Shown piece by piece: positions 1-64,000 of a DNA stretch of 64,000 bases. How positions within the stretch are numbered: the first letter of the stretch is position 1; each line of letters opens with the position of its first letter. Under the pieces are notes generated by a model that did no database searches, was not told the DNA's origin, and worked only from the letters and a program-made list of their open reading frames with translations. The position numbers and the translations under genes were made by a program. The stretch comes from Bdellovibrionales bacterium (GTDB lineage: Bacteria > Bdellovibrionota > Bdellovibrionia > Bdellovibrionales > UBA1609): the NCBI GenBank assembly GCA_965199825.1, contig OZ241329.1, positions 2,368,001 to 2,432,000 of the forward strand, written 5' to 3'.

Positions 1-160
1 AAACATCACTACACAAGTCCAGTATCCCCAACGCATCTTTTCATCATGCCATAAGCCTGACTTTTAAAGAGTATTGAATTATTTCGTATGTGCTTTTTCA
101 TGACTTTCGACTATATTAAAAATCCTAGGCTATTTAAGGCCAAGAAAGGAGGTGGTGCTA

Positions 161-208
161 ATGGTAGATTATGAACGCATACCAATGGCGGAGGTGAATG
201 CCATTTAA
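161..208 (+). CDS. Putative 15-aa small peptide MVDYERIPMAEVNAI (not in ORF track)
   Basis: ATG 161 to TAA 208; very strong SD AAGAAAGGAGGTG at 142-154, 6 nt upstream; followed by hairpins and an intrinsic terminator. Confidence 0.55.
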   Translation: MVDYERIPMAEVNAI

Positions 209-266
209 CCTCCATTGTTGGAGAAAGTGATTCATTCACTTTCGCCAGAGGTTATGACCGTTTCCC

Positions 267-298
267 GGCCAGGCTTGAAAAAGCCTGGCCTTTTTTTT
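267..298 (+). terminator. Intrinsic terminator
   Basis: Perfect 10-bp stem GGCCAGGCTT-GAAA-AAGCCTGGCC (267-290) then T8 on +; abuts the stop of the convergent ybbP-like gene. Confidence 0.9.
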
Positions 299-2657
299 AC
301 ATTAAATCTTTTGTCTGAACTCTTAAAGTTTGGCGTACAAAAAACAACAGCGGTAAACTAAATAAAATTAAATTAAGCAACGGCAAAAATTCATAAAGCT
401 GAAATTCAAAATTCCAAGGTGTTAAAAAAATCTTTTTAAGAACCAAATACGACATCCACCGCGCCGACATATTGGCAAAAAGATAGCTCAACAAAAATAA
501 AAATAAAAATTCAGTCAAAAGATAAAGGCGACGTTGATTTTGCGAGGCCCCAAAAGTTTCTAAAAGAGCCATTTCGGTTCTTCGCAATGAAAATGAAAAA
601 GATAAAATCATTGTGATTAGAATCGAGAGAAAAACTGCGACTCCAATTAAAAAATAAATTAACGGCTTTTTAATCTGTCGAAGCAAATCGCTCAAGCGCT
701 CAAGAATTTTTGCAATATCGATCACCGAAACCGCAGGATGCTTTTTTAACAATTGAGATTGAAATTGTTCCTTGCTCTGGCTGCCACGAGCTGTCCCAAT
801 CATCGAAAAAGGAAACCTTTCAAGTGTCCCTTTAGGAAACTGAATAAAAAAATTGGGTTGAAACTGATTCCATTCGATCGATCGAATTTGCGAAACCAAA
901 GCCTTTACTTCTTCACCCTGAAGCTCAAATTGTAATAGATCATTCAATTTAATATTGTTGCGTTTTGCAAACTCCAATTCGAGCGAGACCTGACCCTGTT
1001 TTATTTCGTTTGATCCTTCAAAAACAGATTCGGATCTTTTAAGCTTTGAGGATTCGGTCATGCGTAAAGGAAAACGTTTAAGCTGATCACTTTCCACCGG
1101 TTTATCATTTATTTTTTCGAGGCGCCCCAGGAATAACCGAGATGGATTTTCGAACTGACCACCGAGAGAGGTAACATCGGAAATGAGTTGATCCAGATCC
1201 TCTGGCTGAATGTTTGAGACAAAAAACTGAGGGGTCACCTCTGATTGGGGAGCAAGCTCTTTTTCGACCGCGCGACCAAAATGAAGAAGTAAAAGTTGAA
1301 CAAATAAAGCTGTGAAAAAAGTTTGGAACAAAAGGATATGACCACTTCTTGGCTTACTCAAGTTTCTGAGCGAGAGAAGAACAATTTTTTGTACTTGGAC
1401 CAAACCTAAACTAGTTTTTAAAAGCTTTGGAATGATCAAACATGAAAACAAAAGGGTGAGGCATTCAAAGCCAATAAAAAAGAGCAAATACATTTTATTT
1501 TCAAACCAAAACAGAGCGAGCCCAAATGAAAATAATAATCCGAGAGCCAAACTCATCAAGATTGGGGGTTGATCTTCTTGCTTTAAAAGCTGAAAAACCG
1601 AACGCGACTTCATCTCGATGAGATGTGCAGCCCAGATCCCAAGACATAAAATTAAACCCAGGATTTGCAACTTTAAGATAATCCCAAATTCAAAGTTCAG
1701 TGGCGTCAATACTGAAGTCATGATGAGTAAGACTGTCCCCATAAGCAAACTCAGTTGGACCGCTAAAAGAGCAAGGGTAAAAAGATAGCCTGCACGAGCG
1801 ATGCGCTTGACTCCGTAGCAGGTGAGAAGGCCTAAGAGCGCGCTTCGATTTTGTAGCAAAGTGTGAAGCGAATAAAAACTGACGATAAAACAAAGAACAC
1901 TTAAAAACATCACGGCCAAATCAACGATTTGAAGGGCGAAATTGAGTCCCTTTTCGATGGTCTTGACCGCATCTTGCTTTGTGCGAACAAAATATCCCCG
2001 TTTTTCAATTTCATTTTTTGTTTCTTGAGAGATCAGCGGACACAGATCATAGCGGCGGTAGTACACCAGACTCCCGGGCGCAATCAGGCCGGTTTTGATC
2101 AAGAGATCTTGCGAAAGAAAAAGAGGTTCAGCCGGTGAAAACCGAAACTGCTGAGAGCTTAAGTTTCGGTTGAGAGGTTGGTCCACTTTGACTTTTAAAT
2201 TCCCGACTTGAAGGATTTCGTCATGCTTGAGATCTAAATTTTTCCACAAATCAAGACTGACATTTAAATCCTTTTCAAAATGGCTTTTACCAATCAGTGG
2301 ATAATTTTTTGAAACTCCTTTGATTTCGGCAAGAGCAGACAGCTCTCCATGGGTCACATTGCTCACGAGTTCGATTACTAAAGCATGAGCCGTTGATTTT
2401 AAGATCTCTGTTAGCCATCCCTCATCCTGCGGCGACATCGGGCGTGTTGAGGTGATCTCCACATCGCCGCCTAAAATACTTTGGGCTTCGGACTCAATAG
2501 TGTGAACAAATGTGCTCTTCAGCATAAGGCTTAGGCCCAACAAAAATAATGCGGGCCCAAGACTTAAGATCACCATGTTGAGTCGTAAATAAGAATGAGA
2601 TAAATCTTTGAATATAAATTTAAAGTATTGAGCTATCGACAAGTGCGCCTTTTTCAA
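297..2657 (-). CDS. ybbP: FtsX-like ABC transporter permease (YbbP family)
   Basis: 786 aa with two TM clusters, LGGDVEI and FFVSNIQP motifs; downstream of ABC ATPase and TesA. Confidence 0.8.
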   Translation of the reverse strand: MKKAHLSIAQYFKFIFKDLSHSYLRLNMVILSLGPALFLLGLSLMLKSTFVHTIESEAQSILGGDVEITSTRPMSPQDEGWLTEILKSTAHALVIELVSNVTHGELSALAEIKGVSKNYPLIGKSHFEKDLNVSLDLWKNLDLKHDEILQVGNLKVKVDQPLNRNLSSQQFRFSPAEPLFLSQDLLIKTGLIAPGSLVYYRRYDLCPLISQETKNEIEKRGYFVRTKQDAVKTIEKGLNFALQIVDLAVMFLSVLCFIVSFYSLHTLLQNRSALLGLLTCYGVKRIARAGYLFTLALLAVQLSLLMGTVLLIMTSVLTPLNFEFGIILKLQILGLILCLGIWAAHLIEMKSRSVFQLLKQEDQPPILMSLALGLLFSFGLALFWFENKMYLLFFIGFECLTLLFSCLIIPKLLKTSLGLVQVQKIVLLSLRNLSKPRSGHILLFQTFFTALFVQLLLLHFGRAVEKELAPQSEVTPQFFVSNIQPEDLDQLISDVTSLGGQFENPSRLFLGRLEKINDKPVESDQLKRFPLRMTESSKLKRSESVFEGSNEIKQGQVSLELEFAKRNNIKLNDLLQFELQGEEVKALVSQIRSIEWNQFQPNFFIQFPKGTLERFPFSMIGTARGSQSKEQFQSQLLKKHPAVSVIDIAKILERLSDLLRQIKKPLIYFLIGVAVFLSILITMILSFSFSLRRTEMALLETFGASQNQRRLYLLTEFLFLFLLSYLFANMSARWMSYLVLKKIFLTPWNFEFQLYEFLPLLNLILFSLPLLFFVRQTLRVQTKDLM

Positions 2658-3297
2658 ACCTCAAATGACGATGACAAAATTGTATCATTTTTGGATCATG
2701 AGTGACCAATAACAAAGCCATCTTGAGCGGAGTCAAAATTGTGGTGAGCAACTTCAGAACATCGAGCGCGGTTTTTTGATCAAGACTTCCCGTGGGTTCA
2801 TCGGCCAATAAAATTTTTGGTTTTAAAATTAGGGCTCTTGCGATCGCAACTCTCTGACATTCGCCCCGAGACATTTGATGGGGGTAGTGATCCCTTCGCT
2901 TTTGAATATCAAGATCGTTAAGAAGTTCATTAGCAAAAGTCTGGTCTGAAATCCCTTTGAGCTGCAGTGGAAACAGAATGTTTTCGATAGCGGTCAAAAA
3001 AGGCAACAGATGAAATTGTTGAAAGATCATTCCAACAGTTTGGGACCGAAAGAGACTTAAATGATCCCCTTTAAGTTGGTTTAAATTTTTTTGAGATATT
3101 TTTACCTCACCGTGATCGGGCGAATCAAGTCCGTATAAAATCGAAAGCAGTGTGGACTTACCACAACCCGAGGGCCCCATGAGACTGACGAATTCAGCTT
3201 GTTGAACTTTAAGGTTGAGTGAATCAAGAATCTTTAATCCTGTAGGATGATCTTGAGACACATAGCTTTTTGAAATATTCGATGCTTCTAAAATCAT
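2620..3297 (-). CDS. ybbA: ABC transporter ATP-binding protein (YbbA/LolD-like)
   Basis: Walker A GPSGCGKST, signature-like MSRGECQRVAIARAL, ILLADEPTG, VTHD. Confidence 0.9.
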   Translation of the reverse strand: MILEASNISKSYVSQDHPTGLKILDSLNLKVQQAEFVSLMGPSGCGKSTLLSILYGLDSPDHGEVKISQKNLNQLKGDHLSLFRSQTVGMIFQQFHLLPFLTAIENILFPLQLKGISDQTFANELLNDLDIQKRRDHYPHQMSRGECQRVAIARALILKPKILLADEPTGSLDQKTALDVLKLLTTILTPLKMALLLVTHDPKMIQFCHRHLRFEKGALVDSSIL

Positions 3298-3890
3298 AAA
3301 AGTTTTTTTAAAGCCGGATAAAGATTTTTATAAATCACGTTGTGCCCTTGGGCATTGGGATGAAACCCGTCGGCTTGGTTTAACTCTTGATGTCCTGCAA
3401 CACCTTCGAGCAAAAAAGGAAAAAATGGGATCTGAAATTTTTTGGCGATGCGAGGATAAAGATCTTGAAAATCTTTGGCGTATTTTGGACCAAGATTGGG
3501 AAAGATTCGCATTCCAACAAGCAGCACTTTGACTTTATTTTGCTTTAATAGCTCGATGGTTTTTGTAATGTTCGATTCGATGATTTGAACCGCAGTGCCC
3601 TGGCGAGCATCGTTGCCTCCAATAGTTAAAACCACAAGATCAGGTTTATTTTGTTTGAGATAAAACTGAGCCCGAGAAAAAACCGATGAACTTAAGGCGC
3701 CACTTTCGGCCCCATTAACAATTTTAAATTCAGGCTTTTCGGTTTTTAGTTTTTGTTGAATTAAAAAAACAAAACTCTCGTCACGCGACACACCATAGCC
3801 TGCGGTCAATGAGTCGCCCAAAAACAAAATTTCTGAGGCAAACGAAGGCGTTACAATTAATAGAGCAAGAAGAGTGAGAGGTTTAAGCAT
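3294..3890 (-). CDS. tesA: Arylesterase / acyl-CoA thioesterase I (SGNH hydrolase)
   Basis: GDSL motif (FLGDSLTAGYG), GGND, DGFHPN; signal peptide from ATG 3890. Confidence 0.9.
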   Translation of the reverse strand: MLKPLTLLALLIVTPSFASEILFLGDSLTAGYGVSRDESFVFLIQQKLKTEKPEFKIVNGAESGALSSSVFSRAQFYLKQNKPDLVVLTIGGNDARQGTAVQIIESNITKTIELLKQNKVKVLLVGMRIFPNLGPKYAKDFQDLYPRIAKKFQIPFFPFLLEGVAGHQELNQADGFHPNAQGHNVIYKNLYPALKKLL

Positions 3891-3980
3891 AGAGTAAAAT
3901 TGATCACGATAAACTAGACCTTTCAAGCTTCATCAAAAAATGACTTGTCCAAGTGGTTTTGATTCTTCTACCATTTTGGT

Positions 3981-4044
3981 GTGGGGGGGCGATGTTTGGA
4001 AGGACACCTATCAGAGGCACGGAAGCTTCACATCGCCTTTTTTC
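3981..4044 (+). ncRNA. Candidate small hairpin RNA with GGA motifs (or attenuator)
   Basis: Stem GGCGATGT (3988-3995)/ACATCGCC (4030-4037) plus T tract; three GGA in the loop; TTGTCC-N18-TACCAT at 3945-3974. Confidence 0.3.
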
Positions 4045-4118
4045 TTGGTAAAAGCCCTTTTTTGCTCACACCCTGATTAACTCTTCAACAGATCAATATA
4101 AGCTCAGCCACCACCGCG

Positions 4119-4134
4119 TGGCGCTTGGCTTGCT
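4119..4134 (+). promoter_or_regulatory. Sigma-54 (-24/-12) promoter candidate
   Basis: TGGCGC-TTGGC-TTGCT versus consensus TGGCAC-N5-TTGC(A/T), exact GG-N10-GC spacing, 15 nt before ATG 4150. Confidence 0.65.
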
Positions 4135-4149
4135 CTTTTATAAATCAGT

Positions 4150-5694
4150 ATGAAAAGAGTCTCTTTACTTATTTTATTTATCCTAGGTTGCCAACAAAAG
4201 ACCGCTGTGGAATCGGGCAACTCCACCTTTGTGACCAAGGGCTTACCCTCTGTGGTTCAACCACTTGAAGAAAAAGAAGCTGCCACTCTGACTCCAACTT
4301 TCGTGAGCGAAGTAGCAAAGCCCCCAATTCAACCTTCCGCTCAACCTCATGTGACCAAAGAGCCAACAATTTTGGGCCTTACCAATCCAATGATTCTTCC
4401 TCCGCTCGGAAAACAAATTGAAGTGTTTGTCACATTCCAAACCACGGAATCTTCGGTAAGGCTGCACCTCCGTGGTGAGGTCAGCCCCTATCGCAATGGA
4501 CTGTTTGTTGGGGTGCTTTCGGATCCCTCTGAAATTAAAAGTCACCGGGTCAAAGCCATCGCCATCTGTCCAAATTCTATTTGCGATCATGTGATTGTGA
4601 ATCTGCATTACCTTGTGAATAACGAAATCAAAAACTTTCAGACCGAATGGTTTAAAAAAATTGAACCAGTCGAAATGACCGCGCCACCCGAACAGTCACC
4701 TCCAAATATAAATATCGCGGTGAGACCTGAAGAAGATGTGAACGAAGGTTCATTTTCTGAGCCCCCAAAAGGCTCCGTCGAAGAACAGGCCGAGCAGGGC
4801 GGTGGATATGTCTCGCTCGATCCCGAAAAGCTTGAGGGTTTTAAAACCGATTTGTTGCCTTTTACAGCACCTGTTCCAGCCACAATTCCGCACATTGAAA
4901 TTGCCAAAAAACATGAGCCTCCGGTCATCAATCTAAGGCCCGAAGTTGCAAAACCGTTAGATCCGATTCCAATTCCACCCCCGTTTGTTGAACCCCAAAA
5001 AGTGATTCAATCTTTGATTGAGGTCGCAACCAATCTGGTTGAAGGCGGGGAGGCCAGAAATTTTTATTTCAAAGCTGGCCAGATTATGGATGACAGTGTT
5101 TTGCCTGAGTCCGGAGTGGGCTTTGTTAAAACCACTCTTGAGCGCGATCGAAGGTATGGTTCAGGGTTGCTGGTTCAATTGATCATCGATTCGGCCAAAG
5201 CCTTTCGCACAGAGACCACCTATTCAGATAATGAATTATGGATTAGTGATATCTCGCAAAAAGGTGGCGGCGATATGCACCGCAGGGACTCGAGCAATCG
5301 TTTGATTAAGAATGATGCCCACCAAAATGGTTTAGATGTGGATATCGCTTATCTCAACCAAAATCCAAACTTTAATTTCCAGGTTGTGAATAATCAGGTG
5401 CTTCCCAATTTTGATTTTAAAAGGAATTTTGAATTTATGCGGCTGCTTGTAAAAACCAAAATGGTTGGATCTATTTTTGTCGATCCGCGTATCAAAAAGG
5501 GATTTTGTGGCTGGTTCAAACGAGAAATCCAAAATCCAACCGAGCTTGATCATGAAGTTCTAGAGCGAATGTATCATGTCGAGGGGCATACCAATCACTT
5601 TCATGTTCGGCTCAAATGCTCGCCAAATTATATCTTATGTGTGCCGCAAGGATTGAATGGCGATGGTCTTTTAAATAAAACCCCATGTAACTGA
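4150..5694 (+). CDS. Lipoprotein with C-terminal MepA-type penicillin-insensitive murein endopeptidase domain
   Basis: Lipobox ILGC; Pro-rich linker; HQNGLDVD and HTNHFHVRLKC zinc motifs of MepA family. Confidence 0.8.
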   Translation: MKRVSLLILFILGCQQKTAVESGNSTFVTKGLPSVVQPLEEKEAATLTPTFVSEVAKPPIQPSAQPHVTKEPTILGLTNPMILPPLGKQIEVFVTFQTTESSVRLHLRGEVSPYRNGLFVGVLSDPSEIKSHRVKAIAICPNSICDHVIVNLHYLVNNEIKNFQTEWFKKIEPVEMTAPPEQSPPNINIAVRPEEDVNEGSFSEPPKGSVEEQAEQGGGYVSLDPEKLEGFKTDLLPFTAPVPATIPHIEIAKKHEPPVINLRPEVAKPLDPIPIPPPFVEPQKVIQSLIEVATNLVEGGEARNFYFKAGQIMDDSVLPESGVGFVKTTLERDRRYGSGLLVQLIIDSAKAFRTETTYSDNELWISDISQKGGGDMHRRDSSNRLIKNDAHQNGLDVDIAYLNQNPNFNFQVVNNQVLPNFDFKRNFEFMRLLVKTKMVGSIFVDPRIKKGFCGWFKREIQNPTELDHEVLERMYHVEGHTNHFHVRLKCSPNYILCVPQGLNGDGLLNKTPCN

Positions 5695-5718
5695 AACATA
5701 ATATAACTTATAAACAAA
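5691..5718 (-). other. dif-like XerC/XerD recombination site
   Basis: Minus strand TTTGTTTATAA-GTTATA-TTATGTTTCAG keeps the ATAA-N6-TTATGT core of E. coli dif (GGTGCGCATAA-TGTATA-TTATGTTAAAT); almost entirely intergenic. Confidence 0.55.
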
Positions 5719-5766
5719 ACGAAACTGGACTTTTGTTTGTCTCTCTTCCTCTCTTAAAATTTAAAA

Positions 5767-6264
5767 ATGATTTTATCCCTCATACATTTACCTTCAGACC
5801 GCAAAGTTGAAGATGTCACAAAAGATGAGGCTAAAGCTCTGATCAAAATTCTAGGCACCGAACTTTTAAAGCAATGGTATATCGAGATCGATGCCAATAC
5901 TAAAATCCCCCTAACCCTTAAGTTTTTTGAAAACAGCATCGAAGAGCTTTCCGAAAAAACGGTTGAATTTGAGCTTGAATACACTCGTGTAGACCATCGT
6001 AAACAAAAAAGATTTGACCGGCAATTTCAGTTTTTGGCCTTAAGCCAAACCACGACCTTTGAAACCCAAACCGTAGATATCAGTAGTCGCGGCATTAAAC
6101 TACGTGAGCCGATACCCAGAGAGTTTCCTGAATACTTTGATGCCACCGTGGTCTTTGGGCTGGGGCAAAGTATTGACCTCAAAGTTCGATTAATCACACC
6201 TAAAAAGCTCCAGATTCTTGAGATCGACAATCCAGCGATCCTCAACCAATGGCTCTTAAAATGA
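5767..6264 (+). CDS. PilZ domain protein (putative c-di-GMP binding)
   Basis: RKQKR (RxxxR) and DISSRG (DxSxxG) motifs in the C-terminal half. Confidence 0.75.
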   Translation: MILSLIHLPSDRKVEDVTKDEAKALIKILGTELLKQWYIEIDANTKIPLTLKFFENSIEELSEKTVEFELEYTRVDHRKQKRFDRQFQFLALSQTTTFETQTVDISSRGIKLREPIPREFPEYFDATVVFGLGQSIDLKVRLITPKKLQILEIDNPAILNQWLLK

Positions 6265-6319
6265 GACACTTTTTGGCTTCTTCTTTTAATACGGGCATGA
6301 GCGATGGTAGACTTTAAGG

Positions 6320-7909
6320 ATGCGCATTGCTTTAGTACTCCCCTTGCTTCTCGTCGGTGTTTTGTTTGGCTACAATTCGTGTCAATCGGCGTTTCACGCC
6401 ATGGACATGTCATCCAGTGCAAGTTTGTGCGCAAAGCCGGTTCAGGCCAACCAGCGCTTTGCCCAAGCTAATCTCTCTCCCCTTCAAACAAAAAAAGTTT
6501 GGTTAAGTTCGCCAACTACAGCCAAGATGCGCGCTCAAAGTCAGGGGCTTACAGGTCTTACCGCTTTGATCGATGTGAGCTGTGTGCAAAATCGTAAAGT
6601 CAAAGCGCTTGCCGAAACGATTATTGGAACTTCGCAACTTCTAGGCTCCTTAGAACGCCAAGCCTTTCGTTTTTCGACACCGCTGAGCGAATCGGTTTTA
6701 ACCGCTCAAGCCAACGATGATGCCTGCATCATCGGAATCTCATTTGATCACGAGTACAAAAAAGCAAGTGTCAATTTGAATGACGCTGACTATAGTCAGC
6801 AGGCCCAACTCTTTTCGATGAATGCAGCTCAAGGCTATTCGCGTTTTTTTGATAGCACTTATGGAATATTGCCCGAAGGATCTGGCGCAAAAAACACCAT
6901 CGTCGCTGTGGTTGATTCAGGGGTTGATTATTCTCATCCCGATTTGAATTCAAACATTCTTCAGTTGAATCTTAGTGGAGGAAATGTGGGTTACGGCGTG
7001 GATGCCGCGACCATAGGATCAAATTTGGTAAACTATAATCCGATCGATGTTGATCCAGAAAGTCACGGCACTCATGTGTCGGGATTGGTCGCTGCAACAA
7101 CCGGAAATTCGATCGGAATTGTGGGTACTGCGCCGTCTCGCACACGTATTTTGGCAGTGCGGATATTTGATATCAACTCCTCAGGCGATACTGTTTCGAG
7201 TACAATCACCGCGGTCAATGGACTCGAGTTTGCGCGAGCAAACAATGCCGATGTGGTAAATTTAAGTATTGAGCAAAGCTATGCTGGGCCTTCAGCCACA
7301 AATCCTGATGCGGCCGGAGATGCCATTCTGCAAGATGAAATCCAAAAGCTGGTTTCTCAAGGAATAACTGTTGTGATGGCAATGGGAAATGCCACCGATA
7401 CGATTCCCGCGGGCGAAGTCGACGAAACGAGTTTAACCGTTGTGCCCGCCATTTATGCCAAGAATTCACCTGGAGTTATCGGTGTTGCAAGTGTGGACAC
7501 CAATTTAGTTAATGGTTTAACAATGCTGAGCTCATTTTCAAACTACGGTGTGAATTACGCAAAGATTGGATCTTATGGCGCCCAAAGCAGCCAAGGTTCG
7601 AACTTTGTGGGCGTGCTTTCAACCTTGCGTAATGGGACTTACGGAACTCTTGCCGGAACTTCAATGGCCACACCCGAGGTCTCGGCCGCGGTCTCTCTCG
7701 TTATTACTTTGATCCGAGATCGCACCGGCCACGCGCCGTCGCCCGCAGAGGTTGAACGCCTCCTGCTCCTCGGCAGTAAAAAGAACACGAATTTGGCAAG
7801 CGTGATCAAAGACGGAAATACATTGGATTTAGGTCTACTGTTTGATGCGGTCGCCAGAAATTATCCACAGACTGTTGATCCCGCTTATTTTGCAACACTC
7901 TGCCCATAA
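6320..7909 (+). CDS. Secreted S8 family (subtilisin-like) serine protease
   Basis: Catalytic triad motifs VAVVDSG, HGTHVSG, GTSMATP; N-terminal signal ending YNSC. Confidence 0.92.
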   Translation: MRIALVLPLLLVGVLFGYNSCQSAFHAMDMSSSASLCAKPVQANQRFAQANLSPLQTKKVWLSSPTTAKMRAQSQGLTGLTALIDVSCVQNRKVKALAETIIGTSQLLGSLERQAFRFSTPLSESVLTAQANDDACIIGISFDHEYKKASVNLNDADYSQQAQLFSMNAAQGYSRFFDSTYGILPEGSGAKNTIVAVVDSGVDYSHPDLNSNILQLNLSGGNVGYGVDAATIGSNLVNYNPIDVDPESHGTHVSGLVAATTGNSIGIVGTAPSRTRILAVRIFDINSSGDTVSSTITAVNGLEFARANNADVVNLSIEQSYAGPSATNPDAAGDAILQDEIQKLVSQGITVVMAMGNATDTIPAGEVDETSLTVVPAIYAKNSPGVIGVASVDTNLVNGLTMLSSFSNYGVNYAKIGSYGAQSSQGSNFVGVLSTLRNGTYGTLAGTSMATPEVSAAVSLVITLIRDRTGHAPSPAEVERLLLLGSKKNTNLASVIKDGNTLDLGLLFDAVARNYPQTVDPAYFATLCP

Positions 7910-8299
7910 CTCAGAGGGCAGATATTTTCGACATCCAACTTTTAAACCAATGTAATTTGTAAACTCATTTTGAATCTGCTGAGCGATCTGAAGTCCAAAG
8001 ACCTCTAAAGTTATTCTGTTTTAACTGGTTCTTTCTTTACTCTTCAAAATCTGATCAAGTGTCGGGGCATTAACAAGCTCACCCAAAAATAAACCTCGGC
8101 TAAAAAATTAAAACCTGAGCCAAATTTAGAAAATCCCAAATCACCAAAAAAATACTGGTATTTTTTTGGTTGGTCCAGTCGGGCCTTTTATATATGAGGC
8201 CAGAGCTAAAATGAGCCCCGTGAGAGTGATAATAGATGCTTCATTCGTTAGCATGTTTATTGACTGCGCTTCAATGTTGATAAAAACTGGGAGGACTTT

Positions 8300-9130
8300 A
8301 TGCACATGATTTTTTTTCTCCTTTTTTCGGCCTTGAGCATTGCTGCAGATTTGCAGTCGATGTGCGCAGATCAAATGGCCTCGCTCAAAGGCTTAAAGCC
8401 CGACGGCGACTACAAAAAATTATGTGCCCAAGCCAAAACGGTTGATCCTTGCCAGTCTGAAAACGGCAGTCCGATTTATTTCTTTGATTATATTTCTCAA
8501 GAAAAAAACGCCAAACGCATTTTGGCTCTGTCGTTAATCCATGGAGATGAAGAGCAAAGTGGAACGGTCACTCGTGCATGGATCTCACGGCTGGCCAACA
8601 TTAGCCCGCGCAATTCGTGGCGGGTGATTCCAATCGCAAATCCCGATGGATTTAAAAAGAAAACCCGCACCAATTCTAACAAAGTAGATATCAATCGTAA
8701 TTTTCCAACAGATGATTGGGAAAAAACCGCGCTTTCAATTTGGCGGACCAAACTTCACTCAGACCCACGCCGATTTCCTGGGCCCACCTCGGCAAGCGAA
8801 AAAGAAACCAAATGTTTGATGCATCAGTTTGAGGATTTTAAACCTGACTTTATTATCTCGGTTCATACCCCATTGGGACTGCTTGATTTTGACGGCCCCA
8901 AAGTCGGCTCACCTGATTTTAATCCGTTACCCTGGATCTCGCTTGGAAACTATCCTGGATCGATTGGGCGTTACATGTGGCGTGATAAAAAAATTCCTGT
9001 TTTAACAATCGAGCTTAAAGGAAATACCGGCGTTCAACGCCTTGAGCATTTTGATATGCTCCAAGATATTGCAGGCACGGTAGCCATTCAGGCCCATCGT
9101 TTACTTGAATCAGGCCGCAAAAAAGATTAA
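8300..9130 (+). CDS. M14 zinc carboxypeptidase, MpaA-like murein peptide amidase
   Basis: HGDE, ANPDG, DINRNFP, ISVH and terminal TIE motifs; signal peptide; GGGAGG SD. Confidence 0.82.
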   Translation: MHMIFFLLFSALSIAADLQSMCADQMASLKGLKPDGDYKKLCAQAKTVDPCQSENGSPIYFFDYISQEKNAKRILALSLIHGDEEQSGTVTRAWISRLANISPRNSWRVIPIANPDGFKKKTRTNSNKVDINRNFPTDDWEKTALSIWRTKLHSDPRRFPGPTSASEKETKCLMHQFEDFKPDFIISVHTPLGLLDFDGPKVGSPDFNPLPWISLGNYPGSIGRYMWRDKKIPVLTIELKGNTGVQRLEHFDMLQDIAGTVAIQAHRLLESGRKKD

Positions 9131-9141
9131 ATTTTATTTGT

Positions 9142-9534
9142 TTAGTTAAGGTCCCATACCTGAAAGCCGCGATTTAGGGCTTCGGGCAGGTCTTGTTTTA
9201 AAATTAAATAGCGGTTGGCGATTCCGGTTGAAAAATTACATGTGCTGGATCTTGGGAACTCGTCCGATTTTTTTTCGCTAGCAAAAACCCGAATGCCGTT
9301 AAGCTCTTTTTGCATCGTTAAGACTGTGACGCCATCATAGGTGCCGCAAAAAACTGAACCGTCATATTTGTAGATCCAAACTTTGTCTTGATCTAAATCT
9401 TGGGGTTTATCTTGAAAGGCTTCTTCTGGCGAAATCACACGCTCATTAGAGAAATCCTGATTTTGTCTCCGGCACTCATTACTTCCGCAGGAAATAAAAA
9501 AACATAAAAATGGAATTACAATTTTTCGTGCCAT
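9142..9534 (-). CDS. Hypothetical lipoprotein
   Basis: Lipobox-like FISC; overlaps end of bamB-like gene. Confidence 0.6.
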   Translation of the reverse strand: MARKIVIPFLCFFISCGSNECRRQNQDFSNERVISPEEAFQDKPQDLDQDKVWIYKYDGSVFCGTYDGVTVLTMQKELNGIRVFASEKKSDEFPRSSTCNFSTGIANRYLILKQDLPEALNRGFQVWDLN

Positions 9535-10670
9535 GAGAATTCTCGCCGTGTTGGAACTTTTGCCAATCGAAGCGCAAACAAGTTGGCTTCTGACGACATA
9601 AAATACACTTCATTTCGAGATTCATCCACAGCAAGCGACGAATTGACACCGCGACCTGGCGCAAAGTCAGTAACAAGATCCCCGTTGGCTAGATTAAGGG
9701 CTTTAAGATCTCCACTAAACTCACCAACCAAAAGCATATTTTTAAATAGCACCGGCCGAGTCGCAATATGTGCGGTGGGCTTACTCCACACCACAACTCC
9801 GGTGAGTTTTTCCACCGCCAAAACTTTTGAAGCTGATGTGGTGTAGTACAATCGCTTTCCTTCAATCACCGGAGTAGTAAAACCTCCATCATCGTGGCTC
9901 CAAATCACATGCCCGTTATGAGCGTCTAAAGAATAAAGCCCGCCATCATAGCTCGTCACATATAAATGATCGTCATCGATCACCACGCCGGCATCGACAT
10001 CGCGAAATCTCTTATTAATATTAATTGCGGTTTCCCACTCCAGCTGACCGTTTGAGCGATTGAGTGCGACCACATAACCATCACTAAACCCGAGGTAAAC
10101 AAATTTATCGGTCACGGTAGGCTTAGAGCCTCCACGAATCGAAAGTGCTGAGGTGTCTCTGCGGTTGTAGAGCCAAATTTGCTGACCCGATTCGGCATCC
10201 AGTGCAAAGGCCACATTGTTGCCCGCCAAAAAATAGATCACACCCTCATGGTACGTGGGCTCACTTAATCCCTCCGAATGAATTTCAAATTTCCATTTGA
10301 GTGATCCATCATCAGCATCAAGAGCATAAAAATAACCATCGTTTGCACCAAAATAAATCACACGATGAGCAAGCTGGGCCCCGCCTTCAACCCCGCCCTT
10401 TAAAGCTCGGCTCCAAATGACGTCGCCATTCACACGGGAAAGGCATTGAATGCCGTCGATCCCATTTCCTTGATACACGTATTTTTCGGTTAAGAGCGGA
10501 GTCATCCGGTGCAGACGACGCGAACCCACAAAAGGTTTAATAAGAGTACTTCGGACCCAGCGCTTTTCGAACAGGGGCTTTTCGCGCTCGGCTGAAGTTT
10601 GAAGAAGTGCACATCCGTTAAGAATGCTCAGACACAAAACATAAAATAGAGGTATTTTCACCCTCTTCAA
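9516..10670 (-). CDS. bamB: PQQ-like beta-propeller lipoprotein, BamB-like
   Basis: Lipobox LNGC; repeated ALD..G...W blades; downstream of YfgM-like gene as in yfgM-bamB. Confidence 0.75.
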   Translation of the reverse strand: MKRVKIPLFYVLCLSILNGCALLQTSAEREKPLFEKRWVRSTLIKPFVGSRRLHRMTPLLTEKYVYQGNGIDGIQCLSRVNGDVIWSRALKGGVEGGAQLAHRVIYFGANDGYFYALDADDGSLKWKFEIHSEGLSEPTYHEGVIYFLAGNNVAFALDAESGQQIWLYNRRDTSALSIRGGSKPTVTDKFVYLGFSDGYVVALNRSNGQLEWETAININKRFRDVDAGVVIDDDHLYVTSYDGGLYSLDAHNGHVIWSHDDGGFTTPVIEGKRLYYTTSASKVLAVEKLTGVVVWSKPTAHIATRPVLFKNMLLVGEFSGDLKALNLANGDLVTDFAPGRGVNSSLAVDESRNEVYFMSSEANLFALRLAKVPTRREFSWHEKL

Positions 10671-11341
10671 GTGCCCTGAAGTTGGATCAAACGCAAATAA
10701 TTTTTGGCTTGGGCTGCAGCTTCGCTCTCGGCAAACTCAGTTGCAATCCGTGAGTAATAGGATTTGGCTTGATCCATCTGCCCCTGTTTTTGGGCACAAA
10801 GTCCCATGCGCAAAAGAATCTCACTCATCATAAACTGGGCTTCAGAAGTTGAAAGCAAACTTTGATAATGGGCTAGGGCTGCCGCAAAATTATTTTGGGC
10901 CGCGAGTAAATTTGCAATCTGCATCTGAGCCAAAATTACAAGAAGATCGCCAGATCGTTTTTTTTCCACCGCTTGCTCGAGAACATTTTGGGCTTCTGCC
11001 AATTTGTTTTCGCTCATCAGATAATCGGCCAAGCTCATCGCCGTACCCAACGCCGCTTTGGTCGTCTTATTTTTTATGATAACCGCTTTTAAATCCTCAA
11101 CCACAGGTTTGATTTCTTTATCGAAATCGGGCTTTTTATCATGCTGATCGCGCAGCTTATTCAGGCGATCTTCCACCGCAAATATCGCCTCGCGCGCTTT
11201 GATTTCCTGAGAATTGTCATACCAGTTGTAGGTAAAGTATCCGATACCTCCCACAAAACCGGCAATTAAAACTCCGGCGATCCACAGTTGATATTTTAAA
11301 ATTTCGGCGACAAAGCGTGAGGCAAAATCATTTTCTTCCAT
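10667..11341 (-). CDS. YfgM-like membrane-anchored TPR protein
   Basis: N-terminal TM helix then TPR repeats; synteny with bamB. Confidence 0.7.
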   Translation of the reverse strand: MEENDFASRFVAEILKYQLWIAGVLIAGFVGGIGYFTYNWYDNSQEIKAREAIFAVEDRLNKLRDQHDKKPDFDKEIKPVVEDLKAVIIKNKTTKAALGTAMSLADYLMSENKLAEAQNVLEQAVEKKRSGDLLVILAQMQIANLLAAQNNFAAALAHYQSLLSTSEAQFMMSEILLRMGLCAQKQGQMDQAKSYYSRIATEFAESEAAAQAKNYLRLIQLQGT

Positions 11342-11372
11342 TAAAAAACCTTAAAAGTGGTGGTTCACAAAG

Positions 11373-12491
11373 TCAACGTGAGCGATTGCGCATTTCTTTA
11401 AGAGTAGAAAAGGGTCGAGATGTTCGGCCTTGATAATGTTGGCGAAGAGATCCAATTTTGCTCAATCTTTTCTCTGCCAAGCGGTCGGCAGCGAGCTGGG
11501 TGCTAATGTTATCTTGTTTAGATATTCTAAATACATTTAAAAGATTATCAAAAACTTGGGCCGTTTTCTCGAATGCTCTGTCGGCCGAGTAACCTTCAAG
11601 TTCAACAAACACATTCATCAATCCACCCGCATTAATCACATAATCAGGCGCATAGAGAATTCCGATCTCACGCAGGTGATCGGCATGTCGAAATTCGGCG
11701 AGCTGATTATTGGCTCCACCCGCAACAACTTTACATTTCAATTGGGGCAAAGTTTTATCATTAATCACCGAGCCCATTGCACAGGGAGCAAAAATATCGC
11801 ATTCGGTTTTGATGATCGATTCGTGATCGGTCACTTGAACATTATATTTTTGCGAGATGTACGAGGCCTTTTCAGAATCAATATCGGCAACAATCAATTC
11901 CGCCCCTGCTTTGTGCAGATCATCCACTAAGTGCGAACCCACACTCCCCAATCCTTGCACCGCAATTCGCAAACCATGAAGATCGCTTGCGCCCAGTTTT
12001 TCAAGAGCTGCGGCCTTGATGCCCATCATCACTCCCCTAGCGGTATACGGTGAAGGATCACCTGATCCGCCAAAATTAGATGGAATTCCTGTGACAAAGG
12101 GGGTTTCCATAAAAATATATTCCATGTCACGCACTGTGGTGCCCACATCTTCGGCGGTGATATATTTGCCGCCCAAAGAATTAATAAAGGCACCAAACCC
12201 GCGAAAGAGGGCTTCCGATTTGTGTTTTTTTGGATCGCCCAAGATCACCGCTTTACCGCCACCAAGGTTGAGCCCTGCGGTTGCCGCTTTGTAGGTCATC
12301 CCTTTTGAAAGTCTTAAGACATCAACCAGTGCGTCTTGCTCATTGGCATAAGGCCACATCCGAAGTCCACCGAGTGCCGGTCCAAGTGTGGTGTTGTGGA
12401 TTGCGATGATCGCTTTAAGACCAATGTCTTTATTGTGACAATAAATAACTTCTTCGTGTCCGCCATGATTTTCGATCAATTCAAATGTCAT
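11373..12491 (-). CDS. ldh: Leucine (Glu/Leu/Phe/Val) dehydrogenase
   Basis: LGPALGGLRM, GGGKAVI, TAEDVGT, QGLGSVG, GGANNQL, APDYVINAGG. Confidence 0.93.
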   Translation of the reverse strand: MTFELIENHGGHEEVIYCHNKDIGLKAIIAIHNTTLGPALGGLRMWPYANEQDALVDVLRLSKGMTYKAATAGLNLGGGKAVILGDPKKHKSEALFRGFGAFINSLGGKYITAEDVGTTVRDMEYIFMETPFVTGIPSNFGGSGDPSPYTARGVMMGIKAAALEKLGASDLHGLRIAVQGLGSVGSHLVDDLHKAGAELIVADIDSEKASYISQKYNVQVTDHESIIKTECDIFAPCAMGSVINDKTLPQLKCKVVAGGANNQLAEFRHADHLREIGILYAPDYVINAGGLMNVFVELEGYSADRAFEKTAQVFDNLLNVFRISKQDNISTQLAADRLAEKRLSKIGSLRQHYQGRTSRPFSTLKEMRNRSR

Positions 12492-12537
12492 AGTTTTTCT
12501 CCAAAAGGCCAACGTAGACCAGGTGAGGTTCGCGACT

Positions 12538-13026
12538 TCAAGATTTAAATTTTAATGCGAAACACAAAATCAACAAAACGGTGTAAAGCGCAAATGCTAT
12601 TTTCCCGCGCTGGACCGATTTCTTGAGATGCTTCAATTCAGTTTCGAATTGATCACGCTGGATTTTGAAGTCTTCATTTAAATGAGTTTTTACCGGATTG
12701 GCCACGCTCATATTGTGATGTGGGTCAAAGACCGGGTACTTGTCGATCACGATCAAATACCACTGAAGCGCCTTATATATATGGGGTGGAATTTTAGACT
12801 CATCCTTCATCCAGCGCGTCCATGCCGAGGGATCAATCAACAAAATCTGACACATTTTTCTGCGACTGATTGAGAGTCGTTCGCGAACCGAATCCAGTGT
12901 GCCCATTTCCTTTCGTAAGACCCGAGCTTCAGCTTCATATTTTAATCTCAGCGAAGTTTTGAGCCGATTTTGGTTTGAATCTGCTTGTGAAGACTCGTCT
13001 TTGGTCGGAATGAAATCCATTTCCAT
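12538..13026 (-). CDS. Hypothetical protein: XRE/Cro-like HTH, coiled coil, C-terminal TM anchor
   Basis: LDSVRERLSISRRKMCQILLIDPSAWTRW fits an HTH; C-terminal hydrophobic IAFALYTVLLILCFAL; GAGGA SD. Confidence 0.65.
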   Translation of the reverse strand: MEMDFIPTKDESSQADSNQNRLKTSLRLKYEAEARVLRKEMGTLDSVRERLSISRRKMCQILLIDPSAWTRWMKDESKIPPHIYKALQWYLIVIDKYPVFDPHHNMSVANPVKTHLNEDFKIQRDQFETELKHLKKSVQRGKIAFALYTVLLILCFALKFKS

Positions 13027-13037
13027 TCGTTATCCTC

Positions 13038-13086
13038 GTTGTGAAACACAATGTTGATGTTGTGATTCACTTTAAATCAAGTTGTG
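13038..13086. repeat. Three phased GTTGTG direct repeats
   Basis: GTTGTG at 13038, 13059, 13081 (spacing 21 and 22 bp); first overlaps palindrome TTGTG-AAA-CACAA. Confidence 0.5.
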
Positions 13087-13181
13087 TAATACCATTGTTC
13101 ACATATTCGATTTTAAATTACAAATTTTTATATTTTTATGAAGTTTGACCCCTATGTGGACCTTGCCTAGTTTCGAAATCG

Positions 13182-13209
13182 AGTGTAACTTATATACATA
13201 AGTTACATA
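13182..13209. repeat. Palindromic site (recombination core or operator)
   Basis: AGTGTAACTTA-TATACA-TAAGTTACATA; perfect 10-bp IR TGTAACTTAT/ATAAGTTACA at 13184-13207. Confidence 0.75.
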
Positions 13210-13347
13210 GCTAAGTATCTGAAATCACATAGGTTTAGGAAGGGTGCTTGTGATCTTTTAATATTGGTTACAGCTCTTGGGGGTCCAAACGCGATGTATA
13301 ACAACAAATTCTATTTAGTTAAAAATCACTCGTGAGGTTGATGCAAC

Positions 13348-13875
13348 ATGGCTAGAATTCAGCGCTACGCTTTAAATAAAAATAAGTATCTGCTCGAAAC
13401 CGAGCGCGAACGGCTCGAATATCTTCTCAAATCTCGGCTCATTTCTGATGCACGAAACTGCTCGCTTTTGCTCACGGGTCTTCATACAGGTGCCCGCGCA
13501 CTCGAAATTTTAAATCTGAAATGGGACGACTTAAATCTCAATGACGAAACTGTTTTTATCCGCGGAATTAAAAATTCCAATGATCGAGAAATTCCTTTAC
13601 CCCGTTGGTTTTTTCGCGATTTACAAAAGATAGAACGTCACAATGAAATGATCTTTCCGATCTCTTACAATCGGCTGCGACAGATCTGGCATCTTTATCG
13701 GCCGGTTCATAAAAAGTTTCATTGCCTCCGCCACACCTTTGCCATTCGCCTTTATCAAAAAACAAAAGACATTCGACTTGTTCAAGTGGCGCTGGGTCAC
13801 CGCAGTATTACCAACACCATGATCTATGCGGACTATATTTATTCGCGCGAGGAATTAAGAAAACTAATTCTTTAA
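13348..13875 (+). CDS. Short tyrosine recombinase (catalytic domain only, FimB/FimE-like size)
   Basis: 175 aa with R (TGAR), K (GIK), HCLR, LGH and Y (TMIY) catalytic residues; no N-terminal core-binding domain; GAGG SD. Confidence 0.9.
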   Translation: MARIQRYALNKNKYLLETERERLEYLLKSRLISDARNCSLLLTGLHTGARALEILNLKWDDLNLNDETVFIRGIKNSNDREIPLPRWFFRDLQKIERHNEMIFPISYNRLRQIWHLYRPVHKKFHCLRHTFAIRLYQKTKDIRLVQVALGHRSITNTMIYADYIYSREELRKLIL

Positions 13876-13926
13876 AAACTTTTTCATCATGCTAGACTTT
13901 TTTTGGATCAACGAGGGGGACTACAT

Positions 13927-14613
13927 TTGTTGCGCATTTTTTTAAAGCTGAGCATCTTGGGTTTTATCTTTAGCTCTTCGGCCTTTTCGGCCACACCTCA
14001 GATATTTTATGATTTACCAAAAGTGGCTGCGGTCCAAAACCGATCTTACTATCTCAATCACGAGTTTGCTCTGCAGCTTGGAACTCTTCCATCAGATGCC
14101 TTTAATAAGGGATATTTGCTAGGCGGAGTTTATACCTATTATTTTAGTGAATATCTCGGCTGGGAAGTGGCAAACGCCAATTATTCGGTCAATGCCGAAA
14201 CCAGCCTGAAGCGAGATCTGGTGGATAACTTTGGAGCTCAAGTTCAGAGCCAAGGATTTGGTGGAGTTCTTGATTACATCACTTACTTTGTAACAACAAA
14301 TTTAGTTTATACTCCTTTTTATACCAAGAGCTTGCTGTTTAATCGCAGTGTGATCCATGGGGAGCTTAGCTTTATTGCGGGTGCCGGTGCGGCCAATTTT
14401 AAAAATACCGGAATTAAACCCTTGGTCTCGCTGGGTGTAGGACTAAGATTTTTTACCTCCCCTTCGCACTCGATCAAACTTGATTTAAGAAACAATGTTT
14501 ACTTTGAAAGCTCGCTCGGTGCGGTCAATGCACTTTCAATCACCGCGGGCTATGCGTGGCAGTTAGGAAAACCACCTTTAAAACCACTCCAGATTGAAGG
14601 TGAAAATGAGTAG
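13927..14613 (+). CDS. Outer-membrane beta-barrel protein, GltA/B/H-like
   Basis: Signal peptide, AVQNR motif, alternating beta-strand pattern; first gene of Glt-like cluster; SD GAGGGGG at 13913 favours TTG 13927/13930 over 13903. Confidence 0.7.
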   Translation: MLRIFLKLSILGFIFSSSAFSATPQIFYDLPKVAAVQNRSYYLNHEFALQLGTLPSDAFNKGYLLGGVYTYYFSEYLGWEVANANYSVNAETSLKRDLVDNFGAQVQSQGFGGVLDYITYFVTTNLVYTPFYTKSLLFNRSVIHGELSFIAGAGAANFKNTGIKPLVSLGVGLRFFTSPSHSIKLDLRNNVYFESSLGAVNALSITAGYAWQLGKPPLKPLQIEGENE

Positions 14614-16108
14614 CCTCTTTTTTTTATTTATGAGCCTTTTGAGTGCTGAGCCACAAAGTGGAAAAACCACCGATATTGCCTTTATTCGTGATCGACCAAA
14701 ACCCTTTACTTATCGTCCGGTTAATAACCGCTATTGGGAGCGCGTTCAAACTCACCTCAAAGAAAACAATCCTCTTTTTATTTTGCAAGAAGCGCACGAG
14801 CAACAAAAGACCTATGGATTTACCTCGACTGAGAGCCAAGAATCTCATTTGGCTGAAGCGATTGGTCTTAAAAAACTCTCTTTTTCTTATGCCTCATTTG
14901 TTATTCTCCTCAATCTCGCCCAAACAAAAATGGGAACCAATATTGGCGAGGCCGCACTTTTTGAACTTGAAGATTTAGCCCTTCATTATTCAATAGATGA
15001 ATCTCAACTCGAGTCTTTTTTAAATCAGAATGAATTTGCCGACGCCCATCACGATATTGTGAGTTTTATTAACTATTATAAAGGACTTCATAATCTTCGT
15101 TACGGTTATAAAAAATGGGCCGAACCAAGTCTGTCAGGAATTAATCCAGCATCGCCGTGGTCACTTCAACTCAACTACTGGACCGCCATGGGTGAGGTGG
15201 CCCGCGGCCGTATGGACAAAGCCTTTGAGATGCTTAGAACTTTAAATACCTCAGCCAATATTCCACAAAATCTGCAGAATATGGTTAAGCTTCAACTTGC
15301 ACGAATCTATTTTGAAAAAGGACTTTTCCAAGAAGCCGAAAGTTTTTATCAAGATGTTGGCGATATGGGCTTGCGTGAGCATGGCCGAATCCTTTTAGAA
15401 CGAGCATGGACGGCATATTATCTCAAAAATTTTTCGCAAGCCCTAGGGTGGCTCACCGCTTTAAAAAGTTCGACCTTTGATTCTTCCTTAACTCCTGAGC
15501 GCTACATTCTCGAAATGGTGATCTTAAGAGATCTGTGTCACTTTCCTGGAGTCGAAATTGTGGCTAAAGCTTTTGAAAAAAAATTTCGTCATACCTTAAG
15601 TGTGATTCGTAAGCGTGGAAGTCTGCGCGAAGAGCGAACATTATTTTCGATGGCCACATTGAACCGGGACCTCCAACCTCAAGCCAATCTGGTCGATCAA
15701 CTTCGTAAAGAGCGTGATCGATTTCAGCGCGCCGGAATGCAAAAGTTTTTGTTCTTTGATGACGCTTTAGATGAATACAAAAAGCGCGATAAAATTTTAA
15801 CCGCCAATCTTGAGCCACGACTCGAAAATTTCGCACGCAAATCGGCAGAGTCGGTTTTGGATTCCGAAGAGCAAATTCAATTTTTGCAGTATCAAAGTAA
15901 ACTTGATGCTTTGAGAATTATTAAAGCGGATGAAGACCGGGCTTATCGTGCCGAAAAAGTGAGCCATGTGGCATTTCAAAAACTCTACTGGCCGGTCGAA
16001 AAAGAATTTTGGCTTGAAGAGCAAAATGATTATCGCGTTTTGATATCGAGCCGCTGCGGTACTAATGCAACTCCTGAAGATCTTAAACTCGAAAGAAAGT
16101 TTCGCTAA
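14606..16108 (+). CDS. GltC-like TPR protein
   Basis: TPR segments (LARIYFEKG, LERAWTAY), LRDLCHF, C-terminal LYWPVEKEFWLEE..DYRV...SRC resembling GltC. Confidence 0.65.
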   Translation: MSSLFFLFMSLLSAEPQSGKTTDIAFIRDRPKPFTYRPVNNRYWERVQTHLKENNPLFILQEAHEQQKTYGFTSTESQESHLAEAIGLKKLSFSYASFVILLNLAQTKMGTNIGEAALFELEDLALHYSIDESQLESFLNQNEFADAHHDIVSFINYYKGLHNLRYGYKKWAEPSLSGINPASPWSLQLNYWTAMGEVARGRMDKAFEMLRTLNTSANIPQNLQNMVKLQLARIYFEKGLFQEAESFYQDVGDMGLREHGRILLERAWTAYYLKNFSQALGWLTALKSSTFDSSLTPERYILEMVILRDLCHFPGVEIVAKAFEKKFRHTLSVIRKRGSLREERTLFSMATLNRDLQPQANLVDQLRKERDRFQRAGMQKFLFFDDALDEYKKRDKILTANLEPRLENFARKSAESVLDSEEQIQFLQYQSKLDALRIIKADEDRAYRAEKVSHVAFQKLYWPVEKEFWLEEQNDYRVLISSRCGTNATPEDLKLERKFR

Positions 16109-19100
16109 TGATTGCGATCTTATTGTATATCGGCGTTGCCTTTGGGGGCGTGACCCAACAGATGACTCTTGAGCAGATGCGCCGGGATCTTGCAAGAGTC
16201 GATAAAAGTTCGGAAGAAACAAAGGCAAAAATTAAAACGGTGCGTGATGCCCGTTTTTTGCCAGATCTTTATTTTGCCCTTGCCGAATTTTATGTCGAAA
16301 AGGCGCGGTATATGTATTCGATCAAGGTGGCCGAAAATCCTAAAACACCGCTCGATGAAATGGATTTTACCGGCGAGCGCCGCCCAAAACTTCAGGCAAT
16401 TGAAACTTATGATACATTGATTGATAAATTTCCTAAACTTCCTGAGCGCGATAAAGCCATATTTTATAAAGCTCACGAGCTGCGCGAACTCGGCAGGCTT
16501 GATGACATGGTCAAGGTCTACTCGCAGCTCACAAAAGAATATCCTGAAAGCGAGTATTGGGCCGAATCCCAAGTGATTATCGGTGACTATTTTTTTGATG
16601 AAAAAAAAGATCCTGCTTTTGCTAAAGATATTTACCAAAAGATTTTAAAACTTCCACCAGGTCCGTTTACCACGCTTGCCCATTATAAAATCGGTTGGTG
16701 CGATATCAATAGCACCGACTTTAAAAACGCCTTGCTCGAGTTCGAAAAAGTTTTGAATGAAAATAAAGATGCCGACCTTACAAAGCTGCCAGAAATTTTT
16801 AGAAAAACCGATGTGCGGCGCGATGCTCTGCTTGCCATGGTTTGGCCTTATTCGGAGTTGTCACAAAAAGATCTTAAAACAATGGGCAACGATGAGCGCA
16901 TGAATGCGCTGACCTATTTTTATTCTCTCTCACCTGATCCTGCGAGTTACGAAAAAGTTTTGTCGCGTCTCGGTCGGCGTCTTGCTCTTAAGCTTCGGAT
17001 GATCGAAACCACCCAAGTTTATTTTGAGCTCTTAAGAATCACCCAAGATATTGAAACTCGAATGGATGTGGTCGAGCGACTGTATGTTTCGATGAAGAAT
17101 TCGCAAAAACCCTGGCCGGTTCACGGGCTTGTTCAAGAAATTGCTAAAACTCTGCCCCAGATCAAAGCCTCATCGACTTTAAAAGAAGGGGTAAAGAAAA
17201 AAGCGATCAACGATTGGGAGATCTTTGCTCGTGACGTTGCCACTCGCTCACAAAAAAGAGCTAAGGAAACCCGCGAGCAGCTCGATTGGGATTGGACCAT
17301 TCGAGATTACAACGCCTATTTGTCGGCATTTCCTGAATCAAAATTTGCCTCGACCTTGAAATTGAATTTGGCTGAAAGTTATTTTGCAAATCATCAGCAA
17401 GTCAAAGCGGCTCGCACCTACGAAGAGATTGCGCGTGAGACAAAGGATAAAGAAAAACATAAAGAGTATTTGGACTCTGCAATTCAGTCGTATATCGCAG
17501 CCCTTCGGGATCAATCCCATTTGAGTCGGCTTGAATTGACCGAAGTCCGGTTTGGTTTGCGCGACGTAGGCCAAGACTTTATCAAGCTCAATCCCAACGA
17601 CAAAGCCGCACAAGATATTCAACTCAACATCGCACAGACTTACTATGATGAGCGCGATTTTGATAAAGCGGTTCAAGGATTTAAATTATTTTTAAAAAAT
17701 TACCCCCAAAGCCCCCAAGTCTCGGTGGCGGCAAATCTTATTCTTGATTCCTACAATCAACGCGAAGACTACAAAGGAATTGTGCGCGAAGGTCGTGAGC
17801 TTTTAAAAACTCCGGCGGTTAAAGATCCCGCACTCAAAACCCAAATTTCACAAATCGTTGAGCAAGCCGAAATGCGAGCGGTACAAAAAGCGGCAGGAGA
17901 ATTTGGCTCGGCCAATTACGCTGCGAATTTGATGAATTTAGCTAACAAATACAAAGGCTCATCGCTTGGAGATCAAGCACTTTATGAAGCCTTTGTTGCT
18001 CTGAGAGCCAAGAAAGATCCTAAGTTTTATGAGTCTGGGGAGCAGCTTTTACTTCAGCACTCGACTTCAAAATATGCCCAAGAAGTTGCAACCAGCATGG
18101 GCCAAATGGCGCTGACCACTGCCGATTTTAGACGAGCTGCACTTTATTTTGAGCTTTATTATGATCGCTACTCTTCAAAGCCCGAAGCCAAAGAATTCCT
18201 CACCAATGCGGCAAAAATTCGTGAGCTCTTGGGCGATTTTAAAGTGGCGGGGCGTGACAACGAAAAATTGAATCAAGGCGATGCGGTCGCAAAACAAGAT
18301 TTTTTAGCCCAAGACTGGACCGCACTTTTGAGATCCGCGGCCAAGGCTCAAGGTATTAATGTGCCCTATTATGAGGGGCTTGCACAATATCGTTTACGCG
18401 GTGTCGGACCGGCGAGACCATCGCTGGAGCAAGCGGCCAGCAACCAGTCCAAAGATTTTTCGGATCAAGAAAAAGCGGCCCATGCACTTTATCTTTTATC
18501 GATGGGTGCGATGACCTCATATAAACAAATTCAATTGAAGGCCGGAAACGAAAGTAAAATCGTTCAAGAAAAAGCGGGAGCCTTAAAAGATCTCGAATCG
18601 AATCTTAAAAAGGTGATCGCTTTTGGTAATGGTCGCTGGACTATCGCAGCACTCTATGGACTGGGCCAAGCCAATAAAGAATTTGCCCAGTTTATTCGGA
18701 GCGCTCCACTGCCCCAGGGGCTCAGTGCGGATCAACAAAAGCAGTTTCACCAGGCGCTAGAAAAACAAGCCCAGACCTATGATCAAAACACCAAAACTTA
18801 CTTTAATGATTGCGTGAACAATGCCGAAAAATTTGAGGTTTTTACCCGTTTTGCCCTGGGTTGTCAGAGTGGGGGGCAACTTGTAGTTGATGAGGCCAAG
18901 GAGGTTCAGACCGTGGCTCATGCTCAAGAAAAAGATCCTGCTGGTGTGACCGAAGTGAGAAAACAATTGTTTGATCAACCCCGAAATTTAAATTTGTTGA
19001 TTAAGCTTTCAGATATTTATTTAAAAAACCAAGACTATGCGATGACCGAACTGATTTTAAACCGGGCTCAAGATATTGAACCCGAAAATTCTCAAATTCC

Positions 19101-19329
19101 TGCGCGCATTGGTATAGTAAAATTATTTAAAAATGAATTGATGGATGCAAAAGTCTGGTTTGATAAAGCGTTGAGTAAAAACCCAAAAGAAAAATATGCA
19201 CTTTGGGGTCTAGCCGGACTCTATCACCAGTTTCATTTTAAAAAACGTTATGATCAAGTGGCTTCACAAGCTCGTGCTGTCGGACTTCCGTCGGGTCCGA
19301 TTCATCCGTTTGTTGATCACGCATTTTAG
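16108..19329 (+). CDS. GltD (AgmU)-like large TPR protein with extra C-terminal TPRs
   Basis: 1073 aa, signal peptide, many TPRs, WTIAALYGLG...FIRSAPLPQGL segment as recalled for GltD; TAATG coupling to upstream gene. Confidence 0.7.
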   Translation: MIAILLYIGVAFGGVTQQMTLEQMRRDLARVDKSSEETKAKIKTVRDARFLPDLYFALAEFYVEKARYMYSIKVAENPKTPLDEMDFTGERRPKLQAIETYDTLIDKFPKLPERDKAIFYKAHELRELGRLDDMVKVYSQLTKEYPESEYWAESQVIIGDYFFDEKKDPAFAKDIYQKILKLPPGPFTTLAHYKIGWCDINSTDFKNALLEFEKVLNENKDADLTKLPEIFRKTDVRRDALLAMVWPYSELSQKDLKTMGNDERMNALTYFYSLSPDPASYEKVLSRLGRRLALKLRMIETTQVYFELLRITQDIETRMDVVERLYVSMKNSQKPWPVHGLVQEIAKTLPQIKASSTLKEGVKKKAINDWEIFARDVATRSQKRAKETREQLDWDWTIRDYNAYLSAFPESKFASTLKLNLAESYFANHQQVKAARTYEEIARETKDKEKHKEYLDSAIQSYIAALRDQSHLSRLELTEVRFGLRDVGQDFIKLNPNDKAAQDIQLNIAQTYYDERDFDKAVQGFKLFLKNYPQSPQVSVAANLILDSYNQREDYKGIVREGRELLKTPAVKDPALKTQISQIVEQAEMRAVQKAAGEFGSANYAANLMNLANKYKGSSLGDQALYEAFVALRAKKDPKFYESGEQLLLQHSTSKYAQEVATSMGQMALTTADFRRAALYFELYYDRYSSKPEAKEFLTNAAKIRELLGDFKVAGRDNEKLNQGDAVAKQDFLAQDWTALLRSAAKAQGINVPYYEGLAQYRLRGVGPARPSLEQAASNQSKDFSDQEKAAHALYLLSMGAMTSYKQIQLKAGNESKIVQEKAGALKDLESNLKKVIAFGNGRWTIAALYGLGQANKEFAQFIRSAPLPQGLSADQQKQFHQALEKQAQTYDQNTKTYFNDCVNNAEKFEVFTRFALGCQSGGQLVVDEAKEVQTVAHAQEKDPAGVTEVRKQLFDQPRNLNLLIKLSDIYLKNQDYAMTELILNRAQDIEPENSQIPARIGIVKLFKNELMDAKVWFDKALSKNPKEKYALWGLAGLYHQFHFKKRYDQVASQARAVGLPSGPIHPFVDHAF

Positions 19330-19358
19330 AATATGAAATCAGCTGCCGATAGTTTGAG

Positions 19359-21233
19359 GTGGGCGCAATTAAACAAAGTAATCAGAGCCGAGTTTCATTA
19401 AAAATCACCGATGGCAACGGCGTCATCTTTGAGCGAATATTTTCGCAATTTCCAATTCATATTGGGCGCTCCACCAATTGTGAAGTTCCACTTCCGCAGT
19501 TCAACTGGATTTCTCGTCAGCACTTAAAAATCGATATGGAAGACGGACAGCTCTATTGCTACGAGCTCAGCGTGAACAATGGTTTAAAGGTGAACAACAC
19601 TTTACAAAAAAAAGTGCCTCTCACCGAAAATCTTGTATTAGAATTGCTCTCGATTCGTCTTTACATTCATTTTCCAAAAGCAAACGAAATGACCCAAAGC
19701 TCGCTCTCCGTCGTCAGCTCTGAAGATGCAACTGTGATTGAAGCATTCGTGCCCCAAAAGCATGAGCATCATGGTTTTTTAAGACCCACGATTTCGGGTG
19801 GACTTGAGGCCTTAAATCTTTCGGCCCCTTTCCCCTCGGTTGATCGCTTGGCCCGCAACCGTCGAGTGCTCGAAGCGTTTGTGACCTGGAAGGGTCAACT
19901 TGTTGATAGTAAACTGTGCCGCGCCGGCGGAAACTTGCGAGTCGGGCGCACCAGAGAATCTTTATATGTTCCAACTTTGTCGCGCACTTTTGAAATTGCC
20001 AGCTATGACGGAAATTTTGGCGAGTGTTTACTGCCTGAAAAAGCAAATGGATTTCTATATTCAACCAATGATAGAAAAACTGCTCTTCAAGATCTAATAA
20101 AGGGACAAGCCCTAAATAAAAAAGGTCGACAGTACGCCCTTCGTTTAATGCCTCTTGATGTGTGTCAGCTCAATATGGGCCATGACATCCAACTTTATCT
20201 TCGCTACGCCCCTGCTCCACGTCAGCTTTCAAAAAAGGGTTTAACCGAACCCGATGAGTTGCTCCAAAAAGCGGGATTATTTTCTGGATTATTTCATCTT
20301 TTGTTTTTGCTCTTGGTGGTCTTTATTGGACCCCAACAGCATGTATTAAAAGTTAAAAATTTGTCGCCCCGGATTGCAAAACTGATTGTGACAAAACCAA
20401 AACCTCCTGAGCCTCCACCACCTGAAGAAAAAAAACCTGAACCTCCAAAGGTTGCAGAACAAAAACCAAAGCCCGAGAAAGTTCCCAAAAAAGTTCAGCC
20501 CAAACCTAAACAAGTTGTGGTTAAGACAAGCCCTGATTTGAAAAAAATCAATAAGCTTCCGGTTCATGTGAAAGAACAAGCGGATGCGACGGCTCCTACA
20601 AAAATGCCAGAAAAAAATGTTGAAGCTCTCGGCGCACTCGCAGCACTTGGTGCACTGGGCGCACCGACTCCCACAGCAAAAGATCAAGCGGTGTCGATCA
20701 ACGTCAACGCCAATGCAGGCGGCGCAAGTTCACTTTCAACAACCGGTGTGATTGGTACTCTTAAATCCAAAGGCGGCAAACTTGAAGCTGGCGGATTAGC
20801 TGGAGTTAAAACTACAGGCAAAGGTTTTGGAACAGGAACAGGTTACGGAGTTCAAGGTCTACAAGGTCGCGCTGGTGCTCGAGGAGTTCAAGGCTCAGTG
20901 ATTGGTACACCATCACTCATGAAATTGAGCGGCAGTGAAGGTCTCACACAAAAAGAAGTGATGGACGTTGTTAAAAAATATGCCGGAAAAATTCAGCAAT
21001 GTTATGAGCGAGCTCTCTTAGCCGAGACCGGCCTTGCAGGACGAATTGAGTATCAATGGTCAATCACACCAAAAGGTGTCGTGACCGATGCGAGTGTGAA
21101 GCGCTCGGATATGAAAAATGCCGATCAACTCAACGAATGTGTTTTGACTGTGTTTAAAGGGATGAAGTTTCCTCCTGCTAAAAACGGTCAAGGAACAACA
21201 CCAAGCATTGGATTCCCATTCGGCCGCATGTAG
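19359..21233 (+). CDS. GltG-like protein: FHA domain, TM, Pro/Gly-rich linker, TonB-C-like (AgmX/PglI C-terminal) domain
   Basis: FHA motifs IGRS, ISRQH, NG; one TM; PPEPPPPEE linker; IQQCYERAL...CVLTVFKGMKFP C-terminus. Confidence 0.8.
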   Translation: MGAIKQSNQSRVSLKITDGNGVIFERIFSQFPIHIGRSTNCEVPLPQFNWISRQHLKIDMEDGQLYCYELSVNNGLKVNNTLQKKVPLTENLVLELLSIRLYIHFPKANEMTQSSLSVVSSEDATVIEAFVPQKHEHHGFLRPTISGGLEALNLSAPFPSVDRLARNRRVLEAFVTWKGQLVDSKLCRAGGNLRVGRTRESLYVPTLSRTFEIASYDGNFGECLLPEKANGFLYSTNDRKTALQDLIKGQALNKKGRQYALRLMPLDVCQLNMGHDIQLYLRYAPAPRQLSKKGLTEPDELLQKAGLFSGLFHLLFLLLVVFIGPQQHVLKVKNLSPRIAKLIVTKPKPPEPPPPEEKKPEPPKVAEQKPKPEKVPKKVQPKPKQVVVKTSPDLKKINKLPVHVKEQADATAPTKMPEKNVEALGALAALGALGAPTPTAKDQAVSINVNANAGGASSLSTTGVIGTLKSKGGKLEAGGLAGVKTTGKGFGTGTGYGVQGLQGRAGARGVQGSVIGTPSLMKLSGSEGLTQKEVMDVVKKYAGKIQQCYERALLAETGLAGRIEYQWSITPKGVVTDASVKRSDMKNADQLNECVLTVFKGMKFPPAKNGQGTTPSIGFPFGRM

Positions 21234-21317
21234 GCCGAGCCCCACTTAAGTCGAGTTCTTTTTTGTCAGCTACTCACAATCCCCTTTGCTTGCTTAAATA
21301 GTTTCGAGGGGTAACAC

Positions 21318-21968
21318 ATGCTTCATACATTGCTCGAACATTATCGCGAAGGTGGCTTTTTTATGCACGTAATCTTAGGCACATCGGCCTTAGGTTTTGT
21401 GATCGTCATCGAGCGCTTTATTATAATCAATCAAGCCTCTTCGGTAAGAAAAGAAGAGCTTCTCAATCACGTCAACTCCTACATTCTTCAAGGTCATCTT
21501 GATAAAGCAATCGCGGTCACTTCACAGGTTCGAAATCCTCTCACCAATATTGTTCGGGCCGGACTTCAGGCGGTAGCTAACAACGGCGGAACAGAAGAGG
21601 TCCAGACTGCGATGGATGCGGTCGCATTAAGAGAAATTCCGCGGATCGAGCGACGAGTGGGTTTACTCTCCATGCTATCAAACGTTGCAACTCTTGTGGG
21701 ATTACTCGGAACGGTGACCGGGATGATCGGCGCCTTTGCTACGGTTGCTAACGTGTCACCTTCAGAAAAAGCAACGTTATTGGCGAACGCAATTTCTGAA
21801 GCGATGAATTGTACGGCGTTTGGACTTGTTGTTGCGATTCCGCTGCTTGCTGCGTTTGGATGGTTAAATTCAAAAGCTCAAGATACGGTTGATGATATTC
21901 ATGAATCAGCAGTGGCCACATTGAATTTTATTTTGGTTAATCGCGATAAAATTTTAAAAGGAAGATAA
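21318..21968 (+). CDS. aglR: MotA/TolQ/ExbB family proton channel, AglR-like
   Basis: ATLVGLLGTVTGMI and AISEAMNCTAFGL..AIP motifs; context. Confidence 0.8.
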   Translation: MLHTLLEHYREGGFFMHVILGTSALGFVIVIERFIIINQASSVRKEELLNHVNSYILQGHLDKAIAVTSQVRNPLTNIVRAGLQAVANNGGTEEVQTAMDAVALREIPRIERRVGLLSMLSNVATLVGLLGTVTGMIGAFATVANVSPSEKATLLANAISEAMNCTAFGLVVAIPLLAAFGWLNSKAQDTVDDIHESAVATLNFILVNRDKILKGR

Positions 21969-22403
21969 ATGAGCGGCGGCGGCGGAGAGTATGAGTTAAA
22001 CCTTACGTCCTACATCGATTTGATGAGCACATTAATTGTGTTTTTATTAATGACCGCAGTCTGGAATCAAATCTCTGTTTTATCCTCTGATACCGGCGGT
22101 ACCACCGCCTCGGATACTCCCAGTCCCCCAAGTAACAAACCAAAAGTCTCTTTAAGTGTGACAATTTTAAAAGACCAAATGGAAATGACCGAAAATAGCA
22201 GCTCAGTCAAAATTCCACATCAAGGCGATGATCTCGACACTATGAGAATGGTCGGAATTTTAAACCAGTGGAAACAAAAATATCCCGAAAAAAATGATGT
22301 CACATTGAATACCGAAAACTCGGTTTCGTACAAAATGTTGATTCGGGCGTTTGATACATTGGTTGGAAATAATTTTCCTGATGTGGGAGTAAGCACTCAG
22401 TGA
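21969..22403 (+). CDS. aglQ: ExbD/TolR family protein, AglQ-like
   Basis: ELNLTSYIDLMSTLIVFLL TM with conserved Asp; order aglR-Q-S. Confidence 0.7.
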   Translation: MSGGGGEYELNLTSYIDLMSTLIVFLLMTAVWNQISVLSSDTGGTTASDTPSPPSNKPKVSLSVTILKDQMEMTENSSSVKIPHQGDDLDTMRMVGILNQWKQKYPEKNDVTLNTENSVSYKMLIRAFDTLVGNNFPDVGVSTQ

Positions 22404-22951
22404 AATCCTCATCGATTATTCCTCCTGGTTATAATGTTCTGCCAAAATATGATCTGCCCCACCTAAGACATCGCTTGTATGGACACGGAAAAAAGCCTGC
22501 CGATTTTAATCTCAGCCTTACTGCGATGATTGATATGTTTTCAACGCTCGTCGTATTTTTACTTCTTAATTTTTCGGCAACGGGCGAGGCCTACTTTGTT
22601 TCGAAAAATGTGGTCATTCCTGAGGCTAGCAATGTTCGCCAACTTCAAAGTCTTCCACTGGTGTCGCTCACCAAAGAAGGTGTCTCGATTGATTCGATCG
22701 GTTTAGTTGGAACAAATCCTGGTGTGATGACCATGGACGATTGGGAAATGCCCGGACTTGTTGCGGCTCTACAAAAAATCAAAGCGTCGCAAGCGACCTT
22801 AAAACAGGCCGGTGTTGAGCCTAAGGCCGAAGTCAATATTCAGGCAGATCAGGGCGTTTCGGTTGTGCACATTAAACGTGTGATGAATGTTTTAATTTCA
22901 GAGGGATTCACCGGAATTAATTTTGCGGTTCGTGAGGTCAATGCCCACTAA
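22400..22951 (+). CDS. aglS: ExbD/TolR family protein, AglS-like
   Basis: LSLTAMIDMFSTLVVFLL TM; IQAD motif; FAV C-terminus. Confidence 0.7.
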   Translation: MKSSSIIPPGYNVLPKYDLPHLRHRLYGHGKKPADFNLSLTAMIDMFSTLVVFLLLNFSATGEAYFVSKNVVIPEASNVRQLQSLPLVSLTKEGVSIDSIGLVGTNPGVMTMDDWEMPGLVAALQKIKASQATLKQAGVEPKAEVNIQADQGVSVVHIKRVMNVLISEGFTGINFAVREVNAH

Positions 22952-23178
22952 GGGGTTTCGTATTTCATTTGTGGTTCGGGTTTCGGCATACCTTCGATCA
23001 TCTCAGCCTTAAAATCGGTTCGATATTTCACATAGTTTTTTAAACGATTTTTATCGCGGGCAATCATCTTTAAACGGTCATCACCGTGCAGTTCCCCTTT
23101 GATATTCAAATCTTCAAGATCCATTTTATTTTGGCTAAAACTCGGAAGACCCAATAAAATCAGTATAAAAAAAGTCAT
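22948..23178 (-). CDS. GltF-like small exported protein
   Basis: Signal peptide then DLEDLNIKGE...R...KYRTDFKAEM, resembling the GltF DF.D..I.GE...R..F..E pattern from memory. Confidence 0.6.
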   Translation of the reverse strand: MTFFILILLGLPSFSQNKMDLEDLNIKGELHGDDRLKMIARDKNRLKNYVKYRTDFKAEMIEGMPKPEPQMKYETP

Positions 23179-23203
23179 ACAATCACGCTAACCAAAAAGT
23201 GGC

Positions 23204-23566
23204 CTACTGACAATAGCGTTTGGTGGTTTCTAGGAGTTCGTCGATGTTGATCGGCTTTACAAATGCTTCCGACGCCGAAGTGGTTATTTTTTTGCTGTGA
23301 ATGTTGTAGTCCGCACTCATAATGAATACCGGAATATTCGCCAGGCGTGGGTTTCTAATTTGCTCATCGCGAAATTCAAAACCGTTCATCACCGGCATCA
23401 TCAAATCGAGCAAAATAAAATTGGGCAGCACATCGAGTGAATTGAGTAAGCTCAAAGCTTCTTGGCCATTGTTGGCACACTCCACCTCGTGACCTTCGCT
23501 CATAAAGAGGTGTTTTAATATCAGTTGGATATCCATCGAATCTTCAACAATCATCACCTTGGTCAT
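23204..23566 (-). CDS. Single-domain response regulator
   Basis: VMIVEDS, ILLDLMMP, MSA, FVKP receiver motifs. Confidence 0.9.
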   Translation of the reverse strand: MTKVMIVEDSMDIQLILKHLFMSEGHEVECANNGQEALSLLNSLDVLPNFILLDLMMPVMNGFEFRDEQIRNPRLANIPVFIMSADYNIHSKKITTSASEAFVKPINIDELLETTKRYCQ

Positions 23567-23628
23567 CTTTATTTTACTCCTTCGAAGGCACTATATAACG
23601 AAATCATCTTTAAAATTTGACAAAGTTT

Positions 23629-24324
23629 TTACGAAAGCTGGAATTTATAGCCTATTCCCGAAACAGTTTTAACTGCTGCCTCATAGGGATGAATTTTTTT
23701 TCTCAATGTGCAGATATGTTTATCGATAGATCGGTCCTCGATAAAAACCTGGGAACCCCAAATCGCCTGCAAGAGTTGGGTTCGTGACAAAACCAAATTG
23801 GGGTTTTGTGCAAGATGAAGCAATAATTTGAATTCGATGGGTGTGAGGCTGATGTGTTTTTCGCCCTCGTCGACTTTTAAATATGCCGCCATACTCTGCA
23901 CTTCAAGCCGGAGCGGCCCGCGCGAAATATTCTCGGATAGAAATCGGCGGCGCTGGGATCTTAAAACCTGACTCTCAACACGAAGCAAAAGCTCATCGGG
24001 ATCAAAAGGCTTGGTGACATAGTCGTCGGCGCCTAATGAAAATCCTAAATATTTATCTTCAATCGAATTTTTAGAAGTTAAAAATATAACCGGAGTTCCA
24101 GAACGCTCAAGGGTCTGATTAAACTCTTTATAAAGATCAAATCCCAAACCATCAGGAAGTAAGACATCGATCAATAAAAGTGAATATGAAGTATGCACCA
24201 GTTTCATTCGAGCTTCAGCCAACGTTCCAACAATCTCGATTTTAAATTTAAAACCAAGCGAGCTTTTTATTATCAAAGCTGAATCGGCTGAATCTTCGAC
24301 GACTAAGATTATTCCTAAATTCAT
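23629..24324 (-). CDS. OmpR/PhoB family response regulator
   Basis: Receiver (VVEDS, IDVLLP, GADDYVTKP) plus wHTH (LTPIEFKLL, IDKHICTLRKK, TVSGIGY). Confidence 0.92.
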   Translation of the reverse strand: MNLGIILVVEDSADSALIIKSSLGFKFKIEIVGTLAEARMKLVHTSYSLLLIDVLLPDGLGFDLYKEFNQTLERSGTPVIFLTSKNSIEDKYLGFSLGADDYVTKPFDPDELLLRVESQVLRSQRRRFLSENISRGPLRLEVQSMAAYLKVDEGEKHISLTPIEFKLLLHLAQNPNLVLSRTQLLQAIWGSQVFIEDRSIDKHICTLRKKIHPYEAAVKTVSGIGYKFQLS

Positions 24325-24436
24325 ACTCGTTATTTTAGATCAACTCTTGCGAAATACAATGGCTGAGCCCGAACACAAGCTTTGGCAGCGTCACAATCGA
24401 TTTAAAATTTAATTTAAAATATAATGGTGAACTTAT

Positions 24437-25318
24437 TTACAGTTTAAGCCCAAGTGAAATTAGCAGTTCAGCGTTTATAATAAATGGCTTAGCGTTGGCC
24501 ATCGCGCCCAATCGAAATTCAGGTGCTAAGACAAACTGACCGTAATCGATATCGATACCAGTTGCCACCTGAACTAAATAATAATCTTTTAATGCCTCGC
24601 TGATCACTTGATATGTCGGAGTTCCATCTTGAACGGTTGCGGTCATCGATGTGGCATGATCGAGTTCGGCGCTGAAGCCAAACCAAAAAGCGGCTTCTGT
24701 TGACGGATAGTATTTAAGAAGTGCCCCCACCCCTAAGAAATTTTCCGAAACCATGGCCTGCGGAATGGTGGTCGGATTGACCCCATTTACAAAAGTGGCT
24801 GTCCCTTTGAGTTTTATGTTACGAAACGAAAGAAGGGGTCGAACCACCCATCGCGGATTGAGCGGAATTTCGAGATAAAGTTCAAATAGCGGAGCAAAAC
24901 TTTCGAGCGAGGCCACATCATAAGTGTTTGTTGTGGTATTGAATGTGGCTTGAAAAGATTTGGATCCTTGGTGGTTATAATTTCCGCCAGCAGAAATCCC
25001 AAAAGATCGCTCGCGTTTGACTTCAACGACCTCTTCGTTGGTCACATCATCGCGATCGCGGGTATAAGAAAATTTTAAGTTTTTAGCCACAATATAGCCA
25101 GGAACTCTTTTACCTTTAAACATCACCAATACTTTTTTGAAGCCGCCATAAGGATTGGGCGAGACCACCACCACATCGCCATGAGCGAGCTCTGAAATCA
25201 CCTTTGCGGATGCCGAGGGTTTTTCATAAACGGTTAAAGGCTCTTCAATATAAAGATCCAAAATGGCAAAACAGGGCGAAACAAATAAAGCGGTGACGGC
25301 CAATAATAATTTGCGCAA
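24437..25318 (-). CDS. Exported protein, SH3b-like N-terminus plus probable outer-membrane beta-barrel
   Basis: Signal peptide; VYEKPSASAKVISEL..GD segment; amphipathic beta-strand C-terminal region. Confidence 0.55.
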   Translation of the reverse strand: MRKLLLAVTALFVSPCFAILDLYIEEPLTVYEKPSASAKVISELAHGDVVVVSPNPYGGFKKVLVMFKGKRVPGYIVAKNLKFSYTRDRDDVTNEEVVEVKRERSFGISAGGNYNHQGSKSFQATFNTTTNTYDVASLESFAPLFELYLEIPLNPRWVVRPLLSFRNIKLKGTATFVNGVNPTTIPQAMVSENFLGVGALLKYYPSTEAAFWFGFSAELDHATSMTATVQDGTPTYQVISEALKDYYLVQVATGIDIDYGQFVLAPEFRLGAMANAKPFIINAELLISLGLKL

Positions 25319-25432
25319 AGTTTAGATCTCCTCGTGAACAATAGTATGCGTAGAGAGAATCAAATCACGACAACCCCCTGAAAGCCATTTTAGAGTGCTT
25401 GACCTTTTGACACACTCAGACTAGATGCGGAC

Positions 25433-26014
25433 ATGGCAAAACTTCGAATTCAACCTCTCCAAATTTCTTTAAATGAAATTCCAAACCAAGGGAAAACTTA
25501 TCAATACACTCGCGAGTCTGCCGAGCTTGATAAAGCTTTTTCTGATTTGATTTTGCCACAGCAAAATTATTCGGTGGAAATCACGATCAAACCCATGGGA
25601 AATGTTTTCGAAATGCGTGGGAGTTTAAAAACCCAAATGCAAATTCCTTGTGCATTGTGTGGGATCGATCTTCCTCATCAAGTGGACGAAAACCTCCAAG
25701 AGATCTTGGTGATCGAGGAAAATTTGCCGCGGGCGGGCCACGAAGCCAAGGTCAACCATGTGCATGAACTTCATGAGGGACCTTCGGCACAAATGCTTGA
25801 GACCGAGATCTTTGATGTGGCCGAGTATCTTCATGAAATGCTTGCGCTCACAGTGCCAATTCGAAAGACTCGCGGCACCGAGTGTGAATCAGGATTTTGT
25901 TTAGAGCTTGAAGAATACGTTAAAAATGGATTGCTCACTCTTGATACCAAATCAAAAGGGACTGCGACCCATAATCCGTTTGGTGTCCTTCAGGGTTTAA
26001 AATTAAAAAGTTGA
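25433..26014 (+). CDS. yceD: YceD/DUF177 family protein
   Basis: CALC motif, NPFGVLQGLK C-terminus, position before rpmF. Confidence 0.85.
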   Translation: MAKLRIQPLQISLNEIPNQGKTYQYTRESAELDKAFSDLILPQQNYSVEITIKPMGNVFEMRGSLKTQMQIPCALCGIDLPHQVDENLQEILVIEENLPRAGHEAKVNHVHELHEGPSAQMLETEIFDVAEYLHEMLALTVPIRKTRGTECESGFCLELEEYVKNGLLTLDTKSKGTATHNPFGVLQGLKLKS

Positions 26015-26086
26015 TTTTTAGATGATTTCGGGCAAATTTTAGCCAAATCAAAGAACACGTTCATCTCCAACGCTTAAGGATATCAT

Positions 26087-26266
26087 ATGCCTACCCCAAA
26101 GAAGAAGACGTCGCGATCTAAACGAGATATGCGCCGCTCTCATGATTCGATCTCAGCACCAAACGTTGTGTCATGTAACAACTGTAATGCGCTGACTCGT
26201 CCGCACCGTGTTTGTCCCACTTGCGGCTATTATAGAGGTAAAGAAATCGTCCAACCGCGCGCTTAA
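26087..26266 (+). CDS. rpmF: 50S ribosomal protein L32 (59 aa, missed by ORF track)
   Basis: MPTPKKKTSRSKRDMRRSH...CNNC...PHRVCPTCGYYRG; AAGGA SD. Confidence 0.97.
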   Translation: MPTPKKKTSRSKRDMRRSHDSISAPNVVSCNNCNALTRPHRVCPTCGYYRGKEIVQPRA

Positions 26267-26292
26267 ATCATTTCATCGAAGCAGGTACAGCA

Positions 26293-27294
26293 GTGCGCAC
26301 ACAGGGTATCTTTCGGAGTAAAATCGCCGGAATCGGGTCCTATCTCCCCGAAAAAAGATTAACAAATTTTGACCTCGAAAAGCTTGTGGATACTAATAAC
26401 GAGTGGATCGTCAATCGCACGGGGATCCATTCGCGCCATATTGCGAGTGGTGATCAAGCCACAAGCGATTTGAGTTTGATTGCGGCTCAGCGGGCTATGG
26501 CCAAAGCCAATGTCGCCGCTCAAGATCTGGAAATGATCTTGGTGGCGACAGTTTCGCCCGACCACATTATGCCCAATACCGCGTGCATTCTTCAGGCAAA
26601 ACTGGGTGCTGGCAACTGCATGGCTGTCGATATTTCTGCGGCCTGTTCTGGTTTTGTTTATGGATTGTCGATTGCTGATCTGTATGTCACCACCGGAAAA
26701 TACAAAACGGTTTTGGTGATCGGTGCTGAAGTTTTGCATCCTTATGTGAATTACAAAGACCGCGAAACTTGTATTTTGTTTGGTGATGGTGCGGGGGCAG
26801 CGATTATTACTCGATCCAATGAGGGCGAACCCTCTGAATTGATTTCCTCTCATTGTCATGCCGACGGACAAATTTCTGATTTATTTATGCTACCTGCGGG
26901 TGGATCAAAAATTCCATTTTCCCAACATGTTTTAGATAACGACCTGCAATTTGTGAAGATGAAGGGTCGCGAAATTTTTAAAAATGCGGTTCGCACGATG
27001 TCGCTCAGTTGTGAAGAAGCTTTAAGGGCGAACAACATGACTGGAGCCGATGTGGATTGGCTCATTCCGCACCAAGCCAACGCACGTATTGTTGAAGCTG
27101 TGGCCAAACATTTTGGCATTCCGATGACCAAAGTGATTTTAGAAATTGCTGATATGGGGAACACTTCGGCTGCAACAATTCCTGCAGCCTTTGATATTGC
27201 GATTCAAGACGGGCGCATCAAGCGCGGAGATACCATACTGCTCACCGCTTTCGGCGCTGGAATCACCAGCGGAAGCTTTTTGTTGAGGTATTAA
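26293..27294 (+). CDS. fabH: 3-oxoacyl-ACP synthase III
   Basis: AACSGF, PHQAN, GNTSAA motifs. Confidence 0.95.
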   Translation: MRTQGIFRSKIAGIGSYLPEKRLTNFDLEKLVDTNNEWIVNRTGIHSRHIASGDQATSDLSLIAAQRAMAKANVAAQDLEMILVATVSPDHIMPNTACILQAKLGAGNCMAVDISAACSGFVYGLSIADLYVTTGKYKTVLVIGAEVLHPYVNYKDRETCILFGDGAGAAIITRSNEGEPSELISSHCHADGQISDLFMLPAGGSKIPFSQHVLDNDLQFVKMKGREIFKNAVRTMSLSCEEALRANNMTGADVDWLIPHQANARIVEAVAKHFGIPMTKVILEIADMGNTSAATIPAAFDIAIQDGRIKRGDTILLTAFGAGITSGSFLLRY

Positions 27295-27299
27295 TTAAA

Positions 27300-28247
27300 A
27301 TGGCTGTGGCGATGTTTCCCGGTCAAGGCTCGCAATCTGTGGGTATGGGTAAAGACCTTTACGACAATTTTAGTTTGAGCCAACGTGCGTTTGAAGAAGC
27401 CTCAGATACTCTATCGATAAACTTTAAAAAATTATTATTTGATGGCCCGGAAGATCAACTTCAGCTGACCGAAAATGCTCAGCCCGCCCTTCTTTTGACC
27501 TCGTTTGCTGCTTTTGCAATTATCGAAGACGAATATGGATTTATGCCTGAGAGTTCAAGTGGACATTCGGTTGGAGAATTTGCCGCATTTGTGGCGGCAA
27601 AAGTGATTTCGTTTTCTTATGCTTTAAAAGCCGTGAGGCTTCGGGGTGAAGCAATGCAATCAGCAGTACCGCTCGGCAAGGGCGGGATGCTTGCGGTGAT
27701 GGGCCTTGAGGCCCAAAAAGTTCATGAGCTTTGTGAATATGTGGTCAAGCAAAGTGGGCATGCCCCGCTTGAAGTTGCAAATTACAACACTCCCCAACAG
27801 ACGGTGATCTCAGGAAATATTTTAGCTATTGAGTGGATTTTAAATAACGATCTTAAAGAATTTTTAAAAACACAAAAACCAAAATTTATTCGACTTAAAG
27901 TTTCGGCACCCTTTCATTGTTCAATGATGAAACCTGCCGAAAAAAAATTAAGCCATTTTTTTTCAAATGACACGTTTGAAACTCCTCGGTTTCCGATTGT
28001 TCAAAACGTCACAGCCTGTGCCTCTGAAAATACGGAGGACTTAAAAAATAATCTGATCCACCAAGTCTCCTCACCGGTAAGATGGGTCGAGTGTGTCGAA
28101 CAACTCAAAACCACAAGTTCGATCGGGTTTGAATTTGGATCGGGCCGCGTGCTTCAAGGTTTGATCAAAAAGATTTCTCCTGATTTTAAGGTGATCTCGA
28201 TTGGCACAACCGATGACGTGAGGAATTTTAAAAATTATGAGCTTTAA
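27300..28247 (+). CDS. fabD: Malonyl-CoA:ACP transacylase
   Basis: FPGQGSQ, GHSVGE, VSAPFH, SPVRW. Confidence 0.95.
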   Translation: MAVAMFPGQGSQSVGMGKDLYDNFSLSQRAFEEASDTLSINFKKLLFDGPEDQLQLTENAQPALLLTSFAAFAIIEDEYGFMPESSSGHSVGEFAAFVAAKVISFSYALKAVRLRGEAMQSAVPLGKGGMLAVMGLEAQKVHELCEYVVKQSGHAPLEVANYNTPQQTVISGNILAIEWILNNDLKEFLKTQKPKFIRLKVSAPFHCSMMKPAEKKLSHFFSNDTFETPRFPIVQNVTACASENTEDLKNNLIHQVSSPVRWVECVEQLKTTSSIGFEFGSGRVLQGLIKKISPDFKVISIGTTDDVRNFKNYEL

Positions 28248-28974
28248 AGGGAAAAATATTTTTGTTACCGGCGGATCGCGCGGAATCGGTCGTGGCTTGG
28301 TGAAAGGTTTGGCAGAGCTTGGGGCTCGTGTTGGATTTTCTTATAGTTCTCAGGTGGAGCAAGCCAATGAAGTTTTGGAGTCTCTTCCGGGTGAAGATCA
28401 TTTTTGTTTACAGATGAATATTGCAGATAGTGAATCTGTTCAAAAAGGCTTTAGTCAAATTTTTGAAAAATTCGGCAGCTTGAATGGGCTTGTGAATAAT
28501 GCCGGTATGACCCGCGATCAACTTCTTTTGCGAATGAAGGAAGAGGATTTCGACCAAGTGATCACTACGAATCTCCGCGGTACATTTTTGTGTTGCAAAC
28601 ATGCGGTTAAAAATATGATTCGGTCGCGCAAAGGATCTATCGTCAATATCACAAGTGTGATTGGCTCGATGGGCAACCCGGGGCAGAGTAATTATGCAGC
28701 GAGTAAAGCGGGCGTTGAAGGCTTCTCGCGGGCTTTGGCTCTCGAAATTGGGTCACGTCAAGTGCGAGTCAACTGTGTCGCACCAGGATTTATCGTGACC
28801 GAAATGACAGAGAGCCTTGATGATCAGCAAAAAAACAGTATCTTAACAAAAGTCCCGTTGAATCGAATCGGCAAAGCCGAAGATGTTTTGGGTGCGGTGG
28901 CGTTTTTGTTGTCGGATGACGCTGACTACATCACCGGCCAAACACTTCATGTTAACGGCGGCCTTTACTTATAA
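28237..28974 (+). CDS. fabG: 3-oxoacyl-ACP reductase
   Basis: TGGSRGIG, NNAG, YAASKAG, fab operon context. Confidence 0.95.
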   Translation: MSFKGKNIFVTGGSRGIGRGLVKGLAELGARVGFSYSSQVEQANEVLESLPGEDHFCLQMNIADSESVQKGFSQIFEKFGSLNGLVNNAGMTRDQLLLRMKEEDFDQVITTNLRGTFLCCKHAVKNMIRSRKGSIVNITSVIGSMGNPGQSNYAASKAGVEGFSRALALEIGSRQVRVNCVAPGFIVTEMTESLDDQQKNSILTKVPLNRIGKAEDVLGAVAFLLSDDADYITGQTLHVNGGLYL

Positions 28975-28997
28975 ACTTTTAAACAAGAGGAGAAATC

Positions 28998-29234
28998 ATG
29001 TCCGTGCAACCTAGAGTAAAAAAAATTATTGAAGAACAACTCGGTGTCGAACCCGATCGCGTAAAACCCGAGGCTTCGTTTATTGACGACTTAGGTGCGG
29101 ACAGTCTCGACATTGTTGAGCTTGTGATGGCAATGGAAGAAGAATTCGATATCGAAATTCCAGACGAAGAAGCCGAAAAATTAAAAACAGTTCAGGATGT
29201 AATGAAGTATCTTGAGAGCAAAGGGAAAGCTTAA
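28998..29234 (+). CDS. acpP: Acyl carrier protein
   Basis: [20 protein letters not shown]. Confidence 0.97.
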
Positions 29235-29242
29235 AATCCTTT

Positions 29243-30502
29243 ATGGGAGTCTACACCCGTAAGGCCATAGAAAATCGGCGCGTGGTGGTGACAGGCATGG
29301 GATGTCTCTCACCTCTCGGTCATAATGTGACCGACACGTGGAATGGATTGATCAATGGGCGATCAGGAATAGATCGCATCACCCTTTTTGATACCAAGGA
29401 TTTTGATACCCAATTTGCTGGTGAAGTTAAAAATTTTAATCCCGATTTGTATGTGGCCAAAAAAGAGCAAAAAAAAATGGATCGTTTTGTCCAGTTTGCA
29501 TTGGCCTCTGCAAAAATGGCGATCGAAGATTCAGGATTTGATCAACTGCCCGCTCATCGCACCGGAGTGATCGTTGGTGTAGGAATTGGCGGATTGCCGC
29601 TGATCGAAAAAAATCGCGACATCTTGAGCGAGAGAGGTCCTTCAAGAATTTCGCCTTTTTTTATTCCTGCGGTGATTACCAATTTAGCCTCTGGCCAAAT
29701 CAGTATTGAACATAAAATTAAAGGCCCCAATTTTTCGGTGACCAGTGCGTGCGCCACAGGAGCACATTCGATTGGCGAAGCGGCTCATTATATTCGTCGC
29801 GGCCAAATGGATGTGATGATTGCCGGTGGTTCTGAAGCGACCATTTGTCCTTTGGCGGTTGCCGGATTCAATTCCATGAAGGCACTTTCGACCAGAAACG
29901 AATCGCCCGCTCAAGCTTCAAGACCTTGGGATCGTGACCGCGATGGATTTGTTTTGAGTGAAGGTTCGGCCACTTTGGTTTTAGAAGACTATGAACATGC
30001 GGCCAGGCGCGGAGCACGCATTTATGCCGAGCTTACGGGCTACGGCGTTTCGAGCGATGCCTTTCACATGACTGGTCCCTCTGCGGATGGTGAAGGTGCA
30101 GCTCTTGCAATGGCGATGGCGCTTCAAGAGGCTTCACTTTCCAAGGAAGAGATTGGCTATATCAACGCCCACGGCACCAGTACTCCTTTAGGCGATGAAA
30201 TTGAGACCGCAGCGATAAAAAGAGTATTTGGAGCGCATTCAAAAAAACTACTGGTGAGTTCGACAAAGAGCATGACAGGGCACACCTTGGGAGCTGCCGG
30301 AGCGCTTGAAAGTGTATTTTGTATTCAGGCTTTATTAAATGGATTGGTTCCCCCGACCATTAACCTCGAAAATCCAAGCAGTGATTGTGATTTGGATTAT
30401 GTTCCGTTAAAAGCTCGAGAGACGAAGCTTAAATCTGTTTTGAATAACAGTTTTGGTTTTGGCGGAACGAACTCATGCCTTATATTTTCTAAACTGGATT
30501 AA
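29243..30502 (+). CDS. fabF: 3-oxoacyl-ACP synthase II
   Basis: SACATG, NAHGTST, KSMTGH, NSFGFGGTN. Confidence 0.95.
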   Translation: MGVYTRKAIENRRVVVTGMGCLSPLGHNVTDTWNGLINGRSGIDRITLFDTKDFDTQFAGEVKNFNPDLYVAKKEQKKMDRFVQFALASAKMAIEDSGFDQLPAHRTGVIVGVGIGGLPLIEKNRDILSERGPSRISPFFIPAVITNLASGQISIEHKIKGPNFSVTSACATGAHSIGEAAHYIRRGQMDVMIAGGSEATICPLAVAGFNSMKALSTRNESPAQASRPWDRDRDGFVLSEGSATLVLEDYEHAARRGARIYAELTGYGVSSDAFHMTGPSADGEGAALAMAMALQEASLSKEEIGYINAHGTSTPLGDEIETAAIKRVFGAHSKKLLVSSTKSMTGHTLGAAGALESVFCIQALLNGLVPPTINLENPSSDCDLDYVPLKARETKLKSVLNNSFGFGGTNSCLIFSKLD

Positions 30503-30505
30503 TTT

Positions 30506-30940
30506 ATGGTCTATATGGCGGCCGATCACGCGGGTTTTGAACTCAAACAAAACTTGGTTCAAAGCCTATCATTTGAGATAAAAGATCTTGGGACCTCAAG
30601 TCCCGCTTCAGTCGATTACCCCGATTACGCAGATCGAATGGCCAAGGCGATAAAGTCGGATTTAGAAAGTAAAGGCGTTTTGATTTGTGGTTCGGGACAA
30701 GGAATGGCCATACGAGCAAATCGCTTTCCATTTATTAGAGCGGCTTTGTGTTTTGATGAACAACAAGCCTCTTTAAGCCGCGAGCACAATGATGCAAATG
30801 TTTTATGTTTAGCTGCGCGACTCATCACGTTCGAGCAGGCTAAAAAAATTATCGATGCGTTTTTGAATACTGAATTTGCACACGGGCGGCACGAAGCACG
30901 AGTAAACAAATTAAATTTTCCCATTAAAGGCGAATCATGA
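30506..30940 (+). CDS. rpiB: Ribose-5-phosphate isomerase B
   Basis: ADHAG, DYPD, ICGSGQG, HNDANVL, GRH. Confidence 0.93.
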
Positions 30941-32169
30941 CAGAAACACACGACCCCGAACTTTTTGGATTTTTACAAAAAGAAACTCAGCGCCAAGAGT
31001 ACGGCCTAGAAATGATCGCTTCAGAAAACTATGCCTCAAAGGCTGTGATGGCTGCCCAAGGCACAATTCTCACAAACAAATACGCCGAGGGTTATCCGGG
31101 CAAGCGCTATTATGGCGGTTGCGAATTTGTGGATCAAATCGAAACGCTTGCAATTGAGAGATTAAAAAAATTGTTCAATGTTGGCTTTGCCAATGTGCAG
31201 CCGCATTCGGGCTCGGGCGCAAATATGGCAATTTATCTCGCTTTTTTAAAGGCGGGCGAAAAAGTTTTGGGAATGGACCTCTCCCACGGCGGCCACTTGA
31301 CCCATGGATCACCAGTTAATTTTAGCGGCATTCTTTATGAAGCATCTGCCTATGGAATTGATCCCGAGACTGAGCGTCTCGACTATGATCAAATCCGAGA
31401 GATTGCAAAAAAAAATCAACCCAAAATGATCATTGCCGGCTACAGCGCTTATCCACGCACCCTCGACTTTGAAGCTTTCAGTAGCATTGCCAAAGAAGTG
31501 AATGCTTTATTACTTGTTGATATGGCCCATTTTGCGGGGCTTGTGGCTGGTGGTGTTCACCCCTCGCCTGTTGGATTTGCAGATGTGATTACAACGACCA
31601 CACACAAAACCTTGCGGGGTCCACGTGGTGGAGCGATCATGACGTCGTCTGAAGCCATGGCCAAAAAGATAAATTCAAAAATTTTTCCAGGCATTCAAGG
31701 TGGACCTCTTGAGCATGTGATTGCGGCGAAGGCTGTGGCTTTTCGCGAAGCCCTTGATCCAAAATTTAAAATCTATGCCCAACAAATTGTTAACAACGCA
31801 AAAAGCCTGGCCGAAACTTTGATGAGCGAGGGTTTAAAGCTGGTGTCCAACGGCACCGACAACCATTTGGTTTTGATCGACTTAAGCGATCTCGAAATTA
31901 CGGGTAAAGACCTAGAGGATGCTCTGGAGCACGCAGGAATCACGGTAAACAAAAATACTGTACCCAAAGAAAAACGCTCGCCCTTTGTTACCAGCGGCGT
32001 TCGTATCGGAACACCGGCACTGACCACCCGCGGTATGAAAGAGTTAGAAATGAAAACTATCGCTGAGTGGATTGCCAAAGTGGTGCGCCATTCAAAAGAT
32101 CAAAATGTACTCCAAAAAATTAAAAGAGATGTGCGTGAGTTGTGCGAGCAATTTCCTATTTATCAATAA
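30937..32169 (+). CDS. glyA: Serine hydroxymethyltransferase
   Basis: [26 protein letters not shown]. Confidence 0.97.
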
Positions 32170-32633
32170 TCTTTTTTATCGGTTGCGCGAGTAAGATTCA
32201 GCAGCCTCTCCCTCCACCGCCACCACCTGTAAAATCGGAGAGTGGCTTTCGGATAATCTGGCCCGTGGAACATTTCCGAATGACTCGCGGATTTGATGTG
32301 AGCAAAAAGCGCCCTCACCTCGGCCTTGATTTAGCGGGCGCAAAAAATTCGCCAATTTATGCGGCTCACGAAGGCACGGTTCTTTATGCAGGAAAAGGCT
32401 ATAAAGGGTACGGCAAGGTCGTGATTCTTGAGGGCCCAAATTCTTTTGCCACTATCTATGGTCATATGACTCGCTTTCAAGTTCGTGCTGGGCAAAAGTT
32501 AAAACAAGGACAAATCATTGGCGCAATGGGACGTACGGGACATGCAACCGGAGTTCATCTGCACTTTGAATTGCTTCGTGAAAAGACTCCGGTCGATCCA
32601 CTCTTATTTCTTGATCAATCAAAACTTTATTGA
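32142..32633 (+). CDS. M23 family peptidase lipoprotein
   Basis: Lipobox FIGC; HLGLD and HLHFE zinc motifs. Confidence 0.85.
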
Positions 32634-32651
32634 TCTAAACTTTGACCTATT

Positions 32652-33854
32652 ATGGCAAAAAAAAATAAGACCCCTGATCTGTTTGACGACGAAATCATCG
32701 AAACCCCCACCGACTTTGCACGCCTCTTAAACCAATCCTCGGCAATCAAAAAGCTTTCGGTTGGTGATTTGATTCGTGGAGAAATTTTATCGATGGGCAA
32801 AGAAGCCGCATTTATTTCCACCCAAACTCCGGTTGATGGAATTTTACCGATTGCAGATTTGATCGATAGCAAAAAACAAAATCAGTTTAAAGTCGGCGAC
32901 ATTATCGAGGCTCGAGTCATTCGTATCCGCGAAGGCGAGATTTTTTTAAAAAAATTAGGTTCAACTCAAGGGTCTGAAGATGTTGAAAGTCTCGAAGACG
33001 CGTTTGATATGGAACTTGCGGTGGAAGGAAAAGTCACCGAGGCCAACAAGGGCGGCTTTAAAGTTTTGCTTTTTGGTAAATCGGCATTTTGTCCAATGAG
33101 CCAAATGGATTCAAAACGGATTGATGATGTCGATCAGTATGTAGGCAAAAAGTTTTCATTTCAGATCACAAAGTTTGAGGCCAATGGACGAAACATTGTG
33201 GTCTCGCGCCGAAAGCTTTTAGATCAAGAACGTCAAGTTCATGAACAAGAGTTTATTGAAACCAAAATGCCTGGTGATATCTTGCGTGGCAAAATCAGTC
33301 GTCTTGAGCGCTTTGGAGCCTTTGTTGAATTTGAACATGGCGTTGAGGCTCTCATCCCAATTTCTGAATTGTCCTACAGCAGGGTCAATCATCCCCAAGA
33401 TGTTGTGCAAGTCGGCCAAGAGGTCGACGTTGCGCTCCTTAAAATTTCTGAAGACGAAAAAGGTTTGCGGATCGCAGTCTCTCTCAAAGGTGCCGGTGGC
33501 GAGAGCGACCCCTGGTCTCGTATCACCACTGACTATCCTGTTGGCAAAGTCGTCACGGGCGAGGTGGAGCGCAAAGAGGCTTATGGTTTGTTTGTGCGGA
33601 TTAGTCCTTATTTCACCGGTCTTTTGCCGCGTTCGAAATGGCGCGATCATTTAGAGGGTGCAAAATATGAAAGCCGTAAAAAAGGCGATTTGATCCAAGT
33701 CCAAATTGCCGAAATTTTGCTCGAGCAACACAAAATTAGTTTATCAGTACCTGATGATCAAGCCGATGAAAATTGGGTTCAGCATCAAAAAACCAATACG
33801 GTTGCCCAAGGCTTTGGGCAACTCAGTGATCTTTTAAAAAAATCTAAATTATAA
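32652..33854 (+). CDS. S1 RNA-binding repeat protein (short RpsA paralog)
   Basis: About four S1 repeats (NKGGF..AFCP.SQ, FGAFVE...LIPISELS, YGLFV); 400 aa. Confidence 0.8.
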   Translation: MAKKNKTPDLFDDEIIETPTDFARLLNQSSAIKKLSVGDLIRGEILSMGKEAAFISTQTPVDGILPIADLIDSKKQNQFKVGDIIEARVIRIREGEIFLKKLGSTQGSEDVESLEDAFDMELAVEGKVTEANKGGFKVLLFGKSAFCPMSQMDSKRIDDVDQYVGKKFSFQITKFEANGRNIVVSRRKLLDQERQVHEQEFIETKMPGDILRGKISRLERFGAFVEFEHGVEALIPISELSYSRVNHPQDVVQVGQEVDVALLKISEDEKGLRIAVSLKGAGGESDPWSRITTDYPVGKVVTGEVERKEAYGLFVRISPYFTGLLPRSKWRDHLEGAKYESRKKGDLIQVQIAEILLEQHKISLSVPDDQADENWVQHQKTNTVAQGFGQLSDLLKKSKL

Positions 33855-36440
33855 TTGGCTTGAGACCTGATCTAAAATCTGCTGGGCGGTCAGTAAAGGC
33901 TTCCCGACTCCCTGGGCAAAGGTGGGCTTTCCCCCACCGCGGCCATCGAGTGATTTCATCAATTCCACCAAAATTTTATTGGCAGGAATTTGGGCACTTG
34001 GACTGTTGATCATCACTCCCAATTTATCCTGATCGGTAAAAATCAAAACACTCAAATCCGATTTTTCTTTTGCATGATGCTCATCAAGCAGTGTTCGGAG
34101 TTCTGCAGTTTCGCCAGAAGCCTCGATCAATAAGATAGATTTACCCGATTTGGTTTTTTGAGTTTTTTGTGATTGGATTTTGGCTTGAGCTTTGAGTTCT
34201 GGCGCCGATTTTTTTTCTTTTAGTTTTAAAATACTCTCTAATAGCTGCTGTGGCTTAGTATTCAAACTCACACAAGCTTCATGCAATGCCTCATTGCGCT
34301 CTTGCACAAATTGGATCGCCGCTTGGGCCGCCACTCCCTCAATGCGCCGTATTCCTTTGGCCACACTCGATTCGCTCAAAACAAAAAAGGCACCGATATC
34401 CCCTGTGGCATGAACGTGAGTGCCACCACAAAGTTCAAGCGATTTGTCGCCAAACGAAATCACCCGCACGGTATTTTCATATTTTTCTTCAAACATCGCG
34501 ATGGCACCCTCGGCAATGGCCGCTTTGATTTCCATTTCGCGAGTGTGCGAGGTGTAGTTGTCACGAATCCAATGATTGACCAAGCGTTCAATTTCTCGCA
34601 GTTGATCCGGCGTGACCGCAGAGTCATTTTGAAAATCAAAACGTAATCTGTCGCTTGTGACCATCGAGCCTTTTTGCACCGCCTGTGGACCCACAATTTT
34701 GCGCAAAGCCGCATGCAAAAGATGAGTCGCCGAGTGATGAGCGCGAATCTGAAGGCGGCGTTCGGCATTCACTACCAAATCGATTTTATCATTATTATGA
34801 AGGGTTCCGTTTTTGACCTGAACGTGATGAAAAAATCTTTTTTCACGCTTCAACACATCAAGCACTTCAAGCTCTGCAGTTTTAGAACGAATGACTCCAT
34901 GATCCCCCACTTGTCCGCCCGACTCGGCATAAAAAGGAGTGTTGGTGCAAACAAGATAGCCCTCTTCCCCTTTTTCAAGTTTGTCGGCGGTTGCGCCATC
35001 TTTAAAAAGGGCCATCACCTGAGAGGAAGACTCCAAAGCGTCATAGCCCTTAAAGTGGGTGGGTAAAAAATCTTTCATATGTTCATCAAAAACCGTAACG
35101 TCTGTTTTTGATTTCGCTTGCGGACCTGTTTTAATTTGTCGCGAGACATTGCGATGCTCATCAAAACGGGATTGAAAGCCTTCGTCGTCGATCAATACAT
35201 TTTTTTCTTTGGCTGCTTCTTTGATCAAATCAAAAGGCACGCCATACGTTGCAACCAAATCAAATATAAAATCTGAGGGAACTTTTTGATTCGATTTCAA
35301 AGTTGCGATTTTATCTTCGAGCATTTTTTTGCCTCGACTAATCAGGGGCTCATAATCTCGGACTTCGTTTTGAACCGCGGTCAAAACCCGGTCCAAATTT
35401 TTTGCCAAATGCGGATATGCTTTTTGATGATTTTTAACAATCAACTCGATCATCGATGAAAAATCGGTGGAGGGTGTATCTGCGCGTAAACCAAGAGTGA
35501 GACATTTGCGAAGCAACTTTCGCGGAATATAGCCACGGCCCTCATTCGACAATTTGACATTTTCGGCAAGGATAAATGTGGCCGCACGGAGATGGTCAGT
35601 CAAAATTCGATATTGCTCGACACCAAAGGACTTTGATCCAAATTGGTCTTGAGCCAAATTCATAATTGGATTGAGCGCGGCAATTTCATAAACAGATTTA
35701 AAACCGTTCATCACAAATTCCATACGTTCAAGCCCCGAGCCCGTATCCACACTTTTGAGTGGCAGTGGTAAAAAGCTGCCATCGGCATTTTTATTAAATT
35801 CCATAAAGACGCCGGCATTCCAAATTTCGATGTATCTGCCTTTAGAATCGAATTCTTTGCCTGGCTTATAAGCTTCGCCAAAGTTTTCTCCGGTATCGAA
35901 AAAAACTTCGGTGCATGGACCACATGGACCCGTATCGCCCGCAGGCCCCCAAAAATTGTCTGCACCTAAGACCACAATGTGATCATCTGGAACACCTACA
36001 CTTTTCCATGCGGTGATCGACTCTTTATCCGCCGCAAGCTTCAACTCCGAATCCCCGCCGTAGGCCGAAAAATAAAGTTTTTCTTTTGGAAATTTAAGAT
36101 GGTTCACCAGGAGATCATAAGCAAGCTCAGCCGCTTTTTGTTTATAGTAATCACCAATCGACCAACTGCCGAGCATTTCAAACATCGTCATATGATGACG
36201 ATCTCCAACATCATCAATATCGATGGTGCGAATACACGGCTGATAATTCACAAGACGTTTATTTGGTGGTTGCTCGAGCCCCAAAAAATATTTTTTTAAC
36301 GGCGCCATTCCAGAATTTATATACAAAAGCGTCGGGTCGTTTTTGGGAACAAGCGGAGCCCCAGGAATTACCAAATGATCTTTGGATTCAAAAAACTCCA
36401 AAAACCGAGAACGAATCTCTTCCCCATTCAATTTTTCCAT
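33849..36440 (-). CDS. alaS: Alanine--tRNA ligase (divergent)
   Basis: DPTLLYINSGM, FEMLG, GPCGPCTE, DTGSGLER, FYAESGGQVGD, editing HSATHLLH and CGGTH, C-terminal GGGKPTFAQG; AAGGAGG SD. Confidence 0.93.
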   Translation of the reverse strand: MEKLNGEEIRSRFLEFFESKDHLVIPGAPLVPKNDPTLLYINSGMAPLKKYFLGLEQPPNKRLVNYQPCIRTIDIDDVGDRHHMTMFEMLGSWSIGDYYKQKAAELAYDLLVNHLKFPKEKLYFSAYGGDSELKLAADKESITAWKSVGVPDDHIVVLGADNFWGPAGDTGPCGPCTEVFFDTGENFGEAYKPGKEFDSKGRYIEIWNAGVFMEFNKNADGSFLPLPLKSVDTGSGLERMEFVMNGFKSVYEIAALNPIMNLAQDQFGSKSFGVEQYRILTDHLRAATFILAENVKLSNEGRGYIPRKLLRKCLTLGLRADTPSTDFSSMIELIVKNHQKAYPHLAKNLDRVLTAVQNEVRDYEPLISRGKKMLEDKIATLKSNQKVPSDFIFDLVATYGVPFDLIKEAAKEKNVLIDDEGFQSRFDEHRNVSRQIKTGPQAKSKTDVTVFDEHMKDFLPTHFKGYDALESSSQVMALFKDGATADKLEKGEEGYLVCTNTPFYAESGGQVGDHGVIRSKTAELEVLDVLKREKRFFHHVQVKNGTLHNNDKIDLVVNAERRLQIRAHHSATHLLHAALRKIVGPQAVQKGSMVTSDRLRFDFQNDSAVTPDQLREIERLVNHWIRDNYTSHTREMEIKAAIAEGAIAMFEEKYENTVRVISFGDKSLELCGGTHVHATGDIGAFFVLSESSVAKGIRRIEGVAAQAAIQFVQERNEALHEACVSLNTKPQQLLESILKLKEKKSAPELKAQAKIQSQKTQKTKSGKSILLIEASGETAELRTLLDEHHAKEKSDLSVLIFTDQDKLGVMINSPSAQIPANKILVELMKSLDGRGGGKPTFAQGVGKPLLTAQQILDQVSSQL

Positions 36441-36722
36441 ATGGTCCTCCTTGTTTCTCTTTATCCTGATTTCTTAGGTTTGGGCATTGAAAAATTATGT
36501 TACTCGAACTTTTAGCGATTTGTACCTTCGTTCGCTCTCCCACCGAAGAATTATGTAACGAAGCCCAAAGATGATCAAAATAGCGCGTCCACAATTTTGG
36601 GGATTTGGTTCCGGTCAATTATTGGGACTTATGAATTGGACATGATTTTGTACCATCGTTCACATGATGGATTTTGAGCGGAAGCGGTTGTGGATCTAAA
36701 AGACGCCGCCCAAAAAATTAAA

Positions 36723-37529
36723 TCAGTTGCTCCATAACGGAGCTCGATCACCCTTGGGACCCAGAATCAAATAATCCCAAACCGGCCAAATTGGCAGCAT
36801 CTCGCCAGAATCCAACTTCATTTGCAAAAGAGATTTGATCTGTGGTGATGCAGAGTAAGTTGGCAACAGCGACAGGCGAGTGAGATCGCTTTTATGAAAA
36901 ACTGCGTTTGCTGCAACCAATGCATTCATAAGAGGATCCACCTCTTCATTGAGGGGCTGAGCTGTGAATGTGGTGACTATTTTTTTGTTTGGCAAAAGCG
37001 CATGGATAAACTGACTAAAAGCTCGCCAAGGCGGTTCAGTTTTTTGCTGATACATTGTATTGTCGTAGTGGATTGACCACGCGTGGTTGCTGCCCACATG
37101 AATCACCGCTCGATTGGATTTCGCAATACAGTTTGTAGCATTTAATGCCATCATGGGCTCACGATCGTAAAACATGTCAGCACGATCAATCATACTTTGG
37201 AGATCCATGCGGAATGCCCGCTTGATCGCATCAATAAGAATCCGCGGCATCTTGGCAAAGGTTGCCTGCCGCACCGATTTATCTGGCGAACTTTTAGCAT
37301 CAAGACCACACATCACAACTTTGGGATGAAGCAATTTTTGATTGCGTAGAAATCTAAAAAACTCTTTATTCAAATCATCTTTTAGCCAAACATATTTTGT
37401 TGCATCCATATCGGCAAAAAAGCTTGCCTCTGCCGGGCTGCCAGGAATTTCTGAGTCATCTGTGATAAATTTTTGAAACGGCGTTTCGAGTTCTTCAAGA
37501 ACATACTCAGTGGTGAATCCATCAATCAA
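36723..37529 (-). CDS. Hypothetical protein, possibly 5'-truncated
   Basis: 268-aa ORF with TTG start and no clear SD; no family recognised. Confidence 0.5.
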   Translation of the reverse strand: MIDGFTTEYVLEELETPFQKFITDDSEIPGSPAEASFFADMDATKYVWLKDDLNKEFFRFLRNQKLLHPKVVMCGLDAKSSPDKSVRQATFAKMPRILIDAIKRAFRMDLQSMIDRADMFYDREPMMALNATNCIAKSNRAVIHVGSNHAWSIHYDNTMYQQKTEPPWRAFSQFIHALLPNKKIVTTFTAQPLNEEVDPLMNALVAANAVFHKSDLTRLSLLPTYSASPQIKSLLQMKLDSGEMLPIWPVWDYLILGPKGDRAPLWSN

Positions 37530-37848
37530 ATTAAGGCCAAAATAGGCTCAACACCGTCAAAGTTTTTGCCACCCTACGTACACTCAAACAATTTTTGTTC
37601 ATAAGCCATTAAGCAATGCACGATCTAAACCAAAATGCAGAGGGCATGAGTGTTTTTTGAAAGCAAAAGGAAGGGCCGATTTAAACACGGATTCTTGCAA
37701 ATTTCTTTAAGCCACATTCTTCGCTGAAACTCAATGGAACGAAGAAGTCTTTCGTAAAAGAAGGATTATGTAACACTTAAATCAACCATCCAAAATTGAT
37801 CACGCCGAATACGATACCTTCTTTCACATTAGAAATTTGGGGTAAAAA

Positions 37849-37925
37849 TGGTGGGCTCTACAGAACTCGAATCTGCGACCTCTTCCATGTCAAGGAAGCG
37901 CTCTAACCAACTGAGCTAAGAGCCC
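37849..37925 (-). tRNA. tRNA-Val (GAC)
   Basis: GGGCTCTTAGCTCAGTTGGTTAGAGCGCTTCCTTGACATGGAAGAGGTCGCAGATTCGAGTTCTGTAGAGCCCACCA; cloverleaf, anticodon GAC, encoded CCA. Confidence 0.97.
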
Positions 37926-38557
37926 ACATGATGGGAAGCTGCAATAGCTATATGGCTCAGTGAGGGCGAGTCAAGCTTCCACCGATCACCTGCGTTTAAA
38001 ATCCACCGATCAAAAACCTGTTTGAGTGTGCAGGCGACGGCGTGATTCTTCATCGAATCCATTTTTTGCTGTTGCACCCCGCAGCTTCGAATATTGCCGA
38101 AGTCTTCAAGGTCATTGTGCACGTTGATCGAAAGACCGTGGCTGGTGACACCAGAACGAATTCTTAGCCCAAAGAATGCAACCTTTCCTTTGAGAGTAAA
38201 AAGGCCGGGCTCCTCACCCGAGGTCAAAGTGGAAATGCCAAAATCTTTTAAAGTCGATTGTGTGATCAAAATCATGTTGTGAACAAATTCGCGCGGGCCA
38301 ATTTTAAGTTGGTAAAGATCAAATAATGGATAGATCACCAACTGACCGGGGTGATGCAAAGTGGCCTCGCCCCCTCGATCGACACGAACAATTTGATAGC
38401 GAGGCAAAGGTTGAATCAAATCTTGGAGATCATTGCTCCGACGGCCCAGTGTGATGACCGGCTCAAATTCAAAACCTAAGATCGCCGGAATTGGGCTTTG
38501 ATCTTGAACTTTTAAACCAAAAGAATACTCACACCGACCAAAATACTTTGTGTGCAT
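37916..38557 (-). CDS. lipB: Lipoyl(octanoyl) transferase
   Basis: PVITLGR, DRGGEATLHHPGQLVIYP, KVAFFG, HGLSINV, CG; ATG 38557 preferred to TTG 38593. Confidence 0.88.
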   Translation of the reverse strand: MHTKYFGRCEYSFGLKVQDQSPIPAILGFEFEPVITLGRRSNDLQDLIQPLPRYQIVRVDRGGEATLHHPGQLVIYPLFDLYQLKIGPREFVHNMILITQSTLKDFGISTLTSGEEPGLFTLKGKVAFFGLRIRSGVTSHGLSINVHNDLEDFGNIRSCGVQQQKMDSMKNHAVACTLKQVFDRWILNAGDRWKLDSPSLSHIAIAASHHVGS

Positions 38558-38579
38558 GGCCCCAGAAATACTCTTAAAC

Positions 38580-39470
38580 CTAATACATTTCAACGCGGTC
38601 GTTTTCTTTAAATCCCGATCCAGAGTGTATCACCGCAATGGCGCCATCTTTACCAAAGTAGCTGATGACTTCGACAGTTCCCTTCATCCGGCCCGGGGCT
38701 TTGCCGATGAACTGACCATTCTGGGGATCATAAATTTCATCACCGTCTTCGGTAATTTTTAAAATGTCGCCAATCTCAAGACCCGAAAGCCTTCCCGCAT
38801 TCAAAAACAATCGCTCACCCGAAACCATGGCCACACGGCCTTCCCATTTGAGTTTTTCTAAGCTTTGGATCAAGCCCGAAAAAGTTTGGCTAAAGGCCTC
38901 TCGCAAAGAGTTTTTAACAACCACTGGGTCGTCGACCACGGGCTGATCACTCTCGCCCGCAACTTGGGTTGTAGCGTCCTCAATTTCTGCTGTGCGGGTT
39001 TGATTAAATAATTCTTTTCCATTTCGGGCCGAATACATCCGCATCCGAATGGTTGCAGACACCTTGGCTCTCACTTGTCGAAACAACCCGAGAGCATCAC
39101 GGTTTTTTCGAATTTTTATTTCTAGAATTTTACCCTCAATCACCGCAGAGGCTCCAAGAGGTGCGCTTGCCTTTGCCAAACTTTCCAAATCATATTCTTC
39201 TGTTTGGGTGAGATTTAGCTCTTGATGATTGAGCACAACCACTCGTCCTGAACGAGTTAATTCATTGATCACAAAACTTCGGGCCTCTTCGGTGATTGGG
39301 CCTGATCCTTTTTGACTAAGAAAAGGAAGAATCATCACGCGTTGTCTTAAAGCTTCGTCATCTCTTGCCGACATTGGCACATCAAGCCGCTGCGGCTGCC
39401 GGTCTTCTCTGTACTCAATAAGTCCGCAACCCAAATCAAAAAGCAAAAAACTGAACAAAATAAATTTCAT
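38580..39470 (-). CDS. Hypothetical lipoprotein (CsgG/FlgT-like middle and C-terminal domains)
   Basis: Lipobox DLGC; RVMILPF; WEGRV...LNAGRLSGLEIGD...IYDP.NG..IG resembles FlgT C-terminus. Confidence 0.55.
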   Translation of the reverse strand: MKFILFSFLLFDLGCGLIEYREDRQPQRLDVPMSARDDEALRQRVMILPFLSQKGSGPITEEARSFVINELTRSGRVVVLNHQELNLTQTEEYDLESLAKASAPLGASAVIEGKILEIKIRKNRDALGLFRQVRAKVSATIRMRMYSARNGKELFNQTRTAEIEDATTQVAGESDQPVVDDPVVVKNSLREAFSQTFSGLIQSLEKLKWEGRVAMVSGERLFLNAGRLSGLEIGDILKITEDGDEIYDPQNGQFIGKAPGRMKGTVEVISYFGKDGAIAVIHSGSGFKENDRVEMY

Positions 39471-39517
39471 TCAATAATGATAGAGCTCAGGTTTAGAAAT
39501 TGGAAGAGGGCAAAAGA

Positions 39518-40702
39518 TTAAAGTCGCTTGATATTAAAAATTAAACTGTCTGAGGTTTTGGTTTGAATCAGAAGTTTAAAATTTCCATAAGTTTTTTGTT
39601 CTAGGTCTTTGGCTAGCTGGTCAATCGGGCTTGAGGAATCAATTTCGAAGACCGCCTCGCCCGGTCCAAACCCGCGTTCTTTTAAAACTCGAACCTGTTT
39701 CAGACTGTCATTGACAGTTTTTTTAAAATTAACAATTTGGGAATAATCTAAATTTCCTTTGAGTGTGAGCTTAATGAGAGTTGCGCCAAAACTACCCGAG
39801 CGCCATGCTTCACTGAGTTGAGCCGAGAGGTCTGAGGCGACCGATGCCGAAACTTCATTTAATTTCTTTAACACCACCACGTTTTCCAAACCCGAATCGG
39901 TCTCAAAGCTGCGAACAACTTCACCAATCACGCGGCCATTGGCCGAATGGAGCGCTGTCAGTTTAAACTCAAGTCGAAAGGATTTGGGCTTATCTTTATT
40001 CTCTTCAATATTGAGCTCACCACGAATGACGATGGAGGCTTGAAAATACTCGGCCATCTGAAGGTAGGCATCCCCGACCGGAGATTCGGCATGCAGTCCA
40101 CTTGGCAAGAGGCGATCATAAAGACCGGTTGAGGGATTTAATCCAGCAAAGCCAACATTTTTTAATTCCTTATTGAGGCGATCAAAAAATATTCCACCCA
40201 TTTCTTTGAGATTTTGAACGTCGCGACTCTGAGTCCACCACCTATAAGCTTGTGAATGGGGATGATCGACAAAACCGATCACGGGCAAAATACGAGGCGG
40301 TCCTTCTGAGGTGCTAAGGAGTCCATCCTCGCGCAGTGTCGACTCTAAATTCTTGATCGAAACCTTCATTTCGACTGTCATACTGCTCTGTTGAGCCGAG
40401 TATTGGGCGTTTGATTCCTTCATGAATAAGATAAATTTTGCCGAATTTTTTGCTAATTTTGATTTGATCAGATTGGCGTTGTGTTCAAATTTTTGGGTTC
40501 CAATCAGCTCTTGGACATACTGGTTGGTGACCGTAGCGATTGCTTGATCCAGCATCTCTTGGCGCGCCTGAGCTTTATCTGGCTTTTGACTCGTCGCTTG
40601 AATCTTGGTTTCGATCAAAGATTCGGCAGCAAACAAAAATGAAGAATAAATAAAAATAGGAGCAATAATAGTAACTATAAAAATATTTATGAGACCAGCC
40701 AT
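39518..40702 (-). CDS. Hypothetical exported protein
   Basis: 394-aa ORF with signal peptide; GGAGG SD. Confidence 0.65.
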   Translation of the reverse strand: MAGLINIFIVTIIAPIFIYSSFLFAAESLIETKIQATSQKPDKAQARQEMLDQAIATVTNQYVQELIGTQKFEHNANLIKSKLAKNSAKFILFMKESNAQYSAQQSSMTVEMKVSIKNLESTLREDGLLSTSEGPPRILPVIGFVDHPHSQAYRWWTQSRDVQNLKEMGGIFFDRLNKELKNVGFAGLNPSTGLYDRLLPSGLHAESPVGDAYLQMAEYFQASIVIRGELNIEENKDKPKSFRLEFKLTALHSANGRVIGEVVRSFETDSGLENVVVLKKLNEVSASVASDLSAQLSEAWRSGSFGATLIKLTLKGNLDYSQIVNFKKTVNDSLKQVRVLKERGFGPGEAVFEIDSSSPIDQLAKDLEQKTYGNFKLLIQTKTSDSLIFNIKRL

Positions 40703-40749
40703 CCTCCATCTATTGCATTTATTTTATGTTTCGTCTATGCCCTTATCCT

Positions 40750-41274
40750 ATGATTGAAACAAACAGAGATCCCGAAACTCTTCCAGAAGTCGCACCCACC
40801 GAGCTTTCAAAGCTTGCCGATCAAATCGGAAATTTTATGCATCATTGGGGTTTTAAAAAAATCCATGGTCGAATTTGGACTTATATTTATTTGTCTGAAA
40901 CACCATTGGATGCCGGAAGTTTGATGCGTGTTTTGAATGTCTCAAAAGCATTGATGAGTCTTTCCCTGCATGATCTTTTAAAACACAATGTCATCAAGGA
41001 AGCCGGAAAGAGCCCACGGGGAACCCAAGTTTTCTTGGCTAATCCGGATTTGGTTCAGGTGATTCTCGAAGTTCTTAAAACTCGCGAAATGACCATGCTC
41101 AATGATGTCGAAAACACATTTCAAAAATTTAAAACGCAAGGGCCTGCAGAAGGTCTACAGACTGAACGGATTGATAAATTGGGAGCCTTGATTCATGAGG
41201 CCAAAAGATCTCTTGAAGGTGTGCTTCAACTTTCTGCGGTTGATTTTCAGTCATGGGAAAATTCGTTAAACTAG
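40750..41274 (+). CDS. GbsR/MarR family transcriptional regulator
   Basis: WGFKKIHGRIWTYIYLS...LNVSKALMSLSLHDL wHTH pattern. Confidence 0.8.
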   Translation: MIETNRDPETLPEVAPTELSKLADQIGNFMHHWGFKKIHGRIWTYIYLSETPLDAGSLMRVLNVSKALMSLSLHDLLKHNVIKEAGKSPRGTQVFLANPDLVQVILEVLKTREMTMLNDVENTFQKFKTQGPAEGLQTERIDKLGALIHEAKRSLEGVLQLSAVDFQSWENSLN

Positions 41275-42146
41275 GCGTTCGTTAAAGCTTGAATAAATGT
41301 TTTTGATTTAAAATCTTCAGGCTTTAAAATTTTTGAAACAATCCGTTGATCCATTAATAAAACATCTGCCATCTCACCGTACATAATCTTGAGTGCAAAG
41401 GCGGGAGCGTTAAGTGGAAGCACCCTCACTCCCAGATGCTCGGCTAAAATATGAGTCATTTGACCATTTGTGATGGGATGGGGAGCACACACATTGATCG
41501 CCCCTTTACAGTTGGCGTTACTTAAAGCTTTGCTCACAAGCGATGACAAATCATCAAGCGCGATAAAACTAAATCCTTGAGTGCCCGGACCAAGTGCTGC
41601 CCCAAGACCTTTTTTAAAAATTGGCTCAACCTGTTTTAAAAATCCTCCACCATGACCGATCACTGGTGGAATCCTTAAGTGAAGAGTGCGCGCGCCCTCA
41701 ATGTGGGCAGCCGCCTCCCATTCTTTGCAAAGATCGGCTAAAAATCCTGTTCCCAGTGGCGAATCCTCATCCTGGATGTCACTGCTTGAGGGATAAATTC
41801 CGATTGCAGATGCCGAAATAAAAATTTTTATTTTTTGGCCAGAGCGACTTAAGCCAGCAATCAGATTTTTTGTTGTGGTGATTCTTGAGTCAAATAAAAT
41901 TTGTTTTCTTTCTTTGGTCCATCTGCTATCTGCGATTCCTTCACCTGCCAAATGAATGATCGCATCCACATCTTTATAGGCTTCAAGCGGAGGCTCACCT
42001 TTTAGGCCATCCCATTTAAAAAGTGCATATGGGCTATTGGATGCAGGATTACGACTAAGACCCACAACCTCGTGCTGCGCTTTTTTAAGATCAGCTGAGA
42101 TTTTTCGTCCTAGAAATCCGGTAACTCCGGTCATCAGAATTTTCAT
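41271..42146 (-). CDS. TIGR01777/YfcH family NAD-dependent epimerase
   Basis: TGVTGFLG, HLAGEGIA..RW, SASAIGIY, FLADLCKEWE. Confidence 0.88.
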   Translation of the reverse strand: MKILMTGVTGFLGRKISADLKKAQHEVVGLSRNPASNSPYALFKWDGLKGEPPLEAYKDVDAIIHLAGEGIADSRWTKERKQILFDSRITTTKNLIAGLSRSGQKIKIFISASAIGIYPSSSDIQDEDSPLGTGFLADLCKEWEAAAHIEGARTLHLRIPPVIGHGGGFLKQVEPIFKKGLGAALGPGTQGFSFIALDDLSSLVSKALSNANCKGAINVCAPHPITNGQMTHILAEHLGVRVLPLNAPAFALKIMYGEMADVLLMDQRIVSKILKPEDFKSKTFIQALTNA

Positions 42147-43420
42147 GACTTTAAAGCTTTGCGGTAAGTTTCAAGACATCGCTCTCTAGCCTCTTGATGA
42201 TTGACAATCGGACTTGGCTGATCGCCTTTAAGCCATTTGTTGCGATAGTTTTTATCGGCATCAAACTTTTTGGCCTGCTCCATTGGATTAAAAATTCTAA
42301 AGTAAGGAGCCGCATCACATCCACAGCCCGCAGCCCATTGCCAATTTCCCACATTTGAGGATTGTTCAAAATCATGGAGCTTTTCGGCAAAGTAGCGCTC
42401 GCCCCAACGCCAATCAATCAAAAGATGTTTACATAAAAAACTTGATACAATCAGGCGTGCACGGTTGTGCATAAAACCGGTTTGATTGATCTCGGTCATT
42501 GCCGCATCAACAATGTCATAACCCGTTTTGCCCTCACACCAGGCCTTGAATTCTTTTTTGTCATTGCGAAATTTGATCTTGTCATATTTTGGCTTAAAGG
42601 CCTTATCCACGGTGTGCGGAAAATAATAAAGGACCGCCATAAAAAATTCTCGCCAAATGAGTTCTCCCAAATAAACCGGCGAGGTCTTTTGGGCCAGTTG
42701 CGCTAGCTTTCGGATCGAGAGAGTTCCAAATCGTAAATGCACATCCACATGAGTGGTGCTCGATTGCCCCATAAAATTTCTGAGTTCGCCGTATTTTTTT
42801 AAAAATTCAGGATTCAGTTGAGGTTTAGGAATTTTTTGTTCGGTAGATTCAAAGCCGATATCTTTAAGAGAAATCGATTTTTGGGGCTTGATTTGAAAAC
42901 CATTTTTAAGATTTTTTTCGCTAGCAAAATGGGGGATTGGTTTTAAAACCTTACGCCATTTTTTTGCATAGGGAGTGTACACCGAATACGGATCGCCTGA
43001 ATCTTTAAGCACATCTTTGTAATCATGAATCACTTGATCTTTAAAGGTCAAAAAATCGATTTTTTGGGATTCAAGATACTCTTTGACCTTTTGGTCGCGC
43101 TCCCTTGCATAGGGTTCATAATCTTCGTTGCAATAAACCGATTTGATCTCAAATTCCTTTGATAGTTTTTTAAAAACTTCTATGGGTTTGCCGATTTCGA
43201 TCCGCAAAGAACTCTTATGTTTCTCAAATTGTTTTTTTAAATCCATGACTTGGTCAAAAATAAATTCGACCCGTGCATCTTTTTTATTTTTTAATAAATC
43301 TAAAATGGAACGATCAAAAATAAAAATGGGTAAGGTGGGATTATCACTCTTAAGTGCTTCAAATAGTCCGTGATTGTCATCGCTGCGTAAGTCTCTCCGA
43401 AACCAAAATAGATTAACCAT
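42143..43420 (-). CDS. phrB: Deoxyribodipyrimidine photolyase / cryptochrome family
   Basis: WFRRDLR.DDN, ELIWREF, TGFMHNR.R, DWRWGE, N.GNWQW, PYFRIFNP. Confidence 0.92.
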   Translation of the reverse strand: MVNLFWFRRDLRSDDNHGLFEALKSDNPTLPIFIFDRSILDLLKNKKDARVEFIFDQVMDLKKQFEKHKSSLRIEIGKPIEVFKKLSKEFEIKSVYCNEDYEPYARERDQKVKEYLESQKIDFLTFKDQVIHDYKDVLKDSGDPYSVYTPYAKKWRKVLKPIPHFASEKNLKNGFQIKPQKSISLKDIGFESTEQKIPKPQLNPEFLKKYGELRNFMGQSSTTHVDVHLRFGTLSIRKLAQLAQKTSPVYLGELIWREFFMAVLYYFPHTVDKAFKPKYDKIKFRNDKKEFKAWCEGKTGYDIVDAAMTEINQTGFMHNRARLIVSSFLCKHLLIDWRWGERYFAEKLHDFEQSSNVGNWQWAAGCGCDAAPYFRIFNPMEQAKKFDADKNYRNKWLKGDQPSPIVNHQEARERCLETYRKALKS

Positions 43421-46400
43421 TAAGCATCCAGCTCCGTGTGATTCAGGTGGCCAAATAGCTGGCCTACTTTCTCGAAGAACTCCAAGGAAGGCTCGATGCC
43501 CATTGGATCAAGCACATCCAACCGGACAGACGCCTTGAGATCGTCGAGTTCTATATGGAGTGATACAGGAATTTGTCCCGGCATGGATAGCATTAAAGCT
43601 TTAAGTTGATCGAGCTTTTGGTGTGAGTCCGCTGCGAGATGAAAATTCAGCCGCTTGCCCCGCTTTAAGGTGTCGCTAAATTTACGGGCATCTTCGACAA
43701 AAACCTTTTGGCCTTCGTTTTCTCGACTGAGCTCACCAGAAATTAAAATTGGGCCTTCTTCACGTAGTAAAAATTGGGCTTTGACATAGGCATCTGGAAA
43801 AATCACCAGCTCAAGTGTGCCGGTGAGATCTTCAAATTGGGCAAAGGCCATACGTGTGCCCTTTTTTGTGATGATCTCTCTTAAACTCGTAATCAATCCC
43901 AACAGCTGTACCGGTTTTTTATTTTCTAATTTTTTTAAATGCTCGGTTTTGATGATTTGAAAATTTTTGGTCAAACGATCAAACCCTTGGAGCGGATGAT
44001 CCGACAAGAAAAATCCTAAGACTTCCTTTTCATAAGCAAGCCTTAGACTTCTTGAAAACTCCTCGCTCACCGCAAGCCGCACCGAAGCCTCTTCTTCGGT
44101 GTCTTTAGCAAACAAACTCACCTGCCCGAGTTCGGCATCTTTGCGCGAGCGCCCTGCGCGATCGATAAATTGGGCATACCCTTCAAAAATTTGTTTGCGG
44201 TTGTATCCAAATCCATCAAAGGCTCCAGCCTTGACCAAACTTTCTATGGTTTTTTTGTTTATTCTTTTTAAATCCACCCGGTTAAAAAAATCATCGAGTG
44301 ATTTAAATTCGCCGCCATGAAAGCGGGCCTCAACGATTGCTTCGACCGCACTCTCGCCCACCCCTTTGATTGCTCCGAGGGAAAAAAAGATGCGCTCCCC
44401 TTTGACCGTAAATTTATATTCGGAAGCATTGACGTGAGGAGGAAGCACTTCGATCCCGCGCCGTTTGGCATCCTTAACGTATTTTACGATCTTATCGGTA
44501 TCGTTCATCTCGGTAGATAACAAAGCCGCATAAAATTCGATGGGATAATAATTCTTGAGCCACGCGGTTTGTGCCGCTACCACACAATACGCAGCAGCAT
44601 GGGATTTGTTAAAACCGTATTTGGCAAATTCGGCCATAGTATCAAAAAGCTCGCCCGCTTTTTTCAAATCATATTTATTTATTTTCGCACCGGCCAAAAA
44701 TCGATCTTTTTGTTTTGCCATCACCTCGGGAATTTTTTTACCCATGGCTCTGCGTAAAAGATCGGCTTCGCCCAAAGAGTAATTGGCAATACGGGCTGCA
44801 ATCAGTTGCACTTGCTCTTGATAAACCACCACGCCGTAAGTTTCGCGCAAGATATTTTCGAGCGGCTCAAAATCATATTCAACTTTGACCTCGCCACTTT
44901 TTCGCTCAAGATAAGAGGGAATCATATCCATTGGGCCTGGGCGATAAAGAGCATTGATTGCAACGATATCTTCAAATGTCGTGGGCTTGGCTTTACGAAT
45001 TAAATCGGTGATGCCCTCACCCTCAAATTGAAAAATCCCTGCCGTATCTCCTCGGCACATGATCTCGTAAATGCCTTTGTCAGTGAGTGCAATGTCTTGG
45101 GGTTTAAATATCTTTTGTCGATTTTTTTCGATCAATTCAAGAGCATCTTGAATGAGGGTTAACGTTTTTAATCCCAAAAAATCAAATTTGATGAGCCCGA
45201 TTTTTTCGGCATGCTTCATGTCGTACTGAACAACATTTTCGCCATCGGCACCGCGATAAAGGGGTGCAAGCTCAACAATGTTGCCATTGGCGATCACCAC
45301 ACCCGCCGCATGAATCCCCGCGTGGCGTACAAGACCTTCGATCTTCCGGGCAAGATCTAACAGAGTTTGAATCTTTGGATCCTGCTCCATGTATTCTTTT
45401 AAACGCGGCTCAAGTTGAATTGCTTCATCCAAAGTGATCCCCAATTTTTCGGGAATCAATTTTGTAACCACATCGACTTCGCTAAAAGTCATCCCCATCA
45501 CCCGGCCCACATCGCGCAAAGCTGCACGGGCTTGAAGTTTTCCAAAGGTGATAATTTGCGAGACCGAAGCCTCGCCGTATTTTTGGGTGACGTAGCTGAT
45601 CACACGGCCGCGATGCTCTTGACAAAAATCCACATCGAAATCGGGCATCGAAATCCGCTCGGGATTTAAAAATCGCTCAAAGATCAGATTGTAGGGCATC
45701 GGATCAAGATCGGTAATGCCTAAAGAGAATGCGACCAAAGATCCCGCACCCGATCCACGACCGGGCCCCACTGGAATATTATTATTTTTTGCCCAACGAA
45801 TAAAATCTTGAACGATCAGAAAATAACCGGTGAACCCCATCTTGGTGATCACCTCGAGTTCATAGCTTAAACGCTTAAAGTATTCGGGCACTTTTTGGTC
45901 CGAAACTTTTTCGCCTCGCGCTTCGGCTTCTAAAAAGCGCTCGCTTAATCCTTGCTCCGAGAGTTTTTGGATCTCTTCTTCGATACTGACATTTTGTTCT
46001 AAGGGGTATGTGGGAAGATGGTAAATGGGTTTGCCACTTTCATCCTCGATGCGGAACTCAACATTGCACTGCTCGGCAATTTTAACAGTACGCTCAAGAG
46101 CTTCGGGTACATCCTTAAAAAGATCTTGCATGGCCTTGGGGCTTTTAAAATAAAATTGGTCAGTCCCTAATCGATAGCGGGTGGGATCCTGCAGAGTGCG
46201 GTTACTGCCAATACAAATCAACACCTCTTGAGCGAGCTGATCTTCACGCGACACGTAGTGCACGTCGTTTGCGGCTACACTTAAAACTCCCAGTTCTTTT
46301 TCCATTTGAATCAAAAAGTCGCAAATTTCGCTCGACTGAGGTAAACCTGTTCTATTGAGTTCAAGATATAAATCTTGGCCGTAGATATCTTTGAGTCGCA

Positions 46401-46881
46401 GTATTTTTTCTCGCGCTTTTGCAGGCCCTTCGTTCACAAAGGTCCAAGGGATTTCTCCACCCATACCCGAGGTTAAACAAATCAAGTTTGATGAAAATTG
46501 TTTTAAAACTTCGTAATCAACTCTAGGTTTATAATAAAAACCTTCTTTAAAGCCGATCGATGAGAGCTGACACAGATTTTTATACCCCTCATTATTTTTG
46601 GCGAGCAAAACTAATTTTCGATTGGGTTGGCGCTGATCTTTTTGTTCGCCCTTTATCAGTCGGCTTTGGGGTGCGACATAAACTTCAAGGCCGATGATCG
46701 GCTTGACCTGATTTTCTAAACAAGCAAAATAAAATTCAACCGCACCAAACATGTTGCCATAGTCGGTAAGTGCCACTGCAGGCATATCAAAAGATTTAGC
46801 TTTTTTTGCAAGAGCTTTAGGAAGGCAAGTGGCCTCGAGAAGAGAATATTGTGAGTGCACATGCAAATGGACAAAAGACAC
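43420..46881 (-). CDS. dnaE: DNA polymerase III alpha subunit
   Basis: PHP HLHVHSQYS, GRGSGAGS, MPDFDVDF, KFDFLGL, FNKSHAAAY; no intein. Confidence 0.97.
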   Translation of the reverse strand: MSFVHLHVHSQYSLLEATCLPKALAKKAKSFDMPAVALTDYGNMFGAVEFYFACLENQVKPIIGLEVYVAPQSRLIKGEQKDQRQPNRKLVLLAKNNEGYKNLCQLSSIGFKEGFYYKPRVDYEVLKQFSSNLICLTSGMGGEIPWTFVNEGPAKAREKILRLKDIYGQDLYLELNRTGLPQSSEICDFLIQMEKELGVLSVAANDVHYVSREDQLAQEVLICIGSNRTLQDPTRYRLGTDQFYFKSPKAMQDLFKDVPEALERTVKIAEQCNVEFRIEDESGKPIYHLPTYPLEQNVSIEEEIQKLSEQGLSERFLEAEARGEKVSDQKVPEYFKRLSYELEVITKMGFTGYFLIVQDFIRWAKNNNIPVGPGRGSGAGSLVAFSLGITDLDPMPYNLIFERFLNPERISMPDFDVDFCQEHRGRVISYVTQKYGEASVSQIITFGKLQARAALRDVGRVMGMTFSEVDVVTKLIPEKLGITLDEAIQLEPRLKEYMEQDPKIQTLLDLARKIEGLVRHAGIHAAGVVIANGNIVELAPLYRGADGENVVQYDMKHAEKIGLIKFDFLGLKTLTLIQDALELIEKNRQKIFKPQDIALTDKGIYEIMCRGDTAGIFQFEGEGITDLIRKAKPTTFEDIVAINALYRPGPMDMIPSYLERKSGEVKVEYDFEPLENILRETYGVVVYQEQVQLIAARIANYSLGEADLLRRAMGKKIPEVMAKQKDRFLAGAKINKYDLKKAGELFDTMAEFAKYGFNKSHAAAYCVVAAQTAWLKNYYPIEFYAALLSTEMNDTDKIVKYVKDAKRRGIEVLPPHVNASEYKFTVKGERIFFSLGAIKGVGESAVEAIVEARFHGGEFKSLDDFFNRVDLKRINKKTIESLVKAGAFDGFGYNRKQIFEGYAQFIDRAGRSRKDAELGQVSLFAKDTEEEASVRLAVSEEFSRSLRLAYEKEVLGFFLSDHPLQGFDRLTKNFQIIKTEHLKKLENKKPVQLLGLITSLREIITKKGTRMAFAQFEDLTGTLELVIFPDAYVKAQFLLREEGPILISGELSRENEGQKVFVEDARKFSDTLKRGKRLNFHLAADSHQKLDQLKALMLSMPGQIPVSLHIELDDLKASVRLDVLDPMGIEPSLEFFEKVGQLFGHLNHTELDA

Positions 46882-46884
46882 TGA

Positions 46885-48414
46885 TCACTCCCACTCAATA
46901 GTTCCCGGGGGCTTGGATGTGACGTCGTACACAATGCGGCTAACTCCCTGAACCTCATTTGTGATGCGCGAGGAGACCTTGCGCATAAAATCAGGCGGGA
47001 AATCAAACCAGTCGGCCGTCATTCCATCAACCGAAGTGACAGCCCGTAATGCCGCCACTTTATCATAGGTCCGCTGATCCCCTTGAACCCCCACAGTTTG
47101 TATTGGCAGCAGCACAGCGAAGGCTTGCCAAATTTTTTGATAGAGATTTGAGTGTTTCAATTCTTCGATAAAAATTGCATCGACATCTTTTAAAATATTT
47201 AAATCTAGACGATGGATAGAGCCAATAATTCGGATGGCTAATCCCGGACCAGGAAAGGGATGCCGCCACAACATCTCCTGAGGTAATCCCAATTGCTCTC
47301 CCAAATGCCTGACCTCATCTTTAAACAATTCGCGCAAAGGTTCGACAAGTATCAGGTTTAAATCTTTAGGTAAGCCGCCCACATTGTGATGACTCTTAAT
47401 CGTAACGCTTGTTCCGCGTGGGGACACACTCTCAATCACATCGGGATAAAGTGTTCCTTGAGCTAAAAAGCGAAACTCAAGATTAAGATCTTTCATCGCA
47501 CCTTTAAACACATCAATAAAAGTTTTGCCGATAATTTTACGTTTTTCTTCGGGATCGCTGACACCTTCGAGTCGATCCAGAAATTGATCTTCGGCATTGA
47601 CCCCATGAACATTTAAACCAATTTTTTTGTACTTCTCCAAAACTTCGGCATATTCATTTTTGCGCAGCAGCCCCGTATCGACAAACACACAAGTCACACG
47701 CTCAGCCCCAAGGGCCTGGGTTAACAGGGTCCCAACAACGGTGGAGTCCACACCTCCACTTAAAGCGCACAAAACACGATCACCTTCAGGAACAGTCGCA
47801 CTAATTTTTTGTTTTAAAAATTGAGCAATCGAATTTTGCGACCAATTGCGCTCAGAATGACAAAGATCAAAAATAAAATTTTTTAATATTTTTGTGCCGT
47901 GCTCGGTATGAGTGACTTCAGGATGAAACTGCACCGCTATTGATTTTTCAGAACGCATCGCCGAGGGATGACCCGACTGACTGCGCGCAGTGATCTCAAA
48001 ATCAGGAGGTGGAACTTTGATGACATCACCATGACTCATCCACACCTGATGATTTAGAGGAATATCGCCAATGGCCGATTGCCATTGATTTCCCATCAGG
48101 CCGTATTCCCGTTTATTTGATTTCTCAACCACTCCGCCCCATTGCTGAGTCATCAACTGCATGCCATAGCAAATACCCATAAGAGGTGCCACGGCTTCAA
48201 GTTCTTTAAGATCCGAGCGCAGTGGCGCATCTGTGTCTAAGACGCTACTGGGTCCACCACTTAATATGATGCCGCTTGGATTTTTTTGTTTGATGATTTC
48301 AAGCGGAGTATCAAATTTTAAAATTTCCGAAAATACACCTAGCTCGCGTACCCGTCGGGCAATCAGCTGTGTGTATTGCGATCCAAAATCGAGAATCAAA
48401 ATGCTATTTGTCAT
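46885..48414 (-). CDS. guaA: GMP synthase
   Basis: DFGSQY, GICYG, QFHPE, SGGVDS, KSHHN, KPPGTIEWE. Confidence 0.97.
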   Translation of the reverse strand: MTNSILILDFGSQYTQLIARRVRELGVFSEILKFDTPLEIIKQKNPSGIILSGGPSSVLDTDAPLRSDLKELEAVAPLMGICYGMQLMTQQWGGVVEKSNKREYGLMGNQWQSAIGDIPLNHQVWMSHGDVIKVPPPDFEITARSQSGHPSAMRSEKSIAVQFHPEVTHTEHGTKILKNFIFDLCHSERNWSQNSIAQFLKQKISATVPEGDRVLCALSGGVDSTVVGTLLTQALGAERVTCVFVDTGLLRKNEYAEVLEKYKKIGLNVHGVNAEDQFLDRLEGVSDPEEKRKIIGKTFIDVFKGAMKDLNLEFRFLAQGTLYPDVIESVSPRGTSVTIKSHHNVGGLPKDLNLILVEPLRELFKDEVRHLGEQLGLPQEMLWRHPFPGPGLAIRIIGSIHRLDLNILKDVDAIFIEELKHSNLYQKIWQAFAVLLPIQTVGVQGDQRTYDKVAALRAVTSVDGMTADWFDFPPDFMRKVSSRITNEVQGVSRIVYDVTSKPPGTIEWE

Positions 48415-48424
48415 CTTATGTTAC

Positions 48425-49885
48425 CTATTCGAGCCGATAATTTGGAGCTTCTTTGGTAATGCTCACATCGTGGACATGGGACTCTCGCAAACCCTGCGGA
48501 GTCACTCGAACAAACTTGGCTTTCTTTTGGAGCTCTTCGATATTTTTTGCGCCTATGTAGCCCATTCCAGATTTTAGCCCACCAACAAGTTGATGCAAAA
48601 TTCCACTGGCCGACCCACGGTAAGGCACCTTGCCCTCAATCCCTTCGGGCACAAGTTTATCGAGATCCATCACTTCACCTTGGCCATAGCGATCTTTTGA
48701 TCCTTGTTGCATGGCCGAGACGCTGCCCATTCCGCGATACATTTTATAAGTGCGGCCTTGATACAAAATGGTTTCGCCAGGACTCTCATCCGAGCCGGCT
48801 AAAAGATTGCCAATCATAACGGTGTTTGCACCCAGTGCTAAAGCCTTTGTAAGATCGCCCGAAAATTTAATTCCACCATCAGCAATAATTGTCTTACCCA
48901 ATTCGCGAGCGACCTTTGAGCACTGGATCACCGCAGAAATTTGGGGCATGCCCACGCCTGAAACCATTCGTGTTGTACAAATACTTCCTGGGCCCACACC
49001 AATTTTTACAACATCAACTCCAGCCCGAATAAGGTCTTCGGTCCCTTCAGGAGTAACCACATTTCCGGCAACCAAAATGGTGTCTTTAAATTTTTTTGAG
49101 AGATGCCGAACCATTGCGAGAACATTTTTTGAATGTCCATGAGCGGTATCTATACATAAAATATCAACACCATTTTCAACCAAGTGGGCGGCGCGATCGG
49201 CCGATGTGGCATCCACACCGACTGCGGCTCCAACTAAAAGTCTTCCGTGCCGATCTTTGGTGGCTTGGGGAAAAGTTTGAGACTTTTCGATATCCTTAAT
49301 GGTGATCAAGCCTTGCAAAAGGCCCTTATCATCCACTACCGGTAATTTTTCGATTCTGTGTTTTTGCAAAATCTGTTTTGCAAGCTCTAGAGTTGTGCCG
49401 ACGGGGGCTGTAATCAACTTTTGTTTAGGGGTCATGATGTTTTGAATGGGCTGGTCGACATTTGTCTCAAAGCGCAAATCGCGATTGGTCAAAATTCCCA
49501 CAAGTTGCTGATTGACTGTGATTGGCACTCCACTGATGGAGTATTTTCTCATCAAGTCGAGCGCATCACTCACCAGTCGATCCGGACCTAGGGTGATCGG
49601 ATCGCGAATCATTCCGCTTTCGTATTTTTTTACTTTTTCGACTTCGAGTGCTTGATGTTCGATCGATAAATTTTTGTGGATAATGCCGAGGCCGCCATTT
49701 TGGGCCATGACCCGAGCGATTTTATTTTCGGTCACAGTATCCATCGCGGCCGAAATGATCGGCATGCGAAGGACGATGTCGCGAGCAAAAAAACTTTTGG
49801 CCACAATTTGAGTGGGAACAATTTCGCTGTATTGAGGTAAAAGCAAAATATCATCAAAGGTCAGTGCAAAATCATCGGGACTCAT
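48425..49885 (-). CDS. guaB: IMP dehydrogenase
   Basis: [11 protein letters not shown] pair, [19 protein letters not shown]. Confidence 0.97.
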
Positions 49886-50394
49886 GCTTTTTCTCCATAC
49901 CACTTTTTATAGTTTAAATAATTCTGGGCTGACTTCGGTAAAAATTCGAGCTCTTGAGGTGTCAAATCCCGAATCTCTCGTGCGGGGCGCCCCATAATCA
50001 GTTTGCCTTCTGAAAATTTGGCGTTTTCGGTAATGAGCGAACCTGCACCAATGATTGATTGCGATGGAATCCAAGCATTATCCATAATGATCGATCCCAT
50101 CCCCACCAAAACCAAATTTCCAATGGTACAACCATGGAGAATCACACTGTGACCCACAGTCACGTCCTCACCAATTTCAACGCCATATTTTCCAAAAGTT
50201 CCATGGATCACGCAATGATCTTGAATGTTGCTGCGCTTGCCAATCCGAATGGGCATCACATCACCTCGCAGCGTGGCCTTAAACCAAACTGAGCACTCGT
50301 CTTCTAAGATCACATCGCCAATGATTTCGGCACTGGGTGCGATAAACGTGTTGGCTCCCAATTGAGGGGTATGTCCACGAAGTGGAAGTGTCAT
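49882..50394 (-). CDS. Gamma-carbonic anhydrase family (YrdA-like)
   Basis: Hexapeptide repeats, LRGD, NIQD, VGH..ILHGC. Confidence 0.9.
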
Positions 50395-50401
50395 TGAACC
50401 T

Positions 50402-50827
50402 CTAATTTAAAAATCGTTGATCGGGTCGTTTGATTTCGAGTGCGCTATGAAGACTATTGCGATCGCGTGAATGTTCAAAAAATTCTTGCGAACAAAAAAA
50501 TGGAACCTTTGCATAAAGACAAAACGAAACCGCTTCGCTCGCACTCAGTTTGAGCGAGGTGAGCTTTTCGCTTCCCTCAAATTTAACTCTGACGAATTGG
50601 TGTTCTCCGCGCTGCTCAACAAAATCACACCGTGTGGCCTTTACGCCCAAAACTTCTAGAGCTTGATAACTCAAAGCATGGGTGGAGGTTTCAAATCCGG
50701 CTTCGCTCGGTGCGAGAGAGACTGCCACCACGCGCTCGCCCTTTTCTTCACGAAAAAGCAAAACGGGCTTAAAAGCGTCGACCCCAAAGGTCATTCCAAA
50801 GGGTTTAATTTCAAAAAAATTATTCAT
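50402..50827 (-). CDS. Bifunctional nuclease (DUF151)-like protein, divergent
   Basis: PVLLFREE...V.L...EA, TH, EAVSFCL...VPFF pattern; follows miaB. Confidence 0.55.
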   Translation of the reverse strand: MNNFFEIKPFGMTFGVDAFKPVLLFREEKGERVVAVSLAPSEAGFETSTHALSYQALEVLGVKATRCDFVEQRGEHQFVRVKFEGSEKLTSLKLSASEAVSFCLYAKVPFFCSQEFFEHSRDRNSLHSALEIKRPDQRFLN

Positions 50828-52197
50828 TGCTGAAATACTCCTCTCAGTGTTTGAGGATGAATCTGTTCGATTAATACAGGCACCGTTTTTCCAACCAAAT
50901 CTTCTCCACCACTAAAGTGAACAAGTTTATTTTGGGTGGAACGACCGGTCCATTTGAGATGCTCTTGATCCCAGTGCTCAACCAATACTTGCAGCCGCTG
51001 ATCTTGGTAGCGCTTTGCCAATTCAAAACTCTGCTCGCGATGAAAGGCAATCAAGCGACTGAGGCGCTCTGATTTTTCAACCGAAGACACGCCGTCTTCG
51101 TATTTTGAAGCTTTGGTATAGGGCCTAGGGCTATACGAAAAAGCATAGATATTTTCGTAATGGACCTGATTTAAAAGATCCATGGTTTGCTCAAACTGTT
51201 CGGCGGTTTCGCCAGGGAAACCTATAATAATATCGGTAGATAAGACCACATCTGGAATGTGATCTCTTATCATATCGACTTTGTTTAAATAGTCTTCTCT
51301 TGAATATCCACGATTCATCCGCGCCAAAATTTCGGTTGATCCACTTTGAACTGGCAAATGAATATACTCACAAATTTTGTGTCGATACTTGGCCATCACC
51401 TTCATCAATTTTTGATTAAAATCTTTTGGGTGTGAGGTGGTAAACCGAATACGTTCAAGATCGGTGTACAAACTTAAATTTTCTAAGAGATCAGCAAAAT
51501 CGGCTCCGCAATCGCTCAAATAAGAATTTACGTTTTGTCCTAAAACTGTGACCTCTTTGACTCCACGTAAACAAAGAGCATTTATGTCTTTGATCACATG
51601 GCTCATTGGCCTTGAGCGTTCGCGACCGCGGGTAAATGGCACAATACAAAATGAGCAAAAATTATCGCAGCCCTTTGTGATGTTAACAAAGGTCGAAACG
51701 TTGGGATGCCGAATGAGGGTTTCAACATGATAAGGACTGTGATGATCAAATCGGGCATCGACCAAACGTTTTTGGCCCTCTTCCATTTGGCGAATCATTT
51801 TTGGCAGATGATCAATGGAGTCGGGTCCAATCACAAAATCGATCAGGGGTTGTTTTTTGATCAACTTCTCTTTTTCGTGACTGGCCACACAGCCGGCCAC
51901 CCCAATTTTTAAATCGGGGTTTTTGAGTTTGAGTTTTCGATAGCGACCCACTTCGGAATAGACTTTATGTACCGGCTTTTCGCGCACCGAGCACGAATTG
52001 ATCAAAATCAAAGACGCCATCTCAGGAGTGGGCACTTGATTGTAATTGATCATTTCAAGAAGAGCATACATACGGTCGCTGTCGTTGACGTTCATCTGAC
52101 AGCCGTAAGTCGAAATATAAACACCTTTTGTCAAAAAATACCTTTCGCCGTTTCTATTCTTGGATTTATAGTCGCGCCCGAGTTCAGCGTCAAACAT
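50824..52197 (-). CDS. miaB: tRNA-i(6)A37 methylthiotransferase
   Basis: TYGCQMN, NSCSVRE, CDNFCSFC radical-SAM motif, TRAM domain. Confidence 0.95.
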   Translation of the reverse strand: MFDAELGRDYKSKNRNGERYFLTKGVYISTYGCQMNVNDSDRMYALLEMINYNQVPTPEMASLILINSCSVREKPVHKVYSEVGRYRKLKLKNPDLKIGVAGCVASHEKEKLIKKQPLIDFVIGPDSIDHLPKMIRQMEEGQKRLVDARFDHHSPYHVETLIRHPNVSTFVNITKGCDNFCSFCIVPFTRGRERSRPMSHVIKDINALCLRGVKEVTVLGQNVNSYLSDCGADFADLLENLSLYTDLERIRFTTSHPKDFNQKLMKVMAKYRHKICEYIHLPVQSGSTEILARMNRGYSREDYLNKVDMIRDHIPDVVLSTDIIIGFPGETAEQFEQTMDLLNQVHYENIYAFSYSPRPYTKASKYEDGVSSVEKSERLSRLIAFHREQSFELAKRYQDQRLQVLVEHWDQEHLKWTGRSTQNKLVHFSGGEDLVGKTVPVLIEQIHPQTLRGVFQQ

Positions 52198-52215
52198 GGC
52201 ATAGGGAGAAGTGGG

Positions 52216-52746
52216 ATGAAACCAAGACTTGAAACATCAAAAAATTGGACAGCGGTGCCACAAGATTACGTTCGTCAGGTCCTTGAGGTGCTCCACAGTA
52301 ATTTTAAGTCGGACCAAGTGGAGGGCGAGTTTTTTTTTGAGGGGCGTATTTATGCCCAAGAGCTTTTGGTTCGGCTCGGCTTTTTGGCCAAAGGTCGTTT
52401 AAAGCAAATAAATTTCGAGATTTCTCTTCAGTACCAACCCGGAAAAGACAATGTTCCCGATCTTTTGGGCCTTACCGTCGATGCAGGGGCCAATCTTTTA
52501 GAAGAAGCTCTGCGTTCTGAGTTTGCCGACCAATTTTCGCCCGTGTGGCAAGAGATGATCTTTGAGAAAAGGCCTTTGTATATCCAATATTCGGGGACCA
52601 ACACCAAGCTTGAGGACGAAGCCAATCGATTACTCGGAATGGACAGCGAAGGCTTGGTACACGAGCAAGAATCAGAGGAAGCCGAAGCAAAAATTCTGGA
52701 AGAATTAAAAAGTCAGCTCGGACTGGTTGAAGACGAGGAGCATTAA
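52216..52746 (+). CDS. Hypothetical protein
   Basis: In-frame ATG 52216 with GGGAG SD avoids the miaB overlap; acidic C-terminus. Confidence 0.7.
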   Translation: MKPRLETSKNWTAVPQDYVRQVLEVLHSNFKSDQVEGEFFFEGRIYAQELLVRLGFLAKGRLKQINFEISLQYQPGKDNVPDLLGLTVDAGANLLEEALRSEFADQFSPVWQEMIFEKRPLYIQYSGTNTKLEDEANRLLGMDSEGLVHEQESEEAEAKILEELKSQLGLVEDEEH

Positions 52747-53504
52747 AACTCTTCGTCCTCGCGACCACTTCCGGTTTCGGACATCCCGCGCACTTCATCG
52801 ATAAAGCTCTGGGCCTCATCTTCAAATTCGCTTTCACCACCCGACTCATCAATTTCGAGTTCTTGAATGGCTGCCAAAAAATCTTTTTCGGAACGCAGAT
52901 CTTTTTTAAGCATCTCAATATATTTGTCGGGATATCGTGAGGTGAGCTCCTCGATGTAGCGCTCGAGTTTTCCTTCGCCCAAAATCTTTTTTCTGACCTG
53001 AATTTTTTTCCAGAACAAAAGGTAATGATAACGGCAATAGCCATCGACCACCGAAATTTGATCACAATCTCGCACGCGGCAATAGCGGCGGCCTTCGGCA
53101 TCGGTAAGAACAACCTCTTCTTCGTCGCTTAAGTCTTCTCGCTCTTTATGCGCAGGTGCAGAAGGCTCGACAGCGAGTTCGCCCCCACCAAATTCATCAG
53201 AATCATCATAGGCATCGAGGCTGTCGTCATCGACTTTTTTCTTTTTGGGTTCACTGGGTTTGGCTTTGGACACCTTTGTGAGAGGTTTTGGATGGGGCCG
53301 AGGATGGGCCTTTACAGGTGCCGCTTTTTTAATTTTTGTGGTTTTCGCAGCCTTTGCTTTTTTATGCGGCTTTGCTGCCACATGTTTGGCTTTTTTAGCT
53401 ACTTTTTTAACCGCTTTTTTGGCTTTCGCAGCCTTTGCCGGAGCCTTGTGGGCTGTCTTTTTTTTGACGACCTTTTTTTTTGACATGAAATGAACCTGAG
53501 GCAT
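52743..53504 (-). CDS. Hypothetical protein: Lys/Ala-rich histone-H1-like N-terminus, CCCH motif, acidic C-terminus
   Basis: KKKVVKKKTAHKAPAKAAKAKK...; YCRVRDC...YCRYH; D/E-rich flanks. Confidence 0.75.
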   Translation of the reverse strand: MPQVHFMSKKKVVKKKTAHKAPAKAAKAKKAVKKVAKKAKHVAAKPHKKAKAAKTTKIKKAAPVKAHPRPHPKPLTKVSKAKPSEPKKKKVDDDSLDAYDDSDEFGGGELAVEPSAPAHKEREDLSDEEEVVLTDAEGRRYCRVRDCDQISVVDGYCRYHYLLFWKKIQVRKKILGEGKLERYIEELTSRYPDKYIEMLKKDLRSEKDFLAAIQELEIDESGGESEFEDEAQSFIDEVRGMSETGSGREDEEF

Positions 53505-53528
53505 TTTAAAACACCCGTCAAGAGAGAA

Positions 53529-54545
53529 TTAGTGGATATGAATACTGCCGGCAGTGGTCTTTACCACCACATTTCCTTGCGCTGCGCCTCGCAATTGGCC
53601 ACGCAGATTTTTTTGGGTGCCGAGGTCGGTGACCTTTAAAAAATTAGGAACAACAATGTTGCCTTCTTGACTGCTCAGTTGAAGATTTGCTTTTGAATCA
53701 ATCAAAGTCAGATTGACCGCGCCTTCTTGAGATTGAAGATGAACATCGGCCTCACCTCGAATTTGACATTGCACGTTGGCTTGTTGCGACTGACCTTTGA
53801 GCGATGCGCTCAACTCCAAAATATTTAAATTTCCATGCCCCAAAGAATATTCCATTCGACCTTTTACCGAATTCAATTTTCCATTACCTTTCGTGCTCGA
53901 ATAAAAAAGCGATCCCTCCACCTGCTTTAAATTTGTGTCGCCCATAAAATTATCAATCTCAATATGTCCCGAAATTTTTTCGGCAATCAAACGGCCCGAA
54001 AAACTTTCGATATGTTGGCGGCCCCGGCGTCCTTTAATACTGATGAGTCCTTCTTGGTGGGTGAGATATAAATCTCCTTCACCTCCTAGAATCGAAACTT
54101 CGCCGTTTTGAACGTGCACGTTTAATCGGGCATTCAGATTTGTGATTTGGACATTTCCCCTTCGCACCCCAAGATCAAGTGCTCGCTCAGGCATTGAAAC
54201 CTCAACGTTGTAGAGCGGGATCATTTCATTCTTTATGATTTGCTGAAAGGTTGCGCGGGATTCGGGCATACGAACACTCAACTCGGTGCGCTTGCCGATT
54301 TTTTGCATCACCACCACCCAACCTTCGACCTCGGGATGAGAAATTTTTTGGATGCGCACAATTGCCTGGTTGCCTGGATGAGTCAGGACTTTGATATGAG
54401 CATTTACAAACGCCAAACTGAGAGAGTCATCAGGTGCCATCTCAATGGTGATTGGCCTTGATTGATCCGCGGCCCTTACTGGAGTCGAAACAAATCCAAA
54501 AAAAATAAAAAATAAAATGAGTTTTTTCATGTCCTTTGATTTCAT
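53529..54545 (-). CDS. DUF4097-like beta-strand repeat exported protein
   Basis: Signal peptide; repeated S..G.I.I strands; ends VKTTAGSIHI. Confidence 0.7.
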   Translation of the reverse strand: MKSKDMKKLILFFIFFGFVSTPVRAADQSRPITIEMAPDDSLSLAFVNAHIKVLTHPGNQAIVRIQKISHPEVEGWVVVMQKIGKRTELSVRMPESRATFQQIIKNEMIPLYNVEVSMPERALDLGVRRGNVQITNLNARLNVHVQNGEVSILGGEGDLYLTHQEGLISIKGRRGRQHIESFSGRLIAEKISGHIEIDNFMGDTNLKQVEGSLFYSSTKGNGKLNSVKGRMEYSLGHGNLNILELSASLKGQSQQANVQCQIRGEADVHLQSQEGAVNLTLIDSKANLQLSSQEGNIVVPNFLKVTDLGTQKNLRGQLRGAAQGNVVVKTTAGSIHIH

Positions 54546-54613
54546 TTGAATTCTTAAAGTCTCGCAATGCTTTTCTTGCCTTTTACTTTTAAGAGCGACA
54601 ATAATTTAAGGCT

Positions 54614-55786
54614 ATGAATGTCTACATCGTCTCAGCACAACGAACAGCAGTTGCAAGTTTTCAAGGTGGGTTAAAAGATATTTCAGCACCACGACTTGGA
54701 AGCTTGGTGATTCAATCCGCTTTAAAAAAAGCAAACCTGAAGCCCGACAACATTGATGAGTGCATCATGGGCCAGGTGCTCACCGCGGGTGCGGGCCAAG
54801 CTCCTGCTCGTCAAGCGGCATTGTATGCAGGACTTCTCAACTCAACACCCTGTTTAACCATAAACAAAGTTTGTGGATCAGGACTTAAAGCCGCAATGCT
54901 TGCCTCCGACAGTATTCGTCTTGGACATTCAAAAATTGTTGCAGCAGGTGGACAAGAAAATATGACGCTTGCTCCGCATCTGCTCGAAAAATCTCGTGAG
55001 GGCTATCGCATGGGACCTGTGACCCTCACAGATTCGATGCTCAAAGATGGACTGATCGATCCTTACAATCACACCCACATGGGCAATGCGGCAGAACTCT
55101 GCGCCAAGGATTATCATTTTTCGCGAGAGTCTCAGGATGAATTTGCCAAGCACTCCTACGAAAAAGCAAAAAAAGCCCAAGAGCGTGGTGATTTTGACGA
55201 CGAGATTTCGCCAGTCGAGACTATGGTCGGAAAAGAAACAATCAGTTTTAAAATTGACGAGGAGCCCGCAAAGGCTCGCTTTGATAAAATGCTGACACTC
55301 AAACCCGCATTTGAAAAAGACGGGACAATCACCGCTGCTAATGCAAGCAAGCTTAACGACGGTGCAGCCTGCTTGATTTTTGCAAACGAAGAAAGTGTAA
55401 AAGCCCAAGGATTAAAACCGCTCGCAAAAGTGTTAGGCTATGCCACTTTCGCACAAGAACCAAAATGGTTTACTACTGCACCTGTGGGAGCAATCAAAAA
55501 AGTTTTGAATCAGTTAAGTCTTTCGGTCAATGACATTGACCTGTTTGAAATCAACGAAGCATTTAGTGTTGTTGCCCAAGTGGCTGTTCAAGAATTAAAA
55601 ATTAATCTTGATCGGCTCAATGTCAACGGAGGTGCGGTTGCTCTTGGGCATCCCATTGGTGCAAGTGGTGCAAGACTCTTAACCACCTTAGTGCACGCCC
55701 TTCAAAAACGAAATTTAAAAAGAGGATTGGCTTCACTCTGCATTGGCGGAGGCGAAGGAGTGGCGCTCGTTGTGGAGCGTGTTTGA
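54614..55786 (+). CDS. Acetyl-CoA C-acetyltransferase (thiolase)
   Basis: [26 protein letters not shown]. Confidence 0.95.
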
Positions 55787-56475
55787 ACAAAATTTTTCAA
55801 GATGCCGATTCAGCCTGCTTTGATGTCTTAAGCGGTCAAACACTTTTGTTTGGTGGATTTGGTTTGTGTGGCATTCCCGAAAAATCGATCGCGGCACTTT
55901 TCAAAAGAAAAATCACCGAGCTCACCTGTGTTTCGAATAATGCTGGCATTGATGATTTTGGTTTAGGAGTTTTACTTCAAACCCGCCAAATTAAAAAAAT
56001 GATTTCGTCCTATGTGGGCGAAAATGCACTTTTCGAAAAACAATATTTGAACGGTGAACTTGAAGTCGAATTTGTTCCGCAAGGAACTCTTGCCGAAAGA
56101 TTACGTGCAGGAGGTGCCGGCATCCCCGCGTTTTATACCCCCACTGGTTTTGGAACACCCATTGCCGAGGGTAAGGAATCGCGCGAGTTTGACGGTAAAT
56201 CTTTTATTCTTGAAAAAGCAATTCGTGGTGATTTTGCTTTTGTTAAAGCCTTTAAAGGCGATCGATTTGGCAATTTGATTTATCGTAAAACTGCTCGCAA
56301 TTTTAATCCGGTGATGGCAACCGCAGGAAAAATTACCATCGCCGAGGTTGAAGAACTTGTAGAAATTGGCGAACTTGATCCAGAGCAGATCCAAACACCG
56401 GGTGTTTATGTGCAGCGGATATTTAAAGGTCAAAACTATGAAAAGCGGATCGAGCATGCAACCATTAACACGTGA
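55783..56475 (+). CDS. scoA: 3-oxoacid CoA-transferase subunit A
   Basis: [37 protein letters not shown]. Confidence 0.92.
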
Positions 56476-57118
56476 GTTGATTGCCGAGCGCATTGCGCGC
56501 GAAGTTCAGTCGGGATTTGTGGTCAATCTTGGAATTGGCATCCCCACCCTTGTGGCCAATTATTTAAAACCAGAACAAATGGTGATGCTCCAAAGTGAAA
56601 ATGGACTTTTGGGACTCGGGCCCTTTCCGTTAAAAAAAAATTTGGATGCGGACTTGATCAATGCCGGTAAGCAAACTGTGACTGCAGTTGCGGGGGCCTC
56701 TTATTTTTCATCGGCAGAAAGTTTTGGGATGATTCGTGGAGGTCATGTGGACTTGACCGTTCTTGGCGCAATGCAAGTGGATCAATCCGGAAGCATTGCC
56801 AATTGGATGGTGCCCGGAAAAATGGTCAAAGGCATGGGCGGTGCGATGGATTTAGTGGCCGGTGCAAAGCGCGTGGTCGTGGCAATGCAACACCAAGATA
56901 AAGATGGCAAAAGTAAACTCCTAAATAAGTGTGATTTACCCCTCACAGGTGTTCATTGTGTGACCCGCATTGTGACCGATCTTGCAGTGATTGATGTCGA
57001 CTTAAACAAAAATATATTTATTTTACGTGAGCTTGCACCTGGGGTGAGTAAAGAAGATGTGATTCAAAGAACCGAAGGCCAGATGATTTGTGCGCCCGAT
57101 CTTAAAAGCATGTTTTAA
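56456..57118 (+). CDS. scoB: 3-oxoacid CoA-transferase subunit B
   Basis: [25 protein letters not shown] 56456. Confidence 0.92.
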
Positions 57119-58608
57119 AAAACATCGAGCTCGGAATTGAATTGCTTTAAACGAAGCGGAATTTTTTTATCTTCCATTTTTTGATCATCACTCAAAACAC
57201 TATATACCCGGAGAGTATTTGTCTTTGCCCGCTCTTGCACCGGGAGACCTAGAGTCAACACCACTTTGTCGCCCTTTTTAACCAACCCGTATTGCAAAAG
57301 CATTTGTTCGATTTGGCGCATGGCCTCTTCGGTGGACTGATATGGCCGAATCGAAAAGGTTTGAATTCCCCAACACAATTCAAGGGCGGAGAGATTTTCG
57401 AACTGTGGAGTGACCGCAATGATGCGAGCTTTGGGACGAAAATGTGAAATCAAAGTTGCGGTTTTACCCGTGGTGGTCAAACAAACAATGGCCGAGGCTT
57501 CCAGCTTTAAAGCGGTCAAACACGCACTTGCGGCAATCGCTTCGGGGACATCGTCCATCCCCTCATCGAGTTCAATGTGATACATGGCCTCACCACTGCG
57601 CTCCACTTCCACAACAATATCATGCATGGTGCGAATACATTTGAATGGAAATTTTCCGCTCGCACTCTCCGCCGAAAGCATCAGAGCATCCGAACCATCA
57701 AGCACCGCATTGGCCACATCCGTAATTTCTGCACGAGTGGGGCGAGGATTTTCGACCATGCTGTCGAGCATTTGGGTTGCGGTAATCACCGGCTTGCCAA
57801 AAATATTGCAGAGTCGAATGATTCTTTTTTGGGTTTGGGGCAGCTGTGTTTGACCGGCTTCAATTGCCAAATCTCCACGCGCCACCATGACTCCATCACT
57901 CTTATGAATAATGTCTTCAAGATGGGTGAGAGCTTCGAGCATTTCGATTTTTGCGATAATTTTTGTGTTCGGGCGAACATTGTCAATCAGCTCTCTTAAG
58001 CGAAGAATATCTTCGCCCTTTCGAACAAAAGATAAAGCGACATAATCAACGCTATTTCTTAAACCAAATTCCAAATCATCAAGATCTTTTTTTGTCATAG
58101 CCTCAATTGGCAAATTGGCTCCGGGAACATTAATCCCCTTGCGGTCTTTTAAAATTCCACCGTAGATAACCTGAGCCTCAACAATTTGACCTTGTGATGA
58201 AAGGCACACGACCTCGATCAGTCCATCATCAAATAAAATTTTTGTGCCCGGTGTGCAGGCTTGTGGAAGATGAATAAAGTCGGTGGGGATCAATCCATCA
58301 TGCCCTTTAACATCCTCGGTGGTGATCTGAACCTTTTGGCCATTTTTTAATTCGATCTGACCTTTTTCAAATCGGCCCACCCGTATTTTTGGGCCTTGGA
58401 GATCTTGAAGAATCGCCACCGGCGCACGAAGCTCTGCGCAAAGCTCGCGAATCCAATGAATCACTTTTTGATGATCGGCATGAGAGCCATGCGAAAAATT
58501 AAGTCGCGCCACATTCATTCCGGCTCTTATGGCTTTCTCGAGTCCTTCACGAGATGCGGTTGCAGGACCGATGGTAGCGACAATTTTTACGCGGCGATTT
58601 GCGAGCAT
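57115..58608 (-). CDS. pyk: Pyruvate kinase
   Basis: KIVATIGP, RLNFSHG, AKIE, VARGDL, ATQMLDSM, PTRAE. Confidence 0.97.
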   Translation of the reverse strand: MLANRRVKIVATIGPATASREGLEKAIRAGMNVARLNFSHGSHADHQKVIHWIRELCAELRAPVAILQDLQGPKIRVGRFEKGQIELKNGQKVQITTEDVKGHDGLIPTDFIHLPQACTPGTKILFDDGLIEVVCLSSQGQIVEAQVIYGGILKDRKGINVPGANLPIEAMTKKDLDDLEFGLRNSVDYVALSFVRKGEDILRLRELIDNVRPNTKIIAKIEMLEALTHLEDIIHKSDGVMVARGDLAIEAGQTQLPQTQKRIIRLCNIFGKPVITATQMLDSMVENPRPTRAEITDVANAVLDGSDALMLSAESASGKFPFKCIRTMHDIVVEVERSGEAMYHIELDEGMDDVPEAIAASACLTALKLEASAIVCLTTTGKTATLISHFRPKARIIAVTPQFENLSALELCWGIQTFSIRPYQSTEEAMRQIEQMLLQYGLVKKGDKVVLTLGLPVQERAKTNTLRVYSVLSDDQKMEDKKIPLRLKQFNSELDVF

Positions 58609-60276
58609 TTAGGTTTTCCTATGAGACTCATTTTTGCTCACCGTTGTGACAAGATCATTCATCTTTTCCTCATTGCGGCGATTCAAATTTTTGAGCTCGA
58701 GATTATGTTGCTCATCTAGTTGCCGGATTTTTTGCTGATTTTGCAAGTTCAAATTTTCAATTTCGGATTGATGACCCTTTTTAAGCTCGGTCACAAGCCG
58801 CTTGACGTTGTCTTCGTTGCCCTTATGCTCGTGAAGCAGTTGATCGTTGAGATCGTTCACTTGTTTTTCAAATTTCATTTTGAGCTGGCTCAGTTGTTCA
58901 CTGTGCTTAGCCTCGCGCTCGCGCATTTGATTTTTTAACCCCTCAACCGCCTGCGATTTTTCTTTAATGCCCATATCGCGCAGATCTTTGAGGTCCTCGG
59001 CATGTTGAGCTTGAACCGTATCTAGAGCATCGCGCTGACTATTTTGGAGTCTGACACTTGAGGAGTTGGCGTGCTCAAGCACTCGCTTCACTCGTTGATC
59101 TGCTTGCGATGACACCTCGGAGTTGCGAGCCGAAAAATCGGTTTGAAAATTACTAAGGGACTCACGATTTTTTAAATCTTGTGAATTCAGCCGCTCTTTA
59201 AAAAACTTATTTGATTGGCTGAGTGCCGTGTTGTGCTGTCGTTGAAGGCTATCGACTTTTGTTTTTACAACCTGATTGGACTGATCAAGGAGCTGCTGTT
59301 TTTGTTTTTCAAGATCATCAATATTCTTTTGAAATTCATCCCGCACGTTTTTGACTTCGGTGCTCTTTGAGCGGTTGGAATTCACCTGATCTCGCGCTCT
59401 TAAATCTTGTTCCTCTTTCACCTTTGTGTGGAGATTGTTGAGCTGCGAATTGATCCGACCTTCGATGTCGGTTTTAAACTTTTGGCTTCCTTGGTGGCCA
59501 TCCTCGGCTTGATCTTTTAATGCGGCATCATATCTCTCACGAGTTTTATTTAGACTGGTGTCGTAAGAGCTTTTCACATGTTGAAGATTGTCATTCATTT
59601 CAGAACGCTCTTTTTGGATGGCACTCATATGAGCTTTTGATAAACGCTCAGTATCCGAAAATCCTTTTTGTTCTAGATCCGAAATTTGGCGTTCTGAAAA
59701 ATCTCGCGAAGTCTTCAGCTGCTTTTGAAGGTTGGATTCTGATTTGGCTTTGTCTTCAAGAATAAGATCGACCTGCTTTTGATGAGCCGTATCTGAGTTG
59801 TTTCTTGAGTGACTGATGGTTTCTTTTTGTTCTTCTCTTAAAGATTCGAGATTTTTCTGGAATGCTTTATCTTTATCTTCGATCACATTATGAAAATGTT
59901 CATCTTTGGCATTGAGCTTAGCTTCATTCCTGGTGGCTTCTTTTTGTAGTGAGCCTTTCATTTCGTTTGTGCGCTCACTTATTTCTCGATCTGAATCTGA
60001 TGAGACTTGCGACAATTGGCGACGATGAAGCGAGCGAAGATCATCCATTTCTTTTTGATACTTAAGATCTCGACTGCTAATCACTTCTCTTGCGTTTTTT
60101 TTAACCCCTTCGACTTTTTGTTCGTTGTGAGATTGAACTTGATTTAATTCAACGTCGTGAGTTTCGGCCATGCGCTTGAGTTCTTTTTGCTGGCGCTTAA
60201 CAAGATCGCTCTCTTTTTGTAAATACTCATCACGATTGCGGCGAATTGAATCGTTGGAACTGCCAACTGAAGACAT
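58609..60276 (-). CDS. Long coiled-coil hypothetical protein
   Basis: 555 aa rich in Q/E/K/R/N/S, no Pro, Trp or Cys, no signal peptide or TM. Confidence 0.8.
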   Translation of the reverse strand: MSSVGSSNDSIRRNRDEYLQKESDLVKRQQKELKRMAETHDVELNQVQSHNEQKVEGVKKNAREVISSRDLKYQKEMDDLRSLHRRQLSQVSSDSDREISERTNEMKGSLQKEATRNEAKLNAKDEHFHNVIEDKDKAFQKNLESLREEQKETISHSRNNSDTAHQKQVDLILEDKAKSESNLQKQLKTSRDFSERQISDLEQKGFSDTERLSKAHMSAIQKERSEMNDNLQHVKSSYDTSLNKTRERYDAALKDQAEDGHQGSQKFKTDIEGRINSQLNNLHTKVKEEQDLRARDQVNSNRSKSTEVKNVRDEFQKNIDDLEKQKQQLLDQSNQVVKTKVDSLQRQHNTALSQSNKFFKERLNSQDLKNRESLSNFQTDFSARNSEVSSQADQRVKRVLEHANSSSVRLQNSQRDALDTVQAQHAEDLKDLRDMGIKEKSQAVEGLKNQMREREAKHSEQLSQLKMKFEKQVNDLNDQLLHEHKGNEDNVKRLVTELKKGHQSEIENLNLQNQQKIRQLDEQHNLELKNLNRRNEEKMNDLVTTVSKNESHRKT

Positions 60277-60305
60277 CCTTGTCTCTCTCCTCTGTCAAAA
60301 TTTAA

Positions 60306-60332
60306 TTATCCGCTATTTTGATCAGTTACTAA
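60306..60332 (-). promoter_or_regulatory. Possible sigma-28 (FliA) promoter
   Basis: TTAG-N15-GCGGATAA versus TAAA-N15-GCCGATAA, upstream of coiled-coil gene. Confidence 0.35.
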
Positions 60333-60370
60333 AGAGAGTTAAAGGGAAATTAAGGATAAAGGTCGAGCCT

Positions 60371-61000
60371 CTATTCGATTTGGTTTCGTTGACGAAACAA
60401 CTTTTTGAAATGGGCTTCTTCTTTAAGCTGAATTTGAGTTTGGGCATCAGATCGTTTTTTTAATAGATCCGCACTGGCGATTTCGCGCAAAACACTGTCA
60501 CGCATCATACTCACACTTTGGTCTTGGGCCGCTTTGAACAATTGGCCCTTTAATGCTGCCGGAATATCGATTTGTACATTTCCATCAACGATGGGTCCCA
60601 CATGAACCATAAAACCCTCAGGAATTTGATCCGACTCTTTTAATCCTCGACGATGAATTTGCACCACACCTTGAACAACCTGAACTCCAATATTTTCTTT
60701 TGTGCGTTCAAGAATCATTCGGACCTTTGAAGATGAAAATCGGGCAACGGGAGTCATGATATCGCAAGCTCCCTCACAGGTGATTTTGCCGCGCACCACT
60801 TGAATCTGTTTTTTACTTAAATGAATGATTAAGCTCTCTTCAAGGGCAGAAAAATTTTTGGATTTTTGACCGGCTTTAAGTTCTTGTGCGCAAGGAAAAC
60901 TATTTTTTGATAAGCACTCCAACGGAACTTCGGTGGCATGAATGCGAATCTCGATTGTAAAACAACAATACAAAACAAATGCTCGACAAAGTGATTTCAC
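60371..61000 (-). CDS. Hypothetical exported protein (weak FecR-like middle)
   Basis: 209 aa; TPVA and VQVVQGVVQI segments; GTG start overlaps the upstream TGA stop. Confidence 0.55.
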   Translation of the reverse strand: MKSLCRAFVLYCCFTIEIRIHATEVPLECLSKNSFPCAQELKAGQKSKNFSALEESLIIHLSKKQIQVVRGKITCEGACDIMTPVARFSSSKVRMILERTKENIGVQVVQGVVQIHRRGLKESDQIPEGFMVHVGPIVDGNVQIDIPAALKGQLFKAAQDQSVSMMRDSVLREIASADLLKKRSDAQTQIQLKEEAHFKKLFRQRNQIE

Positions 61001-61674
61001 AAACTCACTTTTCTTAGTTTGTCAGCGGCGGCAGTTGTCACGTCGTGAAATGGAAATGATTTGATTACGGTTTGATAAGTACTGATCGCTTTGGCCTTTT
61101 GACCCTGAACTTCAAATTGCTCGCCTAATTGGATCAGTGCAAAACCGGTATATTCATTCTCGGGCCATTCTTGAATCATGGTCTCAATGACCTTTGTGCA
61201 CTCTTCGAATTCCTCAAGTCGGCTTAAGGATTCCATAAGTAAAAAATGGGCCTCGATAATTGAGGGCGAATAAGAATGATCATGAATAAATTCTTTAAAG
61301 CCGACCTTGGCAAGTTCGTACTGTCCAGTGCTTAAATACGTTTTGGCTTTTTTAAAATTGTCTTCGCTAATAAATTCTTTGAGCGTATCACTATTTTTTT
61401 GCGATTGGGTGACACTTGCTATGGTTCGCACTGCCGCTTTTTTATCGTGCAATGCTTTGCTCGGAAGTTCGCTTGCAACAAGAGCTTTGAATTCTTCAAA
61501 ATCTTCAAGAGCCAGATCGGTTTTGATCCGCTCTGCACGAATATCATTTTTAAGATGCTTGATTTGGGCTTGGAGTGCCGGATTTTTGGCAAAGTGAACC
61601 CGAAAAGTTCCGTAACTAAAAACAATTCCAACAGTAAGGAGTTGTATAAAAATGAGAAATCCTGCGGTGTTCAT
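60997..61674 (-). CDS. TPR protein, CpoB/YbgF-like
   Basis: N-terminal TM, coiled coil, TPRs (YELAKVGFKEFI...S, YQTVIKSFP). Confidence 0.7.
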   Translation of the reverse strand: MNTAGFLIFIQLLTVGIVFSYGTFRVHFAKNPALQAQIKHLKNDIRAERIKTDLALEDFEEFKALVASELPSKALHDKKAAVRTIASVTQSQKNSDTLKEFISEDNFKKAKTYLSTGQYELAKVGFKEFIHDHSYSPSIIEAHFLLMESLSRLEEFEECTKVIETMIQEWPENEYTGFALIQLGEQFEVQGQKAKAISTYQTVIKSFPFHDVTTAAADKLRKVSL

Positions 61675-61684
61675 CTTATAAGTT

Positions 61685-61712
61685 TTATCGGAAATGTTTG
61701 GCCCAAAGTTGA
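61685..61712 (-). promoter_or_regulatory. Possible sigma-28 (FliA) promoter
   Basis: TCAACTTT-N12-TCCGATAA just upstream of ATG 61674. Confidence 0.45.
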
Positions 61713-61770
61713 ATCAGATGCTTCAAGTTTTTAAAAGACCAAAGTTGTGCTTAACGTCACGAAAAGATTC

Positions 61771-61799
61771 TTGACCCTTCAGATGCCGTTTTTTACAAC
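61771..61799 (+). promoter_or_regulatory. Possible sigma-70 promoter for HU gene
   Basis: TTGACC-N17-TACAAC. Confidence 0.4.
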
Positions 61800-61838
61800 G
61801 ATCTCCCACTTCCCAGACACCACCCTAAGGACGACATC

Positions 61839-62117
61839 ATGAATAAAGCCGATCTTGTTGAGCGAATTTCCGAAGTCACTCGCATTCCCAAAGTGCAAAT
61901 TGATGAAGTCATCACTGCCACTTGTAAAGTTATTGCCGAAACTGTGGCCTCAGGTCGTGAAGTTAAACTTGTTGGCTTTGGAACCTTTGATGTTCTTCAG
62001 CGTCAAGAACGAGCAGGACGAAATCCCCAGACTGGACTCCAAATGACAATCCCAGCCGCAAAAGTGCCACGATTTCGTCCAGGCAAAGAATTTAAAGAAA
62101 TAATGCAGGACCTTTAA
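61839..62117 (+). CDS. hup: HU family DNA-binding protein
   Basis: MNKADLV, VKLVGFGTF, GRNPQTG, PRFRPGK. Confidence 0.95.
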   Translation: MNKADLVERISEVTRIPKVQIDEVITATCKVIAETVASGREVKLVGFGTFDVLQRQERAGRNPQTGLQMTIPAAKVPRFRPGKEFKEIMQDL

Positions 62118-63619
62118 CGCCAAAGCGAAAGGCGTTGAACTCGAGATTTAAATTTAAGTAAAGGTTCTGAGATCTCTTTTGCTGAGACTGGCTCGTTTTG
62201 ATGAAGCCTTTGAGAGAGGTCTTGAACTAAATTTCTTAAGTTTAGCCATTCCGACCACAAACACAAATTATCATACTGGGCTTCGGTTTTGAGATCTCGA
62301 GCGCGTACGGCTTCGACCAGAGATTTGAGTGCATTCAAGGATTTGTTTGATTCATATTCTTGAACTTCGGTCAAAAGTCGTGATGCCAAAGTAAACAACC
62401 TCATCCGCTCAGACTGATAAAAAAAACTAATTTCTTTTTTGTGATGACGAATCTTGTCGCGAAATTTTGCATCCTGTTGGCCAAAGAAAAATATTTTATT
62501 TTGAAAAACAGTGGGTGTGATTTCGATATGAAGATTTAAAAATCCTTCGGGCAATTTGAATGTCTTTAACAAAAACTCGCCCCGACCATCAACCAAAGTT
62601 CTTCGATAAGTTTTATGAAGTGCTCGCTTTTCTAAAACTTCACCTGCTTCGGCACTAAATAAAAAAGAAAGAGCTATCTCTGGCGCTGTACCGTCGGTCT
62701 CAATAATTAATTTAGCAGTCTCGCTATGTGGTTCAACCAATTGAGCCTTCACATAACTTGCAGGCTTAACAGGTGGCGGGAGAGGCTTTGCACTTTGCAC
62801 CACCTGCGGCGCAATCGACGGAGTTGGTTTTACGACGACTTCTTCTGCGGGAGAGCTGAACACAGGCTCCGGCTTTGAAGTCACGGTTGCAGTGCGCTTA
62901 ATGGATAGTAACGCGAATATCCCGAGGCTCGAAAAGACAAAAACCAATGGGTAAAGCACCAAAGAAATTTTTCGTGATGATTTTTTTTGCGGAATGATTT
63001 TTTGTGGAATTTTTTTTTGCTGAGCTACCGGTACCACAACCGCTTTCATCGGCTGAGGTTCTGGAGCTTGGGGCATCGCCTCTTCAGGGATTTCTTCAGG
63101 TACGGGTTGAATCAGGTCTGATTTTTTTAATACATTTTTTAAGATGTCGACTTTGCTCACTTCTGGAAAGGGTGGGGCTTCAAACAAAATATCTTGTGGC
63201 GGCAATGGAATTTCTTTTTTGGGCGGAGCAAATTCTTCGAGTTCAGAAATTTTTTGCCAACTCTTCATTCCTTTTTTCCAGATATAATCAGTGTATCTAA
63301 TGCTACCCGCATTTAAGCGTTCTTTGAGGAGCGAGGTCGCAAAAGGCCCGCTCTGAATAAATCCTTTTCCTTTATCCTCGGACTTTTTGACTAATAGGAC
63401 CCATTGAGTCTCGCTGTTTTGAGTCTTTTGTAATTCTTGAAGGAGATCTGTTAAAGTTTCGAACTCACTGACTTTTCGCCACTTCGAATCGCCCTCTTCA
63501 AAAATGGAATCAAGCGCATGCAATTGGCCTTGGCGCAAAAACTCAACGATGACATCAAGGCTGACTGGGCCTTTGGCAATTCCTTTATCAAGATAGTAAT
63601 AACCCGAATTAGGAATCAC
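62114..63619 (-). CDS. Tandem GYF_2 (DUF4339) domain membrane protein
   Basis: Two GP....L...L..G.....IW/IF..G...W units, Pro-rich linker, single TM, C-terminal extracytoplasmic region. Confidence 0.72.
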   Translation of the reverse strand: MIPNSGYYYLDKGIAKGPVSLDVIVEFLRQGQLHALDSIFEEGDSKWRKVSEFETLTDLLQELQKTQNSETQWVLLVKKSEDKGKGFIQSGPFATSLLKERLNAGSIRYTDYIWKKGMKSWQKISELEEFAPPKKEIPLPPQDILFEAPPFPEVSKVDILKNVLKKSDLIQPVPEEIPEEAMPQAPEPQPMKAVVVPVAQQKKIPQKIIPQKKSSRKISLVLYPLVFVFSSLGIFALLSIKRTATVTSKPEPVFSSPAEEVVVKPTPSIAPQVVQSAKPLPPPVKPASYVKAQLVEPHSETAKLIIETDGTAPEIALSFLFSAEAGEVLEKRALHKTYRRTLVDGRGEFLLKTFKLPEGFLNLHIEITPTVFQNKIFFFGQQDAKFRDKIRHHKKEISFFYQSERMRLFTLASRLLTEVQEYESNKSLNALKSLVEAVRARDLKTEAQYDNLCLWSEWLNLRNLVQDLSQRLHQNEPVSAKEISEPLLKFKSRVQRLSLWR

Positions 63620-64000
63620 GTCTCAAATCGCCGTAAAATTTGAAAATAAAATTCATCAAAATGATCTTCCTCGATTTTTTGCTCAATTATTTTTTTAAAG
63701 CTCTTCAGATCATTTTCCTTATCGCTGAATTTGGCAAACATTCGTTCACCCAACATATGCCCCAATATCTTTGCGGCCTCAAATCCATGTTCCACCAAAA
63801 ACTTTTTCACTTTCACTGGCCGAGTCCGCCCAAGATTAAGGGCTACCATTTCACTCACCCGTTGGTCGAGAGCCAAGCTCATTGCGGGCCCTTTCAGTTC
63901 GGCGCGAATTTTTAAGGACTGCAATGTCTCCGACTTTCGTTTTGGGTTCATCAGTTTACTCAAAAAAAAGGCCACAGCCTCAAGCCAAATCTGAATTAAA
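63616..64000 (-). CDS. Hypothetical protein, 5' end probably beyond window
   Basis: Frame stays open to the window edge (LIQIWLEAVAFF...); ATGA overlap with next gene. Confidence 0.5.
   Translation of the reverse strand, partial: LIQIWLEAVAFFLSKLMNPKRKSETLQSLKIRAELKGPAMSLALDQRVSEMVALNLGRTRPVKVKKFLVEHGFEAAKILGHMLGERMFAKFSDKENDLKSFKKIIEQKIEEDHFDEFYFQILRRFET

Follow-up and report, generated by a model that had tools for sequence, protein, structure and literature searches.

The window analysed here is a stretch of 64,000 nucleotides from a Bdellovibrionales bacterium (assembly GCA_965199825.1, contig OZ241329.1), and close to its beginning, between a divergent 210-aa ORF (window 1-36) without a Pfam or NCBIfam match and a convergent tesA/ybbA/ybbP-like operon (window 297-3926), lies a predicted small RNA gene with the following features:

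112..117, plus strand: putative -10 box TATATT; many homologues have a similarly placed TAnnnT box
124..298, plus strand: predicted transcript of about 172-175 nt, fold z -6.55, 5' end inferred at about 124-127
128..141, plus strand: 5' hairpin P1, predicted structure
143..156, plus strand: first Shine-Dalgarno sequence (SD1), able to pair with the 3' end of this genome's 16S at 12 Watson-Crick positions, or 14 counting one G-U
161..208, plus strand: 15-codon ORF from ATG to TAA, frame kept across the family
190..197, plus strand: second Shine-Dalgarno sequence (SD2, GGAGGTGA), whose first G precedes the stop by 16 nt
186..247, plus strand: predicted helix P3 (186-200/233-247), burying SD2; inside it lie the stop codon and, at 210-223, an apical hairpin
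148..265, plus strand: predicted closing helices 148-156/257-265 and 178-183/250-256, covering the 3' part of SD1
267..298, plus strand: predicted intrinsic terminator, 10-bp stem (267-290) and U8
297..2657, minus strand: convergent YbbP-like ABC permease gene, outside the element, after ybbA-like and tesA-like genes

All motifs named in an earlier sequence-only reading of this locus were found in the window sequence where that reading had placed them: AAGAAAGGAGGTG at 142-154 (plus strand), the ORF at 161-208 (plus strand) encoding MVDYERIPMAEVNAI followed by a stop, GGAGGTG at 190-196, ACCTCC at 208-213, TAACCTC at 206-212, GAGGTTA at 248-254 and TATATT at 112-117. The TATATT was not picked up by a consensus promoter scan, and its assignment as a -10 box rests on its position in homologues. 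The 5' end was placed at about 124-127 because the mapped 5' end of APsRNA2, the Bdellovibrio bacteriovorus homologue discussed below, falls at the start of the 5' hairpin. At the other end, the stop codon of the ybbP-like gene overlaps the terminator U tract of the small RNA. Upstream, a CCATAA at window 48-55, found in 11 of 72 members from the order at 70-100 nt ahead of SD1 (background 1.7% per 100 nt), is weakly suggestive of a possible regulator site.

The single 16S gene of this genome ends ...GGATCACCTCCTTTCT, and the 12-nt complement of this end has just two occurrences in the whole genome, one at 143-154 and the other in the 16S gene itself, read from its reverse strand; likewise, AGAAAGGAGGTG occurs twice in the 2.84-Mb genome, at this locus and in the 16S 3' end read from the reverse strand. 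Assuming the mature 16S end, the SD1-16S duplex was calculated at -23.1 kcal/mol compared to a best value of -17.3 among the candidate SDs of 1,957 long ORFs, making the 14-bp match stronger than that before any of these ORFs. The purines at 142-147 are predicted to be unpaired, and the ATG lies 5 nt past the duplex. Since the match stops at 12 nt, we rejected the reading of SD1 as a remnant of a 16S tail. Outside the window, the sole other AAAGGAGGTG besides the 16S tail (G000:C1:375260) precedes an ORF that we take to resemble ribosomal protein L10.

The homologue search by BLASTN that the sequence-only reading had proposed yielded four relatives (E 2e-6 to 2e-4) among 60 genomes. A pattern consisting of SD1 and ATG only matched in 92 of 201 genomes of the order, giving 99 matches compared to 17 for the reversed control; 94 of the 99 matches and one blastn locus were read, and 83 were kept by eye as family, the 12 loci set aside comprising 11 with other ORF lengths and one of 18 codons without 5' hairpin or SD2. 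Three members (L565, L567, and L570) carry GGGGG in place of GGAGG within SD1, a substitution that still allows G-U pairing to the 16S tail. From 73 members we derived a sequence model (R1). Of 111 genomes of the order it matches 87, as a single copy in 86 of them, and it finds one strong place in the genome of the window. The window, which is part of the training set, scores 48 bits on R1, and a held-out locus (L240), whose SD1-to-SD2 stretch is identical to the printed APsRNA2, scores 42 bits. Moreover, 20 model matches missed by the pattern were read, and all 20 have SD1, a start codon and an ORF of 13-21 codons, 18 of them with SD2, a test that is not fully independent since the model favours SD2.

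Outside the order, a stricter pattern matched in three of 168 genomes of the phylum, two of these matches being of a different, 42-43-codon type and one being judged noise from its matched letters alone. The different element (L398, L399, and L400; G334:C107 and G311:C2, two copies) occurs in another Bdellovibrionota family and is unmatched by R1; in it, an anti-SD copy precedes an extended SD and then a basic ORF of 42-43 codons, a layout that recalls SD-sequestered type I toxin mRNAs. A global scan of 185,579 species genomes with the pattern SD1-ATG-N(20-38)-GGAGGT-N10-TAR gave at least 117 loci (about 160 estimated), and among the matches listed, many of which are close kin, 25 are Bdellovibrio-like, three are from Oligoflexia, 84 are from Chloroflexota, including Tepidiformaceae, Thermomicrobiales and others, and five remain. 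In an even sample of Chloroflexota only six of 121 genomes matched, two of those not being family, suggesting that in this phylum the RNA is either patchy or too diverged for the pattern to match. R1, whose training set came from the order only, recovered four of four Chloroflexota and six of six metagenome members at E <= 2e-4 in a small search. In viral sequences, the loose pattern gave 93 distinct matches without a length peak like that of the family and the strict pattern gave three, none of them family by eye; no phage record matched the window, and a plasmid search with a GC-rich member gave weak partial matches only. Eight of the viral loci (L132, L181, L197, L232, L218, L524, L526, and L529) have tiny Lys/Gly-rich ORFs behind a very strong SD, and these phage-contig ORFs are 11-17 aa long and mostly end in Cys.

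The genes adjoining the family members fall into 157 clusters, and the downstream gene lies on the same strand at 101 loci, is convergent at 48 and is lacking at 11 (n=160). Synteny is seen at the level of lineages (L271-L345, Tepidiformales-type, and L050-L118), with a lipoate/biotin-ligase-family gene downstream at 30 loci, yceD downstream at 20, rpsB divergent at 14 and a cheA-like gene at six. The gene is thus real, conserved and stand-alone, and has no common neighbour. The sequence-only reading had proposed a self-contained transcript without a downstream gene to act on, and both points are borne out, as the homologue has been mapped as a small RNA (PMC3627812), the adjoining gene is convergent and the neighbours vary; the SD and the ORF frame proved to be conserved across the homologues as well.

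The region 122-298 folds at -73.9 kcal/mol (z -6.55), with none of 200 shuffles equally good, into a predicted rod plus terminator. Its dominant 15-bp helix (186-200/233-247, each pair with p >= 0.98) and its closing helix (148-156/257-265, p 0.75-0.94) were both absent from the sequence-only reading, which had considered, among other roles, a structural switch in which ACCTCC pairs with either SD or TAACCTC pairs with GAGGTTA. In the full-length RNA these pairings are negligible at equilibrium (p of 7e-6 for ACCTCC-SD1, 3e-3 for ACCTCC-SD2 and 2e-4 for TAACCTC/GAGGTTA), and ACCTCC at that place is not family-wide, so that this specific switch finds no support. The ACCTCC-SD1 pairing is predicted to form transiently, with p 0.89-0.97, while the growing RNA extends to 216-234. 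In toxin mRNAs of the aapA3/hok type, the SD is covered first by transient and then by long-range 3' pairing. According to the folding model, SD1 of the window may share this behavior, being covered transiently and then over a long range, whereas the window peptide, unlike those of aapA3/hok-type mRNAs, is short, polar and unconserved. Peptides of the family lack the hydrophobic membrane character of type I toxins (GRAVY median -0.29 over 219 ORFs of 13-22 aa), in agreement with the sequence-only reading, which had considered such a toxin unlikely.

The 5' hairpin folds at -3 kcal/mol or lower in 70 of 73 members from the order compared to 43% of shuffles, and 16 relatives show two-sided changes in four of its six pairs; it was not seen by eye in Chloroflexota members. 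In the same 16 relatives the helix equivalent to P3 is 97% paired, with one of nine pairs changing on both sides, and in Bdellovibrio relatives the 3' half of SD1 does not form the closing helix but is paired to the centre of the ORF. Overall, 97% of cells are paired in the 16 Bdellovibrio-type sequences and five of 21 pairs show two-sided change, four of them in the 5' hairpin, while in 20 Tepidiformales-type sequences a helix joining the ORF to post-stop sequence shows two-sided change in five of 12 pairs; these counts, read from two sets (16 and 20 sequences) picked for similar length, are inflated by the relatedness of the sequences. RNAalifold gave no consensus on a 73-sequence MAFFT alignment because the stems are misaligned in it. 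The burial of SD2 averages 0.80 compared to 0.69 in the shuffle control and exceeds 0.5 in 160 compared to 170 of 189, hence selection for burial is not clearly above the control (n=189). When a ribosome was modelled at the stop codon, the cost of opening SD1 rose from 12.6 to 15.7 kcal/mol in the window RNA, and SD1 became harder to open in 45 of 73 members and easier in 13; since a ribosome at the stop does not ease the opening of SD1 in this model, it argues against a simple re-initiation loop.

What the sequence-only reading had missed is the fixed distance of SD2 to the stop codon, together with the resemblance of the RNA to the known rre kind. The first G of SD2 lies at -16 in 37, at -13 in 20 and at -12 in 21 of 83 members, and at -16 it is 13 nt before the last sense codon, which equals the SD1-to-ATG spacing. 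Depending on the frame, the letters of SD2 are read as EV, E or GG (Glu-Val, Glu or Gly-Gly), indicating that what is conserved is the nucleotide motif and its spacing from the stop, and not the residues. The SD2 duplex of the window was calculated at -15.4 kcal/mol, equalled by one of 1,957 pre-stop windows, and 60 of 73 SD2s are among the strongest 5% of pre-stop windows of their genome, even though the search pattern had not required SD2; a control stretch 20 nt upstream gave a median of -3.0 kcal/mol. The pairing partner of SD2 (n=192) lies after the stop in 115 cases, between SD2 and the stop in 29 and upstream in 12, with no partner in 33 and no SD2 in three, and this variation suggests that the stop codon, rather than the helix, is the anchor of SD2. 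SD2 is missing or weakened in some members (two of the 20 held-out members, and L073).

The reading frame is kept as well. Among the global matches listed, the stop is in the frame of the ATG in 117 of 117, with only six of the 19 allowed gap lengths being in frame, and the in-frame stop is the first stop in 116; six different ORF lengths occur among these matches, all of them multiples of three. Scanning metagenomes for the -13 class, with about half of the loci from one soil lineage, gave 92 of 107 in frame, 85 of them as first stop, compared to 11 of 31 gaps in frame. The pattern without SD2 or stop gave 14-19 codons in 84 of 95 matches read, where a hand calculation from base composition predicts about 14%, the family matches being kin and not independent. 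In contrast to the frame, the amino acids show no sign of selection, as pN/pS is 0.81 in 73 disjoint pairs and differences at codon positions 1, 2 and 3 number 113, 120 and 131 in the same pairs. Since structural constraint on the RNA at every position would likewise bring pN/pS close to 1, a lineage-specific role of the peptide stays compatible with these values.

In B. bacteriovorus, APsRNA2 was described as a 134-nt RNA with a mapped start site and no marked FliA promoter, with an RPKM of 8,869 in attack phase compared to 204 in growth phase, a 43-fold increase, and it was reported as non-coding, without function and without homologues outside this species (Karunker et al., 2013, PMC3627812). 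The printed sequence of APsRNA2 contains the 5' hairpin, SD1, a 15-codon ORF, SD2 at -16 and an anti-SD2 strand, and the strain record (L330) equals it except for the last base when compared by eye. On these sequence features APsRNA2 is a homologue of the RNA of the window, which has a longer 3' domain. Arithmetic on the ratios in PMC3627812 puts APsRNA2 at about 1% of the tmRNA signal and about 3% of the SRP RNA signal. Among contigs from four RNA runs, one run has deep short contigs confined to the Bdellovibrio homologue (depth about 2,000-18,000 compared to 25 next door), another has short contigs starting at the 5' end of the RNA and two have no such stack; contigs of this kind give neither ends nor levels and are a weak hint for a homologue transcript. 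Two other attack-phase RNAs published as non-coding, merRNA and APsRNA5, have a short ORF (12 and 29 codons, respectively) behind a strong SD when read by eye from Figure S1 of PMC3627812. In the open literature searched, APsRNA2 was not found beyond PMC3627812, and in the open-access literature searched an RNA with two SDs and a mini-ORF is undescribed for Bdellovibrionales and unlinked to APsRNA2.

So far, the closest described RNAs are the rre RNAs, which the account in PMC5711450 reports from Alphaproteobacteria only and whose function is unassigned since 2016. Of these, rreB has 165 nt, 14 codons, a 17-nt SD and a GTG start, co-sediments with 30S and is weakly translated, and changing its start to a stop codon increased its half-life from 10 to 37 min (Hahn et al., 2016, PMC5711450). 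The rre RNAs and the window RNA have in common a stand-alone RNA of about 165 nt with an extended SD, a 14-18-codon ORF and a terminator, as well as a genomic context that is not conserved across clades, and the single-stranded 5' seed of the SD with its 3' part in a helix, a feature of rre, is predicted for the window RNA too. On the other hand, rre requires at least 16 nt of perfect 16S complementarity and its GTG start provides with its first base the end of the SD duplex (ATG in Azospirillum), whereas the window has 12 nt (14 with G-U) and an ATG beyond the duplex. Measured against the 16S of this genome, SD1 of 73 members forms 8-13 Watson-Crick pairs, 11-16 with G-U, while rre-like loci reach 17 nt by the same measure; a GTG start occurs in five of the 20 held-out members, the family being mostly ATG. 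The window family further differs from rre by its 5' hairpin (in Bdellovibrionales), by the strong SD2 at a fixed distance to the stop and by its presence in other phyla. SD2 is not mentioned in the text of PMC5711450, whose alignment figures may show one, and GAGGT lies 12 nt before the stop in three of six rre-like loci.

The six rre-like loci are unmatched by R1 at E <= 1 and score 42-52 bits on CC2171 (RF01867), a Caulobacter sRNA family whose consensus opens with an extended SD and GUG and has a helix joining the early ORF to the terminator base; CC2171 was confirmed by Northern blot in Methylorubrum (10.1101/2022.01.24.477521). No CC2171 match was found on the window (E <= 10) or at the locus in the genome, and the best family score on this model is 24.1 bits, well below the gathering cut-off of 75; the second-listed CC2171 match (19.3 bits, E 0.078), the best in its genome, is a Tepidiforma family member. 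In the Rfam check that the sequence-only reading had asked for, the window matched no described family, giving weak terminator-driven matches only at E <= 10; 20 family loci gave no gathering match, and 20 more gave no family match at E < 0.1. Without the 16-17-nt/GTG hallmark and without an Rfam match, the window RNA is best seen as a variant of the rre kind; by its sequence layout it is rre-like, and shared descent with rre is not established. Among other candidates, Ms_IGR-5 (RF02471, cut-off 45 bits) has no match in this genome and weak matches off the family loci in four others, and 6S RNA is accounted for by an RF00013 match elsewhere (C1:826544-826716, 61 bits). A tmRNA called by ARAGORN in the same genome (G000:C1:1424503-1424869) has an odd 31-residue tag, probably due to a mis-set reading frame. 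A sponge of the CsrB/RsmZ type is unlikely, as the GGA motifs are predicted in stems or linkers and not in hairpin loops; the CsrA sponge considered by the sequence-only reading is further disfavored by the distribution of CsrA, which was found in three of five genomes tested (this one and two of Bdellovibrionota type) and had no match in the two Chloroflexota carriers.

We propose that the RNA most likely acts by being translated and not via its peptide, as a stand-alone, rre-like mini-mRNA, a reading by analogy to which we assign a probability of about 50%. The very strong SD1, the unconserved peptide and the position of SD2 just before the stop suggest that the RNA is likely to work by loading and briefly holding a ribosome. 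In this model, the exposed purines would be the landing site of the 30S subunit, which would unzip the 14-bp SD1; initiation and the escape from the long SD duplex would both be slow, and the translating ribosome would unwind the helix hiding SD2, which could then grip the ribosome again at the stop codon during termination. An SD 9-14 nt before the stop was shown to slow mRNA release 50-fold in vitro with splitting unchanged (Chen et al., 2017, PMC5737721), and since the splitting rate was unaffected, the hold by SD2 would be short. That study used an in-vitro model and dealt with attenuator leaders or coupled operons, whereas the window RNA is stand-alone. With such a renewed grip, the RNA would be let go only once the ribosome has been split, making its lifetime dependent on translation, its decay would be coupled to translation, and the build-up in attack phase might follow from low translation at that stage. 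By analogy, we infer that the behavior of rreB and the in-vitro kinetics of an SD near the stop extend to the window RNA.

Another possibility, unlikely in our view though worth serious attention, is that the RNA is a throttled mRNA for a functional, lineage-specific micropeptide, Ser-rich and often with His/Cys near the N terminus, whose low or conditional dose is set by the SDs and helices. The kept frame and length of 13-22 codons, the Ser content (16% of residues) and the S-H-S/C-like starts recurring in three lineages would fit this, as would the clade-conserved RreB and RreR peptides and the weak translation of rreB (PMC5711450). The pN/pS of 0.81 and the flat codon-position profile speak against it, however, as do the recurring residues, which use fixed codons paired in helices (Ser as AGT in 239 of 548, and the covarying Tepidiformales helix), the C-terminal motif, which changes frame, and RreB, which is unstructured and without effect upon putative overproduction (PMC5711450). 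A further candidate is an RNA that acts in trans and is gated by translation, with the ribosome freeing the post-stop strand or a processed piece for targets or with the GGAG motifs soaking up anti-SD sRNAs or CsrA, although a reading frame is not something that a sponge requires. The covarying helices clamping the ORF to post-stop sequence, the ORF-containing product of about 60 nt from rreB (PMC5711450) and the presence of CsrA in the Bdellovibrionota-type genomes are compatible with such a role, but the part 3' of the stop codon varies in length (37-236 nt to the predicted terminator end in the 58 of 73 members with a terminator found) and has no shared seed, and with CsrA lacking a match in both Chloroflexota carriers and the GGA motifs placed in stems or linkers, we consider it improbable.

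A store or sponge parking 30S or 70S ribosomes in the starving attack-phase cell until prey entry would account for the strongest SD in the genome (against 1,957 long ORFs), the 43-fold increase of the homologue in attack phase (PMC3627812) and the co-sedimentation of rreB with 30S (PMC5711450). Bulk sequestration, which the sequence-only reading had also entertained, is at odds with the level of APsRNA2, which at about 1% of tmRNA and about 3% of SRP RNA is far below ribosome numbers, and with a 20-fold excess of rreB that left growth unchanged and led its authors to reject a sponge role (PMC5711450), so that this explanation appears quite remote. Least probable is a leader-peptide attenuator or riboswitch for a downstream gene. 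SD-like motifs near leader stops have been described for attenuators (PMC5737721), and the lineage synteny with the lipoate/biotin-ligase-family gene (30 loci) and yceD (20 loci) could be taken in its favor; yet the downstream gene is convergent here and at 48 of the 149 loci having one, different lineages have unrelated neighbours, regulatory codons do not occur in a run, and in one family yceD has its own TTGACA box after the terminator.

Returning to the mini-mRNA that acts by being translated, it is tempting to extend this reading to rre/CC2171, APsRNA2 and the Chloroflexota RNAs as one ancient cross-phylum class of housekeeping mini-mRNAs, a wider proposal that we regard as speculative and rather unlikely. 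Each RNA would serve as a test track for the ribosome, with an over-strong entry SD, structured coding sequence of about one footprint and an exit SD forcing recycling by splitting first, and its occupancy or decay would report the capacity for initiation and recycling, helping to set the switch between growth and dormancy (the attack phase in Bdellovibrio).

In conclusion, if the preferred reading is true, a gene that occurs in about four-fifths of the order's genomes and also in a distant phylum would be selected for its ribosome-handling signals and not for its protein, and would thus represent a little-known kind of functional RNA. It would also be a natural case of an SD before a stop codon without a downstream gene, in which the in vivo effect on termination and recycling may be tested. 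The ORF of APsRNA2 and its homologues, absent from the account given in PMC3627812, are recognised here, and APsRNA2 as a member of the translated type would bring this RNA into a genetically tractable organism in which it shows a sharp on/off pattern over the life cycle.

Follow-up and report, generated by a model that had tools for sequence, protein, structure and literature searches.

A short segment of a Bdellovibrionales chromosome, studied here within a window of 64,000 nucleotides (the whole stretch of DNA that was analysed), encodes a genuine and conserved module that very likely works as an active system for site-specific recombination, equipped with a site of its own, IHF-like boxes and an accessory protein, as judged from comparison of its sequence with those of relatives. 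It comprises a tyrosine recombinase reduced to the catalytic domain, a divergently oriented partner gene encoding a helix-turn-helix (HTH) protein and a palindromic site between the two genes, all located near the chromosome terminus. In our preferred reading, to which we assign a probability of about 45%, this recombinase would act on sister copies of the site and thereby provide a back-up for XerCD/dif. The module bears on the question of how a predator keeps its chromosome copies apart when replication goes through many rounds in a filament that has not divided. The elements discussed below are located in the window as follows:

5691..5718, minus strand: canonical XerCD-type dif site, the chromosome's own dif, separate from the module
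12538..13026, minus strand: partner HTH gene, 162 aa (XRE-like head, coiled coil, C-terminal membrane helix)
13039..13051, no strand assigned: palindromic box 1, TTGTG-N3-CACAA, with the HTH protein as its likely binder
13060..13072, no strand assigned: palindromic box 2, of the TTGTG-N3-CACAA type
13082..13094, no strand assigned: palindromic box 3, centred 108 bp away from the middle of the core, in the phased class
13171..13179, plus strand: left-flank motif, family consensus TTTCAAA
13182..13209, plus strand: 28-bp core site, 11-6-11, the putative crossover site
13212..13224, plus strand: IHF-like box directly right of the core, one mismatch to YAANNNNTTGAWW
13327..13336, plus strand: motif CACTCGTGAG to the right of the core (consensus CACTCGCGAG), at a distance of about 133 bp that is phased across relatives
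13348..13875, plus strand: catalytic-domain-only tyrosine recombinase, 175 aa (R50, K75, H125, R128, H151, Y160; recognition helix 106-117)

An earlier note on this DNA had described the two open reading frames, the 321-bp AT-rich spacer between them and the absence of adjacent mobile cargo, and all of this was borne out: the frames span 12538-13026 (162 aa) and 13348-13875 (175 aa), the spacer has 33% GC vs 44% for the chromosome, and the flanks are made of housekeeping genes, namely leucine dehydrogenase (ldh), a TPR protein gene and bamB to one side of the module and the gliding-motility glt genes to the other. The gliding-motility (glt/agl-like) operon extends over window positions 13903-22403. 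The same succession of ldh, partner, site, recombinase and glt genes occurs in G136 (family f5) and partially in G204 and G226, hence it may represent the ancestral context. Gene order and orientation within the module are constant in nearly all loci. A promoter scan returned nothing over the chance level.

The recombinase retains the full R-K-H-R-H-Y set of catalytic residues and has no core-binding domain, in both respects as the earlier note had proposed: its only Pfam match is to Phage_integrase (residues 33-162), and the structural model (pLDDT 90) is a bare catalytic domain, whose best fold matches are the catalytic domains of XerH, XerA, P2 and HP1. The R-K-H-R-H pentad, the tyrosine nucleophile and the Int catalytic fold place the protein in the tyrosine recombinase superfamily. 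Simple tyrosine recombinases (the Xer group) are defined, in the accessible part of PMC8138268, by the presence of a core-binding and a catalytic domain, whereas the mini-recombinase lacks the former and falls outside that definition; as that classification reads, the mini-recombinase family does not fit its two groups. Scores obtained with models of known families were far below the respective cut-offs, namely 58 bits vs 330-335 for XerC/XerD, 50 vs 267 for XerS, and 36-39 bits vs 221-222 for FimB/FimE. In 87 complete orthologues, which are 171-197 aa long (with stop-to-stop frames of 176-263 aa), each of the six catalytic residues is retained in 86-87 proteins, i.e. all of them are invariant or nearly so. 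This conservation does not fit a catalytically dead recombinase-fold regulator, and there is a high probability that the host module is an active site-specific recombinase for its own 28-bp site.

Among 301 genomes of the phylum, recombinase orthologues were found in 55 (51-71% identity, E<=1e-50), confined to this order or to one neighbouring lineage of the class, and the partner was found in all of these 55 genomes and in one more. An alignment search detected the recombinase in 213 out of 327 Bdellovibrionales genomes, nearly always in one copy. The module was not found in g14 (0/10, orthologue search), nor in g210 (0/10), g218 (0/14) and g219 (0/4) by the alignment search. The survey of gene neighbourhoods across Bdellovibrionota upheld the proposed linkage of the two genes (55 of the 301 genomes carry the pair) and the conservation of the palindrome (77 of 89 loci); relatives are not independent in any of the counts of the module, here or below.

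The core site at 13182-13209 reads AGTGTAACTTA-TATACA-TAAGTTACATA, with nine of the 11 arm pairs matched. Taken alone, this 11-6-11 palindrome, whose presence in the spacer was also confirmed, is modest, since perfect 9-6-9 repeats occur 38 times on the chromosome (and in four of 300 shuffled spacers), but it is real because it is conserved: a motif with the family consensus ACT-NNNN-CTTA / TAGTTA / TAAG-NNNN-AGT is present within 700 bp upstream of the recombinase in 77 of the 89 non-redundant loci. In nine of the remaining 12 loci the motif lies further off, beside the partner gene, two are cut by contig ends, and one has none. The window copy is a diverged family member with TATACA in the centre, and it is single in this genome, with a score of 25 vs 6.6 for the next best match. 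The centre is non-palindromic in 100 of 105 sites (82 of the 105 have GT and 14 the reverse complement, AC), which fits the need of a directional crossover site; between lineages, the orientation of the centre (TAGTTA vs its reverse complement TAACTA) has changed three times on the tree. Telomere resolvases need a perfectly palindromic centre, in contrast to the asymmetric centres of the module sites, and closed genomes continue through the site; the hairpin-telomere reading was rejected on these grounds. In one locus (L247:2826-2853, G543), a near-copy of the left half-site with its flank is found inside the partner coding region, 303 bp from the real site, possibly as an old duplication or a recombination scar.

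Arm positions 8-11 are variable, yet they pair across the dyad (193 of 268 cells vs 107 +/- 8.5 in shuffled data, for 67 loci under 80% identity). When all 177 variable columns of the recombinase and the HTH protein were taken together, those covarying best with the variable arm bases were recombinase residues 108, 106 and 111 (ranks 1-3), and the best column of the HTH protein ranked sixth. His108 is paired with C at position 11 in 59 of 62 cases (4 and 5 changes on a tree inferred after exclusion of the helix), while the link between residue 111 and position 8 is looser (53/62). The recombinase helix 106-117 aligns with αK of XerH, with an unsure register. According to the accessible part of PMC5241119, αK of XerH enters the major groove of the outer arm, and it is the N-terminal domain that reads the bases of the inner arm; unlike in the XerH logic, the inner arm bases of the module sites are conserved despite the recombinase having no N-terminal domain. 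We infer from these patterns that the palindrome is the putative crossover site of the recombinase itself. A reading of the arms as an RNA or cruciform hairpin was also considered and judged improbable: the arms do pair, but a symmetric protein with a covarying helix accounts for this.

Natural rearrangements bear on the same point. In G323, the site, the IHF box and the three boxes lie 165 bp downstream of the recombinase and the partner gene is 670 kb away, and in G192 the recombinase is lost save for its last 21 codons, and the palindrome is lost too, with the partner, the boxes and the IHF box kept. Both genomes agree in that the palindrome appears to track the recombinase, not the partner gene. 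The idea that the membrane-anchored HTH protein reads the palindrome is not supported, as the arm bases covary with the recombinase helix rather than with the HTH protein, and the site stays with the recombinase where the HTH gene is far off. In G319, of the same genus as G323, a distance of 657 kb separates the recombinase from dif, and a search of about 10 kb around the gene revealed no recognisable site.

The "phased direct repeats" reported previously, with spacings of 21 and 22, are indeed present, but they are in reality three copies of the palindromic box TTGTG-N3-CACAA. Such boxes, usually three and 20-22 bp apart, are found at the start of the partner gene. The distance from the nearest box to the core is 108, 119, 129, 141 or 151 bp in most loci, with a period of 10.5-10.7 (p about 0.0004 for 27 distinct values, with four loci at 44 bp left out and kin not independent), and the right-hand CACTCGCGAG motif is also phased relative to the core. 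Directly right of the core the family exhibits YAANNNNTTGAWW, which we take to be the IHF consensus, and a second IHF-like box is present between the boxes and the core in 21 of 77 loci vs 1.1 in shuffles. In this genome, the IHF alpha gene is above the cut-off and the likely beta gene is below its own. It is more likely that the HTH protein binds the three separate boxes, 108-150 bp from the core, considering their position and their retention with partner genes after core loss. The boxes persist with the HTH gene after loss of the recombinase and the core in G192 and in three of four orphan paralogues, and therefore they may be mainly autoregulatory; in G323, by exception, they remain with the site and not with the partner gene. 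Elsewhere, at G000:C1:1356607, another strong pair of TTGTG-N3-CACAA-like boxes, spaced by 21-23 bp, is a possible further target of the partner.

The partner itself comprises a four-helix XRE-like head, one long helix of 47 residues (115-161) and a hydrophobic C-terminus. It has no match over the cut-off in Pfam, NCBIfam or PHROG, and the XRE-type matches of its head are weak: the Pfam E-value is 0.096, the top fold matches are all XRE proteins but with E>0.6, and the Atlas leads are under 0.8, with XRE given in the source annotation names. A wide fold search of this protein was swamped by its coiled coil. The architecture of HTH, coiled coil and C-terminal transmembrane helix suggested earlier holds for the window protein but not as a universal trait: a membrane helix is present in about 70 of 79 orthologues, and nine of the 79 have a Lys/Arg-rich tail. 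These long tails (L018, L040, L048, L049, L056, L058, L069, L083 and L026), found in place of the membrane helix, are histone-H1-like. Four genomes of this group retain a second, membrane-tailed paralogue without recombinase or site, which in three of the four lies beside ldh.

Recombination at the site is recorded by viral elements. In G436, a 9,381-bp provirus splits the core: the sequence common to attL and attR begins exactly at the hexamer TAGTTA, the element is bounded by a full site and by a half-site with a foreign left arm, and the sister genome G435 has an empty site with the same core-to-gene distance. The element codes for a double-jelly-roll capsid protein, a packaging-type ATPase and a transglycosylase, and its sole recombinase is a mini-recombinase of the same family, of the 190-aa class. 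This provirus (L217:4780-14161, G436:C1) is complete, its host belongs to Bdellovibrionales, and its 18-bp direct repeat, situated inward of the two ends by about 170 and 220 bp, is maybe an arm site. A pattern scan of metagenomes gave eight matches, of which six are host loci and two (L257 and L260) represent one virus, where a second half-site with a foreign left arm, flanked on both sides by phage-like genes, is accompanied by its own mini-recombinase pointing away in the same geometry. Both phage enzymes, which were excluded from the covariation test, obey the code, with His108 opposite a C-type arm and Gln108 opposite A at +11. The accessory boxes sit on the host site and not on the phage arms. 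The phage junctions show that some mini-recombinase, not specifically the host copy, acts on the site, and only one occupied site was encountered among about 100 loci examined.

Related double-jelly-roll proviruses were noted in genus g14 (L311:6400-14900 of G496:C237, and L312 of G468:C154). The syntenic G496 provirus ends in a mini-recombinase and has an XerD-arm-like TTATGTTAAGT near 15090; no site of the module type was found at its end. The strict site pattern gave no matches in viral contigs, and the 37 matches of a loose pattern, none near a family gene, were taken as chance. Family members in tailed phages and prophages (L120-L128, L200, L224-L228, L301-L305) have no matching site or partner nearby; in L121, L224, L225, L226 and L304 the mini-recombinase gene is located just before the packaging genes, and that of L225 is 700 bp from a tRNA-Ser. 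Collections of named phages and plasmids yielded no full-length relative.

A profile search gave 252 clusters at E<=1e-30, the best 150 of which are nearly all 160-200 aa long with intact active sites, and relatives of the mini-recombinase were located in phage contigs and prophages. A rapidly built tree places the host genes as a group with short branches within the radiation of short recombinases, most inner branches of the tree being weak; the host clade has support of 98 and contains 25 rows, two of them phage or unplaced, with two host rows outside. Nesting of the host group in a phage-rich radiation fits domestication, the direction of which is not proven by this tree. With at least 252 clusters of recombinases of about 175 aa devoid of the core-binding domain, natural attB/attP examples and a helix-to-base code, these enzymes would be about the smallest site-specific integrases known.

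As for the position on the chromosome, the GC-skew maximum of the 2.78-Mb contig is 19 kb from the site, and window positions 5696-5711 contain a 16-base match to the Bdellovibrio dif core taken from the accessible part of PMC2731167. The possibility that the palindrome is an ordinary dif was rejected, as the canonical dif (5691-5718) is 7.5 kb away. This dif overlaps the stop codon of a 514-aa ORF at 4150-5694; neither it nor the IHF-like box at 13212-13224 had been named in the earlier note. Two full-length Xer-size recombinases and FtsK are encoded elsewhere in the genome; with XerC, XerD, FtsK and a canonical dif all present, a second system is not demanded. Where the recombinase gene and dif share a contig, they are at most 85 kb apart in 36 of 37 cases (median 13.8 kb), a count that is biased since fragmented assemblies reveal only close pairs and 10 of 13 near-closed genomes represent one genus. 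Besides, the ldh-bamB block adjoins dif also in two g14 genomes, where the module is absent, so its position at the terminus is possibly passive. The KOPS polarity signal had too much noise for placing ter.

The orthologues in Bdellovibrio bacteriovorus are Bd2025 (the recombinase, annotated in its record as a probable phage integrase) and Bd2026 (the partner). The accessible RNA-seq data of PMC3627812 give RPKM values of 54 and 80 for Bd2025 and 42 and 156 for Bd2026, if the columns are taken as attack and growth phase; the recombinase transcript is low. In the accessible Tn-seq data for strain 109J (PMC6561027), with rows assigned to the orthologues by gene order, the W values are 1.2-1.8 and 1.8-2.5, and those of the neighbours are also above 1, so that predation requires neither gene; at most a mild effect is seen for the two remaining recombinase rows as well, hence this screen may be blind to dimer resolution. 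Bd2025 was not found in a predation proteome that lists XerD (search of six of the seven supplement files of PMC12546842), and the accessible part of a Hi-C preprint (10.1101/2025.09.24.678257) contains no mention of Xer or recombinases. For chromosome separation in the predator, the accessible part of a review (PMC11318664) names only xerCD, dif and ftsK, all in silico, and it describes ter as polar in attack-phase cells. No description of the module was found in the full-text literature on Bdellovibrio Xer/tyrosine recombinases, core-binding-less recombinases and Bdellovibrionota prophage attachment, with subscription journals and bioRxiv supplements outside reach.

In comparison with known systems, the module resembles different ones in different respects. 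FimB and FimE are enzymes of catalytic-domain size that depend on IHF, a dependence that we presume for the module as well; unlike theirs, its locus has neither an inverted site pair nor an invertible promoter. TnpS/TnpT of the Tn4651 subgroup are a divergent recombinase and helper with the rst site, composed of a core and accessory repeats, between their genes (PMC7157771, accessible part), and the module has the same layout of a tyrosine recombinase, a divergent helper and a site with accessory repeats between them. However, it is chromosomal, single-copy and flanked by housekeeping genes, without a transposase (TnpA), its recombinase lacks the core-binding domain, and its helper is an XRE-like HTH protein with a membrane tail, likened to TnpT by layout alone. 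XerS/difSL and XerH/difH, as far as PMC5357621 is accessible, each comprise one recombinase adjoining its own site near the terminus, a position and a catalytic fold shared by the module, whose recombinase is 175 aa long vs about 356, coexists with XerC, XerD and canonical dif instead of replacing them, and is accompanied by a partner gene and accessory boxes. At cer and psi, where XerCD acts with PepA and ArgR/ArcA, a core of about 30 bp and about 180 bp of one-sided accessory DNA direct resolution (same source and extent); the module shares the core plus one-sided accessory DNA, but differs in having its own recombinase and accessory protein, IHF-like boxes and a chromosomal position. Small Int-type and dif-type double-jelly-roll prophages of Vibrio use tyrosine recombination, some at the terminus site (PMC12715192, accessible part), whereas the G436 provirus uses the module site instead of dif and has a mini-recombinase of the 190-aa class as its only recombinase. 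In summary of layout, the module is like TnpS/TnpT-rst or cer/psi, and in position like XerS/difSL, and it is a member of none.

How the module would act under the preferred reading can be outlined as follows. Four recombinase subunits would occupy a pair of sites and swap strands over the 6-bp centre, the DNA would be bent by IHF at the box adjoining the core, and HTH-protein dimers on the three boxes could loop back and, together with IHF, substitute for the missing core-binding domain. The HTH protein and IHF would also select the correct pairing of sites, a task that belongs to accessory proteins at cer/psi and to TnpT at rst, and the membrane tail of the HTH protein could anchor the complex to the envelope. 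If driven by accessory factors, the reaction could go ahead before FtsK is available at a septum, and this may be relevant in a filament that has many chromosomes and no septa. Of the auxiliary terminus resolution system proposed in the earlier note, the outline stands (linked genes, a conserved site, terminus position and signs of crossover), and the part that found no support is the HTH-membrane protein as the reader of the palindrome. With one site per chromosome, the usual recombination partner must be a sister copy, and we consider a sister copy as the partner at slightly less than even odds, and incoming viral DNA as a rather unlikely one. A fuller scenario is doubtful as a whole: a phage-type 175-aa integrase would have been domesticated as a septum-free second resolution system, in which the tethered HTH protein and an IHF loop replace the core-binding domain and the sisters in the filament become unlinked ahead of division; enzymes of this minimal kind would also be the integrases of double-jelly-roll viruses, with the target coded by three helix residues.

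Alternatively, the module could be a domesticated phage integrase kept with its attachment site for managing invaders, i.e. for capturing, excising or blocking viruses that use the same site, with sister recombination being incidental. We regard this as unlikely, although two viruses use the site, the host clade is nested in a radiation of short recombinases several of which come from phage contigs or prophages, and no fitness cost is seen in phage-free predation. Unrelated genes separate the site from the recombinase in 12 loci, on the side of the G436 provirus, vs one locus with an insert on the other side; such one-sidedness would follow from viral insertion, but it is also expected from the phasing constraint on the box side, and the 12 inserts carry host-like genes and have no second half-site, the lack of which also led to the rejection of integron-like cassettes. 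The single occupied site among about 100 loci and the presence of elaborate boxes on the host site rather than the phage arms also speak against this alternative. With a lower probability still, the complex may organise the terminus, cutting and rejoining one site without partner exchange so as to relax or unlink the DNA locally, with the HTH protein as the tether between this region and the membrane. Isolated catalytic domains of tyrosine recombinases can act as topoisomerases, and the intact active site, the single site, its terminus position, the membrane tail in about 70 of 79 orthologues and the polar ter of attack-phase cells (PMC11318664, accessible part) would all agree with such a role. 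Nevertheless, the conserved asymmetric centre and the conserved C-terminal helix fit strand exchange by four subunits better, the phage junctions indicate exchange at the site, and the membrane tail is replaced in one clade.

Two regulatory alternatives appear even less probable. The recombinase and the HTH protein could regulate transcription on the spacer as a divergent switch, with catalysis unneeded, as the boxes extend over the beginning of the HTH gene, resembling a repressor array, and IHF boxes are common at promoters; this is improbable in view of the invariant catalytic residues and the phage crossovers, which also make the previously suggested recombinase-fold regulator unlikely, and the site of G323, being downstream of the recombinase gene, cannot be the operator of the latter. 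A phase-variation switch of the FimB/FimE kind, likewise raised before, has hardly any probability left: the proteins are of the same size class, IHF-like boxes are present and the centre reads TAGTTA or TAACTA across lineages, but there is one site per genome without a second, inverted one here, gene order and orientation are near-constant, scores fall short of the Fim cut-offs, and no joints were detected in four public runs of a relative, for which contigs only were compared and rare variants as well as expression are invisible.

For the separation of chromosomes in the undivided filament, the module represents a specific candidate that is tractable in B. bacteriovorus, where Bd2025 and Bd2026 have the site between them. 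Two observations of a different kind were made along with these. In genus g20, the gene found between the site and the recombinase in L104, L106 and L110 encodes a ParB-like nuclease (PF08857). Finally, a perfect palindrome, TTGTTCCACGTGGAACAA, is located at G000:C1:964914-964937, about 7 kb from the GC-skew minimum, and resembles the parS consensus.
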